Notes: generated by a model not told the origin, from the letters alone. A stretch of 64,000 nucleotides of DNA from Chlorokybus atmophyticus (GCA_009103225.1 RHPI01003536.1:1-64000); one strand, 5' to 3'. Shown: positions 1 to 64,000, numbered from the stretch's first letter. Program-made: numbers and translations.

Positions 1-46
1 CCCTAACCCTAACCCTAACCCTAACCCTAACCCTAACCCTAACCCT
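1..46 (+). repeat. Telomere, (CCCTAA)7 + CCCT (TTAGGG type)
   Basis: Seven perfect CCCTAA units start at base 1 of the window. Confidence 0.97.
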
Positions 47-448
47 GCTGGAGCTAGCCTGGCGCGACGCCGCGCCTTTGCCAAAGTTGTCGAGCTTCTT
101 TGAGATGTCCATGACCGCTTGGATAGTCAGGGGGTTGCCTGCCGCCATCGTCGCCATCACTTCAGTGCGGTTCGCTCAGCACGTCTGGATGGAGCCCACG
201 CCTCGCACTGTCCCTAGGTCACGGCTCCGCTGCCGCACCGTTTCCATGTGCACAAGCAGGCTGTCAGAGCCAGGTGGCGCGTGGCGCTGCTGTGGGCGCG
301 GGCGCGGAGGGTCGCGGGTCGCCAGAGCGAGCGGATCGCCGGGCGCTAATTGCATCGGGCTCTCGGCCGCGGTCCACACCTGTTCCAGGGCCTTGCGGGA
401 CGACACGTACAAGGTTGTCTGGTGGACCCGTGTAAACAGAGTTGACAT
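47..448 (-). pseudogene. Coding-like remnant that runs into the telomere
   Basis: ORF 176-448 continues past one in-frame TGA as ANRTEVMATMAAGNPLTIQAVMDISKKLDNFGKGAASRQASSS, then enters (GGGTTA)n with no stop. No family recognised. Confidence 0.4.
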
Positions 449-914
449 GTATGCTTATAGAATAAGTGCCCGAGCCTGCCACATACATAACATGTTTCAC
501 ACAAACTTATTCACCTTGAAACCCTACTGCGTTAGTAGGACACCGCACCGCCATTTGAAGTGAATGTCGAGCTTAGGTACGCGGTGGAAGCTATATTGGA
601 TCATAAGCTAACAGCCGAGGATACAATTTGCTACATGATAAAATATAGAATGGGTATGGCCCTGAATATAACAATTGGACCTTTCAATTGCCATAATTTG
701 TATTAGGCCCGACACACATTTTACGCACTTTCGATAGCTTCTGACTTGTCGCGATTTCCACCAACGCTCAGAAGTTGTTGGGCTTGGTATAATCAGACAA
801 GCAATGCAATTCATGATCACCTTAACCTTATTAATGCAAAAAAAAGCTTGCTAACCGCTTTGAAAGCACAATGAACTCGAGTTCAATCATTAATGGCTAC
901 GTTGACTTATTGTT

Positions 915-937
915 GGGGGGGGGGGGGGGGGGGGGGG
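915..937 (+). repeat. G23 homopolymer
   Basis: Seen directly. Similar G/C tracts flank most N gaps. Confidence 0.9.
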
Positions 938-2829
938 CTTGACACTTATACTAGTAATGATCAACAACTGTAATATTACTATGCATTTCAACAGTGACGG
1001 TTAAAACGCAACGATGCAGTTAAATACAATTGTACCGGTTTTGCATCANGTATGCACGTAAATATACATACACGTTAATGCGTATTATTATCACATTTTA
1101 CATGTGATTCTTTAATTACAACTACTAATGTTGCGTATTAGGTGCATCATGATGGCACCTTATCCACGGTCCAAGAAAGCTTTATTTGCTTACATGAAAC
1201 TTGAATGATAACCTTATCTGATATACATGGGCCATATATCTTCAGCCCTGTATAGGGTTGATAATTTTTGTGTATGTCATGTAGATGTTATTAAGCTCAT
1301 CACTTCTATTCATACTCACTTAATATATAAAGAAGGCCCCAACGATACGACCCCAATCACTTCCCAGTCCAAAGCTGCAACAAGCCTGTAAGCCCTAGCA
1401 ACACCACGCCGGCGAGTTGACAGGCTTGTCGCAATAGTAAGGTTGTTGAAATAAAGGATGTATGGGTTGTCACGCGCAAGCCTGTCACATCAGCCTGCCG
1501 TATAAGAGCACTCTTTGAAGTTTCAACAGATATCGTGTTGCAAATTATAACATCCACCGTCATTGACCATTTTTCAGCGATATAAAATGATTCATCATTA
1601 CTAATGATTCATTCAAATATGTTTGATACCTTGTTATACATACATCTTTTGCGCTATACTAACTCATATTAATAAGGAACAATGGCCGGCATAATGTGTT
1701 TTCGTTTATCAACTGTTGTAGTACTCTCGTGTTAAATTTCATCTTGTAGACCGTAAGTTACGGCCCGTTGCGCTTGTAACTTATGGGCGTCTCGCGGCAA
1801 GTTAATCATGCGAAAATCCGAATCTTCCGCGCCATTCGCTGAAATGCTTTATGCTATGAACAACCTTGTCATTTCCAAGTGTGCAACAACTTTAGCACGC
1901 GAACTTGATGGCAATGGGCAATATGCGTATTGCTTAGCACCACGACACGCATCACTATCGACGTGTGCGTAATATACTAGAAAAGCAATTCTTTTAATTG
2001 GATTGTTGAGCAGCGTAACTGCCACTATAGCATACAAGACTTTTCATCTACATGATGAAGACGTTAAACACGCCAAACATCAGCAAAGGGCACCAGCTAC
2101 AAGATATATTTAAGGGTTTTGCCGTGATGAGTAATTGACTCGCTGTGCTAGATTGGCGGGCGCTAGCGGGTGAAGGGTATTGTGGAGATTGATAATTCAG
2201 TAGTATAATTATAATAATTCATAAGTACAACACATCACGCTCAATAGCATCAGCCAGAAGTGGCAATCAATTGTCGTGCATCCTCCTTACCCAAGTGGCA
2301 GCAAATATGTTATGAGTGGCAACTTAACACAATGACGCAAAAGTGATTATGAGGAGGGTGTAACAACAGGTTGCACTGCTACGTAGTTATGAACCGTTTT
2401 ACCCCATAACATGAGTTTTCCGTGCTGGATTATTGATGCACCGCCTGCCGCTGCAATAGCGTACCACACTTGCATTAGGCCAATTACTGCAACCGGGCTC
2501 CAGCGTTCAACCGCAAACATGGGTACTATATGTGAATATGACAAGACATCGACTTACTTCATCTCGGAAACGGAGGAGGTGCTATGCTTTCCCTTTGCCA
2601 TAATAGCATCTACGCAATCGGCAATGCCGAGGACATGTTCGACCTTGACAAAATGACCTTGACAAGGCACTCGACACACTTGTATTACATGCACGCACGC
2701 GCATGCTGAACTTTCAGCCTGAAAGTGCCTACTAGCAATGAGGTGCATGACTTGGATACTGCTAGTACTACTTTTACAAGTCAAGAACACTGCAAGGGTT
2801 ACCGTATGTCAATATAGTGCTTATAGTGC

Positions 2830-5800
2830 TTTTAGCGAATGCATACTATCTACGGGTCATCGTCATTATACATGCCGCTATCAGTCTCCTCCTCATCATC
2901 AAGCTCCAGATATTCGTTGTCCAAATGTTGAGCGTCGTCCCGCATCCTCTCCCGTTTGAGATGTTCGTCATGCCAGCCCGTCTCACCCACATCCTCTCGC
3001 GTCAGAAATTCTGGCATCCACTCAGTCACGCTATACCGCTCAAACAACGCCCTCAACTGCTCATTAAGCGGTTGAAAGAACTCCACCAACATCGCATGCG
3101 TGTTGTTGGACATGGTTGGAGCGGGATACGTTGCGCATACGTGAAGAATGGACGTGGGCTTGTTGTGCACGACTCTGTCGGGGAGCGGGAGCTCGTACTC
3201 AATCCCGAGGTAGTCGAGCACGCTCATGATGGTGGCCTCGCGCTCGTACACCAACTGGTGAAAGTCCACAATGATGAATTGCTTCTGAGGTGGGAATAGC
3301 CTCCACCACGGATCCAACTGGACGGCATACCATGAGTCCAACAGCGGTGAAGGCCGACACTCCTCATAAACCTGCACAGTCATTAACATCCGCTCTCATG
3401 CAGGCAATGCATGTTGTTGGTGGCGGAGGTTGATGCATGAGTCAATTACCCGTGGCTTGGGGAGGTTTGTTCGTGCAGCCATGCAGGTGCGGGCCTCGGA
3501 CAAAACTTGTCGGGCCCAGTCATCAAATTGGACGTCGCACGGGATGTGCTTTTGCAAACGGCCGATGTGGCCGAACCACGACAGGGTGCGTTCGACGGGG
3601 TCGCGCAGGGTAACCATGAGCTTGAGTTCTGCGACGAGCCCGTGACGGGAGTAGTGCTGGCCGATTTGCAGCGCCGCGCTCAGCGTGCGCAAGTAGTCAG
3701 GCGTGCTGTCCATCACGTAACGCACCCTCTGCATGTGCCAGTGTCTGTTTGTGCATGCATGTGTGCATGCCCGTGAGCACGTGCACACGCGGGTGTAGGT
3801 GCTACTGGTGCGTGCTTCACCCACAGGCAAGGATGCATGCGCCCACGTGTGTGCATGTGCTTGCGGTGCAGTCTACGTGTGTATGCACATGTCGGCATGC
3901 GTGGGCCACGGGCCCGGCAGGCGAGTGCATATGTGGGCGTGTGCACGTCCCGGACCTTGTTGCATGCTGATGTTGTAACTATGAGTGCATCAGAGCATCA
4001 TCGTCAGCAAGACCACCACTCACCCCATCGGCGAGGCGGCTGTCAGAGCACGGGGGATAGCGCTGGGAGTATGCTGCCAACCACTCCGGCGTGGTGTGCG
4101 GCACCGACGGCTGGTCTGCAAAGTGAATCTCTTTCGTGTACTGGAGAACCTACTTGATCGGGAGCACACACACACTCATCAGTGCCGTGCGGTCGTGCGT
4201 TGGCTTTGGTTACTTTGCAGCTTGGTACGCAAAAAACCGACATGCCAAAGGGCTCACCTCTCCCTTGCCAAATGCTCGACTGCAGACGCACATGAAGTGT
4301 CAATGCCACGCCACGCTGTCAGCATTGCGTGTTGCAAGCGCACATACACACCTGACGACATAGCCCCAGAGAGTGGTGGAGCCACACTTCTGCCCGCCAA
4401 TGAGGAAGAGGTTGGGCAGCGGGTGGCCTTTGTAGCACGGCGCGCCACCCGCGGTCCTGCTCAACACCTGCACCTCATCATCCTCGCCATCAACACCACG
4501 CCCTCCAGCCAGCAGTAGCGCCCTCCTCGGTGCGCGCTCCCCGCGTGCATGCGCAGTGGAGGCGCAGGCAAGGGGGACAACAACAAGCACGACAAGGAGG
4601 AGGCGGGGCAAGATGGGACGATGGGGAAGAAGCATATGCATGGCTAGAGCGGTTGGTTGAAAAATTGCGCTCTCATCAACCAACCAACTTGTCGTCGCTG
4701 CTTGTGGTGCTGCGGTGTACACAGACCACCCGGTCAGTCAACACGAAGGTGCAATGCCGCGTGCACTGCACCGCATACGAACATGGGTACACAAGACTGT
4801 CCATGTGTGAGTAGTTACTGTGCAGCTATGTGCGTGCGCGCAATGCTGCTGCTGCTCGCAGTGCGTGACAATGGACTCTCAACATGGATACAATCTGATG
4901 TTTCAAAGGCATCCCGCACCTCAAGGCAGGCAGCGGCATGCGCATGCAGCAAAAAGTGTGAGAAGCGGGTTTGCAGGTGGTCTACAGCATGCAGCCGCTG
5001 AATGACAAGAGCTCTCAGGCATGTGGTCGGAGAGCAATGCAGTGCTCTTGTACAGCGACGACGACCCTGCCGACGACGCCGACGACGCCGACGCCTTGGA
5101 GACCACTCGAGGATAGTACGTGTAGCCCGTGCTATTCGTGTGCAAAAATGTGGGGCGTGCAACAGTCTTTTCACCGTTCATCAGCCAATCAATGCAATGC
5201 AGGCGTAAAGACTTGGTCACGCAGCCTGTGTGACACACATACGGTGGCGTCTGGTCTAGGCCTAGGCCTACTTGATGGCGACTGCCAGAAATGTTCCGAT
5301 AGTTTTCGCATGCATCGGATAAGTCCACAAACGAAAGTTCGCAGCAGTTTGTTTAGTCATTAGTCAAATGCAGATGCGTGTTTCACTGCCCCCTAAACTA
5401 CGTGTAAACTACGTGTTACGCTTAGAGGCTCTGCCGCAGTGGCCCTGTCTACGGGCATACCATTTGTAGTTGAACAGTTGCAGCGTCTGTGGTGCCAAGC
5501 GGGACTAAAAACTCCATCTCAAAAGAAACAACAAGCGAAGCATTCAGCAGTCCGGTAATGTCGCGAATTGACTGACGAGACACGGTCAGACGATGACATC
5601 GACGTTCGACGATGCAAGTCACACCATGTGACCGCGTCACATTTTGGTTCGTTGGGCTGATAACTGCGACATCACACTACGACGTAACAGCACATGACAC
5701 GTCTGGGATAATACGCGTGCAACATGTGGATCGGGTGGCTATCATACTTGTGCTTTGCCAAGACCAAATAACACACATGCCTAGAATCATAGACTTAATC

Positions 5801-7140
5801 GACCGTGTTTGTTGTTGGGTTGCGTATCTTCGTGTACTTTTAGATACATGCCTTTTCTGGTCATGAGTACAATATAGGTATGGGCAAAACGTTGATGTGA
5901 AGTTGTGATGATTGATGACGCACATCGGTGCAATGTTAAACGTATAATGTAATATTAGTTCAGCATGCCCAAGCCTGCAAACATAGTTACCACGATATAT
6001 GTTGGATCGAGCACAATTTGCGCAAAAATAACTTTTTCGGAGCATTAATACTTTTAGCAAACATATTTACCGTTTTATTGCATATTTTGCGTGCGGAATG
6101 TAATAGCTTGTGCAATAATTTCATAGTACATTATGCGATCGCAGCCTGTCAGCGGTTGCACGATAAACAAATAGGCCTTTCTTCTTTTTCACGTCAAACT
6201 GCTATATCAATTGCTCAACGATCTAAATAAATGGACATCATAAATGATTCTTTCATATATGCTATGAACACTTCCACTATGCCATGTTACTCAAAATGAG
6301 ACACATTTAAAAGAAGTTTAACATTCTACAAAAACCAAGTACCTTGAGATTACAACCCGATCATGCCTACATCGTAGGAAGTTGTGTTGTATATATATAC
6401 ACATAGATATGCTGGCAACTGTTGCTGCAGTAAATGGGTGATTGCACAAATAGTCACACACTTGTATGCACAATGTAATGTGCATTGTGCTACCAACATG
6501 TATGGCCGCAAACTCCAACACGACAGGGTGCCAGTTACTCGGCAGCACACAATACACTGGATATTATGTCTACTCCTAGACTTCATTGCTGCATGATATG
6601 GGTGCATGTTCAACACAGTAACCGATTTGTTGACAATTAACGAGGCTAAGGTTTGCGCCAGCCTGATAAGAGGCTGACGCAGACCAAGATGGTAGCCTGC
6701 TTGTCAACAAAAGGCCGGAACTCAGAGAGCCCCTTGATAGTTAACTTCAATCCCCNNNNNNNNNNNNNNNNNNNNNNNNNNNNNNNNNNNNNNNNNNNNN
6801 NNNNNNNNNNNNNNNNNNNNNNNNNNNNNNNNNNNNNNNNNNNNNNNNNNNNNNNNNNNNNNNNNNNNNNNNNNNNNNNNCCCCCCCCCCCCCCCCCTTA
6901 TTAGCTTCGAGGCCAGCTCCACTAGGCTTTGCACCTGGTAGGGCACTAGATAAGTTATTTAGTGCGCCGTAGCCTCCAGCAGATGTCCTTACGAAAATGT
7001 GCGCGATACGGCAGCAGGACGGCCAACAATGCCCCGGCGGAACTTAAAGTGTCGCGAGTTTAAACCTCTTGTTGACAATTAACGAGCACCGCTTGTATAC
7101 AACACAACCTTCTATGCCACAAGTGGCATAACAGAGGTCT
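2830..7140. repeat. Segmental duplication, direct paralogue of about 52845-60230 (and in part 21810-24060)
   Basis: The sulfotransferase gene and several kb of upstream non-coding DNA align by eye, e.g. 6620-6650 vs 59880-59915 and 6960-7130 vs 60065-60220. Confidence 0.85.
2850..4641 (-). CDS. Sulfotransferase copy A (HS 3-O-sulfotransferase/NDST-like), signal anchor, 5 exons, about 412 aa, apparently intact
   Basis: Exons 4641-4352, 4279-4258, 4149-4024, 3728-3450 and 3371-2850 have GT-AG ends and compatible phases. Motifs: 5'-PSB PNLFLIGGQKCGSTTL, KEIHF, DSTPDY, 3'-PB LRDPVERTLSWF, C-terminal YP..M...FFQPLNEQL. Hydrophobic N-terminus. Confidence 0.85.
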
Positions 7141-7619
7141 GCTACATTGGCAACTGCCATGTCCGTGCTGATGCTCAACGACGGTATACAGCCAGCAGCG
7201 GCGGCTTAAATGGCAGCGTGTGCACGCCTGCGTATTCACACATATCGGAGGGCAACGATACCAAGGAGCGGGCAGAAGCAGAGGTGCTGTGGGGCCTTCC
7301 CCCACTTGGGGAGGAGGATACACTTGCAACCCCTGGCGAAGAGAGTGCTGCAAACGTTGACCGTAATGACGACCAGCATTAAGTTGCTGTGCATAATGCA
7401 CTTATCAGTCGTTTGCATCATTCGCACTGATTAGGAATGTCAAAGCCATGTTGGCTGCGTAAGAGGATACAGAGGATGCTGGGACAAATGACACATATAA
7501 CTGTGAGTATGACTGGGAAGAATCAGGTAAGGATAGCAGAGTCACTTGTGGGTTTTATAGTAGTGCTTGTTTGCAGCTTGTTAATGAGTCACACGCATTT
7601 GCCAACACGATGCTTGATA

Positions 7620-7836
7620 TAGCCTACTAGCAATACATGGACCGACGAGACTATGACAGCGAATCAACATCCTTTCGGACGATTAAGGGCCATATGCCAT
7701 TGTATGCAGGATGCAAGTGGACAGTGCTTCAGGTCACCTGAAACACTGTGGATACCACGGTGGTGTTCATCCGTTTGAAGTGCAATCACGACAACAACAT
7801 GCGAAACACGACCTTCACTCAGATGCTCCATGTATA
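7620..7836 (+). pseudogene. CACTA/EnSpm transposase remnant, 5' part
   Basis: KGHMPLYAGCKWTVLQ...FIRLKC...TTFTQMLHVY resembles the PLY.GC...LK...F..LL segment upstream of Transposase_21. It joins in frame with 15402 onward. Confidence 0.65.
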
Positions 7837-8264
7837 CATACACATTTTTTTCCACGGACCAGCTCTGATTCGCATGTACGGACCAGGACACAAAACACCC
7901 GGGCGGCTTGGAGTCCGGACCAGGGTCGCCCGTCTTGGTCCATACGCGGGGGGATCAAGGCTGGTCCAAACGGAACGTAATTGTCCCACGGTCCCCCGAA
8001 AACCGGGCTAACCCAAGTGCTGATTGAAAGCGACAAGATTCAGACCAAGGCTGGTTCTTTTGCATGGACCATTTTCGTTGAACGAAGTGCTTCGCAAGTT
8101 AAATGAAGCCATGGTCCGAAGCAACGGACCATGGCTGGTGCGTTTGGCGGAAACCATGTGTGGCGCGTGATCAGTCGTGATGTGGATGCGTAGCCGACCA
8201 GCAGATGATAAACTAACCGGTGGCAGTAAACAATGCTGTTAATTGATTGAATTATAACCTAACT

Positions 8265-8312
8265 ACGGTTAGTCGCAGCCGACCGCGGTTAGCCGCAGCC
8301 GACCGCGGTTAG
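8265..8312 (+). repeat. Short 20-bp tandem repeat (cggttagYcgcagccgaccg x2 plus a partial unit)
   Basis: Seen directly. Confidence 0.7.
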
Positions 8313-8915
8313 GCCGCCGCTGCTTGTGGCCTGGCGGGCGGCCTGGTGCTCCATACCAAGAGCACCAGGCCACGCCGCTGGCCTGGTCATGCGGGTTGCT
8401 TCCAGCATGACCAAGCCAAGGATGGTTGCCAAGGCGTCCTCAACTGCCGCCCTGCACACTCTTGACCTGACGTTTTGCACGCCATGACGACCACATGCAT
8501 AGAGGCGTTCATGCACGAATGACACTTATTTACACATAGTAGTCTACCAAGCAACTGCATGCAATGCAAGCATACAAAGCACATTTGGTTGGCAAGTTAA
8601 GAGCAATAATGGTATAGCGTTAATAGTTGTTTGTATGTAGCAACTACACAAGCACACAACCACCTACAACGGTGTTACCTACTCAAATACCTACTCAAGC
8701 CTACTACAGGTTGAGTGCATCACCTAGCTGCACAGTACACAAACACAAAAACAAGCACATGCACCCACGCACATGATCAATCGCACACTCAGTCAGACAC
8801 GCACAAATCACAACCACAGTGTAACAGTCGAGGCCAAGTTTCATAATCTTAAGATCTTTTTGGGCCCATTTATCGAGCATCACGTTTTTATGACTTGTGA
8901 TGGATGTCGGTGAGT

Positions 8916-9327
8916 TGTAAGTCTGCCGTAGATATCAACCGGGGCCCAAGACCAGTCTGGAAGGTGCCAGAAAACGGAGGGCCAGTCGAGAAGGGCTCGA
9001 CCAGATTTTTGGAAGGATCTAGCGCCAAATAGTATAACATAATAATTATCCTAGCAGCATATGAGGAGATCTATGGAGCGTAGGAAAGGTCTAAGAGTGT
9101 ACTACAAGATTCTGCAAGAATATCTTAGCTTTTAGTTCTATTTAGCGCTAGAATTGTCTAGTTAGTAGCATGTGCAGGTCGGTAGGTATAAAAGAGACAT
9201 TTCAAAATGTGCAAAACAACATTTAACTCCCTAGTCTCTTGTGTGCAAGCTTGGTGGTGGTTAGCAAGCGTTGCTAGCGTATGTCCACTAGTGTGTGCTT
9301 GCTAGTGTGACGATCCAAGGCGTTACA
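8916..9327 (+). mobile_element. Solo LTR (412 bp)
   Basis: Termini TGTAA...TTACA. TATAAAAG near 9187. Flanks TGAGT and CAAGT fit a 5-bp TSD CGAGT after CpG decay. Confidence 0.65.
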
Positions 9328-10221
9328 CAAGTCGGTGTGTAGCTTTGAGCGAATGCGCGTGCGTACGCGAGTGGCGGGGGCGCGTGTGTGCTTGGCAGAG
9401 GGGGCAAGGTTCTGGTGTGATTACCGTGTCTTGGTGAGAGGGTTGTTGCTTGGACCAACTCACAGGTGACAAGGCACGAGCACCGTCACACTTGTACCTG
9501 CCAGCCTCACGCCCGGGCCTCCCTCCTGGTTGAGTGTCACACCTTAACTGTTGTGCGGGGCATGCACGTGTGTATCCGTTTGTTCAAAAGCAAGCGTGAT
9601 TGTTGGTATGCATTGCGCATGGTGTGCGTGCATGAGCGAAATTGTTTCATCTTGTGACGACCAACGACCAAGCTATAGTAGGACTGGACAGGCCGGCTGT
9701 TTGTCCCTGCGGCACTGGACTTGTCAAAATTGACGCTTTTGCAGTGGTTGCGTAACCTCGCCACGTGTGCGCCCTGTGCGCATCAGCATGTGTAAGTGCA
9801 TAAGCTCGTGCACCAGCTGATATGTCTGCTATGCATGCGCGCGTGTATCTCATGGTGCAATTGTTGGTGTGTAAGAATTGGTAGTACCTGCTTGTTTGTG
9901 TGTGTACGTGTACTCACAAGTGCTCACTTCTGTGCAACTTGTTCACATGCAATTGCACCACATGTACACCAACATATCACAATGCACGTACTACACGCCC
10001 ATGCGCAGGTGGAACAGCACAGCATACACAACAGGCCGAGGTCAAGGAGCGCGAGTACATCAGCGACAACAAGACCAGCAACTATCGCATGACCCTGCAC
10101 CCACTGCGCAGCAGATATGTGTTGTTGTGTGATGGTTGTAAGTAAATCATTGTTGTATTTGTTCTAAACACAGACGCACAAACAAACAATGAAGTGTGCA
10201 TTGTTTGTCTATGCAACAATG

Positions 10222-13200
10222 CCTGATAGGCTGCACTGAACAGTGCAGCCTATGAGGCAGCCTATGAGCCCAACAATGGCAATTGGCTCATAGGCTGCAC
10301 TGAACAGTGCGGTGTATGAGCCCAAGTACAACTCCAAATATACACGTGCACATTCACACATGAGTAATGTCTCCCAACACACACAGACACACTCGTGCGG
10401 ATATGTGCACGCACGCATGCACGCACACACGCACACTCGTGCACTTGCGCATACACACTGATCGCACCTTGAAGATGGGTTTGAGCAGCTGGGGCCAGGT
10501 GGTAGTAGTAGTGCTATGTTCCCAAAGCTGCACTACAAACTTGTTCTCTGTTCAGCAGCGAGTTGCTTATTGCCAGCTTGGGGGACAGTTCACGCGCCTG
10601 TGCGTGCACGTGCGCATAAGCACATGCGCGTTCACATGCACGTGCGCGCATGCTTGTAGATATGTGCACATCTCTGCGAGGAGGAAGCAGGGGGGGGGGG
10701 GGGGNNNNNNNNNNNNNNNNNNNNNNNNNNNNNNNNNNNNNNNNNNNNNNNNNNNNNNNNNNNNNNNNNNNNNNNNNNNNNNNNNNNNNNNNNNNNNNNN
10801 NNNNNNNNNNNNNNNNNNNNNNNNNNNNNNNNNNNNNNNNNNNNNNNNNNNNNNNNNNNNNNNNNNNNNNNNNNNNNNNNNNNNNNNNNNNNNNNNNNNN
10901 NNNNNNNNNNNNNNNNNNNNNNNNNNNNNNNNNNNNNNNNNNNNNNNNNNNNNNNNNNNNNNNNNNNNNNNNNNNNNNNNNNNNNNNNNNNNNNNNNNNN
11001 NNNNNNNNNNNNNNNNNNNNNNNNNNNNNNNNNNNNNNNNNNNNNNNNNNNNNNNNNNNNNNNNNNNNNNNNNNNNNNNNNNNNNNNNNNNNNNNNNNNN
11101 NNNNNNNNNNNNNNNNNNNNNNNNNNNNNNNNNNNNNNNNNNNNNNNNNCCCCTGCCAGTTACCTTGAGGTCCAGCTGCAGCGCCCCCAGTCTTTACGAT
11201 GCGAAGAGCAGCAGCGTCGGGCTGTCCCCACGAACGGTGACACCCTTGATAACCACTGCGCCGTTAACCACCTCGCACGGTGTTGGGGGCAGGCCCTCCG
11301 CGGCGGGCTGGCAATGTTTGTCTTGGGGACATGCTCATCTGTATGTGAAGAAGTCAAGTTAACAAGAGCCACATACGCGGACACGTGCACCGGCAGGCTC
11401 CCAGCGCGGGCAATGCATTGTTGAACAGGCATGCAAGCTGTGCCATGAGCTGCTGGTCTGAATGGAGTCTGAACAGGCGATGAGCTGGCGGTGGCACATA
11501 CCTGAGCGCTCTAGTGTGTACACGTACAATGACGATCATCGTGTTCTTTTACAATGTACTGAACACACACACACACACAATAATCCTACAATGATACATC
11601 AAACACGACACCACACATGCATTTATGCGTACCTGGCTGAAGGAGACACCCAGCCTGGTGTGGTCTTGAGGAGGAAGCTGGCCAGCAGCTGGCGCGGACA
11701 CCATTGTCACCGCTCCTTGCTGCACCATCGCATGGGAGAACTAGCTAAAGGCCTGGGCCGCGCACAACTTCCAACTCGCTTGCGCTGGAGCTGGAGGCAC
11801 TTTTCTGCAGATACGGGGTAAACCATGTTTTACGCATGAAGGTGCACAAGCTGCAATGCAGCAATCATCAACACGAAACACATACCAACTTCTCCTCTTT
11901 GCCCTCGTGGCGGAAAGGACCCTTCCGCTCTCTCCCTGCTGAGCACTGGTCAGCGCGGCGTCTGGCACCATCCTGTACGTGCTGAGCAGGAGTGAGCAGA
12001 GGAGCAAGCGCACGCACATGCACGCATGCTTGTATGCACGTCGCCTAAGGAGAAGGGGGGGGNCCCTGCTAGGGGGGGGGACACAGCTGTTCACAGGCAT
12101 AGCGTATACACGGAAGTGTCTCATTGACAACACCGACCAGCGCCTTTGAGACAGTTGCTACAGGCGGGTTCGTAGGCAGCACTGGCGCAGTGCGGCCTAT
12201 GAGATATAAGCGTGCTCATAGACCGCACCGACCTACAACCTCCACAATTACTCATGCGTGCGCAGCAACACACGCACATGCACACGCTCACCGCAAATAC
12301 ATGCACACACACTCACGCGCGTGCTCACGCAAACACACACATTTATTGCACCTTGATTATAATAGAAGGCACGCACACGCTGGCGATGTAGTGCGATTAC
12401 GCAAATCCGTGCACTACAAACACGTTCTCTTCAGCAGAGGGGTGCTGATCGCCAGCTCGGGGGGCATTGTGCGTATTTGCGCGTTTGCATGCGCACGCAA
12501 GCTTGTATGCGTGTGCACATCTCTCTGTAAGGAGGAAGAGGTAGAGGGGAGGGCGGCAACACCAATTTGCATGCATAGCGTACACACAGGATTGGCTCAT
12601 AGGCCGCACTGAACAATACGGCCCATGAGCCAGCCAACAGTAAGTGGCTCATAGACCGCAAAGAACAAAGCGGCCCATGAGCCAGCCTATGAGGCACTAT
12701 CATAGCTAATAACCCAACAGATGTGTGCACACACACTCATCGCACCTTGAAGAGGTTGGAAGTACGGGGAGCTACAGCAAGGTAGTGCTTGCATATGCAA
12801 AGCCATGGGTTGCTTGTTGGCAGATTGGAAGCAGTCCGCATACCTGCGCGTGCGCGTGCATGTCAGCGCATGCATGTGCGCATCTTGACACATGCATGCG
12901 TGCATGCTTGTATGCGTGTGCGCATATCTATAAAGAGGNNNNNNNNNNNNNNNNNNNNNNNNNNNNNNNNNNNNNNNNNNNNNNNNNNNNNNNNNNNNNN
13001 NNNNNNNNNNNNNNNNNNNNNNNNNNNNNNNNNNNNNNNNNNNNNNNNNNNNNNNNNNNNNNNNNNNNNNNNNNNNNNNNNNNNNNNNNNNNNNNNNNNN
13101 NNNNNNNNNNNNNNNNNNNNNNNNNNNNNNNNNNNNNNNNNNNNNNNNNNNNNNNNNNNNNNNNNNNNNNNNNNNNNNNNNNNNNNNNNNNNNNNNNNNN

Positions 13201-13505
13201 NNNNNNNNNNNNNNNNNNNNNNNNNNNNNNNNNNNNNNNNNNNNNNNNNNNNNNNNNNNNNNNNNNNNNNNNNNNNNNNNNNNNNNNNNNNNNNNNNNNN
13301 NNNNNNNNNNNNNNNNNNNNNNNNNNNNNNNNNNNNNNNNNNNNNNNNNNNNNNNNNNNNNNNNNNNNNGGGGGCACATGTTTACATGCATAGTGTACAC
13401 GAAGAACTGCCTCATAGGCCGCACTGTCCACTCAACACTGCGGTCTATGAGCCAGCATACAGCAACAGGCTCATAGGATGCACTGGACAGTGTGGTCTAT
13501 GAGGC
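10222..13505. repeat. Dispersed family of about 38-bp palindromes (GGCTCATAGGCYGCACTGAACAGTGCGGYCTATGAGCC-like), about 8 copies
   Basis: Copies at about 10222-10257, 10285-10322, 12185-12230, 12594-12631, 12645-12683 and 13408-13505. The first has a perfect 13-bp stem: ATAGGCTGCACTG-AA-CAGTGCAGCCTAT. Confidence 0.75.
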
Positions 13506-15398
13506 GACTGTAGTAATGAAAGCGTGCGTGCGTGCTTGCCCGTGTGCGTGCGCCTCCGTGTGTGTATGCGAGCACCTACTCTCCCCTTCCGCTCACTTCG
13601 GTCTAGCAGATGAACTCGCTGTAGCGACCCCCAGTTGCGCGCCCTTCGAGCAGCAGCGTCGGGCTACCCCCGCAAACCCCAATTGAAACACTTTCAGCCG
13701 TAGAGATGAGCTTCTCTCAAGCACGTGCATGCATGCGCATACAAGTTACCCTGCCAGCAGCTTAATTGGTGACGTGCAGTTGCACTGACTGGCTGGTGCG
13801 ACACACTTCACGTGCAAACACGAAGCTCACTCTACAAATCTGCAACTGCTTGTAATGTCTATCTGTGGAAGACTTCAGCGATGCAAGTAGAGCTGCAGCT
13901 TCAGCGGAAGGACAGGCTGCTCTGCCTCCAACTCACCCGTGAGTTGCAAGACCAGTTCTGCGACTGACAGATGTGTAGTCACGCATTAGTATTGGAAGCA
14001 CTATGCACTTGTGGACATGCAATTGGCATGCGGCTCTACCTCTTCATGATGGACATGCTTACATGCAGTGCTGGTCCGCTGCAGCCTCGATGCTGTGCAG
14101 TTCTTGCAAATGCAAGCGGATGAGTTCGCTGGACGGTGACAACCCGACCTCTCAACCATGCAGCCAACATTGCGCTGGCGATGTGGTTGAAAACCCATCA
14201 TAGGGACTTGTTCACGTCCGCATGTACCGCTTGTGCAGGCTATGTAGAAGTTTGCTGCATAGCCTGCACAAGATGTTATCTCTCATCATACGCCAAAATA
14301 TATATCGTTGACGACGTGCCCATGTGTTACATAGATAACACATATACGCTCATGTGCGTGCATGTTGCTCGGGTAGCGGGTATGCAATTGCACAACAAGA
14401 GCAACGGAGCAAGCTTGTACGTGCCTGGATGGCAGTGAACCCATGTGCAACCGCTCCAGCAGAGTAGCGCGTGCGGTTTGCTGGCTAATATTGCTCTTCC
14501 TGCACACAACAATCAGGTTGAGACAGTTGTGCATCCACACAAGCAACGCTGGCTACTTCACATTCACTGTGCAAGCATGCCAGTGGCGACATATGTACAC
14601 TACGAATCTTGACCAACACACAAGCACAAAGGCTTGTTGGTAGTGGACAATACGGCTGAGCAGTGCATGCATGTACACCAAGTGCGTGCATGTGCAAGCG
14701 TGCATGTGCTTGCCTGTTGACGACAATCAACTCTACTGTGACCTGTGATTGTGGTGGTGGTTGCCACAACAGCCGCAGCAGCGCCTGCGGCTGTAGCAGC
14801 TGCATGGCAACAGCTGCAAAGCTGCAGCTGTTGCCATGGTTTGCGTTGTTAAGTTTGCTAATAAATCCATAACAGCTGCAAGAACAACAACCATGTCGTT
14901 GACAACAACAACACCAATGCCGACAGTGCACACAGCGGCCGCAGGAGACGCTGCAACCGTAGCAGCTGCTGTTGTTAACAAAGAGTGATAATTTACAGCA
15001 TCTACTTGCAGTAAGCCACATGCAACAAGCAGTGAGAACACCATCAAGCTTCAAGCTATTAGAAGCACTTTCCCTTTCCGTAGTAGGCCTACCTCCAGCT
15101 GGCCCATTGTATGTAGAACGCGGCACATTTGGTGAAGGAACCAGACGTTACATCGTTACAACGGCGGCGTCTTACTGCGCGACCAGCCCTGGCCCTGTCG
15201 GTTGCACCGCATACCAGTACCAGTGCTGCACTGGTGCATGGGCTGCGGGACACGCGACCAGCAATGGCCCGGTCATTCGGCCACCATACCGGCGGTGGTC
15301 CGATTACGGCCGGACCAGTCGCGGCACTGGTACGCTGAGCCGTGCCAGACGTGGCCTGCGCGCCGCCTCGGACTGATCCGCGCGTAAAAAGCACTGTG

Positions 15399-16260
15399 AT
15401 ATCAACACCTGTTGCCACAGGGCAAAAGACTACCACGCACCATGTATGCTTGCAGGTAAGTCATGCGTGTGCTCGATGTATAGGTCTGACCTTAAAGTCC
15501 ACATGTGCGTCAATAACTGCATCGACACTAGATGGGAGCCGGGAACGTCAACAATTTGGAGCAATGACAACGTGTGCGCCCACTGCAAAGAGAAGCTCTT
15601 TACACTATTCGAAACACCGGAAGAGGTTGCGCCCTCGCAAGGAGTACAGTGACTTTGGCGTGCACAATATAATCAAGCCCCATACAAGTTGAACGCGTTT
15701 TGCAAACTACGCCGCAATTTTCACGCAAGGGAACATTGAGATTCCAATTAAATTTAGGCTTGTACATATGTTGGCATGCGCTTGCGTGACTGTGCCCTAA
15801 TAGTATTCGATGGCAGACATCGTCTCTGCCATTGCATGACGCTACAGGCATCAACCGCAAGGTGGGTGGCCAACCGTTCAACAGTGACAATGAAGTGTAC
15901 ACGTTGGGCTGCGATGGTGCGAGGTATACAACTTCCGCACCTACTCCTGTTGCTTCATGTATTTGCGCTACAAAGACCTGTTGACAGGTAACCGTGCTGA
16001 AAATTGCTTCATCTGGCCACTGGCTCTCATCCCCGGCCCAAAGACCCCCACCGACATATGCGCCCATACCCATAATGAATACGGCATTGGCCTTCAATAA
16101 AGCTCGCAACCACACCAATGCACGTTCAAGGTGCCTCCCTGGGCTGGACGGTCACGCACGACATAAAACTTGACATAAATTTCCAAACAACTTCGCTCTC
16201 CACCGCGGCATTGGCAATCGAGTCTGAACATTGAAATACCTGGTGACGTCGATCTTTGCA
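15399..16260 (+). pseudogene. CACTA/EnSpm transposase remnant (Transposase_21 region), 3' part
   Basis: Motifs spread over shifted frames with stops: HLLPQGKRLPRTMYA, KVHMCVNNC...CAHC, TLGCDG and LALIPGPKTPTDI. Confidence 0.75.
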
Positions 16261-18519
16261 GATTCAAAAGTAAGCTACTCTATAAACGCACTGCGTGTAC
16301 AGAGTAGCTAACTTAGTTAAGGCCGGGTAGATGCCAACTTGTGGCAAGTTGGCATCTACACAACCTGTGTTATACCTGATTGTGGGACCAGATAGTGTCT
16401 GTTTAAAGTCTCACCACGCTCCAAACAGACACGCCATTGTAACAATACTACTACTTACATGCTGGTTGGGGCTTGGCAACCTTATGCACAAGCACTACGA
16501 ACTTACAGCAGAAGTCCCACCAGCACCACGGTGCAGTGGAAGTTGGAGCAGCGCACCAACGGAGGAGCGGATGATCACCAACCTCTCACACAGCTCCAGC
16601 CCCAGGCACACCCACGCCCAACACACCCACATGCACACACACTCCCCCTCACCCCACAAGGGATGAGGGGGAGAGCCCCTTCAACAGCACCCCACACACA
16701 AGTGGCCCTCGAGTAGTGATCACACTGTGGTCCGTACTCAAGGTTGCTACGAAGCCTTTACACCACTTGCTGCTCTCCCGACCTGGCACACATGATGTTT
16801 AAGGCCCAAGGCCTTGTTAGTGTGCTGTGTGTTGACCTATTAGCAGAAGCTAACCTTGTCCAACACAGACATCAACCTCAATGGTATTAAACTCCCTCGG
16901 TTTTACATAAGAGGAACAATCCTACCTCGGAATCACCAACATAAGCTCTCCTGGTACAATAGTACTTGCGAATTGCCCACAAGCATCACTCTGCCTTGCG
17001 ACTGTCATCGCAGTGGCCAATCGCACTATCACAATATGAGCATGTGGTTTGCCAACTTGGCTTTCTTTCTTGGAGCTGTCACATCTTGTGGCAACTCATA
17101 GGTTGGGCCAAAGGCCATAGGCACTAACCAGCACTGTGCTAGCCCTCATCAATGCCTTGTGTAGTTGATCACACCCAAGGCCATATAGGCTTAAGAGTAG
17201 ACGTACATGAGAGCACACCTCACAAGCACAACACATGCTCATGAGTAAGAAAATCCCACTGAGTCTCTTCTTACTTACATAAGTAAGGGACAGAGAATGA
17301 CTTTTGCCAGCCTTATATGCGTGACACCATTGGGTCTAGCTGGCATCTGGAATAAGCTTACAGGAAACTCTGTTCTCCACCTGTTGACAATTGAATCCAA
17401 ACACCAGTGTAAAGTCTTCCCCCGTCAAGAGACTTTGGTCTGAGAGAATAACTCCGATAACATCATAACATCGCATAAAATTAAATTATTTTATAGGCAA
17501 ATACTGCTGCTTAAGAGAATACTCTTACGCAACAAGACTAAGAAATCCGCTCAACATCTTTGGTGGGGCCAGTCTTGTAACAGGGGATCTCCCCGCTAAT
17601 AGCATGAATATTCAGTCGTAATGATGATAAACAATTATCATCAGCTATGTATATATAATATGTATACATGTATCAATAAATAAAATAGCAGCCACATCGC
17701 CATGTGATGACGTGGCCCAAGGGTAACATCAATAACCCTCAAGCACAGCATATTCATTCTCTTAAACTTGAAAAGAATACTATTCTCTTAAGCACCAAGA
17801 GAACACCCCCGTTTGTGGCATGAATAGCTGTAGGATAAACATGATTTATATAATGGGGGAAACCTGTACCTGATAACTTCTGCAGACCTTAAAGAGTAGC
17901 CACTCTATAACCGCTGGCTGGAATCTACCCGGCCTGTGTGAATATACAGTCTACCCCCGCTACAAGTATATCATCGGTCACGGAGGCTTCTAATCTTGTG
18001 ACGGGGCTATTTTCATTAATCGTTATAAGACTGCATAGTCTTAAAACGCATACATGCATATTTTTAATAATGCTAAAGAAAGTAAGCAATAGATGTATAA
18101 TTATATAGCTACAATTTTACATTGCATATTACACACTGTAAAACTACATTTATAATGCTATATGTATAAAATATGTGATATAATATAGTTATATGCATTT
18201 CACGTCGTTGTTTCCTCTCGTTGTTGGCAAATACATAAGAAATTAACATATATTCAGATATTCCCTACGCGGTTAAAACTAATCTTATGCCCATAGTTGT
18301 TTGGCAGGGCGGACATCGGTCCCATAAGACTAGACCCCTGCTAGGTGTGGAATAGGAGATTGTTGTGCGTGGTGGTGGTTTGAGCAAATGTGTTGTGTTG
18401 ATATGTGGAAGACCTCAGGTGCTAATGTGCAGTGCAGACATGCATGCACGTATTGTTATGTGTCGTGGTTAAGTTGTCAATAGGCATCAGGCTGATGCTT
18501 CACTCATATGTGTACTGCA

Positions 18520-19850
18520 TTTGTCTGATACGGCCAAGAGAGCTAACTTTACTAATGCCATGCTGATAGAGAAGGCCAAGAAGATACGTAACACATTTGA
18601 CATCCAGGACACGGATCCTAGTTTGTCTAATGGCGGGTTGGCCAAGTTTTGAAGCAGGGTGTTGCATTTGATGCATAGCCGCTATGCACACAAGCAGAGG
18701 CTTTGATTGTGTGTTGGCCTCAAGTTCTGATGTTGATGTCATGCTGATAAGTGAGGCAGAGAGAGCACCACGTCACACACACTTAGTGTACGCAAGTGCA
18801 TGCACACGCACATGCGCACACATTCTTAAAGCAAGTTGTACGCAGGCACGCACATACGCGCACAATTGCTTGTTGAACTTCCTTATTGTTAACAAGCTCG
18901 TGCATATGCAGGCATGGTCTCCAGAGTTATAAGATTCACGGCGAGGCAGATGATCAAGTTGGCATTAAAAATACTATCATGCATGTATCTACGGCTTTGG
19001 AGGAGTTGGGGATCATTAACGGGAAATTGGTGTACAACTTCAGCGAGTGTGCGCTCTTCATCACTAAACCAAACAAGACCTTGACGTGTCAGAAGGTTGG
19101 AGGGGAGAAAGCACAGCAGGAGTGTGTTACTGTAGGTTTGTTTCTTAATGCTATTGTAACACATATGCTCAAGCCCATCTTTATTAAGAAGAAGCCTGCG
19201 CGCCCAAAATTCTTTTGCAAGTAGGTCACCTGCTGGATTTGTTGCCTAGTACTACAACAGCTCTACAAGGATGGCGATTTTGGCAACTGGATGGCAGAGG
19301 TGAACCGATCCATGCGCGCTGCTGGCAAATACATCACAATGCTAATGAACAATGCCAGCATCTGAGGAGTTTACAGTTCAAGGCTTCAAAGCTATACGCG
19401 TTTTGAAGGTGACCAACATCTTCTCGCTTGTAAACACAAGCTCAGTTGTGCAGCCATTGAAACAAGGCATGATTGCTACAAAGCACGCTACAAGCGAGAG
19501 TTTGTTGAGTGGTTGTTGGAGGAGATTGAGGACGCGCCATCGAGGGTGTGAATGTTGACAAGATTGTGCTTGATGTGAAGCAAACGTTGCTGTGGGCTAC
19601 AACCATGCAAAAGAACTACGACGCGGCCCCTTTACCTACATCGTGGCAAGCATTTTTGCGCTGCGCAGACGGGCGTGGACGGCGCCAACAACAGGCGGCT
19701 ATCATGAACAACTTGTTACAGTTGATGAACAATTTGCCTTTTTGGGACAACCAGATGTCAGCTGAGGAGTAAGTGAACTTTGAGGCAGCGTGTGATGTTG
19801 TTGAGAAGTACATGGATGAGGAGCTCATGCAGTATGTTACTAGCCTGTGG
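18520..19850 (+). pseudogene. Tigger/pogo (CENP-B HTH + DDE_1) transposase, heavily decayed
   Basis: TNAMLIEKAKKIR...SNGGLAKF*SR (CENP-B HTH), VYNFSECALF...KTL...GGEK...VTVGLFLNA...LKPIFI, MLMNNAS (LLDNA motif), NTSSVVQPLKQGMIA. Possible Tigger-like TIR TA|CAGTCTACCCCCGCTA near 17947. Confidence 0.8.
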
Positions 19851-21830
19851 AGGAAGAAGCAGGATCTGCGAGTGGCAATGCACAAGAAGAGAGCATTGAT
19901 GATGATAATGAGCAACCCCCTCCACCGTGTTCCTTGTTTAACGCTAGGGCAGCATGCCGTAGGCTTGATGTGTTTGTCGCTAACAATCAGACCAGGATTC
20001 TGCAAGAAGGTTGTGGAGTAACAACCATGGAGTAACAACCCTTCCGGGGGTGGCGCGGTCGAAGACAATGGTTGTGTGCAATCTAACTAGGCAGCAGCAA
20101 GGGGACATTCAGATGTTCTTGCGTTGTGATGCATGATTAGTGTTTTCTTGCATTATGCGTGGTTATTTAACAAATGAGCGGTTGCATGTCGTCGTACACA
20201 ACATCAATGATGGTGTGCACGTGGACATGTTCACGGTAATTATTAAAGTAATACTTGCTTGTTATACGACGATACATACTGGAAACAGGGTTCGCTACGA
20301 TACAAGCACCATCATGTCGCATGTGCACAGGCAATGTTTCTGCAATGCGACATAACATTGCGTTATAAACATCAATGTCTTTCAAAAACAAGTGTGGTTA
20401 TTATACAGAGCGTAGACTTTAGCAAGGTACTGTAGTGATTGACTGTTGCATGCCACTGGCAGTGGTTGTTGCTATCAGCACCAATAAAATACATACTAAA
20501 TATTGTAACAAATGCCGCAAGATGTCTCTATATCTATTCAGTGTTTCACTATTGCTTGTGCATATTTAAACTATATGTTATATGATTACATACCTCTCAA
20601 TATATATATTAACATATGCATATAAGAATATTATTTATATGTACATATATATGTGTATATATATATAAATATATACATTGCGTAATGCCTGTTGCTACAG
20701 ATTGGTTGTACTACTTGCTGCCTTAAACTCCTGCCTTGCCCATCCCTCCGCCCCATATGCATGCACTTAGCTAGGCACATAGCCAGTGTACAAAAGATGC
20801 AAGCTGCATCACGCGCATGCACAGCACACAGCATGCATAGCAAACACCCACATACTCACTCAGCACACCGCATTTATGTTTACACTTCACACCACCGAGC
20901 TATCTACTATCCTGCGTACTTACTACTATTACCCCGTTAGACCACATGCAGTGCATGCATGGCAATCGAGTCACAGTTTTTACCTGCACGCACGTGCAGC
21001 TAGTTAGTCTTGCACGGTGTTGCAGTCAGCCAGCAGGACGAACAGCAGACGGACTGACTGACTCCCCCCGCCACTCTCCCTCTCCGTCGCTCTCCTGCCT
21101 CCCACAGCCACAGCCTCACCCGGCTGCTGCCTGCCACTGTGTATGCCATGAACGTTGTGTATGTAAGGGTATGATACGGTGGTGTGCAGCAAGCGTTACA
21201 TATCTTCTCAAACACCCACACTTACATACTCTTGGTCAAATGATGCTGCTTATGTAGAGTCCTCAGCCCAACACGAGGTCGCAACGCGTTGGCAATGGTC
21301 TTTACGCCAATTTTGGTGTCACATGGCACATAATTTATCACTCAAGTTGGCGCAAGATCAAACAAGGCGCAGCACCCAAGTCATTGCTATCACAATTGCG
21401 AAGCATACATCGTGTCATCGGCATATGAATTGTCATGACAAGAAGATACCACCATATCCCCACAAAGAGGGCACATGCATTGAACTCTGAAATCAAAAAT
21501 AACCAAGGCAGCACCTCATATTCTAGACTTTGAAGAGACTGCAATACCACTCAGAATGTACCCACCGGTGGCACTCATAGTCATATGCGGGTGTGAGCGC
21601 TGCGGCAGGACTTGGTGCTCGCGCAGCCAAGGCTCGCTTATCTGCACGAACCATGAATGAACCTTAGAGCAACTTGAAGTGTTCATAGTANTATTATGCG
21701 CAAGAACTTCGAAAAGACATAGAATACGCGTAATACATATGCCCGCACATACGAACAAATAAGGCTCTGTACCGCTTAAGCAAACAACATAGTAATGTAC
21801 ATCCGGTCGGGTTTTGCAAATGCATACTTT

Positions 21831-23621
21831 CTATGGGTCGCCATCATCTTCATACATATCGCTATCATTATCATCCTCCTCCTCAAGCTCTAAATCCTCA
21901 TTATCCAAGTGCCTAGCGTCGTCCTGCATCTTCTCCCGTACGAGATGTTCGTTTTGTCGTCCCGTCTCAGTCGCATCCCCTCGCGTAAGGAATTCTGGCA
22001 TCCACTCCGTCACGCCATATTGCTCGAACAACGTTTTCAATTGCTCATTAAGCGGTTGAAAGAACTCCACCAACATTGCATGCGTCTCATTAGACATGGT
22101 GGGAGCGGGATACGCAGCGCATTCAGAATGGTCGGACATGGCATTGTCGTGCACAACTCTGTCAGGGAGTGGGAGCTCGTACTCAATCCCGAGGTAGTCC
22201 AGCACGCGCGCAATGATGGCCTCGCGATCGTACACCAACTCGTGAAAGTCCACAATGAGAAATTGCCTCTGAGGTGGGAAGAGCCTCCACCACGGATCTA
22301 ACTGAACGGCATACCACGAGTCCAACAGAGCGGAAGGCCGACACTCCTCATACACCTGCACACAGGCACTCTCCATGAACATCCCTTTCCATGCAGACGG
22401 TACAGATGTTGTAAATCACCAAAAACATCTGTTGTACATAGAGGGTGATGCACGAATTGAGATTACCCGTGGCTTGGGGAGGTCTTGGCGTGCGGCCATG
22501 CAGGTGCGGGCCTCGGCCAGGGTCTGTTGGGCCCAATCATCGAACTGGACGTCGCACGGGATGTGCTGAATCACTCGGCCAATGTGGCCAAACCACGAGA
22601 GGGTGCGTTCGACCGGGTCGCGCAGGGAGACTATGAACTTGAGTCCTGCAACGAGCCCGTGACGGGAGTAGTGCTGGCCGATCTGCATCGCCGCGCTCAG
22701 CGTGCGCACGTAAGACGGCGTGCTGTCCATCACGTAACGCACTCTCTGCATGTGCGTAAGTACGTTGGTGCATGCGTGTGTGCATGTGAGCACATGCACG
22801 GGCGCGGGTGTAGGCCAGGGCCTGTGCTACTCTGTGTGTGTGCTTGCTAGCGGTCTGCGTGTGTATCCACATGCGGTGCAGGATGCATGGGCCACAGGCG
22901 AGTGCATACATGGGCGTGTACACGTCCCGGACGCATTTGCATGCTGATGTTGCAACCACAAGTGCATCAGAGTCGACGAGGACCATTTCTCACCCTATTG
23001 GCGAGGCGGCTGTCAGAGCACGGGGGGTAGCGCTTTGAGTACGCTGCCAACCACTCCGGCGTGGTGTGCGGCACCAATGGCTGGTCTGCAAAGTGAATCT
23101 CTTTCGTGTACTCAAGAACCTGCTTAATTGCAATTGGAAGCACACACACTCATCAGTGCTGTGCGTGCGCGTGTTGGCTTGGGTTAACTTGCATCTTAGA
23201 ACGCAACAACCCACAACTTGCCAAAGGGCTCACCTCTCCCTTGCCAAAGTTGTCACTGCAGACGCACATGAAATGTGTCAATGCCACGCCGCGCTGTCAG
23301 AATTGCGTGTTGCAAGCGCACATGCACACCTACACGTACACACCTGACGACATAGCCCCAGAGCGTGGTGGAGCCGCACTTCTGCCCGCCAATGAGGAAG
23401 AGGTTGGGCAGCGGGCGGCCTTTGTAGCACGGTGCGCCACCCGCGGTCCTGCTCAACACCTGCACCTCATCACCATCGCTATCAACACCACTCCCTCTAG
23501 CCAGCAGTGCCCGCCTTGGTGCACGCTCCCCGCTTGCAGCGGAGGCGGCGGCGAGGAGGACAACGACCAGAACAAGAAGGAGGCGGAGCAAGAGGGGTTG
23601 ATGAGGACGAGGAAGAAGCAT
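21831..23621 (-). CDS. Sulfotransferase copy B, 5 exons, apparently intact
   Basis: Same exon structure as copy A, including a 22-nt microexon at 23255-23234. Motifs PNLFLIGGQKCGSTTL, KEIHF, DSTPSY and LRDPVERTLSWF. Signal-anchor N-terminus. Confidence 0.85.
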
Positions 23622-24706
23622 GGCTAGATCTAGAGCGGGTGGGTCAGGTGGCGCTCTCGTCAAGCAATCAACCTGTCGTCGTTGCTGTTTGTCACACGTG
23701 ATTGCAGCACTGCTAGTAGTCCTGCGGTGTGCACACGACAGCCCGTCAATTAACATGAACATGAATGTGGAAAGCATGTGCACTGCACACGCCAACATGG
23801 ATATGCAAGCCTGTCTACTTGTGAGTAAATGCAGCTATGAGCGTGCACTCTGTAACACTACTGCTGCTGCTCACAGTTTGCGTGACGAGACAGACTCGAC
23901 GCATGCATCTGGCTTGGTGGATTTAGGCACCCCGCACCTCAAGGCAGCCGCATGAAACGCGGCGTTGTCGCTGGTCTACAATACGCAGCTGCTAATTGAC
24001 AAGAGAGAACAGCACGCTCACACCATTTGTCCAAGGGCAATGCATGCAGTGCTCTCCTGAGTCTCTGCCAAACTGACGAAACGCTGGGACACTAGTGTTG
24101 GCAAGTTGCTAGTAGTTGCTGCGTGCTGGCTAACGGGCACTCACCGTGTGGGAAACCTGGCGAGTTCTTTGCATGGAGTAGGTCTAGGCCAACCCAAACA
24201 GCCACCAAGACGCGCACATCGACGCCGACCCTGCCGCCGCCGCCGTCAGGCCACGCGTGGCGACGTCGGAAGCCGACACAGGGGTGTGGGGACAAATCTT
24301 GTCTGCCGCAGAGCAACACGAGACTTTGTTTTGACAGCGTTTGTGGCTAGGCTCAAAAACTCGGGCACGCGCGTGGCAGGACGGCGGCTGTGTCCGGTCT
24401 GTCACCTGACGATAGGCCTGCCGATGATCTTTGTGACCGACCAAAAGCGGTCCGAAGCGCTGTGATTCACGTTCATGCATTATGTGATCGCCACGGGAGA
24501 TCGCGATGAGAGAGCTACGACCGCGTCGCGTGCTGCTAGGTATGATGCGAGGTTGAAAACGTGACATCGGCCAGGGGCCCTTAGGGATATTGGGGTGCCC
24601 TGTTTCTGTAATGTTCATGTGGAATCCGGAACATCGGCTTCAAGTAATACTGGTAAGACATAGTATCAAATTGAACTAGTGGTGCGGCCGGCCTTGGTGC
24701 GGGTAG

Positions 24707-24739
24707 TTTCTGTGGTAGCCGGCCCGGCTACCGCAGAAA
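24707..24739. other. 33-bp near-perfect palindrome
   Basis: TTTCTGTGGTAGCCGG-C-CCGGCTACCGCAGAAA, with arms matching 15/16. Confidence 0.7.
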
Positions 24740-26632
24740 GGCACAACACGCATTAGGCTCTACCAGCCTCTGATTGGCTGGGCGTCGAAAATCGTAAATT
24801 AGACATCCGATCCATGCATCCATCTAGGCCGTCAAAACCACATCCATGTACTGTAGTGCTCCAAATTGTTTGCGACGAGCGCCGAAAAATATAGGTTTTT
24901 TCCCGTCAAAACCTTGCGAACCTATGCATTTCCAGTGCATGTGCAATGCATACCATAGTTACTGCCGCCGAGCAGGGGGGTCATTACTTCGTAAAGTGCC
25001 CTTGCAAATTCTGATATATTCCACGAACAAATCGTAGCACTACGGTAGTAACATTGCTCACTTGTGTTCATGTCATCATTTTGTAAACGAGAACAACATT
25101 ACCAGTATGTGTATAGTATATGACGGCATGTGCTTGCAACTTTGTACACGTATTGCACACCTCATTTTTATCTGTAAACGTAGTTTGGATGGATGTTATC
25201 CGCAATTTAAATCTATCCACATGATCGATATCGATAGTGTCAAGATTTATATAACTTTATGCAATGATATAGCATGGTATAGCATCAAAACAATGGCATT
25301 ATCTGTATACAAGTTAGCCATGAGATATGTTATATGTCATAAACACATTAATAAAACATGTTGACGGCCGATGCAAAGTCATACACCAATTTAATTTTAA
25401 TGCAAACATTGATACATAAAAGAGTTGCGTCACAAGTATTGTACATTTTGTGAAGCCAATGAAAGTGTAACCGTGCTTGATCGCAGTTGAAATTGTGCCT
25501 GCACATTATGAAATCAACTTGAAATCACATTATGTGATTTCAGCTTGAAGTCACATTGAAAGGTTGCATTGTTAAGTCGTACCATATGCTCAAAGTGGGG
25601 GGTGCGCGAAAACTGTCACGAAAATAACTGTCTCTCAATTACGGACGGCTGATGCATGGATGGCCCATTCCACAGGCGCGGACCACTGTTTCACGACACG
25701 GCCGGTCAAGTTCTGGCGCGCTACATCGGCGCCATCATTGGTGGGCCTGTCGAGGTACCGGCCCAATAATGGGCCGGCGGCTTGGGTTTGCTTGTCCCGT
25801 CGACATCGGGAACGGTTTTGGTCCTAGCCTTCGATACCATCATTGGGGCCTGGCAATGTTCAGTCTGCTATTGCTTGTTGAAGGGTACTCTCGCACCAAA
25901 GTTGGTCCAAGCCTCTGCAACCCTCATGACAGTCCAATCGCCAATGGTTCTTTCGGCTGCCAAAGCTTATGCCGGCCCGTTTAGCGCTGGGTGCGGCGTG
26001 AGCGGCGTATCTGGTGCGCCAAGTAGCGTGTGGTGACTTAGATAATGCTGCGCTGAACTGCGACTAGCGACATTGATGTGGTTGTATAAAATGCGTTTTG
26101 CGACGGCGATGCACTCACGTTCAGCGCTGCTGGATCAGTGTCGAGTGAGCGTGTTCTGGTGTAGGCATTAAGGAGTGCTACGCTGTTGTGTCAGGGGTTA
26201 ACAGCGCTGTTATCAGTGCGACCATCGTTTGTTGTTTGCGAGTAGACGGCGGTTGACGTAGTCAGTGGGCTATTTGGCGGTAGAGTCGTTTATGTCCATC
26301 TTGCCGCTTTTCGACGTCTGTGCCACGTTAAATTGGCGCCATTTGCTCGTGTGCTGGTGGTTGCTGTTGGTGTGGTTGGTGCGGGGTTTGGTGTGGACGG
26401 CGGCGGGATCGCGGGCGACGTGGGCGGTGAGTCGATCACGTAGCATGGCGGGGCATGTAGGTGCTAGTGGCGCCGGCCTCGACGGCATTATCTTTTCGCT
26501 GAGCGCCTCATTGGCATACATCAGGCGCAGTCAGTCTTTCTATCAGACTGCCTGCGAGCAGGTGAATGCCATTGTTGGTCTGCTGTGATGGTGATTACAT
26601 GTTGTCGCAGCTGAATGTGTGGTCAATGTTAG

Positions 26633-27292
26633 GTGTCAATTGGATGGCCGGTGCATGTAGCTGGATTGCAGGTGAGGTTTGCACCGGGTGTGAGGGAGCT
26701 TCATATTGAGTTGCCTGGGGGGTTTGGTTTCAGGTTTAGCTTGCATCGTATTCGACAAGGGCTTGCTGGCTTCCCACAGCGTTTGGGAAGTGACCTTTTA
26801 GTGGTGGAGCATGTGGTAGGCAACGTGTCACTTGCGCGCTGGGTGATTGGTACTCAATGTGATGCGAATCCTGGTCGCCGGCGTTTCTGAGTTGAGCAGT
26901 GGCATGACACGGAGTGGTTGCCGTTTGAGGTCTGTCAGTAGAGTCTTCATCCAATGATGGGAGGTGACAATGATTATAATGACAACCCTGGCCTACCTCA
27001 TCCTCTTCCACATATCAAGGGCGGTGGCTGGCATCTCATCGTGCCGGCAGGACCAAGTGTGTACTATGTTTGGGGTCGTAGTTCGGTGGTAGTTTCGTGG
27101 ATGTTAAATCGCTTATTGGCAACACGCTTCACCCTCCACTGGGTGATGTTTGGTTGGCACACTTGTTTACCGGCCGGCCTGCATGCGTGTGTAATGCATT
27201 GGCAGGCAGTGATGGAGCGTGACGGTGCTGTGTATGTGTATACGTGTGGTGTGATGTCATGTCATGTGCATGTGTTCTGCAGGTGCTCATAA
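26633..27292 (+). pseudogene. Decayed coding region of unknown function
   Basis: ORFs 26633-26890 and 26954-27292 share one frame, interrupted only by a TGA and a TAG. Composition is protein-like over the first about 150 codons. Confidence 0.35.
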
Positions 27293-28072
27293 TATGAATG
27301 CTGGTGGATGAGGCCGTGTCTGCAGCCAGCGTCAACCGGGAGCAATGGGAAGCCCTGCTCAGGTTGTTGGAGCACTGCGTAGTCAACATGTTTGTGCCTG
27401 CCTTGTGGGTGCTGAGGTGGTTGCCGCCGGGGGGGGGGGGGNNNNNNNNNNNNNNNNNNNNNNNNNNNNNNNNNNNNNNNNNNNNNNNNNNNNNNNNNNN
27501 NNNNNNNNNNNNNNNNNNNNNNNNNNNNNNNNNNNNNNNNNNNNNNNNNNNNNNNNNNNNNNNNNNNNNNNNNNNNNNNNNNNNNNNNNNNNNNNNNNNN
27601 NNNNNNNNNNNNNNNNNNNNNNNNNNNNNNNNNNNNNNNNNNNNNNNNNNNNNNNNNNNNGGGGGGGGGGGGGGGGGGGGGGGGCAAATCCCATTTGCGC
27701 ATTGCTTAGTTGTTAATATGTTTGCCTTCAAAAGATGCTCCCATGGACAAGGGTTCCTAGTGAATGATGTGTGGGCACTGAGCATAAAATGCGAGCGAAT
27801 GCTATATTGTGTTGGTGTGTCCTGCTGTGCTTTAGCGCACACAGCTTGTGAGCAGCAAAATTGTGATATGTATTAGATCACATGTGGCAGCAAGTTACAA
27901 TGTGCTGCGCATTGCAGATTTTTGTGTTACTGACAACCCCGTTGTGAACGAGGTTGCAGTGGCATAACTGCCTCGTGTACTCAAATACAGACGAGTCCTG
28001 GTGGATGCAATACACTCGTGCAATTACCAGACACGTTTTTTCACCTGTGTGCACAAAGCACTATTGTCACTA

Positions 28073-30080
28073 TCATGACACTGGCTCATTGCTAACTACG
28101 CCCTGTGCAGCCAACAACTGCCTGCCTACATACTTGGAATAAGCCGGTGGTATGCACTCCACGAGCGTGCACTCGTCTTCAATCCAGTCAATACCGAAAG
28201 CCATGCTCCACCCACTCACGCGACCTCTTGATGCTGCTTGCCCATACACAGGATACACATGTTTCCTTACTATTGTGTGCGACTGTGACACACCCACAAT
28301 GCCGGTGTTGCGGTGTCCAGACAGGTCTCCTAGGTGCTTTGCGGCGTGGTCGCAATAAAGGTCAACCGCCAATGACGGGGACGTCTTAAACACTCGATGC
28401 TTGAAGGTGGAGAGATCAAACATGGTCCCACACAACACCAGGTTGTAATTCAGGTGCTGCGGCGTATCAGGGATGTTCTCGATGACAAAATGTTTGCCAC
28501 TCAAAAGCACCCTTGCCCGCAGGTCGTGCAGTAATGTACCATGGTTCTAAGAGCTGGAGTGTTGCCTACGTTGCTGCTCTGGTATGCAGCGTGCCAATGC
28601 CTGGCACGGGGGGATGGCACAAATGACGTCATAATGTGCTAGGTCTGCAAGCATTGCATCCTCCTTGATGAATGGAAAAGGGTACTCGGGTTGGTCCATG
28701 ACGTCAAGTCCTGTGACATCAAAGCCAGGGCGATGTAGTCCCATGCTTGCGCCACCACCACTACAACACAAGTTCAGCACTTTGGGGCGATGTGGTTGTC
28801 TGTCCGGACGTCGCGCACAGTGCGTTACCCGCAGTGGCGTTGAGTGCCTCCACAAGCACGCTGTGGCTAGTCGAGGTTCCACTTTTCGATTGGTTGGCAC
28901 ACGGCTGCCGCCTACGCGTAGGCACATAATGTCTCCACTGTCGCTGTGGACTACCACCACGTTGTGCTTGTCAATCACCATGTGCTGGATGTCTCCATCT
29001 ACAAATCTCACACTGTGCCTGCCTGCAATAGGATGGGACACCATGAGTGCTCTGCTGTGTGTTATAATGCAACCGCCATTAAGTAACACTTCAAGTGGTC
29101 TTACTTAGGCTTTCGTTGTGTGCATAGAACTGCCCCTTGTACCAGCCCTTGTCAGCTGGCCAATACACCATCACTGTGCGACCAAGTAATGCTGCTCCTC
29201 CTGCCATGCATCGTTGACGCAGATTGTCCAGCTGTGTACGTCTACGTGCATCGGTCTACAGTGCACCATGGTTCGTTCAGATAGAAGGTTTGCGCGCTCT
29301 TGTATGCACATGTCAACACGCCAGGTGCACAGCACGTTGCAGGGTGGCACGCGTACCTTGTGCTGGTCGTTGCAAGCACGAATGCTGGCCACGGGCTGCT
29401 GCGCAGCGTCGCCTCGGCCGCATTGAGCGCGTTGAGACTGATTAAACAGCGTGGTTAATGAAGTGCTGCTACGCATGACTGTTTGAGTGAGTACCACACG
29501 GAAGCAAGCTCACCGGCATCAGATGGACCGCCTGACCACTCGTGGTAGTGCTTGGTCGTGCATAATGCATGTAGCATGGGGGCACCATGCCACTCGAATG
29601 GCACATTGGCATTCGGAGCAAGTGCACTAGTGTTTGTAAACTCTAGCACTGTGCACTTGTGCTTTGCTCGGCAATCGATGATGTGAAGCCCGGCAGCTTG
29701 ATGATGCCAGCATGCAGCGGTAAAGGCATAAAGGTCACAACACTTCGCGCATTCACCTTGATGCCTGGTCATGCTGGAGCGCTGTCCGTTGGTGACAGTG
29801 TATGCATGGCATACTGAGCAAACCAGAGCCTCTTTGGCAGTATGCGCAGCCGTCATCCCTCCTGCAGGTTGACACCATTAATAAGATAAAATGTCGGCAG
29901 TGTTGCAAACCCTAATTTCTAGAGATCAACCCTAACAATCGCGCGAGCTATTCTGCATTATGTGCGCAACTCACTGGTGTATCAGCGCTGCAGGCCCCGC
30001 GACGGCACCAACGGCGGCGGCGGCGGTGGTGGCGGAGCAGTCGTGGGCGTCAGCGATTTGGGAGGCGGTGGGGTTAATAG
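28073..30080 (-). pseudogene. Spliced gene: BED-like Zn finger + Tudor domain + phage/bacterial-type C5 cytosine DNA methyltransferase, with in-frame stops
   Basis: DNMT motifs: I (VLNLCCSGGGASMG), GFDVTGLD..DQPEYPFPF, IV (PPCQ), VI (FVIENIP), LCGTMFDL, VIII (KHRVF), GIDW, X (ECIPPAYSKYVGRQLL). Tudor LLGRTVMVYWPADKGWYKGQFYAHNESL|SRHSVRFVDGDIQHMVID is joined in phase across an 82-bp GT-AG intron (29104-29023). CSVCH...SSMTRH is BED-like. Confidence 0.85.
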
Positions 30081-30271
30081 CTGTCGGAGTTGAGAGCGTG
30101 GTCTCAGGTAACAACAGCATTAGTCTCAAGGAGGCTAGGAAACACGCAGTGGGTGATGAGGCGCTGATCACTGCATGTTGTGGGATGAGGCACAGATGGT
30201 CAGATGTCGCACATGTCCATGTTTGTCAAGTCCTCCACCTCACTGCCGGAGTTGTTGAAATCGGTCAATGA

Positions 30272-33200
30272 TCAACCTTCAACCTGTTCTCTTGCATCTT
30301 GAGGTTGGTTTGCATGGATTGACCCTGGGGATGTCGCTGTTGGTTGTTGTGTACTGTACCCAGCCTCCGCAAAACTGTGAGCACCATGGTGTTCGCAACC
30401 GATTCATGAACAGCTCCTGGTGCACTGCTTGCCTGCTTTTTTGCACTTGCATCTTCTGGTGTTGCACCTCCTCGATTTGTTGCCGCAGCCATGCATAAGA
30501 AGGTCACGCCTAGAGATGGCTGCCTCCATATTCTCCGGTGGATCCTGCACCGCATACCAAACACCATGTACCTTATGGTAGCCATACTCATGAAGTGCAG
30601 GCAAACGCATGTCCTGGTTGCAGCTTTGCATCCACATGTTGACAGCGTGGATGGTGCGCAAGCACTCCAGCCATAGTGCATCGATCATGGGAATGGTATT
30701 ACGTGGGGTTGCTGTTTGTTTTATTTCACACTGTCTTGTGAATGGCCTCCAGCCACTCTGCCAAATATTGCTTGTCGTGTTGAAGGTATTACATGGGTGA
30801 TGCTTGTATCCGGTCAGCTTGCCCTTCATACAGGAGTCGAGGGTCGAAGGCACTAGGAAGAAGCGCGTGGGCTCCAGACTTAGCAAGACGGTCGAGTCAT
30901 GACGGACTCCGGACCAGGCTGCTTGGTAGAGCCTTGGGAGAAATCGCGTAGCTTCGTGGATACGTAAGCTTAGCAGGCGTGGCTTAGCTTGTTGGAAAGC
31001 TCTGGTTGTGAGCTAGACAGCATAGCTTACATAACAGCAATCGGCTGAGTATAGCGCACGCGGTGCTTGCCAATGTAGACGTGTGTAGAGACTGGCGGGG
31101 TATAAAGCCCAGACTTGTTGCAATGAAGATTAGAGGTCACGATGTAGCATGTGTGCGGATGCTATGACGGCAGTAGCAGTCATGCTCTTGTGTTGATGTT
31201 GTTGGCGTGTCACTTGCACGTGTGTATGTCAACATGTCGCTGGTGGTGGCTGCAGGGCCATGGAGTTCAAAGAACAAAGACACTGGCGTACCACTGCCAC
31301 AAATGAAGACCTGTACTTCTCAAAGTGAGCACATCCTATGAGCCTTAGCATAAGAAAGCTCATCTCATGCTCCTCGTTTGTGACGTTGCCCATGATAAAA
31401 GCAGCATGTTGCGTAAGCACGTTGCGCCAGAAAAACTGTTTTGATATGCTTCAATGAAAGACATGTAGTTGCATCCAGTTGCAGCATACACCAACAACAT
31501 CAACCGTCCTCGCTTTCCTTCAGCAATGCTGTTGATCCGCATGCTTCGTACATGCTGTTGCAGTCCAGTCAAGCTGATGAACGGAGGGCGTGCACCAGCC
31601 TTGGAATGTTGTGCCACCTGCACTGTCACATCCTTGAATGACATGTCCAATGTCTCGCTGACTGCCAGGCCGATCATAGTGACATCCGTGTCCGGTGAGA
31701 AGATCAAAACCTTGTTGTATGGCGCGGGGCTGCTTCCCCATGATTGCATGCGTAGTCATCAATAAACCAGAAAGACAAGTCGTTGTTGTCGCTGCGCGAC
31801 ACGACGCACACCTGGTCCCCCACATGCTCCAAGTCTGACCCCCCCGACAGCACCACCTCCTGATCCGGTCTTAGGTGCGGAGCCACCACCATGGGTAAGT
31901 GCTCCGTTATCAGCTCGCAACAATTGGCTTGAGATTGCGATCCTTGAGTACATGACGCCATGACTTGGGCAGTTCAGTGTCCCGGTTGAGGCATCTGCCA
32001 GAGGATGCCTCCGCTCCGTCATGCGTATGTTGCAACGAGGGCTTGACACCATACTAGTATCTGGGCGTGTCAAAGACCACGGGTATAGAGCGCACGGTTG
32101 GGTTCGCCAGCATGCTGAGGATACTTGTTCGCATCGGAATGTGCTATGTAATCTTTGATGCTGCCTTGCGGCAATGGGCAGTCTTGATTGATGAGAAACA
32201 TCCCCTCCAGCACGGTGCGTTCAACACCAGCATGTGAATTATGTGACAAGCACGGCGTGTCAAGTGGAGCAACCTCCATCAGGAACTTCGCCTTGTCGTC
32301 GGACCTCATCTTTCCCGTCAACTCGTCGAACAGGGCTTAAGGGTGTTTGCAATACCTAGCAGTCACAATCTCGCCTGCAGCTCTAATGGATGCCAATCGT
32401 TTGGCGACAAGCATCTATTAACGGTATTGTTTGAGTACTGTGGCCTATTTGGAAGTGCGCTTCTTGGCAGGCGCCATGTTGTTAAGATTGATGCGTCTAC
32501 TCGCTTTGCAGGCCTGCTCCTCATGGCAGATGTTAACCTTCCCAAAACTAATTATGGCCTCAACTCCCACCAGGTATTGGTTAGCAAAATCAGCTGATGC
32601 AGCTGGAGATGCTGGCACCGTGTGGTGAGGTGCGTGAGATATGGCAGAGGTGGACGCGCCATGCTTCGCTGCTTTGTAAAACATGCAACATGTTCCCGAT
32701 GTCGCTACCACAGCGCGACGCATCTTGTTTAAGAGTGCGCACCACCATGTTGTTGTCATCGTTAGCATCAGCATCCATGTCAGTGCAGGTGGGTGCCATC
32801 TTAAGCAGAAGTTGACGACCTAGTTGTTTCTATGTTTGGCTGCGTTCCTTAAGATACTGCGATCTCTCAACCAACCGTGGTGTTGTGGGGCTACACAGGG
32901 ACATCTTCATGTCCCTGTTGACCTGACATTCGTGCGCCTCGTCCAGGGCCACCAATCTGCTTGGCGTCCCAGTCAGGCTTAGAGCAAAGCCACTGGCAGA
33001 CAGCATATCAAGCACCGACTGTGGCATCATCTGCAGGTCCGCAAGGTGTAGAGACATCACGCGCTGGTAGTTGTATCTGTCCCAAGCGAAAGACAGCGGG
33101 CTGAGACCCTTCCAACTGGCAAGATGCAGGTGCCAAATTTTCTGCCTTGCAGCGCAAAACAGTGCAAGGTAATCCAGCATGGAGATCCAACATGGAGATC

Positions 33201-33330
33201 CACCACAACTGCCATGTTGCATCTCCTCTGGCCTCTCTCGCAGAACAGCTCGAAGATGATTGCTTGGTGGCATTAACTCCATTGGTACGCGCGTCCTCCT
33301 CACACTGCCTGGCGCAAAACGCACAATAAT
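30272..33330 (-). mobile_element. Academ(X)-type transposase, C-terminal half (end of DDE domain, XPG/PIN-like nuclease, Cys8 finger), pseudogenised
   Basis: YLALFCAARQKIWHLHL...FAWDRYNYQR...ALDEAHECQVNRDMK; LEGMFLI; VVFD...TERR; NHGEA; FSPDTDV; ATGCNY; IPMIDALWLECLR...MW...EYGY; GCG...C.TRRCKCKKAGKQCTRSCS*IGCE. Confidence 0.8.
30778..31234 (+). mobile_element. Solo LTR (457 bp) inserted in the Academ XPG region
   Basis: Termini TGTTGA...TCAACA. Perfect 5-bp TSD TGTCG at 30773-30777 and 31235-31239. GGGTATAAAG near 31100. Excision rejoins ORFs 31229-31420 and 30404-30886 in frame. Confidence 0.9.
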
Positions 33331-33399
33331 AGAAGCAAGTACCATTCGTTGGCGCATTGAAGTGGTCCCACGAGGCGAGCTGGCCACCTAGCATGACTG

Positions 33400-35108
33400 A
33401 TGGCCGTATGCGGGTTGCGGCCAGCTCCTCTGATGACTCGCTGGCAGGTGGTGACACCTGCTGCATGCGCATACAGCACTCAAATGGTGTGTCCAACTGT
33501 GGACGGCAAGAGTCACAGTGAGTTTGGGGCAGACTGCCGGCTTCGACTTGCAGCGGGTGGGGTAAGGTAGGTGCAGAAGCCACATCCGTTGTTGCATTGT
33601 GCTGTGGTCTCGCCGGTTGCGGCAAGAAGGATTGTTGCCCTGCAATTACCGGTGCTGCTCGTGGAGGGAATGGCAGTGCATGAAGGACTGGTGTCGCGGA
33701 AGGTGGTTGCGCTCTGGCTGCGAGGGGAGCAGGAGCGGCAAGTAAGACCACTTGTGCATGCAGCAAGGGGGGCTGTATATAGGACCCATGATAAGATGGC
33801 TCACAATATTGCAAAGGACGAATGTAAGCTTATGCAGTGCCTGCCGCATTGTTACCAAGGCACAAGCATGAAAGACAGCGACTTACCTCAATGGCCCGTG
33901 GGCTGCATGGAGCATGGGACTCCCTTCGGAAGCCATGGGGGCTGACAAGGTGGTATTGGGTGCACTCTCCCCGCCACCCTCGATCGCAAACTCGTCACGG
34001 AGCTCGTGAGCCATGGGCACACCATGCGCCACTGCCCCAATGGACATGTCGGAATTCAACAGGCCAACATGCATATTAAACTAATGCCGCATTGCCGCCG
34101 CGCCCATCAGCAAGTGGGATTGAAGGACCAGTTGATGGGATTAACTCCAGGCTTGCATAAGAGCTCCAACAAGACCTAGTGCACTGTGGTGCTGTCAACC
34201 AATCACATGTGGGTTAGCTGCATGCTTGCGACACTGCAATTGCAATAGTCAATTGCGTCACACCGTCATCAGTTGATTGCTTTGAACAGTCACCTGCGTC
34301 ATTGCTGATTGATGCACGAATGATTGCATGGACTGCGTTATTGCTGGTTGATGCACTACTGGTTAAATGCCGGACAAATGGCCACGCGCTCCTGTGCTCA
34401 AACCCAGCCTACTTCGTTCGGCACGCGCGCGCGACTTCGCACGCTCACGCACATCCTAACATGCAAAGGTAGGCATGCATTGGAGGTGCATGCAGTCAAC
34501 ATGCACAGCGAGATAAGCAACAACATACCGCCGCCCAGCTCGATCTATCTGCTCTGGCTTCCGCAATGTCGGCTTGACTGTAGGGTGGGTATGGGTGAAT
34601 GGTGGAGGCCTGCAGCCACGCTACATGTATCACATAGACTGCGCTAAAAAACAAATTGCTCTTGCAAGGAAATGCATGTGACTGTTGAGCGTACCTCTGC
34701 ATTCCTTTATGCTTGTTCCCACAGTCGCAATTGGTCCCGCATGGTTCTAACAAGGGGCTCCAAGGACTGCAGCTCCTGATCCACTCCTTGTTGCAGAAAT
34801 CGAGCCACCAAGCAGCTCTCTGTGTGAAGATGGTCTCTAATGGCTTGCCTGCGGGTTTCTCCAATGTTGGTGATGCATGTTGGACAACCCCATTGCTAAC
34901 GCCTGCCATCATCCATGACGTGGCGCCCGGTAGTTGCTGGATTCGCTGCTTGAACTTTTACGACCACAACTTCTCGAAAGATGTGCCACGCCGCCGCCGC
35001 CGCCTCCTCCGCCTCCTGGTCCTCCGCCTCCTAGTTGAACCCAGGTCTACTATGCCTGACATTCGACCCGTCATTGACCTGGTGCCCCTGCGTGTCATCA
35101 TCCGGCCA
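33400..35108 (-). pseudogene. Multi-exon decayed gene of unknown function
   Basis: Several GT-AG-bounded coding-like blocks (e.g. ORFs 34496-34912, 33883-34074 and the Pro-rich part of 33008-33814). Stops present. No family recognised. Confidence 0.35.
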
Positions 35109-35432
35109 TGAATGAAACGTGTTTGGGTGAGTGCACTCTAACTCCCATTAGGGCTGATCGAGCAATGCCTCTGTCGTACCATAAATGTTACGATACAATC
35201 AATGTCAATGGTTGTACAAAGCATGGATGGCACGAATGCATAAGTTGTACCATATATCATAGGAGCAAAGACGCACTACAAGTGTGACTCCGGTGCGGGA
35301 CACTAGACGTTTAAAACCGCCTCATTTTCGATTTCGCGCCTCGTACATTCGGGTGGGCCAACCGGCGGCAGCGGCGGAGGCGGCAGCGCCACTATCAGCT
35401 AAACATGCGGCACCCAACTATTAGTTAGAGAG

Positions 35433-37285
35433 ATGCCTCGTGATCCATCCGTAGGTGCACCTCGTCGTGGAGGTCGGCGCCAGCTGTCCACATTGCCCCC
35501 AGTGTTCAACCAGGCAACCATCACCAACCAATCGCAGCAAGACCCCGCGCTAACGCGTAGTACATCACAACAACTCCACCTGGCACCGCAGCTGCAAAGG
35601 CAAGCTGGACTGCATGCGTTCTTGATGCACTGTGCACATTGCTTGCTCAACTTCTAACTTGGATGCTTGCTTCTTTCATGACTGGCACAGTGACTCACTG
35701 CATGCGTTCTGGATACACTGTGCACGTTTGTTCTTCTTTTTCAACTGTGAGGGTTGCATCTTTCATGGCTGGCAGCATGACTTATGTGGTTGTGCTTGCA
35801 GAGGGTCGATTGGAACCCCCAACCCAAACGCATTTAGCCGTGATGTGGCAACCTCGACCGTCAGCAACCCTTCCCCAAGCAAGTGGAAGATTGGCAACGA
35901 GGTAGGCACTGTGTGACACTGTGACACTGTGTGTATGTGTGTATGTGTGTAACGGATTGTTGATTTGTGAAAAGCATCCGCGAGATGCCGTCGTGGAAAT
36001 CATAAACGGCCACTAGGTAGAGAGCCACGTCTATCTCAAGAGGACACTATTCATAATGTCATGTGTCAGGTGATGTGAATGCTTCATGACCTCACTGCAC
36101 CGTGACACAAACTCACCTGCCCGTGACAGGTAGGTGGCTTCGACCATGATGACGAGGCCGATGCGGCCAAGTTCTATGTGGTGTATTGGACGCCTAAAGA
36201 GTGCCCCTCCCATTGGAGTGTCGCCTTGAAGAAAGCTACGCAGGTCCGGATTAAGAACGTCAAGCATGTCCGTGAGAAGGAGTACAAGTGGACACTGTTT
36301 AACAGCAACAAGCGCAAGTGAGTTGAGTCCCTCACCACCATGTCTGCAATGCAACATTGCCTTCTTACTCAGCCTCCATACACACGTACGCATCTCGCCT
36401 ATTGTAACCGATACAATCAGGCACACGGACGCCCTAATGGACCCCGAGACCCAAAAAGCCCAGATGCGCACCGCGCTCCAGTGTAAGTCACAGGCACTAT
36501 TTGAGCCTGGTGCAGGCTCAAATTAAACTATCTATATCGTTACAAATGCCTTGTTGGTATGACTATCGCAGACAAGTTATGGCGGAGATTTGAGGTGACC
36601 GACAATGCAGACCCGGAGCGGAGGAGATACATCCATAAATGGGGCAATCCCATAATCTGGCAAATGATCGTGTAATGCTAGTCTTACGCCGTCACTACAC
36701 AATAACTCGCCGGCAGCTGACAGTCAACCACCTCGCATACCTGTTGCTTACGGTGAGCACTCTGAACTCAATCATTGGCAATTCAAGAATGCTGTAGCCT
36801 TAAACTACAAGCTTGCAGACGCGCTGCAGTGAATAGTGGCTTTTAAGACATGCTACTAAGACATGCCTGTAAACTACGCAGGTGGAGCGCATCCTAAAGG
36901 GCAAAGATGGAGACCCTCTCCTAGCTGCCAGCATCGACACACATGAAGAGTACCTCAGCGAAATCAACACCATGATCATGTTAATGCAGCGGAGATGAGG
37001 CAACGGTATGCAGCCCTCCAGCCATTCACCCTGGTGAAACGCCGCACTGCATCTTGTGTCGAATACCTGAAAGATCCCAATCAGCGCCGGCCGCAAGAGA
37101 CAGCAGCTCGTGACCTGCTCGTTGAGGCAGAAGCGGCATTAGATTGGCACAACCGTTTGAGGAGGACGAGCAAGCTCCGGCGTCTCCTCCACAGGCCCCA
37201 GCGCGTGGTGCTTTATTCCATGATGACGAGCAAAGCGATGATGGAGAGGAGCTGTAGCGCAGTTGGTAGTCCGTTTAGCTGGTAG
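35433..37285 (+). pseudogene. Multi-exon gene of unknown function, divergent from the preceding one, with at least one frameshift
   Basis: Exon-like blocks between GT-AG introns: MPRDPSVG..., GGFDHDDEADAAKFYVVYWTPKECPSHW..., VRISPIVTDTIRH..., DKLWRRFEVTDNADPERRRY..., VERILKGKDGDP..., MRQRYAALQPF... Confidence 0.45.
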
Positions 37286-37636
37286 TGTACATAGCTGCAA
37301 GGCTCTTGTGACTGAGTGTTGTGCACCCTAAACCAGCTCGGTCAATCATCATTATGCTCATGCATGTCAATACTTGCATCCCTAAGATATACAACAGAAT
37401 TGCAGGCATTCGAGTCACATAATCAAATTACAAGCCTTGGCAAGTGACTGACTGAGAGACACTGTACTCATTTTAGGTACTTGTACACAGCACATGCACA
37501 TCACGATACTAGCAGTTAATGACAGTCGTGTGTAGTCATGCTATGCAAATACATATAGCGACAGTTAGGCATCAGTCACCTTCAGTTGCTTAAAGAATGC
37601 CTTAATTTATTAATAATTACCTAATTGGTGCTTGTG

Positions 37637-38000
37637 AATTAGGCTTAGTCGCCTGCACTGGTCGAGTGTGTAACCTGCAGGAGCCTGTCACATAGGTTGA
37701 GTCACCTAAGCAAGACTAATGTGTAATTTGCAAGTGCCTGCTAATAGGTGTAGTTACCTGTTAAGGCCTAATGTGTAACTTACAGGTGCCCGTTGATTAG
37801 TTTTAGTCACCTAGTAAGGCCTGATAAGTAACTAACAGGTGCCTGTTAATTAAGTGTAGTCACCTGTTAAGGCCTGATGTGTAACTGACAGGTGGCTGTT
37901 AATTAGGCATAGTCACCTGCTAAGGCCTGATAGGTAACTAACAGGCGCCTGTTAATCAGGCATAGTCAGCTGTTAAAGACTGAATTGTAACGGAACGGGC
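37637..38000. repeat. Minisatellite, about 7 degenerate units of about 53 bp
   Basis: Consensus approx. aattaggcatagtcacctgttaaggcctgatgtgtaactaacaggtgcctgtt. Each unit contains an inverted CACCTG...CAGGTG pair. Confidence 0.85.
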
Positions 38001-39794
38001 CTGATAGCAATGGAAGTTACTATCAGGTCCCTGTAACAAGATTACAGGTGGACTGAGCCACGACAGTCTAAATTAGTATTTTCAAGTGCACGGCCGTTGC
38101 CAGTATTTAGTCGGCCGGCAAGGAAAACATATTGCGACAATGCGCTTCCAGTGTGGGCCTTTCAGCAAGTGGTTGCGGAAAGTGCCATGTTGCATTTCCT
38201 CTTGCCTTTCTCTCGCAGAACAGCTCGAAGAACTTGCGTTGCTTGGGCATTAACTCCATTGGTATGCGCGTCCTCCTCACACTGCGTCTTGATTGTCGAA
38301 TCTTCCTCCCTCCAGATGTCATGCATGTGCCTGTACAGAGCCTCCTATACTTTGCAGAGGAAGTTGTGGATGCGCTTCAAGTGTGAGCCTTCCAGCAAGT
38401 GGTTGCGGAAAGTGGAAGCAGAGAACCCACTCTCTACCGCCATGGCATCCATGCCAGCATACAAATATATTTTCATCAGCACGGGCTACATGTGCATCAG
38501 AACATTGAAGTCTCCAGGTAGGGGCACAACTCAATCCCAATAGCCAGGCTCTGCTCTCTTCAAGGAGACCATCAAGGCAAAGGTCTTTCGATCACCTGTT
38601 ACACATCTCGCTTTAAGCATCACTCAACACAACCTTGTTGCGCAGCTGCAACAGTGCCATCTTCAGGTTGTTAATCTTGTCCGGACAGAATGGGAGCACT
38701 GACAGGTACTCAATATCATTAGCCTCTGTAGTTGTGTTCCCACTAGCCATTTGCACATATCTCGCCCAATTGTCCATAAGAGGCGGCAATGCCGACTGAT
38801 GCTCAGCACGCATCCGCAATACCACAATGTTGTGCAATGTAGCGCGAAATGACTCCATTGCGCACTTCTCGGCAGGCAGCATGTTGAGCATTGGTTCACT
38901 ACGCACTGTCGCATGAGCCCTCGGCCGTGGAGGTGGTGGCGGCATGGGCTCCACCATTGGCTCCAGAATCATGGCCTCTGACAGCGTGCGCTTGCGTGTG
39001 GTCCGCACGGGATTAGCCGTGTAGCATGAGTGTGTGTGCGGCGCACAGCATATGGAGATGCAACAAAATCAGCCCAACTCTGACTTACCTCTAATTCTAG
39101 TTCTGCAGCAGCGTCCTGTCCCACCGTGAAGATGAGTTGAGTCGATGTAGCATGAATGTCACCAATGGTTCCTCCTTTGTACTTAGCGATGATGCCCCGC
39201 CCGCACATCCAAATTGTCAATGGAAGCCAAGACATGTCTCCAAGGGCCAGGCTGCAATTGCGCCACAGAGTCCATAGCATGAGTAGCACGCCGGTGTATA
39301 TGACGGTCCAAATGACTGCATATGGCTGTCACTCCAATGCGATTCAAAGTCTTCAGTTGCTTGTTGCCCTGGCTTCATGTCCACCTGGTCCGTGATCACC
39401 ATGTGCACCGGCGACACAGCCCACTTGCTCCGTGCATAGATTGCAGACTGCATTATGCACAGTGTCTTGTTACGCAGCATCACCATGGACCGTGCGTGCC
39501 TAGGTCCAGGATCCTTGACCCAATCCATTGCATTTAATCCTGTCAGAGCACCAAACACCTTCCGTGACGGCATACACGTGTTCTCCCACTCCTTCGGCCA
39601 GTCCACGAAGCGCAAGTCATGAACCACCATGTTGCGTTTAACCTTGCGCTTGCGCTCCACCTCTATGTGTTTGTTGAGCGTACGCAGTAGTGCGACAGGG
39701 AGATCCTCTTCATCCACAGCCTGCACTCCATTGGCCTTGGACTGCGTCGTTGCAGGCAAGTTAGTCACCCTCATTGCATGACGCAGGAGACATG

Positions 39795-40863
39795 TGTCGG
39801 GTCGAGGAGAGTTGAGGGTCATGCTATCTCGGGCCGCTTCAGAGAAAGACATGCTGGCTCGCCTTGGTGCTGCAACATGTTGTAACATGTAGCAAAAGTA
39901 AAAGATAACCCAGCTTGTATGGCAAGGAGTGCTTGGTGAAGCTGCTCCGCTGTCGTTGGATAACACGGACATGTGGAGGCGGTGTCCTCCTTAATGTACA
40001 TGCTATGATGTAGGACACATAGTCAACAAGCCAATACTAGAGGTAGTGCCGTTTACACAGTTCTTTGCGTGAGCTAAAAATGCATTACACTGTTAAGTGA
40101 GGTGAATGAGCAAACAACACGTGGATACTATGCTATAACTGATGCCAACAAACACACTACAACCAGGCACACCAAGCTCACAGCAATGACAAGCACGATG
40201 CACACGAACATGCACAGGCTCTCGAACAGTGAGGGGGTTCTTAATAAACTGGATGGCGTGTGTGCAGTTCAAGTCGTTTCACAAGCTCTTAGCTGTCTCA
40301 CTCACAGTGTCACCAGCTGATCCGGTGAACACCGTGACGACTTATACACATTGAATCATGATTGTTCAGAACATAAGCTAACGGTCATATCGGTGCTATC
40401 TCCACAACAATTATCACTCGATTTTAAACACAAGTTATAACTGAACTCACAACTAAACAGCTACGCGCGGTGCCTATGTAGGCTATGGCCGTGAGCTACT
40501 TTAGAGTCATAACGTAGCTACTGGTCAGTGACGCGCGCGCGTTGGTATGCTGGTAGGCCGGGCGATGGTTTTGATGTTGGCATGCTCGATTAAGGCTGAT
40601 ACGCGCGGACAATAGGCATGACAGCTGTCGGGTCGAGGAGAGTCGAGGGTCACGCTGTCTCGGGCCGCTGCAGGGAAAGACATGCTGGCTCGCCCTGGTG
40701 CTGCAACATGTTGTAACATGTAGTCAAAGTAAAAGATGACCCAGCTCGTATGGCAAGGAGTGCTTGGTGGAGCTGCTCCACTGTCGCTGAATAACACGGA
40801 CATGTGGAGGCGGTGTCCTCCTTTGAGTACATGCTGTGCTGTAGGATACGGAGTCAACAAGCC
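39795..40863. repeat. 238-bp direct duplication (39795-40032 and 40626-40863) inside the Academ ORF
   Basis: Colinear by eye. Differences are mostly transitions, several of them CG vs TG/CA. Confidence 0.9.
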
Positions 40864-40941
40864 ACCCCCCCCTTGAGCTTCTGGGGAGGTTCCAGCTTCA
40901 GAGCTCAGTTGTTAACACAGGTGAGGAGGGCCGTTGATGCT

Positions 40942-41071
40942 GCAATCGTCGCACCAGTACTCCTCCATGGGTATTGCGTCCAATGAAAGCTCCAGACAGT
41001 AGCAATGCAGGCCCTTGTTACAGCCATCGCATCATGAGTGCGTCGTCGCCGGCACTGTCGCAGCGTTCACA
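40942..41071 (-). pseudogene. PHD zinc finger (C4HC3), with one frameshift
   Basis: CERCDSAGDDALM / CDGCNKGLHCYCLELSLDAIPMEEYWCDDC. Confidence 0.85.
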
Positions 41072-41802
41072 GCGTGTGCTACGGGCGGGGCAAGGGTGCT
41101 TGATGCGCGCAAAGCCAGCTATGTAAGGAAGGTGAGGTGCTGCCATTGGTTGTTCAGGGAATTCGTTGAAAATTAACGGCCGTCATGGGTCATCATGTGA
41201 CATGCCTAATATCATCCTTATTATAACAATTTATTGCAGCATGTATTGCATTTGTCGTGCATCTGCAATTTAAGCCGTGAATGTGCAATCTATTTACTGC
41301 ACGCGCTAACGGTGATGAACATGTAGTCCACATGTGGGTAAATCATCAAATCGCTATTCAAGATGGAGCATAATAGTCACAAGAAACGAACGTGTCCATG
41401 CCTACACAACTACGTGCGCGCGCATGCACACTATATTAGCAGGGCCGCTAGCAGAGCGTCCGCCTCCGCAGCAGCCGCTGTCGTCGTTGGTAGTGTCAAG
41501 CCAAGCATTGCCGACACTACTGCTGCTCCCCTCTTGAGCACTGGCAAGCCTTGAGCCCGCTGCAGCACGCACGACACGCGTTGCCTATGAAGCGAAAAAA
41601 GGCGACAGCCGGTTGGGCGGGAGGTCCTTCACTGACAACGTGCGTGGCACATGCGGATTAATGGTGTAAATTGATATCGGCAGGGATAGGACTGCACGCT
41701 TGGTCGTTGAAGTTCACGCTTATGACCCATGACTCGATAGACTTCATTGATTACCGATTAACATTGAGGCCATTTGCCGTAGATGCTCTGATTTTCGCGG
41801 GT

Positions 41803-44105
41803 CCAATACCTGGGTGAGAGTGCTCAGTACTCGCATGCATTCACCAGCATCCATCTCACACGTTTGCATGGCATGACTGAAACACCTAACCCAACCGCAC
41901 CTGAGGTGGGTCATGTGTTGCGGTAAGGTGAGAAGAGTGACACCGCGGTCTCTGGCCTTTTCCAAGAATTCTGGGTTCATGCGGGAAGAGTGTCTATCAA
42001 GGAGGAACAGCATGGGGCGGTCTACACTGCAAACCCGAGGTACATGATTAACAAAGAAGTCAGACCACTCTGCAAAGATCTCCAATATTATGTATGCATT
42101 GTTTTGCATGCGCATTACAGAGCAGGATGGTGACGGTGAGTGCTGGAGGTAGTTGTCTGTGAATTGCTTGCCCTTGAAGATATACAAGGGGGTGCATGAA
42201 TTGCCCGCTGCATCAACACAAGCCATGACGGACATATGCTCCCGGCTGCCAACTTGGTTGTAATAAGGCTTCTTATAGCCCTTCCTGCAGATCACTTCGA
42301 CTATGCCTGCAGGCATGCCCATTATGATCTCACTATCATACATCAACCCTTACTTGTTATAGGACTTACCTTAGTTGTCAAACTCAAACCCAGTCTCATT
42401 CGCATTGCATATGTGTGCAAGGTCACAAATGTCCAGCTCCTCCTATGTCTGTGCATACAAGTTAAAATGCCTTCACGTTGTCTCGCGTGCAGGCCTGCCA
42501 TCTGCTGCAGTCAAGCCTCCCTGCCACTCTGGAGGCAAGGTTGTGTCTCGCCATGAACAACCTCAACCACTTGTACCCAGAACAGCCAGCTGCAACAAAA
42601 CGCTTGAGGCGATCATCCTTCAACATTGCAAAATTGATTCTGCGCAATCTGTAACACACACACAGAGGTAAGTAAGACACACCCTGATGCACAATCAACA
42701 TAATTGCCGTACAAGCGTACACACACATGGGCACATGTGCACACTGTGAGCATACTTGCATGCTGCACATGCATACATGCTGCGACACATGCATATCATA
42801 TGCATGAAGGCAGTGCCTTCATGCATAATGCACTTACATGCACGCTTAGAACATGTATACTCACCTTTTAAAATAGGGCAGGCCTAGTGACTACATAATT
42901 GCCGTCTGCCATTCAGTTAACCCAGACCACTACCTCTTCCTCCTCTGCTTCGGTGAGGACCGGTTGGCAACCAGGGCTGCGAGGCAGCTGCAGCTTCTCT
43001 GGACATGTGTAGTAATCGTAGAGTGTGGACTTGGCGACCCCATGCTTCTCTGCAGCGACCCTCAAGCTGACACCAACCTTAACGTCATATACAGCTACCG
43101 CCACCTTCATGATTATGCCTCTACCATGGTAGCTAATGTAGTGCATACCCGTGCGCCTTGTCATGCTTGCCACCTGCCTCAAAACCCTCTTACTGCGACC
43201 CTTAAGCTTCTTGAGCCTGCGAGGTGCTGAGGGTGTGCTGGCATTGCGCTTGCTGCTCTCTGCTAGGGTCGCCTCAGGCGTCCTGCATTCACACATTCAA
43301 AGTCATCATAAAGGGGCTATGATGATTGTTGCAACCAACACTAAGCCCTAAGCTTGGCTAATACTATTAATAGCTAGTAGCTAGTGTGTATAGCATGCTA
43401 GGTAGCTGGTATAACTTGATGCAAGTGCATGTGTGTAAGCAACAGCAATGCCATTGCACGACTACACAACCATGTTTGTGTGTATGGCATGCAGCATGTA
43501 TGTGTGTGCACCTCTGGGGTTGTCTTGTGATGCTTGCTGCGCCTGTGTAATTACCATTCTCTGTCCTTGCAACCCCCACACCCGCGAGTGACCCTTGAGC
43601 AAAACCCCAACACGCATAAACCGCCCACAACCCAACACACAAGCATATAATGCAACTACCATTGCACTTGCATTTGCATAGCGCGAATCCCACTCTCGGA
43701 CACCATTTTCACACTGTCACACTGCCCGCCATAATTTGCAAACGGTGAGGCACTTAGACAAACCATCTTAGGGTATTATGGTTTACAACAATGGCTATCT
43801 ATAAAGCTTAACCATACCCAATTCGGACAACTGTGCTAGGATCGTGTATAGCTCAAAGTCAACTAAATTGTGCACGCATCACTGAGTGTCACTGCTAGGA
43901 CTGCAGCCATGGCGCCAAAGCCAATCTAAATGACTCATTCAAGCTGTTACTTGGTGGTCCACACCCATTGGTCATAAGCAACACACCAATGCATTGTATA
44001 CCCCCATTGAGTGCCGACACACACACAGGCCACTACAATCACACAAAGGCCTCAAGGCAGGTGTTGTCCAATTGGGCCACTGTCCGAAATTGGTTCCAAT
44101 TACCC
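41803..44105 (-). mobile_element. pogo/Fot1-like element 2 (psq-HTH, Tc5-HTH, DDE_1), 3'-truncated, intron-containing, decayed
   Basis: GVSLRVAAEKHGVAKSTLYD; PVLTEAEEEEVV; KWLRLFMARHNL; ICNANETG; SREHMSVMACVDAAG...PLYIFKG; LLDRHSSR; LPQHMTHLQVLD, then a break. 5' end TA|GGGTAATTGGAACCAATTTCGG at 44107-44084. Confidence 0.85.
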
Positions 44106-46706
44106 TACACGCACACATACCAACCATGCGACATATATGAGACATGTGCTACATGATTTATTGCCAACCTTGCCTCCGCCCTGCCTGCATGCCAATACCT
44201 TGCCCGTCTTGCATTGCACTGGTTCATTGCATGCACATACAGTAGCAGCTACATTACGTGCATGCAACCAAGATTGAACCTTGCAATACATGTGTACACC
44301 TCATGTTTACTATTATCTCGTTAACTAATAATTGATCCGCACCTTACTATACACATAGCTCTATGAGCTCCATGATAGCGTTTAAAACGGGTTTCATTTG
44401 AGTACATGATACTTACATATACATAAAAATGCATTACAAATTCCACACAACATACTAATTATTGCTTATGGTTACAATTTCATCTTTAATGAACATGTAA
44501 TTATGTTATAACTCTTGCTTAAGAAACCCTAATTAAGCATAGCAATTTTACCATTGTTACAATACATAAGATATATATGCATTTTACTTCAGCAAAACGC
44601 AGCTGCTAGTTTCATGCAAGGGAACAACTGGTTTTATACCTTACTACTATTAAGTATACGCTTATATGTAATTTTCATTGCTTGATAAATATTAAAATAA
44701 TGAGGGTATGTATAATGCATAAATGTTTTCATTATTATTTATTTCAATGTGTACCAAACCTCCCCTATTGTTGTGGAGAGAGATGATATGAAGCTTTATG
44801 ACATCTGTTATATACAAACAGTGCTATTACTTGAGTATGAATAAAGAAGTACTTTATTTCAAACATGCATATACAAGCCCTCGCAGTGCATATTTCCAAT
44901 TTGCGTATACACATTAAGCGCAGTAATCACTTAAAGATTATGCGTATATATTCGTGATGTGCAACTATGCGTTGAACGTATACCGAGCGCGTGTTTATTT
45001 AAGACACATTTAAACTTCACGTGTCACTTCGACTTTGTTTTAGTGTATTGATCGGCACTTGACGTCAATCATATTAATAAACGCACACAAGTCGCTTATG
45101 AATATGCATTCCCACCATGCCAACTTGCTGCGTGTGCAATGTTGATTTTATTGTAATCATACGCGCTTGCAAATAACCGTAAATGCGAAAACTATGCTGA
45201 GCAATATTGTAGTGCATCGTGTCATCCGGTTGTGTTTGTTTTGTTAAGCCAGACAGAATTTAATATGTGTTTCAGCGGGACACTTGCCAACTTCTTATAC
45301 ATTTGCGCGTATAGCCGTACAGACGCAAGAACGCTACAAAGGCAGCTACGCACAAATAAAAAGCACTCGAAAGCCTTTTTGCAAATTACATTAAGTTCAA
45401 GTGTTGCATGCCGGTACTTATCCACAAGCATTTGACTACCCTAGCTTCAAGTAGTCACTATCATTCGAGTCAAACGCTGGACAACGGTTGCTCAAAGATA
45501 TTGACTTCGTTGCATGCTTGTTATTTGTGTTAAAGGTGATGGCAAGGTCACATATTATATGATGCTATGATAACAATGGTCATAAGCTATGACTTAAAGC
45601 AATGGATTTTGATAATGCATGTAGTAAAAAGTCGTTGTTATTGTTAGACAATACAGGTGAGGTTTACTATCGGTAATGCACGCTACGCATTGAAATGGCA
45701 TTCGTATGCAAAGCATACAGCATACATTTGACAATAATAACTTAATACACATTTTTTTATTGATATGGCAAAACTGTTGATAATGATAGCGTTAGCAATA
45801 GTAAAAGCTTGTCCGCATACCACTACTGGTATCTCGTATGCGCGAACAGCTGAATCGGTATCGATACCGTAATTTTTCATCAGCTTGGGTATCTTGACAC
45901 ACTGTATTGATGAGTGCAACGATTGTGCCTCATGTCAGGTTGCCCTGTATGTTATGCACTCAACGCGGATTTGCAACCGAATCATGGCTGTTCCGCACAG
46001 CTTGGCGTTCCGTATTGCTGCGCTTGTTAAATGTGTACGACACGCCATGTTGACTGTCTGCCTTATGATGTCAATGCCACGTTGTGGACTTGATATCATG
46101 TTTGTCGGCAGTCGGCGTTGTGCCCTGTCATTGAACCGACAGCACCACGCTGTCTTGTCGGCTTACAGGCGTACGCTCAGGCGTTCAGGTTAGCCCCCCA
46201 GAAGGCTTGAGTCACAGTACAAGATTGGCGCGTGTGCCACTTCTTGCTGCACGCCATGCCGCTGTCAGGTTGTACCCGGTGTTGCACGATACTTGGCGAT
46301 CGGTACTGTAGAACCGGTTCCGGTTAGCGTGTTCAAGGAGCGGGCGGTACCGTACCTCGCCTCCCTGGTGCAAATAACTTGCAAGTAACTGTACACTGGT
46401 AGCCTGCAATGATGCACTGAGAAGAGGAGCCCATTTACGCCGGCTGGAGGCATGCGCTCTGGTTGCAGCTCGCGCCTCTTCAAGCTCGCGTGGCATCGTT
46501 GCCGTTTCTGTGCGTAAGTGTGTGTGTAGGCGGAGTGTGGGGGAAGTGTCTTAGAGAGAGAGAGACAGAGAGAGAGAGAGGGAGAAGTGTTGCTGTTCAT
46601 CAGCGCTGTTGAACAGGTCGCAGGGACCTGTAGCTCACTAGGCGGTAGAAAGGCTTAGGGATACGCTTGTGTAGAGAGACAGCTCGCTTCTCAGAAGAAG
46701 CTCTCA

Positions 46707-48781
46707 GTGAGAGAAAGCGTGCATGGCGCGCTCAGCATCCTCCTCCTTATCGTTGCTATCAGTGCTGCTGTCTGCCTTCCCGCTGCAGCAGCTGAAGATG
46801 TCAAGGACGGTGTCGTTCAGATTCTTGAGCTTCTTCCACGTGAGAGGCCATCCACAGTGAGGAAGCGCTGCCACCAGTCTCTTGAAGGCAGGGCGGAGCG
46901 CTTTCTCGAGGATGGCGTAACGCCCGTGACGCTTGCGGACTGCGAGCGCAGCCCGCCTTGCGTCACGCCGAACTTCATGCACGAAGGAGACGACGCCAAA
47001 GACTACAAACACTGCGCAGCAAGGCCAAAACCCACAGCCTGGTAAGATCTAGAGAAACATGCACAAGGCATGCGGGCTGGGTGCATGCATTGCATGTTTC
47101 TGTCGTGTGATCAGCATCATTAGATTGGTTGAGAACAGACTAAAAGCAATCCGCCTTGTTGTCTGTCAGGACAACGTGGGATACGTACGTGAGGACAGTA
47201 TGGATGATGACGTCACCCTTGGTGGCAGCCCGCATCCGATGGCGCTACTAGCGGAGCTCACAGGCACCAAGACAGTCAATATGGTTGGCGACTCCATCAT
47301 ATTCCACGTGCGCAAGCTACACAAACTGCTGATTGTTGCAGATCAGATTGCATGAGTTTATGGGCATCATGTGCTCGCACAGGCACATATAGATACGCGC
47401 ATGCATTAGCCCCCCCCCCCCCCCCCCNGCGCATGCACACGCACACATGCGCACACAAATACATACTGTGAGAGCAAAGACACCCGCTCCCGCACTCGCA
47501 CGTGCACAAGGATACATTGTGAAGTACACTCTTGCACACGCGCACGCATATCCTTGCACATGCGCACATGCACGCGTAGTTGTCTGCATGCGCGTGAACT
47601 TGGAGACGTTCTACTCGTTGCTGTGCGGGCTAGTGCGCGCGGGGCTCGGGAAAAAGGGTTGCTTGGCTCAGGACAACATTGGCAGAGCGCGGCGCATCCT
47701 TCACAAAGGTGAGTGAGTGTATGTGTGTATGTGTGTGTCCATTCCCTGCCTGTATTGTGCCATATGCTCTGTCATGATGAAGTTGCACTTGTTTGGTTCT
47801 AATGACAGGGTGTGGCGGCACGCTGTTTCCCGCGTGTGTTCTTACAACAAGGATGTGCTGGCGGGATTTCTGGGCCGATATCGCCATCGTCAACTACGGC
47901 CTAAACTACACAGTGCGTGTGTATTGATGTACATACATACACGCACGCGCACACTCGCTGTGGACGCGGGTGTGCATGCATTCAGCATTATATGGCCGCC
48001 TGATTACACTTGCCAAGTGAAGCAGCCATAGTTGTGCCTGGGTACCGATAATGCAGGTAGCTCACTTTCTTCCAACGAAGCACGACTTCTCGTGCGCGAA
48101 GTTTTGAGCTTGAAAGGTTTGCCGAAGACATGATCAGCTTCCAATCACAGTGAACACCCCCGGCGGCAAGATCGCTGTGGTCAGAGGGATGAGGTGAGAG
48201 ACAACACAACACACCACATCACGAACATGATGATGAGTCATCTAGTTCACGCGCTGTTGTGTGGGGGTACAGCGAGTAGCATTTCCAGCACTCGGGCGCG
48301 TGGAACCTGTCCGACCCAACGCACCGAAGCAACTGCACGTGCGCGAGGATGGAGCCGCGCATGGCGGAGACAAACCACGTGGCCACGCAGGACCGCATAC
48401 TACAAGAGGTGTATACCATATGCACATGTGCGTCCGTGTGCGTCCGTGTGTGAGGGTGCGCGTGAGCGCGTGTGCGTGCGTGCGTGCGTGCATGCGTGTT
48501 GTCAACTTTTTGTGTCACCCAACATGTCGATTGTTTTTAGGTGGTGGTGCGCGCATTGTCATCATCTGATCGGCTGCTGTTTCTGCCGCTGTACGACCTG
48601 AGGGTGCAGCGGCACGACATGCAGGCGTGCAAGCGCATTGGAGGCAACCAATCCAACTACGCGTTGACTGGCTGCTGTAATCGTGAGTCGTGCATGTCGT
48701 AACGCTCGTGTTGGCCTCTCTCATCACTGCACGCACGCACGCACGCACATGGTATGTGCGCGTGTACGCGCGTACACACAA

Positions 48782-48837
<56 letters not shown>

Positions 48838-49203
48838 NNNNNNNNNNNNNNNNNNNNNNNNNNNNNNNNNNNNNNNNNNNNNNNNNNNNNNNNNNNNNNN
48901 NNNNNNNNNNNNNNNNNNNNNNNNNNNNNNNNNNNNNNNNNNNNNNNNNNNNNNNNNNNNNNNNNNNNNNNNNNNNNNNNNNNNNNNNNNNNNNNNNNNN
49001 NNNNNNNNNNNNNNNNNNNNNNNNNNNNNNNNNNNNNNNNNNNNNNNNNNNNNNNNNNNNNNNNNNNNNNNNNNNNNNNNNNNNNNNNNNNNNNNNNNNN
49101 NNNNNNNNNNNNNNNNNNNNNNNNNNNNNNNNNNNNNNNNNNNNNNNNNNNNNNNNNNNNNNNNNNNNNNNNNNNNNNNNNNNNNNNNNNNNNNNNNNNN
49201 NNN

Positions 49204-49258
<55 letters not shown>

Positions 49259-49263
49259 CGCAC

Positions 49264-49302
<39 letters not shown>

Positions 49303-49414
49303 CGCGCGCGTACATGACGGCCCTTTATCACTTGCCCTTTAACAGTTGCTGTTGTTTGCAGGCACGCACTACTGCTACACTCCAGGTTCGATTGCAACCA
49401 CGCTTACCGGTTGA
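46707..49414 (+). pseudogene. TBL/PC-esterase (SGNH-fold) polysaccharide O-acetyltransferase copy 1, frameshifted
   Basis: Signal peptide, VNMVGDSII (GDS), IVNYGL, QHF..SGAW, LFLPLYDL.VQRHDM and terminal THYCYTPG, in which the DCxH Asp is changed to Asn. No in-frame ATG and several frameshifts. Confidence 0.75.
48775..49300. repeat. (CA)n microsatellite spanning an assembly gap, in the last TBL intron
   Basis: Long CA runs on both sides of the N block. Confidence 0.9.
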
Positions 49415-50439
49415 GGCCTGCGCGTGACCTTAATGTTGTGTTGTTGTTTATTGCCTGCACAAACGCATCACCACATGTGCTGCGTTGCGCTGTTAGCAAT
49501 GCTTACGTGTGCGTGCGTCAGGATACTGGAACCAAGCCGCCAGGCTGCTCAACTTGTTAAAAGAGGTGATTGTGAGCAACACGTTTGTTGCGCTTCCGCT
49601 TGATTCTGATGTACAACCGTTGAACCCCTCAGGGGCTCTGTGACATGTCAAATGCTGTTTGCGTAGAGCCCATTGCCACATGAGATCAGGAGACTGCACC
49701 GACGCAACATCGACAGCACTGTTAACCAGTGAGGCATCACGCAGTCACTTTCATGAGCGCCAAGTGTTGGCCCACTTGCATGGTTAGGGCAGTGACAGTG
49801 CTACCACTACTTGGGAGCTAGAGTAAGGAAAAATGACAGGATAGGATGGTTGTAAGGCTTAGGCGCAGTTACTCGATCCAATGCCATAGGTACGTGCTGG
49901 AGTCATGTGGACAGTATACTGGTTGGTATAGTATACCGGTCAGTATACGGATAAGTGCGTTTGGCAATCTGAAGGCGGTTAATCGGGCGCGAAGAAGTTG
50001 AGAGCATGGACCTTGTTCAGCATGGATGTGCCCAAACAAATTGCTGTATGAGTATAGTTGATGAACGGCAAAGTCGTGATGTGCACTTAATCTTGCTTAA
50101 ATGTTGTAGACAATGCACAAGTGCACTCTTATTGTTGGTAATGCGATGACTCTCGCCAACGCACCGTTACCAGCAGGTTTCCAAAAAAACAAATAACTCA
50201 CGCACGGTGGCGTCCATAATAACATTGTTACTGGTGCATAAACTCATAATGTGAATATAACAACTGCCACGCATTCGCAACGAAGAAGGACGATTGCCAG
50301 ACCATGTCATGAAAGAGAAAATGAGCGGCAAGGGAGCGGATGGCACCTCGCGTTGCTTGAACAGATTGATGATGCGGCGGCCATTGCGACTGAGCTTGCC
50401 ATCCTGAGAGAGATGGAGGAAGCTGCACCTACCGGTGGC

Positions 50440-50680
50440 CACCCACTGACCAGTCAAGGTGAAAGGAGGCTACAGCAGTAAAGACATTGTCACCCCTGAG
50501 CGAGAGGAAGAACTCACCCGCATGCTTGACAAGTGGAGGACTCAATTTAGCTTCAGCATGACGGCGTTTAGAAAGTGCAACTTTTGCGAGCCTCGTAAAT
50601 CTGAGATGGACATCGAGCTCGACACCACCGTACCCATCTTGAAAATCAGCACCGATAGTCCAAGGTGGAAGAGCGAAGGA
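50440..50680 (+). mobile_element. Possible Ty3/gypsy pol fragment (protease-RT linker)
   Basis: IVTPEREEELTRMLDKWRTQFS...KCNF...MDIELDTTVPI resembles the segment just before gypsy RT. It is absent from the inverted paralogue. Confidence 0.35.
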
Positions 50681-51668
50681 GGGAGGACTGCTTCCCCCGC
50701 ATATGCATAATCCGAGATTACGAATTATGCAGCTATGCATAGCCAGTCATGATTAGCTTGGGACATAGCCTATGCAGCAAAAGAGGAGAGCGCACAATGC
50801 GAGGGTCCTCAAACCGGAGTAAACGCCAGAAGCACCTAAAAATAAACAAGAGGTAACCAAACATATACGAGGTCACAGAAAGCAGGGGGGGTGGGGTGGG
50901 GGGTCTCAGGCGGTGCCCACCCGCATTGGACTGGAGATAACAGCACTTTGAATGCGCAAATCCGTATCCAATCAATGATGCGAAGATCACAGCAGATCAC
51001 AAACAACTATGTAACACTGTTCTACATCCGAGATAGGCATGTTCTACTTAGCTGAATTGGTACTTCAAGCGTAGTCGGCCTAGGCTTGATAACACGACTG
51101 TCACATCATGTAGAGTTGAGTTAAGAGAGTGGGTTAGGGTTACAGTGAGACTGAGTGCTTCTGAACTGTGGTAACGCAACCCCCTTCTTTCGCTGTGCGG
51201 CAGGGGTGAGCTGATGCGGGGCCTCTTCTCGGAGGTACATGCAACAACAAAATTTCTCTCACCTGCCTGTCTGCAATGCACTTTTGTCTGCAAGTGCAGA
51301 CATTGTCTAGGAAACTGGTTTGCTAGCGTGCTAACATCATCGTATTGAGTAAAGCACTCATCCTTTACTACATGTACATCAATAGTCCTGAAAATAATCG
51401 GGCACAACTAGTCAACATCCACCCAACAACTATTTACTAAACTGAAAGAATTATACCCTTAACAATCAGCCACGCCTGCAAGTGTTAAAATACTCTACTA
51501 CCGGGTGTGCGTGTATGATCCACTGCAGCAGCAGCGTCTCACGTACTAAGTTGCACACTCGCTATCCCCTCCTCATTGCAGTAGCTCCTCATCCACTCCT
51601 GTCTCCCCTCATCCATCCCCTCATCCACCACCCCCTTGACCCACCCCTTGACATCCCCCACACTCACC

Positions 51669-52753
51669 TCAAAGTCCGGACTGTAATTGTACCCAACATA
51701 ACCCATGCTCCCCCTCAGCCCCGCGCACGAGGTGGACACATTGCTGCCCTGTGGGAGACCAAACTTGAGGGAGTAGTCTTTGGGGACAAGAGACACTTTG
51801 ACTAGAGTGTCGTTGGAACGCTGCCAGTCGGCCAGGAAACCGATGGCGGAGGAGTAGGTGGAGGCAGGAGACCTGAGAGGGGGGAGTGAGTGTGTAGGTG
51901 TGTGTAAGTGTGTGTGGGTGGGTGGGTGACGGAGCAGTTGTGATGCTTTTGTCAGGGTGATTGACTGGATGCGTGTGAAACAGAGGTGTGACAGTGGTGT
52001 TTGTGTGTGCTTCTTACCAGTGGCCATGTCCGCACTCGGAGTCGATCTGCACGTAGGCAGTCACGGTGTTAGCATCGACTGCAAATGCAACTGCCCAGTA
52101 TAACAGGCAGCACAGGCCACTAATGTACTCGCATAATCGGCACACGCCTCCAGATAGGGCTCTCACCTCCAGGAAGGCAGCGCAGCGAGGCAGGAACAGG
52201 GACAGAGCCCCGTGGCCGCCGTGCGTGCCCACGTACACGTCCACATTTGCAATCCCCAGTATCTGTAACCACGACAACATCACTGTAAGTTTCCAGCTCA
52301 AGTGCAGCACACACGCATACACGCATGCACACGCACTCGAACACACCTGATCTTGGAACTCCGGGTGCTTCTTCGGGTCGAGCAGGCACGCAAAGTGCGC
52401 TCCCTCCAGCTCATCAATATCTGTGACATACACTCTTTGCACCCCCTCTTCCGTCTCCACGACCCCCTTCGCGACCTCATCCATGCTGACGATCTTCCTG
52501 TGCCACACGTGCTTGCGCGCATACACGCCGAAGCGAATCTCCTCTCCTTCTATCGGTCTCGACACGCGTGGAGGGGGGACTTTGAGATAATCCCACGCAG
52601 CGGTGCGATAAGCAGCCAGTGCACGATTTACTTGGGAGTCAGTGTAAATGCGAGAGCGAGGGTTAAGGTGACGCAAAGGCCAGATCCACATCTGGTTGAT
52701 GATGAGGTCTCAAAGCAGGTGACAGTGTTGCCCTCGAGGGCAATGAGGTCAGC
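51669..52753 (-). pseudogene. Glycosyltransferase family 61 (DUF563-like) fragment, 5'-truncated, one frameshift
   Basis: VTCF./DLII, RKIVSMDEV, FQDQILGIANVDVYVGTHGGHGALSLFLPRCAAFLE match the GT61 F..Q...DV.VG.HG.....LFLP..A..E signature. Four GT-AG introns. Confidence 0.7.
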
Positions 52754-52844
52754 CTGCAGGTGTGCAAAGAACAGATTGTTAGTCAAGACAGATACATGCA
52801 GTTGAAGGATATACACACCCACACGTGTACGCACAGTAACACAC

Positions 52845-54277
52845 ATACCGTTCGAACAACGTTCCCAACTGCGCGTTAAGCGGTTGAAAGAACTCCACCA
52901 ACATCGCATGCGTGTTGTTGGACATGGTTGGAGCGGGATACGTTGCACATACGTGAAGAATGGATGTGGGCTTGTTGTGCACGACTCTGTCGGGGAGCGG
53001 GAGCTCATACTCGATCCCGAGGTAGTCGAGCACGCTCATTACGGCCTCGCGCTCGTACACCAACTTGTGAAAATCCACATTGATGAACTGCTTCTGAGGT
53101 GGGAAGAGACTCCACCACGGGTCCAACTGGACGGCATACCACGAGTCCCATAGAGGCGAAGGCCGACACTCTTCATACACCTGCACGCAGTCGTCAACAT
53201 CTTCTTCTATGCAGGCAATGCATGTTGTTGGTGGTAAAGGTTGATGCATGAGTCACTTACCCATGGCTTGGGGAGGTTTGTTCGCGCAGCCATGCAGGTG
53301 CGGGCCTCGGACAACACTTGTCGGGCCCAGTCATTAAATTGGACGTCGCACGGGATGTGCTTTAGCAAACGGCCTTTGTGGCCAAACCACGAGAGGGTGC
53401 GTTCGACGGGGTTGCGCAGGGGGGTGACCATGAATTTGAGTCCTGCGACGAGCCCGTGACGGGAGTAGTGCTGGCCGATCTGCAGCGCCGCGCTTAGCGT
53501 GCGCAAGAAGTCATGCGTGCTGTCCATCACGTAACGCGCCCTCTGCATGTGCCTGTGTCTGTAGGCATGTGCACGTCCCGGACTCTGTTGCATGCTGATG
53601 TTGTAACTACGAGTGCATCGTCAACAAGACCACCACTGACTCCATCGGCGAGGCAGCTGTCAGAGCACAGGGGATAGCGCTGGGAGTACGCTGCCAACCA
53701 CTCCGGCGTCATGTGCGGCACCAACGGCTGGTCTGCAAAGTGAATCTCTTTCGTGTACTGGAGATCCTACTTGTTCGGAAGCACACATACACACAGTCAT
53801 CAGTGCTGTGCGTGCGTGCGTGCGTGTGGTTGGCTTTGGTTACTTTGCATCTTGGTGCACAAAAACAAAACCGACATGCCCAAGGGCTCACCTCTCCCTT
53901 GCCAAACATCTCGCCTGCACAAGCACGCGAAGTGTCAATGCCACGCCACGCTGTCAGCATTGCGTGTTTCAAGCGCACATACACACCTGACGACATAGCC
54001 CCAGAGCGTGGTGGAGCCACACTTCTGCCCGCCAATGAGGAAGAGGTTGGGCACCGGGTGGCCTTTGTAGCACGGCGCGCTACCCGCGGTCCTGCTCAAC
54101 CACCTGCACCTCATCATCCTCGCCATCAACACCACGCCCTCCAGCAAGCAGCAGCGCCCTCCTCGGTGCGCGCTCCCCGCGTGCATGCACAGTGGGGGCG
54201 CCGGCGAGGAGGACGACCACAAGGAGCACAAGGAGGAGGCGGAGCCAGAGGGGACGAATGGGAAGAAGCCTACGCAT
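52845..54277 (-). pseudogene. Sulfotransferase copy C, frameshifted and 3'-truncated
   Basis: Same motifs as copies A and B, but with a +1 insertion near 54100, a 23-nt rather than 22-nt microexon (53914-53892) and LRDP changed to LRNP. Homology ends at ...LFER, where it joins a GT61 intron. Confidence 0.85.
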
Positions 54278-55796
54278 GACTAGAGCGGTGGGTTGAAAAA
54301 TTGCGCTCTCATCCACCAACCAACTCATTGTCGCTGTTTGTGTGTGGTGCTACTGCGGTGTACACAGACCACCCGGTCAGTTCATACGAAGGTTCAATGC
54401 CGCATGCACTGCGCTTACATACCAACATGGGTACAAGACTGTGCGAGTGGTTACTCTGCAGCTATGTGTGCGTGTGCGCAGTGCTGCTGCTGCACGCAGC
54501 GAGTGATGATAGACTCTCAACATGCATATGATTCGACAATTTTCCAAGGGCATCCCGCACCTCGAGGCAGGCAGGCAGCGGCATGCAGCAAAAAGTATGA
54601 GAAAGTGCGGGTCTGCAGTCAGTTTACAGCATGCAGGCGGTGAATGACAAGAGAGGCAACACTAACCTCACACAGGCATCTGTCCCTGAGAGCAACACAG
54701 TGCTCTTGTACAGCAACGACGACCCTGACGCCGCCGCCGCCGCCGTCTCGGAGCTCACTCGGGGATAGTCGCCCGTGCTATTCGTGTGCAAAAATTGTGA
54801 ATCCTGTGGGGCGTGCAACGAGTCTTTTCACCGCACATTAGCCAGTCCATATAGCCATAAATGCGTTGCAGCGTAAAGACTTGGTCACGCAGCCTGTGTG
54901 GCACGCAGGATGCCCCTGCTGGTCTGGGCCTAGGCCTACTTAGCTAGCGACTGCCAGGAATGTGTCAGAATTTCGTGCATCACATAGGGTAAGGGTCCCT
55001 AATGTGGGAACGGCCCCTTATGTGGGGATTAGCCGTTTTTTGCCTGCAACTTCTGGCCTGTCAGGCCATTGCCGGCCAAACTTTGGGGCGTGATACATCT
55101 CAGTGCGAGCTATCTAGCGACCCCATACCCGACCCAAACAGTTGAGTAGAGCGGGAGATCTGAATTTTCAAATTCCATTATTTTCTTATTTTAACCGGGG
55201 TTGGCCTACCCTCAACTTTGGTAGGCTGTAACTTTGTGGTATCAATGCCTATTTGAATGATGTTTTGTTTGTTGGCTTCCTATGGGTTAGGAGAGCTTAT
55301 TTACCAAGTTTCATGACAATGTACGCGGAAATACAAAAGTTAGAATGCTCACAATTTTGGGGTGTCGCGCAACGCAACCCCCAAAAAGTAAAGTTGTGAT
55401 TGTGGCTATTGTAGCAGTTGTAACTTGGTGTGGCGCGTTGTTATGTTGTTTAATAGTTGTATTGCAACTTGGATTGCCTTCAGCACTCAATGAGCTGTGT
55501 TGTTGTGATTTTGTAGCACATAGTTGAGGTAGGGTGCGGGTGAGGGGGATACTTTGCATGCAAGTGAGGGCATGCAATTGAGGAGCAGTCCGAGATAGGT
55601 GGAGACAGCCAGTGAGATTGCCAAGGTTCAAGTTCTGCAACTAGCTACCTCTACAAACAACTTCCCTATGGTCCACGGCAACTCTGCAAGGGTGGGTGTG
55701 TTGCATGCTTAAGCAACTTTGTCATCATCGTGGCACTTGGCCACTCAGACCACCCTCGCATCATGTTGCTGATATGCAACTGCTCTCAGGGCAAAC

Positions 55797-58659
55797 GTGA
55801 AGGCCAAGACACCCTTGGCCAAAAAGAGAAAGAGGTGCCACAACAACTACAGCAACATGCTGGAGGACATTCAGCGTGCAGTGGCCAGCATCAACCAGGG
55901 ATGTATGTGCGTTGCTGATGCTGTGAGGGAACTTGGCGTCCCGGACACCACCATGCGCAGGTTCCTCGCACAGCCAAACACCCTCCCCGAGCACAAGTGA
56001 GTTGGGGACATTATGTTGCGCTGCAAACACTGGATGCTAGTTAGTGACTCTGTGTACACTCTTGATAGGGGGGCAGGTGCACCTACAGTTTTCACAGAAG
56101 AGGAGGAGAATGACCTGGCTGAGTTTGTGAAAATGAGAAACAAGTGGGGTCGTGCAATGACATGGACCGAGATCACAATTGAAGCAGGCAAAAGGCTGGC
56201 TGGTGACCCAAGAGCCAAGCTGTTCAAGGCTGGAATACGTGGCAAGAGGTGGTGGTAGTGCTTAAAGAGGCGAAAGAACCTTGTGAGCAGAAAGGCTGAG
56301 CCATTGGACAAGTTCAGAAGGGTGTCTCTGAGCAAACCAATTGTATACCATTACTTTCAGCTTCTGGCGGAGACAGTGCACAGACTGGGTGTGGGCACAG
56401 AGCGCATCATCTCTGCTGACGAAGTTGGCATCGAACCAGACACAAGCGTCCAGAACCAGAAGGTCATTTGCGAGAGGTAAGAGTGTTAGTGCTGTCAGCA
56501 TACACACACACCTTCTGTTCACACACATGCAAACTCTGCCTGACCTGTGTTATGCAGTGGTGCAAAGTGGGCGCAATCAGCTACCACTGGCAGCAGAGAA
56601 CACATAACCTTGATGTGTGCCGTCACTGGAGCCGAGCATGCTGTGCCACCTCTAGTCATCGTGAAAGGACAGAGACTGTGTGTGGACAACAAGGACTTCA
56701 CCGTGCCGGGAGCCCGCTTCGCTGTCCAAGAAAACGCATGGGTGACCACAGAAATCTTTGAGTTGTGGATCAGGGAGTTGGTGAAGTGGTTTCCTAGAGG
56801 AGTTAGTCCTTCCAACCCTGTACTGTTAGTGGTGGACGGACATGTGAGCAGATACAACCCTCGCATGATTCGCTATGCCCAGGACAGAGGGCTACACATC
56901 CTCATCCTGCCACCACACACAACCCATCGTCTGCAAGTGCTGGATGTCTCCTGTTTCCACCCTTTCAAGGAGGCCTATAGGAAGGAGTACAGGAAGCGGC
57001 AGGACACCAGGTACAACTTCGAGCTCAGCCGCAAGGAGTTCCTGTCTCTCCTCGTCAACCCCTACTACACAGGCCTGTCCCCTGCAAACATCATTGCAGG
57101 CTTCCGGGCATGTGGGCCATGGCCTCTCAACGTGCATGCACTGGACAAGTACTTCACTGACAAGGCCCGGGTGATTGACTGGATGCGTGTGAAACAGAGG
57201 TGTGACAGTGNCATTGAACCTCCTAGTGCGAATCAACGCGAGAGCTTTCTGCATGTACGCCCGTGCAGGACACCGTCCCATCTTCAGTGTAACATTCTTG
57301 TTGTACATGTCCGCTGGAGAGAATGGAAAGCTGGGTGCTGTGTGACACCCAACTGAAGAGATTGTGCCAAACGGGCGAATGAGGTCATAAGCCATTTTCA
57401 GCGCTTGCGGCAAGCCAACAACCTGCGAGAAACATCTCATCATCGCAACAACATAGCATAGCAGTTCAGTAGACAAACTAGACAGACATGTACCTCCATT
57501 ACTGCTGGCACGCCTCTGCCGATTGAATGCTCCTGCACAGTCTGCACACCCAACAGAGCCAACGCACACACTTCAATGCACATGCTACTTACCATGTGTA
57601 CGAAATACCTCCAACAGATATGTACAAGCACTGCCAACCTGCCAGGGTTCATGGATGGTTATGTCAAAGGCCTCTGCGCCTAGCTCCCTTGCCTTGGAGA
57701 GTCTTGCAGGGACAGAGTCAAAAGCAATCACGCGGGGAGCGCCGAGGTGAAAAGCCGAGGCAATGGCCATGAGGCCGACGGGTCCGCAGCCAATCACAAC
57801 AACAACCTCTTCCTGCTGGAAATCCACGCCTTCCAGCGCGCGCTCGGCGCAGAAGTAACCGGTTGGCAGCACGTCACCGAGCAGGAGAGCCTCCATGTCT
57901 GTCACGCCGTCGGGGAGGTGCACAAGGGTCGCGTCGGCCATGGGAACCTTCACATACTGCGCCTGTGCACCCTGCAAGCCCGCCCCATTCTCCCCCCAAC
58001 CTGGCCTGTCATGCTTGTTGGACGCCATTGACAAAGCCGATGAAGAAGACAACAACAACAACAACAACAACGAGGACTGCACACCCAACACAGAGGCACC
58101 CGCAAAGAGGAGGAGAGGGCTGAAGACTGCCCACCTGCTCACAGCTGATGAGATAGCAGCAGAGCTTGAACGCCAGGATGCAGAGAAGGCAGTCAAAGCA
58201 GAAGCAATCCAAGCACGCAAGGAGGTAGCAAAGCAGCGCAAAGCACAGCAAGCACAAGCTGCAGCAGACAAGGCAGAAAGAAACAAGACTAAGGCCAAAG
58301 CTACAGCGCTGAAGAAGATGCTCGCTGATAGAGAGAAGGACAGGAAGAAGCAAGACAAGGCTGAAGCACAAGCTCAAGCACAAGCTGAAGCTGAACAACA
58401 GAAGCTTGAGCAGCATCAAGCAGCCCAAGCAGAACATGCACAGAGGGAGCAAACAGCACGGGAGGCAAACGAGTTGTGGATGAAATACGAGTGGGACCCT
58501 ATGCAGTGCAACAATCAACAAGGAGACCCCCTATGGGACTATGCAGAGGTTTCTGCAGAGCGCCATCTCGGCCCTGACCCTCCCCCTCACGCGCAAGCCA
58601 AGGAGGCGGGTCTCCGCTGGAGACACAAGCGCAGGCAGCGGCACATACACAAGACCTAG
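55797..58659 (+). pseudogene. pogo-family DDE transposase of element 3, interrupted at 57169-58002
   Basis: psq-HTH (AVRELGVPDTTMRR), PTVFTEEEE, ISADEVG, VVDGHVS, LPPHTTHRLQVLDVSCFHPFK, GFRACG.WP. All three catalytic Asp are retained. One in-frame TAG at 56256-56258. The charged coiled-coil C-terminus resumes after 58002. Confidence 0.88.
57212..58002 (-). pseudogene. Captured internal fragment of a Zn-dependent medium-chain alcohol dehydrogenase (FDH-like MDR family), with two introns
   Basis: GAQAQYVKVPMADATLVHLPDG...LLGDVLPTGYF, VIGCGPVGL, GRGVPAVME|VVGLPQAL..AYDLIRPFGTISSVGCHT...YNKNVTLKMGRCP. Exons are separated by GT-AG introns. Confidence 0.88.
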
Positions 58660-60959
58660 ACTTAGACACCCTGTTAGGCATAGTCTTACAACTCTAACAT
58701 GCGCTGTACATACACATGCCTGCATGCATCACCTCTGTGACCTGCTTGCTGCGCCTGATGCCGCCTACGTCCGCATAAATGACGCCGCCCACCTTGCATG
58801 CAACCTTGCAAGTGTGGCCAAGGTTTGCCGCCAAAGCGGCGCACCTTGGCGGCAACACAACGGCTGCAACCACAAATGCCTGCACGTCACACCTCTCACA
58901 GCCTGCCCCCCAGCCTGCATTTGCTGGCCGCAGCCACTTCGCAATGACTGCGGCCAGCAAGCTGAGGGGACTCAAGAAAGGCTGACTGCGCCTGTCAGCC
59001 TTTCTGGAGTCCCCAAATTAGGGCAAAACCTCTCGAGGGGTCAGACCCCTCACACCCCTCACTTTGGCGCGCTGTATCTCCCACGATACCGCGCCCAAAA
59101 AGGTGAAAAAACTACTGATGTGTAGCTTATATTCTCAGCTACACATCACCTATATACACCACCGCCATCAAAGCAACACATCATACACAATCTGCTTAAA
59201 ACCCCAGATTTGCCCCGAAATAGGGGCCTTTACCCTAAGTAGTCCACACACGAAAGTACGATAGCCGCAGTTTAACCAATGGCCCCCCTAACTACGTCTC
59301 ACGCTGAGAGGCCCTGCCGCAATGGCCCGGCATACCGGTCGTCGGTAGTTGGCACCACACACGCTGCAATTGTCAAGTGGCACTGCAAACTCCATCTCCA
59401 AAGAAACAACAAGCGAAACAATCTTAGCAGGCCGGTAATGTCGCAAATTGACCGATGAGACACGGTCAGACGATACATCGACGTTCGACTATGCAAGTCA
59501 CATCATGTAACTGCGTCGTGTCATCGTACACTCATTTGGCTAATGGTTGCGACATTACGTCATAACATAGATGTCCATTTGAAAAGCTTAACAGTTTACA
59601 AATACCGAGCACTTTGATATTACAAGTTTATCATGCCTACACCGTAGAAGATTGTGTTGTGTATGCATGCTTGCAATCGGTTGCCGCAGCAGCTTCACAA
59701 CAACACATTACGTCACACACTCATATAACGTAATGTGCGTCGTGCTACCAACATGCCTGGTTGCAGAACTCCAACACGATGGAGTGCTAATTAGCTCAGC
59801 AGCGCATAATACACTGAATATCATGTTTAAAACTATTAAACTCTATGATCATATGATACGGGTGCATACTCAGTATGCAACATAGTAACCAATATGTTGA
59901 CAATTAACGAGGCTACTGTCTACATTTGCCTCGCGCGAGGCGAACGCAAACCTCATAGCCTTATAAATCGTCAATAAAAGGTCGGAACTCAGGCAGCCGT
60001 GATGATTAACCAAAAATCCCCCCCCCCTGATGCATGCAGGCATAGTCTTACAANAGGCTTATATAATGCGCTGTAGCCTCTAGCAGGTGTTTGAAAACGT
60101 GCGCGATGTAGCAGCAAAACGGCCAACAATGCCCCGGCGGGAGTGAAACGCTTGCGAGTTCCAACCTCTTGTTAACAATTAGCGAGCAATAATTCATATA
60201 CAACACAACTTTTTATGCCACATTTGCCGATATTAGCAATCAACAGAGTAATAAGCAACCACACCTTAGAGGTGTCGGCGCCAAGCGCCTGCTTAAGGAA
60301 GCTTGTACTGGCGCCTCCGCGGGTTCACAAGCAGCATGCATGCATTCTACGTCAAGCGCTTGGCTAAGTCGGTTGCCAAGCAGTCAGCTGCCCTCCACCC
60401 CCAACTCCTGCACCGACCGCCCGCGCCNCCCCAAAGGCGATGCACGATCAGCAACGAAAGTACCCAGTACGGTAATCCATGCAATACCGTAAGCTAAACT
60501 TAGTGCCACGAAAGTCTTCCTATAATAAATAATCCGGCGAGGCTCCGCCCGACCACCCAAAGCAAGGTCAGCTGCAGTACTCTGACGGGGCCGCTTTTTC
60601 AGGCTAGACAAGTTGTGCGTGTCCCGCAGCGAGAAATCTACAAATGGTCTAGCCCTTAAAAGAGTCTTTAAAAACTTTCATAGTTTAGCTATACATTACC
60701 AGCAACGACTTAATCTGGGTAAGGACGCCCTCGGATGGCTACCGTATTTACTGACATACTCTGTACTTACCCGGTGTGTGTGTGTGAAGTGCTGAGTGAA
60801 TCCGTACTTGTCCTGGTCCCCCCAATTAAACAATGGAAGCATATGCCGCCTGCAGAAGCTTCCATCGTTGCAGACCCGCTCGACTGCTTTGCGTTTGCGA
60901 TTGAAAAGGCTTGGGATTGAAACCAGTCTTAGCCCTCGGGGTTTTAAGGTTTTATGTCA

Positions 60960-61330
60960 ATCATGGTACTAATTTGTTGCAAACTTGACACTGGAGCCAA
61001 CTAATCTGAGCCATTATGATTCCGGCATGGTGCTGGCTGTTTAATAATGGCACAGGTGCAACAATGTTCAACGGTTCAATAGTTCAACACTGTTCAATAG
61101 TGGCACCAATTAGTTAGTGCCACTGTTGTTCCGGTCTTGTGCCAGTGTTCAACAATGGCAAAGGTTGTTTTACCTATACCATTGCTAGCACAGAATTTAT
61201 GCCATTATGGTCTAGAGTTTCTGGACCAATAATTGCGCAGCTTGTGCCAGTAATCGCACAAGTTGCTCGTGCCAATATTGGAACGAGTTTGTGTCAGCAC
61301 TGGCACTGAGCATTAGACCCATGTGGTGGC
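60960..61330. repeat. Cluster of short TGGCAC/GTGCCA and GTTCAA motifs in both orientations (possible transposon subterminal region)
   Basis: Motif density seen directly. No TIR partner identified. Confidence 0.4.
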
Positions 61331-61917
61331 AAATAAGCCGAATCAAGTACACAATCTTCGCCGAACACATTAATAGGCCATTCACGTAAGGATTGATCTA
61401 TAAAGTAAATCCATAAAGTAAAGCACGTTTTACATACAGTACAAGCTTTGGGCACCATATACGCAAGTCAGTGGTATTGTAGCCTCACTCTTTTTACTCA
61501 ACTCTGCATATTGTAATAGTCATGTTACCAACCTTACGCTTCATTTACTAATTCATCTGAGTACAAGTGGCGCATTTTGGATATAAAACCGTGTCATACG
61601 ATTGTTTATTAATACCCTAATCTTGTCATCATTAAGTTGGATTGACTCTGCGCATGCAAGGTTCCCTCCTTCTATCTCCATCCCCGTGCGAGTGGGATGT
61701 CCCCTCTCAATTTGACGGCGTTTTGTATGTGGCCTCTCATATGTTTGCTCGCCCTCTGGCTTTTTTGGGGGCTTCCAACACTCGATCTACTTGACGAGGA
61801 CCCTTGCAACGTGCATTTTTCTTGCAGCAACTGCTTGCTTTTTTGCTGCGCAGATTACGTAGCTGATTAGTTTTGTCATAGCCGCATATATATGCGTAAA
61901 ATATATATAAATAAAAA

Positions 61918-61950
<33 letters not shown>

Positions 61951-62968
61951 GTGTATATGCGCGGGGGCAGAGTCCTCCCCCCAAAGGTGCCCGTTCCTCA
62001 GCTCTCTGCATCTTGCTTTGTTCAAGGGTGCGAGAAGAAGCGCCATCCGCTCCCTCGCCGCTCATGTTTTTTATCATGACATGGCTTGGCATTCGTCCTT
62101 CTTCCTTATGGTATTCACGCATTCGAGATGAGTTTGCTGTTGTTGCAGATATAAGCATGCGTGAGTTGGCTGTTTTGAAACCTACCGACAACTGTGTGTT
62201 GACAAGTCATCAGCATTTCGACCGATTCAAGCAAGCGCACATCATAACTGTGAAGTTCATGAATTATACTCATGTAGCAACGTGGTTGGATACATCCATG
62301 CTGGACAAGATGTATGCACTCAAATGTTTCGCGCCCGAGCAATCGCCTGTCAAATGCACCAATTATAATAAACGTATTAAGATCTCATATATATATATAT
62401 ATATATTATACTTGAAGTATACTAAGCGGTATATTATACCGGTCAGTATACTGACCACGTAACTCTCGCACGTACCTATCGTATTGGATCGAGTAAACTG
62501 CGCCTAAGCCTTACAACTATTCCTGTCATTTTGCCTACTCTAGGTTTCAAGTAGTGGTAGCACTGGTAGAGCCCTAACCGTACCTGTCATGCAAGTGGGC
62601 CAACACTTGGCGCTCCTGAAAATGACTACGCGACGCCTCACCCGCTAACGATGACGTCGATGTTGCGTTGGTGCAGTCTCCTGATCTCATGTGGCAATGG
62701 CCCCTGCGCAAACAGCATGCCTGAGCTTGGACGCCTTACGTAACATGTCACAGTGGGGTTGCACTACTACACCAAAGTCAAGCGGAAGTTCAATGAATGT
62801 GTTGTTACACTCAACCACCTCCAGAACAGGTTGAGCAGCCTGGCGGCAAGTCGATCCCACAGTCCTGCCGCATGCATGCACACGTAAGCGTCATCAGAAG
62901 TGCGATGCAGCGCGTGTTGTGAGCAGGCAATGAGCAACACAACACAACACAAAGGTCACGTGCAGGCC

Positions 62969-64000
62969 TCAACCGGTAAGCATGGTTGCAATCGAACCTG
63001 GAGTGTAGCAGTAGTGCGTGCCTGCCAACAACAGCAACTGTTATTGTGGTACAGGTCCGTCATGTGCGTGCGCATGTCAGCAGTGATGCGAGAGGCCAAC
63101 ACGAACACTACAAGTGCACGACTCACAATCGCAGCAGCCGGTCCACGCGTAATCGGACTGGTTGCCACTAATGCGCTTGCACGCCTGCAGATGCATGTCG
63201 TGCCGCTGCACCGTCAGGTCGTAAAGCGGCAGAAACAGCAGCCGATCAGAAGAAGAAGATGCGCGCATCACCATCTGAAAACAGAGGACATGTTGGGTGA
63301 CGCAGAGAGTTGACAAACACGCACGCACGCACGCACGCAAACACACCTCTTGTAGTATGCGGTCCTGCGTGGCCACGTGGTTTGTCTCCACCATGCGCGG
63401 TTCCATCCTCGCGCACGTGCAGTTGCTTCGGTGCGTTGGGTCGGACAGGTTCCACGCGCCCGAGTGCGGGAAGTGCTGCGCGCTGTACCCCACCAGATGA
63501 TTCATCATGGCATCATGCTTCGTGATGTGGTGTGGTGTTGTCTCTCACCTCATCCCTCTGATCACAGCGATCTTGCCCGCGCCGGGGGTGGTCACAAACT
63601 GTTCCAGCTGGGATTGGAGGCTGATCATGTCTACGGCAAACCTTTCGATGTCAAAACTCTGCGCACGAGCAGTCGTGCTTTGTTAGAAGTAAGTAGCTAC
63701 CTTCATTACCGGTAACCAGGCGGAACTATGGCTGCTTTGCTTTGCCATTGTACTCAGGCGGCTGAATGCATGCACACACGCATGCAGTGCGAGTGTGCGC
63801 GTGTGCGTGCGTGCGTGTATGTATACACACACGTACTGCGTAGTGTAGGCCGTAGTTGACGATGGCGATATCAGCCAAATCCAGAAATCTCGCCAGCACG
63901 TCCTTGTTGTAGTAATTCACGCGGGCAAACAAAAAGAGCGTGCCGTACCTCGGTGCCGCCACACCCTGTCATCAGAAAACAAGTGTGACTTCATCATGAC
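62969..64000 (-). CDS. TBL/PC-esterase O-acetyltransferase copy 2 (3' exons; 5' part lies beyond the window), possibly intact
   Basis: GTLFLFARVNYYNKDVLARFLDLADIAIVNYGLHY; KIAVIRGM|SAQHFPHSGAW; LFLPLYDLTVQRHDMH; GCCD|CTHYCYTPG* retains the DCxH catalytic motif. Confidence 0.75.

Follow-up and report, generated by a model that had tools for sequence, protein, structure and literature searches.

Can a cut-and-paste DNA transposon carry its own histone-guided cytosine methyltransferase? The question is raised by a locus of Chlorokybus atmophyticus lying within a 64-kb stretch of DNA that was analyzed as a whole and is referred to here as the window. At this locus, as the initial annotation had described, a transposase-like gene, now decayed, is followed directly downstream on the same strand by a methyltransferase gene. 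We consider it probable that the methyltransferase gene is a pseudogene of a multi-copy chimeric nuclear gene, one that combines a virus-derived core with a host-type Tudor domain and is likely a passenger of DNA transposons.

The methyltransferase gene was modeled as a three-exon frame on the minus strand that runs for 462 codons from its own ATG to a terminal stop at 28075-28073, with two GT-AG introns and no frameshift. Exon 1 (29856-29514) starts with the ATG at 29856-29854 and supplies 114 codons of Cys/His-rich sequence, as judged from the uninterrupted frame and the phase in which it meets exon 2. Exon 2 (29105-29200, minus strand) encodes the N-terminal half of a Tudor domain, and exon 3 (28073-29022, minus strand) encodes the C-terminal half of that domain, a linker, and a compact C5 DNA methyltransferase core (28795-28076). 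Intron 1 (29201-29513, minus strand; 313 nt, GTGAGC...GGCAG) is predicted from phase and consensus only, and intron 2 (29023-29104, minus strand; 82 nt, GTAAGA...TTGCAG, phase 1), likewise predicted, divides the Tudor domain. Another 5' frame, over 29861-29759, carries a C-x2-C...C-x2-C-H pattern; preference went to the ATG frame because it runs 114 codons without a stop and continues in phase into the Tudor exon. Neither Pfam nor PDB nor Atlas supported the Cys/His-rich exon as a named zinc finger, Atlas returning weak generic zinc-finger leads only, and the BED-like finger proposed earlier for this region comes down to a C-x2-C...H-x3-C pattern that matched nothing in Pfam (E up to 1) or PDB. 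Contamination as the source of the gene was rejected in view of its predicted introns, its Tudor domain of plant type, and the repeats that surround it.

The gene contains one internal stop, an in-frame TAG at 28549-28547 on the minus strand, which falls on codon 305 of 462, at the position of a conserved Trp in the G-H-x-W-x-H-E-N-L motif of its relatives. Because codon 305 is TAG, the window copy cannot make the enzyme, and this copy of the Tudor-methyltransferase gene is a dead pseudogene. The initial annotation had also called the copy dead, on account, among other things, of in-frame stops in the plural; the verdict holds with this one stop.

We next turn to the catalytic core. The frame at 28795-28076 displays, in order, the motifs L-N-L-C-C-S-G-G-G, I-P-P-C-Q, I-E-N-I, K-H-R, G-I-D-W, and I-P-P-A-Y. 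In motif I (AdoMet binding, F-x-G-x-G), the window sequence L-N-L-C-C-S-G-G-G aligned to D-L-F-C-G-x-G-G, D being replaced by N and F by C, and motif IV with its catalytic Cys (I-P-P-C-Q) and motif VI (I-E-N-I) occupy nearly invariant alignment columns. Both halves of the core matched actinophage genes named 'DNA methyltransferase' by tblastn (E values of 5e-16 for the N-terminal half and 5e-8 for the C-terminal half), and together with the order of the motifs these matches bear out the proposal of a C5 methyltransferase frame on this strand. An exhaustive phmmer search of protein libraries returned 2229 matches, every one of them through the methyltransferase part, and found no Tudor-fused relative.

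Assignment to the C5 family draws on the relatives of the gene. Seventeen full-length relatives were collinear with the window core, and all 17 matched PF00145 (best E value, 5.9e-11), whereas the window's own methyltransferase pieces, searched against Pfam and NCBIfam, gave just weak generic SAM-methyltransferase matches and none to PF00145. A family profile compared with solved C5 methyltransferases matched 3g7u, HaeIII, DNMT2, and HhaI (1.2e-6); in phmmer searches of the two halves against PDB, unrelated SAM enzymes were matched in motif I and nothing else. We assign the window gene to the C5 methyltransferases because its relatives match PF00145; in the profile check that the initial annotation had proposed, these relatives gave matches and the window pieces gave none.

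The Tudor domain is recognized once its two halves are joined. Intron 2 has GT at 29104-29103 and AG at 29024-29023 and connects two frames in phase; the spliced 62-amino-acid peptide matched the Tudor domain of PDS5C (7de9_A) with an E value of 7.5e-6 over peptide residues 1-47, in an alignment that crosses the splice junction and keeps the aromatic positions of the 7de9 domain. The in-phase Tudor fusion across this intron, already noted in the initial annotation, is thereby confirmed by a solved structure, while no Tudor family reached its Pfam gathering score, the nearest being SH3_Hsr9 (0.029) and Tudor_3 (0.15), both below the cut-offs. The structure 7DE9 shows the Tudor domain of Arabidopsis thaliana PDS5C bound to H3K4me1 (bioRxiv 10.1101/2022.05.28.493846). 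Among solved domains, the closest match to the window domain is the Tudor type of plant PDS5C/RDM15 and MSH6 (PDB 7DE9); in plants, however, this domain is joined to cohesin-regulator or mismatch-repair proteins and not to a methyltransferase. The most likely source of the Tudor domain is the green-lineage host.

Where the core came from was addressed by phylogeny. In a maximum-likelihood tree, the window core grouped with four MBD-insert methyltransferases (P0017, P0108, P0047, and P0022; SH-aLRT 96; UFBoot/SH-aLRT 99/99), two of which are encoded on giant-virus-like contigs. These two metagenomic contigs, L004 and L009, are dense, intron-free gene arrays whose viral nature is judged from gene content only, namely, genes for topoisomerase II, mRNA triphosphatase, RNR small subunit, kinases, YqaJ, and U-box proteins. 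The window copy is sister to this clade, reaches 46-47% identity with it, and shares with it the C-terminal tail and the clade-specific motifs that stand to either side of the MBD insert. It lacks the MBD (PF01429) insert itself, which takes up about 100 amino acids between motif VIII and the G-I-D-W block, with both flanks kept. The clade differs further in having no Tudor domain, no introns, and a setting of dense virus-like gene arrays.

The initial annotation had called the methylase phage-type. This holds in so far as the whole core is collinear, with the same motif order, with the compact C5 enzymes of actinophages and bacteria (190 to 230 amino acids, weak PF00145 members), to which it shows 50-60% identity in the N-terminal half and 30-36% in the C-terminal half; these enzymes, however, are devoid of introns, comprise neither a Tudor domain nor a Cys/His region, and are not the nearest clade in the tree, a place taken at 99/99 by the MBD-insert methyltransferases. 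When viral contigs were scanned with the single protein, no match was found, and profile scans of viral and metagenome contigs detected only compact phage/bacterial enzymes, with zero occurrences of the clade motif and zero of the Tudor domain. Since the nearest relatives lie partly on giant-virus-like contigs, a giant virus would be the most likely origin of the catalytic core. What stands from the initial description is a compact methyltransferase of prokaryotic or viral type that, in a eukaryotic genome, has gained predicted introns and been joined to a Tudor reader.

The same contigs, and the orphan viral DNMTs on record in eukaryotes (PMC12344493), might suggest that the methyltransferase is the remnant of an endogenized giant virus that transposons invaded later. 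We judge this to be highly improbable: the gene combines two predicted introns of spliceosomal type with a plant-type Tudor domain, the viral MBD insert is absent from the window copy, and no other virus-like open reading frame (ORF) occurs among the long ORFs of the window. A chimeric nuclear gene with a virus-derived core is the more probable explanation.

Between the gene and its transposase-like neighbor lies a 415-bp spacer (29857-30271, minus strand) that extends from the stop of the upstream gene to the methyltransferase ATG. It contains a (GCC)n tract at approximately 29990-30050 and two segments, 30243-30081 and 29974-29862, which the initial annotation had read as introns of an exon chain reaching to about 30 bp from the transposase stop. 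According to that reading, it was specifically an Academ transposon that picked up the methyltransferase, whose expression takes place within the transposase unit or by readthrough from it, by way of two short upstream exons. The two genes are indeed adjacent and on the same strand, and GT and AG dinucleotides are present at the named borders. The proposed exon chain, however, is not supported: its exons consist of low-complexity (GCC)n repeats that show no coding signal, and a 12-nt direct repeat, at 30081-30092 and 30243-30254, forms the borders of one of the supposed introns. By the initial annotation's own account, moreover, the linker exon is 1 nt off the transposase frame. Nor is a separate promoter precluded, as had been argued, given that the methyltransferase frame starts at an ATG of its own (29856), with 415 bp separating it from the transposase stop. 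Finally, searches of the upstream ORFs (Pfam, word-index, and a single-sequence model) lend no support to an Academ identity. Altogether, we regard this Academ-specific version as improbable and keep to a separate gene that is likely a transposon passenger.

The upstream gene was delimited on the minus strand from its ORFs (30272-33387) and corresponds to the element previously named Academ. It includes a Cys-rich C-terminal exon interrupted by a stop (30407-30772), a PIN-like open frame with the motif S-P-D-T-D-V (31363-31755), and a further open frame (32833-33387), all on the minus strand. Atlas linked the ORF at 31363-31755 to eukaryotic repeat proteins, one cluster of which has a CXC (TCR) domain. 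A putative XPG/PIN-like nuclease domain shows the motifs S-P-D-T-D-V and A-T-G-C; PDB gave no match, and a single-sequence AlphaFold model was unusable (pLDDT, 37.7). Pfam, word-index homologue searches, Atlas (no usable match), and PDB assigned the upstream ORFs to no family. Nested inside the gene is a high-copy insert (30773-31234; 462 bp, with TGT...ACA ends), precisely this interval being skipped by a paralogue contig of about 10% divergence and covered at a depth approximately 100x that of its flanks. Within about 1.5 kb, the upstream gene has suffered a stop, an apparent frameshift, and the nested insert, compared to a single stop in the 1.39-kb methyltransferase gene.

Low-coverage DNA contigs supplied diverged paralogues of the 3' end of the methyltransferase gene, of its 5' end, and of the transposase-like gene, and among them no contig bridged the methyltransferase-transposase junction. 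Divergence from the nearest paralogue contigs amounted to about 6-7% in the methyltransferase part, compared with about 10-13% in the transposase part, both values coming from small samples. Because of the unequal decay and the unequal paralogue divergence, the two genes may not be of one insertion history. Inverted repeats flanking the region 27.7-42 kb were sought, and none was convincing, an assembly gap at 27442-27660 hiding the 3' side; self-BLAST within the 64-kb window revealed no second methyltransferase copy, no terminal inverted repeats (TIRs), and no empty site. The definition of TIRs or target site duplications (TSDs), as the initial annotation had envisaged, thus yielded none enclosing both genes within the window, which is a mosaic of several repeat types.

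These observations bear on a rival view, in which the Tudor-methyltransferase gene stands on its own in multiple copies, as a host family or as a selfish unit, outside transposon termini, and owes its position beside a transposase gene to a repeat-rich neighborhood or a common insertion preference. In keeping with this view, the three exons form a complete gene that opens with an ATG of its own, decay is lighter than in the neighbor and the paralogues are closer, no TIRs were found, and the surroundings are a mosaic of repeats. A host family, however, would more likely be annotated and present in protein libraries, where no Tudor-fused relative was found. We weigh this alternative as unlikely, albeit with some real claim to attention, and continue to favor the chimeric gene as a probable transposon passenger; for the window gene itself, we say that it may be transposon cargo.

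The architecture suggests how an intact copy might work. A small virus-type C5 core, most likely derived from a giant virus, would have been joined to a green-lineage Tudor domain and a Cys/His-rich N terminus. By analogy with the solved relative, in which the mark is H3K4me1, the Tudor domain would recognize a methyl-lysine mark on histones and thereby recruit the methyltransferase to marked chromatin, where 5mC would be written. Reader-writer fusions of this general kind include the plant chromomethylases and the N4CMT of bdelloid rotifers, the latter being a bacterial methyltransferase with a chromodomain. They resemble the present gene in joining a histone-mark reader to a DNA methyltransferase, and the catalytic part of N4CMT was also acquired horizontally; they differ in that the reader is a chromodomain and not a Tudor domain, the methyltransferases belong to other families, and they are functional host genes without transposon association. 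The literature and databases searched contained no Tudor-methyltransferase fusion of the kind described here.

Association of mobile elements with cytosine methyltransferases of their own has a precedent in the DNMTs that de Mendoza et al. 2018, as cited in PMC12344493, are said to have described in dinoflagellate and charophyte retrotransposons, which reportedly carry them in the element's coding region. Here, by contrast, the neighbor is DNA-transposase-like, and the methyltransferase has a gene to itself and comes from another family, the compact virus-type one. A precedent for a passenger gene is offered by the TET/JBP dioxygenase genes, which fungal DNA transposons of 11 lineages carry; the lineages concerned, Plavaka among them, are unrelated, and the genes pass passively from one to another (PMC12730594). 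In both cases a DNA-modification gene lies beside a transposase gene, and the Tudor-methyltransferase gene would most likely travel with DNA transposons in a similar way; the TET/JBP enzymes, however, remove or oxidize 5mC and do not write it, and the fungal elements have defined TIRs and TSDs.

A broader proposal is that cut-and-paste DNA transposons of two unrelated superfamilies in this alga carry a common methyltransferase cassette of giant-virus derivation, which is guided by a host-type, H3K4me1-reading Tudor domain and writes 5mC on marked chromatin. We advance this proposal tentatively and think it somewhat more apt to be wrong than right. If true, it would make the cassette the first DNMT borne by a DNA transposon and a writer counterpart to the fungal TET/JBP cargo; no report of a DNA-transposon-associated, virus-origin methylation writer fused to a histone-mark reader was found in the literature searched. 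If intact copies are active, they would link gene flow from giant viruses to algae with the invention of a new reader-writer architecture, and transposons may through them shape the host methylation landscape or alter how visible they are to it. To these questions the window copy contributes a full gene structure with a single lesion, together with an independent phylogenetic placement of its catalytic core.

Translation of the minus-strand frame at 28795-28076 revealed the motifs of a C5 DNA methyltransferase in order, i.e., L-N-L-C-C-S-G-G-G (AdoMet), I-P-P-C-Q (catalytic), I-E-N-I, K-H-R, G-I-D-W, and I-P-P-A-Y, in agreement with the initial annotation. A second frame lies upstream (29200-29105) and closes at a GT at 29104-29103, and the methyltransferase frame is regained in phase at the AG at 29024-29023, so the previously proposed in-phase splice across 29104-29023 also held. 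The gene is predicted to comprise three minus-strand exons, i.e., 29856-29514, starting with an ATG, 29200-29105, and 29022-28073, separated by GT-AG introns of 313 nt and 82 nt in this sequence-based model, for a total of 462 codons from the ATG. A TAG at 28549-28547 is the sole break in the methyltransferase frame and the sole stop in the entire model. By simple arithmetic, the chance of 304 open codons is (61/64)^304, or approximately 5e-7; thus, 304 open codons followed by another 157 after the stop are far beyond chance. The copy in the window is a pseudogene, as previously called, but with this single TAG rather than multiple in-frame stops.

A search with PF00145 had been proposed as a check of the methyltransferase call. 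The window's own methyltransferase pieces reached no family in Pfam or NCBIfam, whereas PF00145 was matched by 17 of 17 aligned relatives, with which the window protein is collinear across their entire length. In tblastn against phage genomes, both halves matched annotated actinophage DNA methyltransferases in hundreds of records (E values of 5e-16 and 5e-8), a word-index search returned 6 compact proteins of 104 to 226 amino acids at 48 to 63% identity, and exhaustive phmmer gave 2,229 matches, every one through the methyltransferase part. The family profile further found the solved C5 methyltransferases 3g7u, M.HaeIII, DNMT2, and M.HhaI. Altogether, these similarities establish the predicted protein, through its relatives, as a member of the compact C5 methyltransferase branch. 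In the alignment, nearly all near-invariant columns are retained in the window protein, the departures being D-to-N and F-to-C in motif I, V-to-I in E-N-V, and R-to-K in R-H-R. The two library proteins with the top scores, P0007 and P0008, each contain two compact C5 methyltransferases in tandem within one protein of approximately 450 amino acids.

When the spliced 62-residue peptide was compared with the PDB, it matched 7de9_A with an E value of 7.5e-6 in an alignment that crosses the splice junction, supporting the earlier Tudor call; in Pfam, Tudor-like matches of this peptide were sub-threshold only. The 7DE9 structure is the Tudor domain of Arabidopsis PDS5C (RDM15) with bound H3K4me1 (bioRxiv 10.1101/2022.05.28.493846), and its aromatic positions are also aromatic in the window protein. 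Binding of H3K4me1 is a candidate function of this domain. The Cys/His region follows the pattern C-x2-C...H-x3-C, and the BED finger of the initial annotation found no support in Pfam, PDB, or Atlas. No protein or locus in any of the searches matched the methyltransferase together with the Tudor or Cys/His part.

To place the enzyme among its relatives, 156 retrieved proteins were ranked by the added scores of both halves, and the window protein was entered in trees with its stop as X. In a quick tree with 102 rows, this protein fell inside a five-member clade with an SH-aLRT of 96, and a careful tree of 80 rows, including 30 IMG/VR phage homologues, recovered the identical clade at 99/99, with the bootstrap not completely settled. 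All four partners (P0017, P0108, P0047, and P0022) carry an insert of approximately 100 amino acids with a methyl-CpG-binding domain (MBD; PF01429) within the variable region of the methyltransferase, so that an enzyme writing 5mC also contains a reader of this mark. The MBD-insert relatives map to loci L004 (9938-10843), L008 (2028-3050), L009 (9239-10534), L010 (1064-2359), and L001 (447-1616); L009 and L010, from two samples, share an identical in-frame stop, located after the N-half of the methyltransferase and before the MBD, and the gene there is consequently called as two. Two of the four partners reside on metagenomic contigs of 25 to 29 kb (L004 and L009) that encode eukaryote/NCLDV-type topoisomerase II, mRNA triphosphatase, ribonucleotide reductase small subunit, protein kinases, YqaJ exonuclease, a U-box protein, and aquaporin in dense, intron-free arrays on both strands. 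From this content we infer that the contigs are giant-virus-like, although they may, less probably, derive from a compact picoeukaryote genome. The window copy is missing the MBD insert and retains the clade-specific flanks on either side and the C-terminal tail; its TAG occupies the column of the conserved Trp in G-H-x-W-x-H-E-N-L. Profile scans of IMG/VR and metagenome contigs returned no clade motif, only ordinary compact enzymes with 40 to 57% identity to P0017. Hence, "phage-type" describes the family, but the closest kin are virus-like enzymes of another kind, and the donor assignment was imprecise. The earlier observation was largely right, and its interpretation as a chimeric reader-writer gene of foreign origin was right.

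That annotation had also extended the exon chain to the upstream transposase stop through two further GT-AG segments, leaving no promoter space. Both segments (30243-30081 and 29974-29862) are indeed bounded by these dinucleotides; the intervening sequence, however, is a low-complexity (GCC)n-rich spacer. Segment 30243-30081 carries a 12-nt direct repeat with one mismatch exactly at its two borders (30081-30092 and 30243-30254) and may just as well represent a small insertion or duplication as an intron. The gene also has its own ATG, 415 bp downstream of the upstream stop. Given the spacer, the repeat borders, and this ATG, we do not prefer a fused or promoter-less transcript, and the exon chain and the absent promoter were probably wrong.

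The larger upstream gene, on the same strand, is present as fragments, with a Cys-rich C-terminal exon containing a stop (30407-30772), an ORF containing the motifs S-P-D-T-D-V and A-T-G-C after an apparent frameshift (31363-31755), and more ORFs up to approximately 33.4 kb. Academ transposons combine an XPG-like domain with a Cys-rich finger; the gene may be Academ, the assignment of the initial annotation, which is consistent with these features. The transposase-like ORFs gave no match in Pfam or PDB and no homologue in word-index searches, and a single-sequence structure model was unusable. Atlas tied 31363-31755 to clusters of eukaryotic (arthropod and mollusc) hypothetical proteins and one additional cluster with a CXC (TCR) domain, which fits a widespread repeat-borne protein. 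Nested in the gene is a high-copy 462-bp insert (30773-31234) with TGT...ACA ends, exactly skipped by a contig of an approximately 10% diverged paralogue and at approximately 100 times the depth of its flanks. Other high-copy repeat sequence lies at 33216-33600 and 38180-38285 (depth of 75 to 240 in two runs), 33207-33308 being repeated at 38180-38285 with 88% identity. A minus-strand ORF at 41747-42349 has a DDE_1 (pogo-type) transposase domain (E value of 8.5e-9) and belongs to an element distinct from the one neighbouring the methyltransferase gene.

The methyltransferase may be transposon cargo, as proposed in the initial annotation. No terminal inverted repeats were found flanking the methyltransferase/transposase-like region, the 3' flank of which is covered by an assembly gap (27442-27660). 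Contigs from low-coverage DNA runs revealed diverged paralogues of both genes elsewhere in the genome, and none bridged their junction. The nearest paralogue contigs diverge by approximately 6 to 7% at the methyltransferase gene ends versus 10 to 13% over most of the transposase part, which also has more lesions; these differences are a weak hint that the histories of the two genes may be separate. As a precedent, fungal TET/JBP genes move passively between 11 DNA-transposon lineages (PMC12730594). DNMTs have been described within retrotransposons, as have virus-derived "orphan" DNMTs in eukaryotes (PMC12344493), transposon proteins are commonly fused to chromatin readers (bioRxiv 10.1101/2021.11.30.470311), and retrotransposons with prokaryotic adenine methyltransferases were recently reported. 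The literature searched contained neither a C5 methyltransferase associated with a DNA transposon nor a Tudor-fused compact one.

Elsewhere in the window, G or C runs abutting N-run gaps (27661-27683 and 47410-47427) are likely artefacts of assembly or sequencing. Three copies with 81 to 91% identity (2830-5294, 21812-23686, and 52845-54963) of a unit containing sulfotransferase-like ORFs with weak Sulfotransfer_1/3 matches are likely a host gene family that was duplicated amid the repeats.
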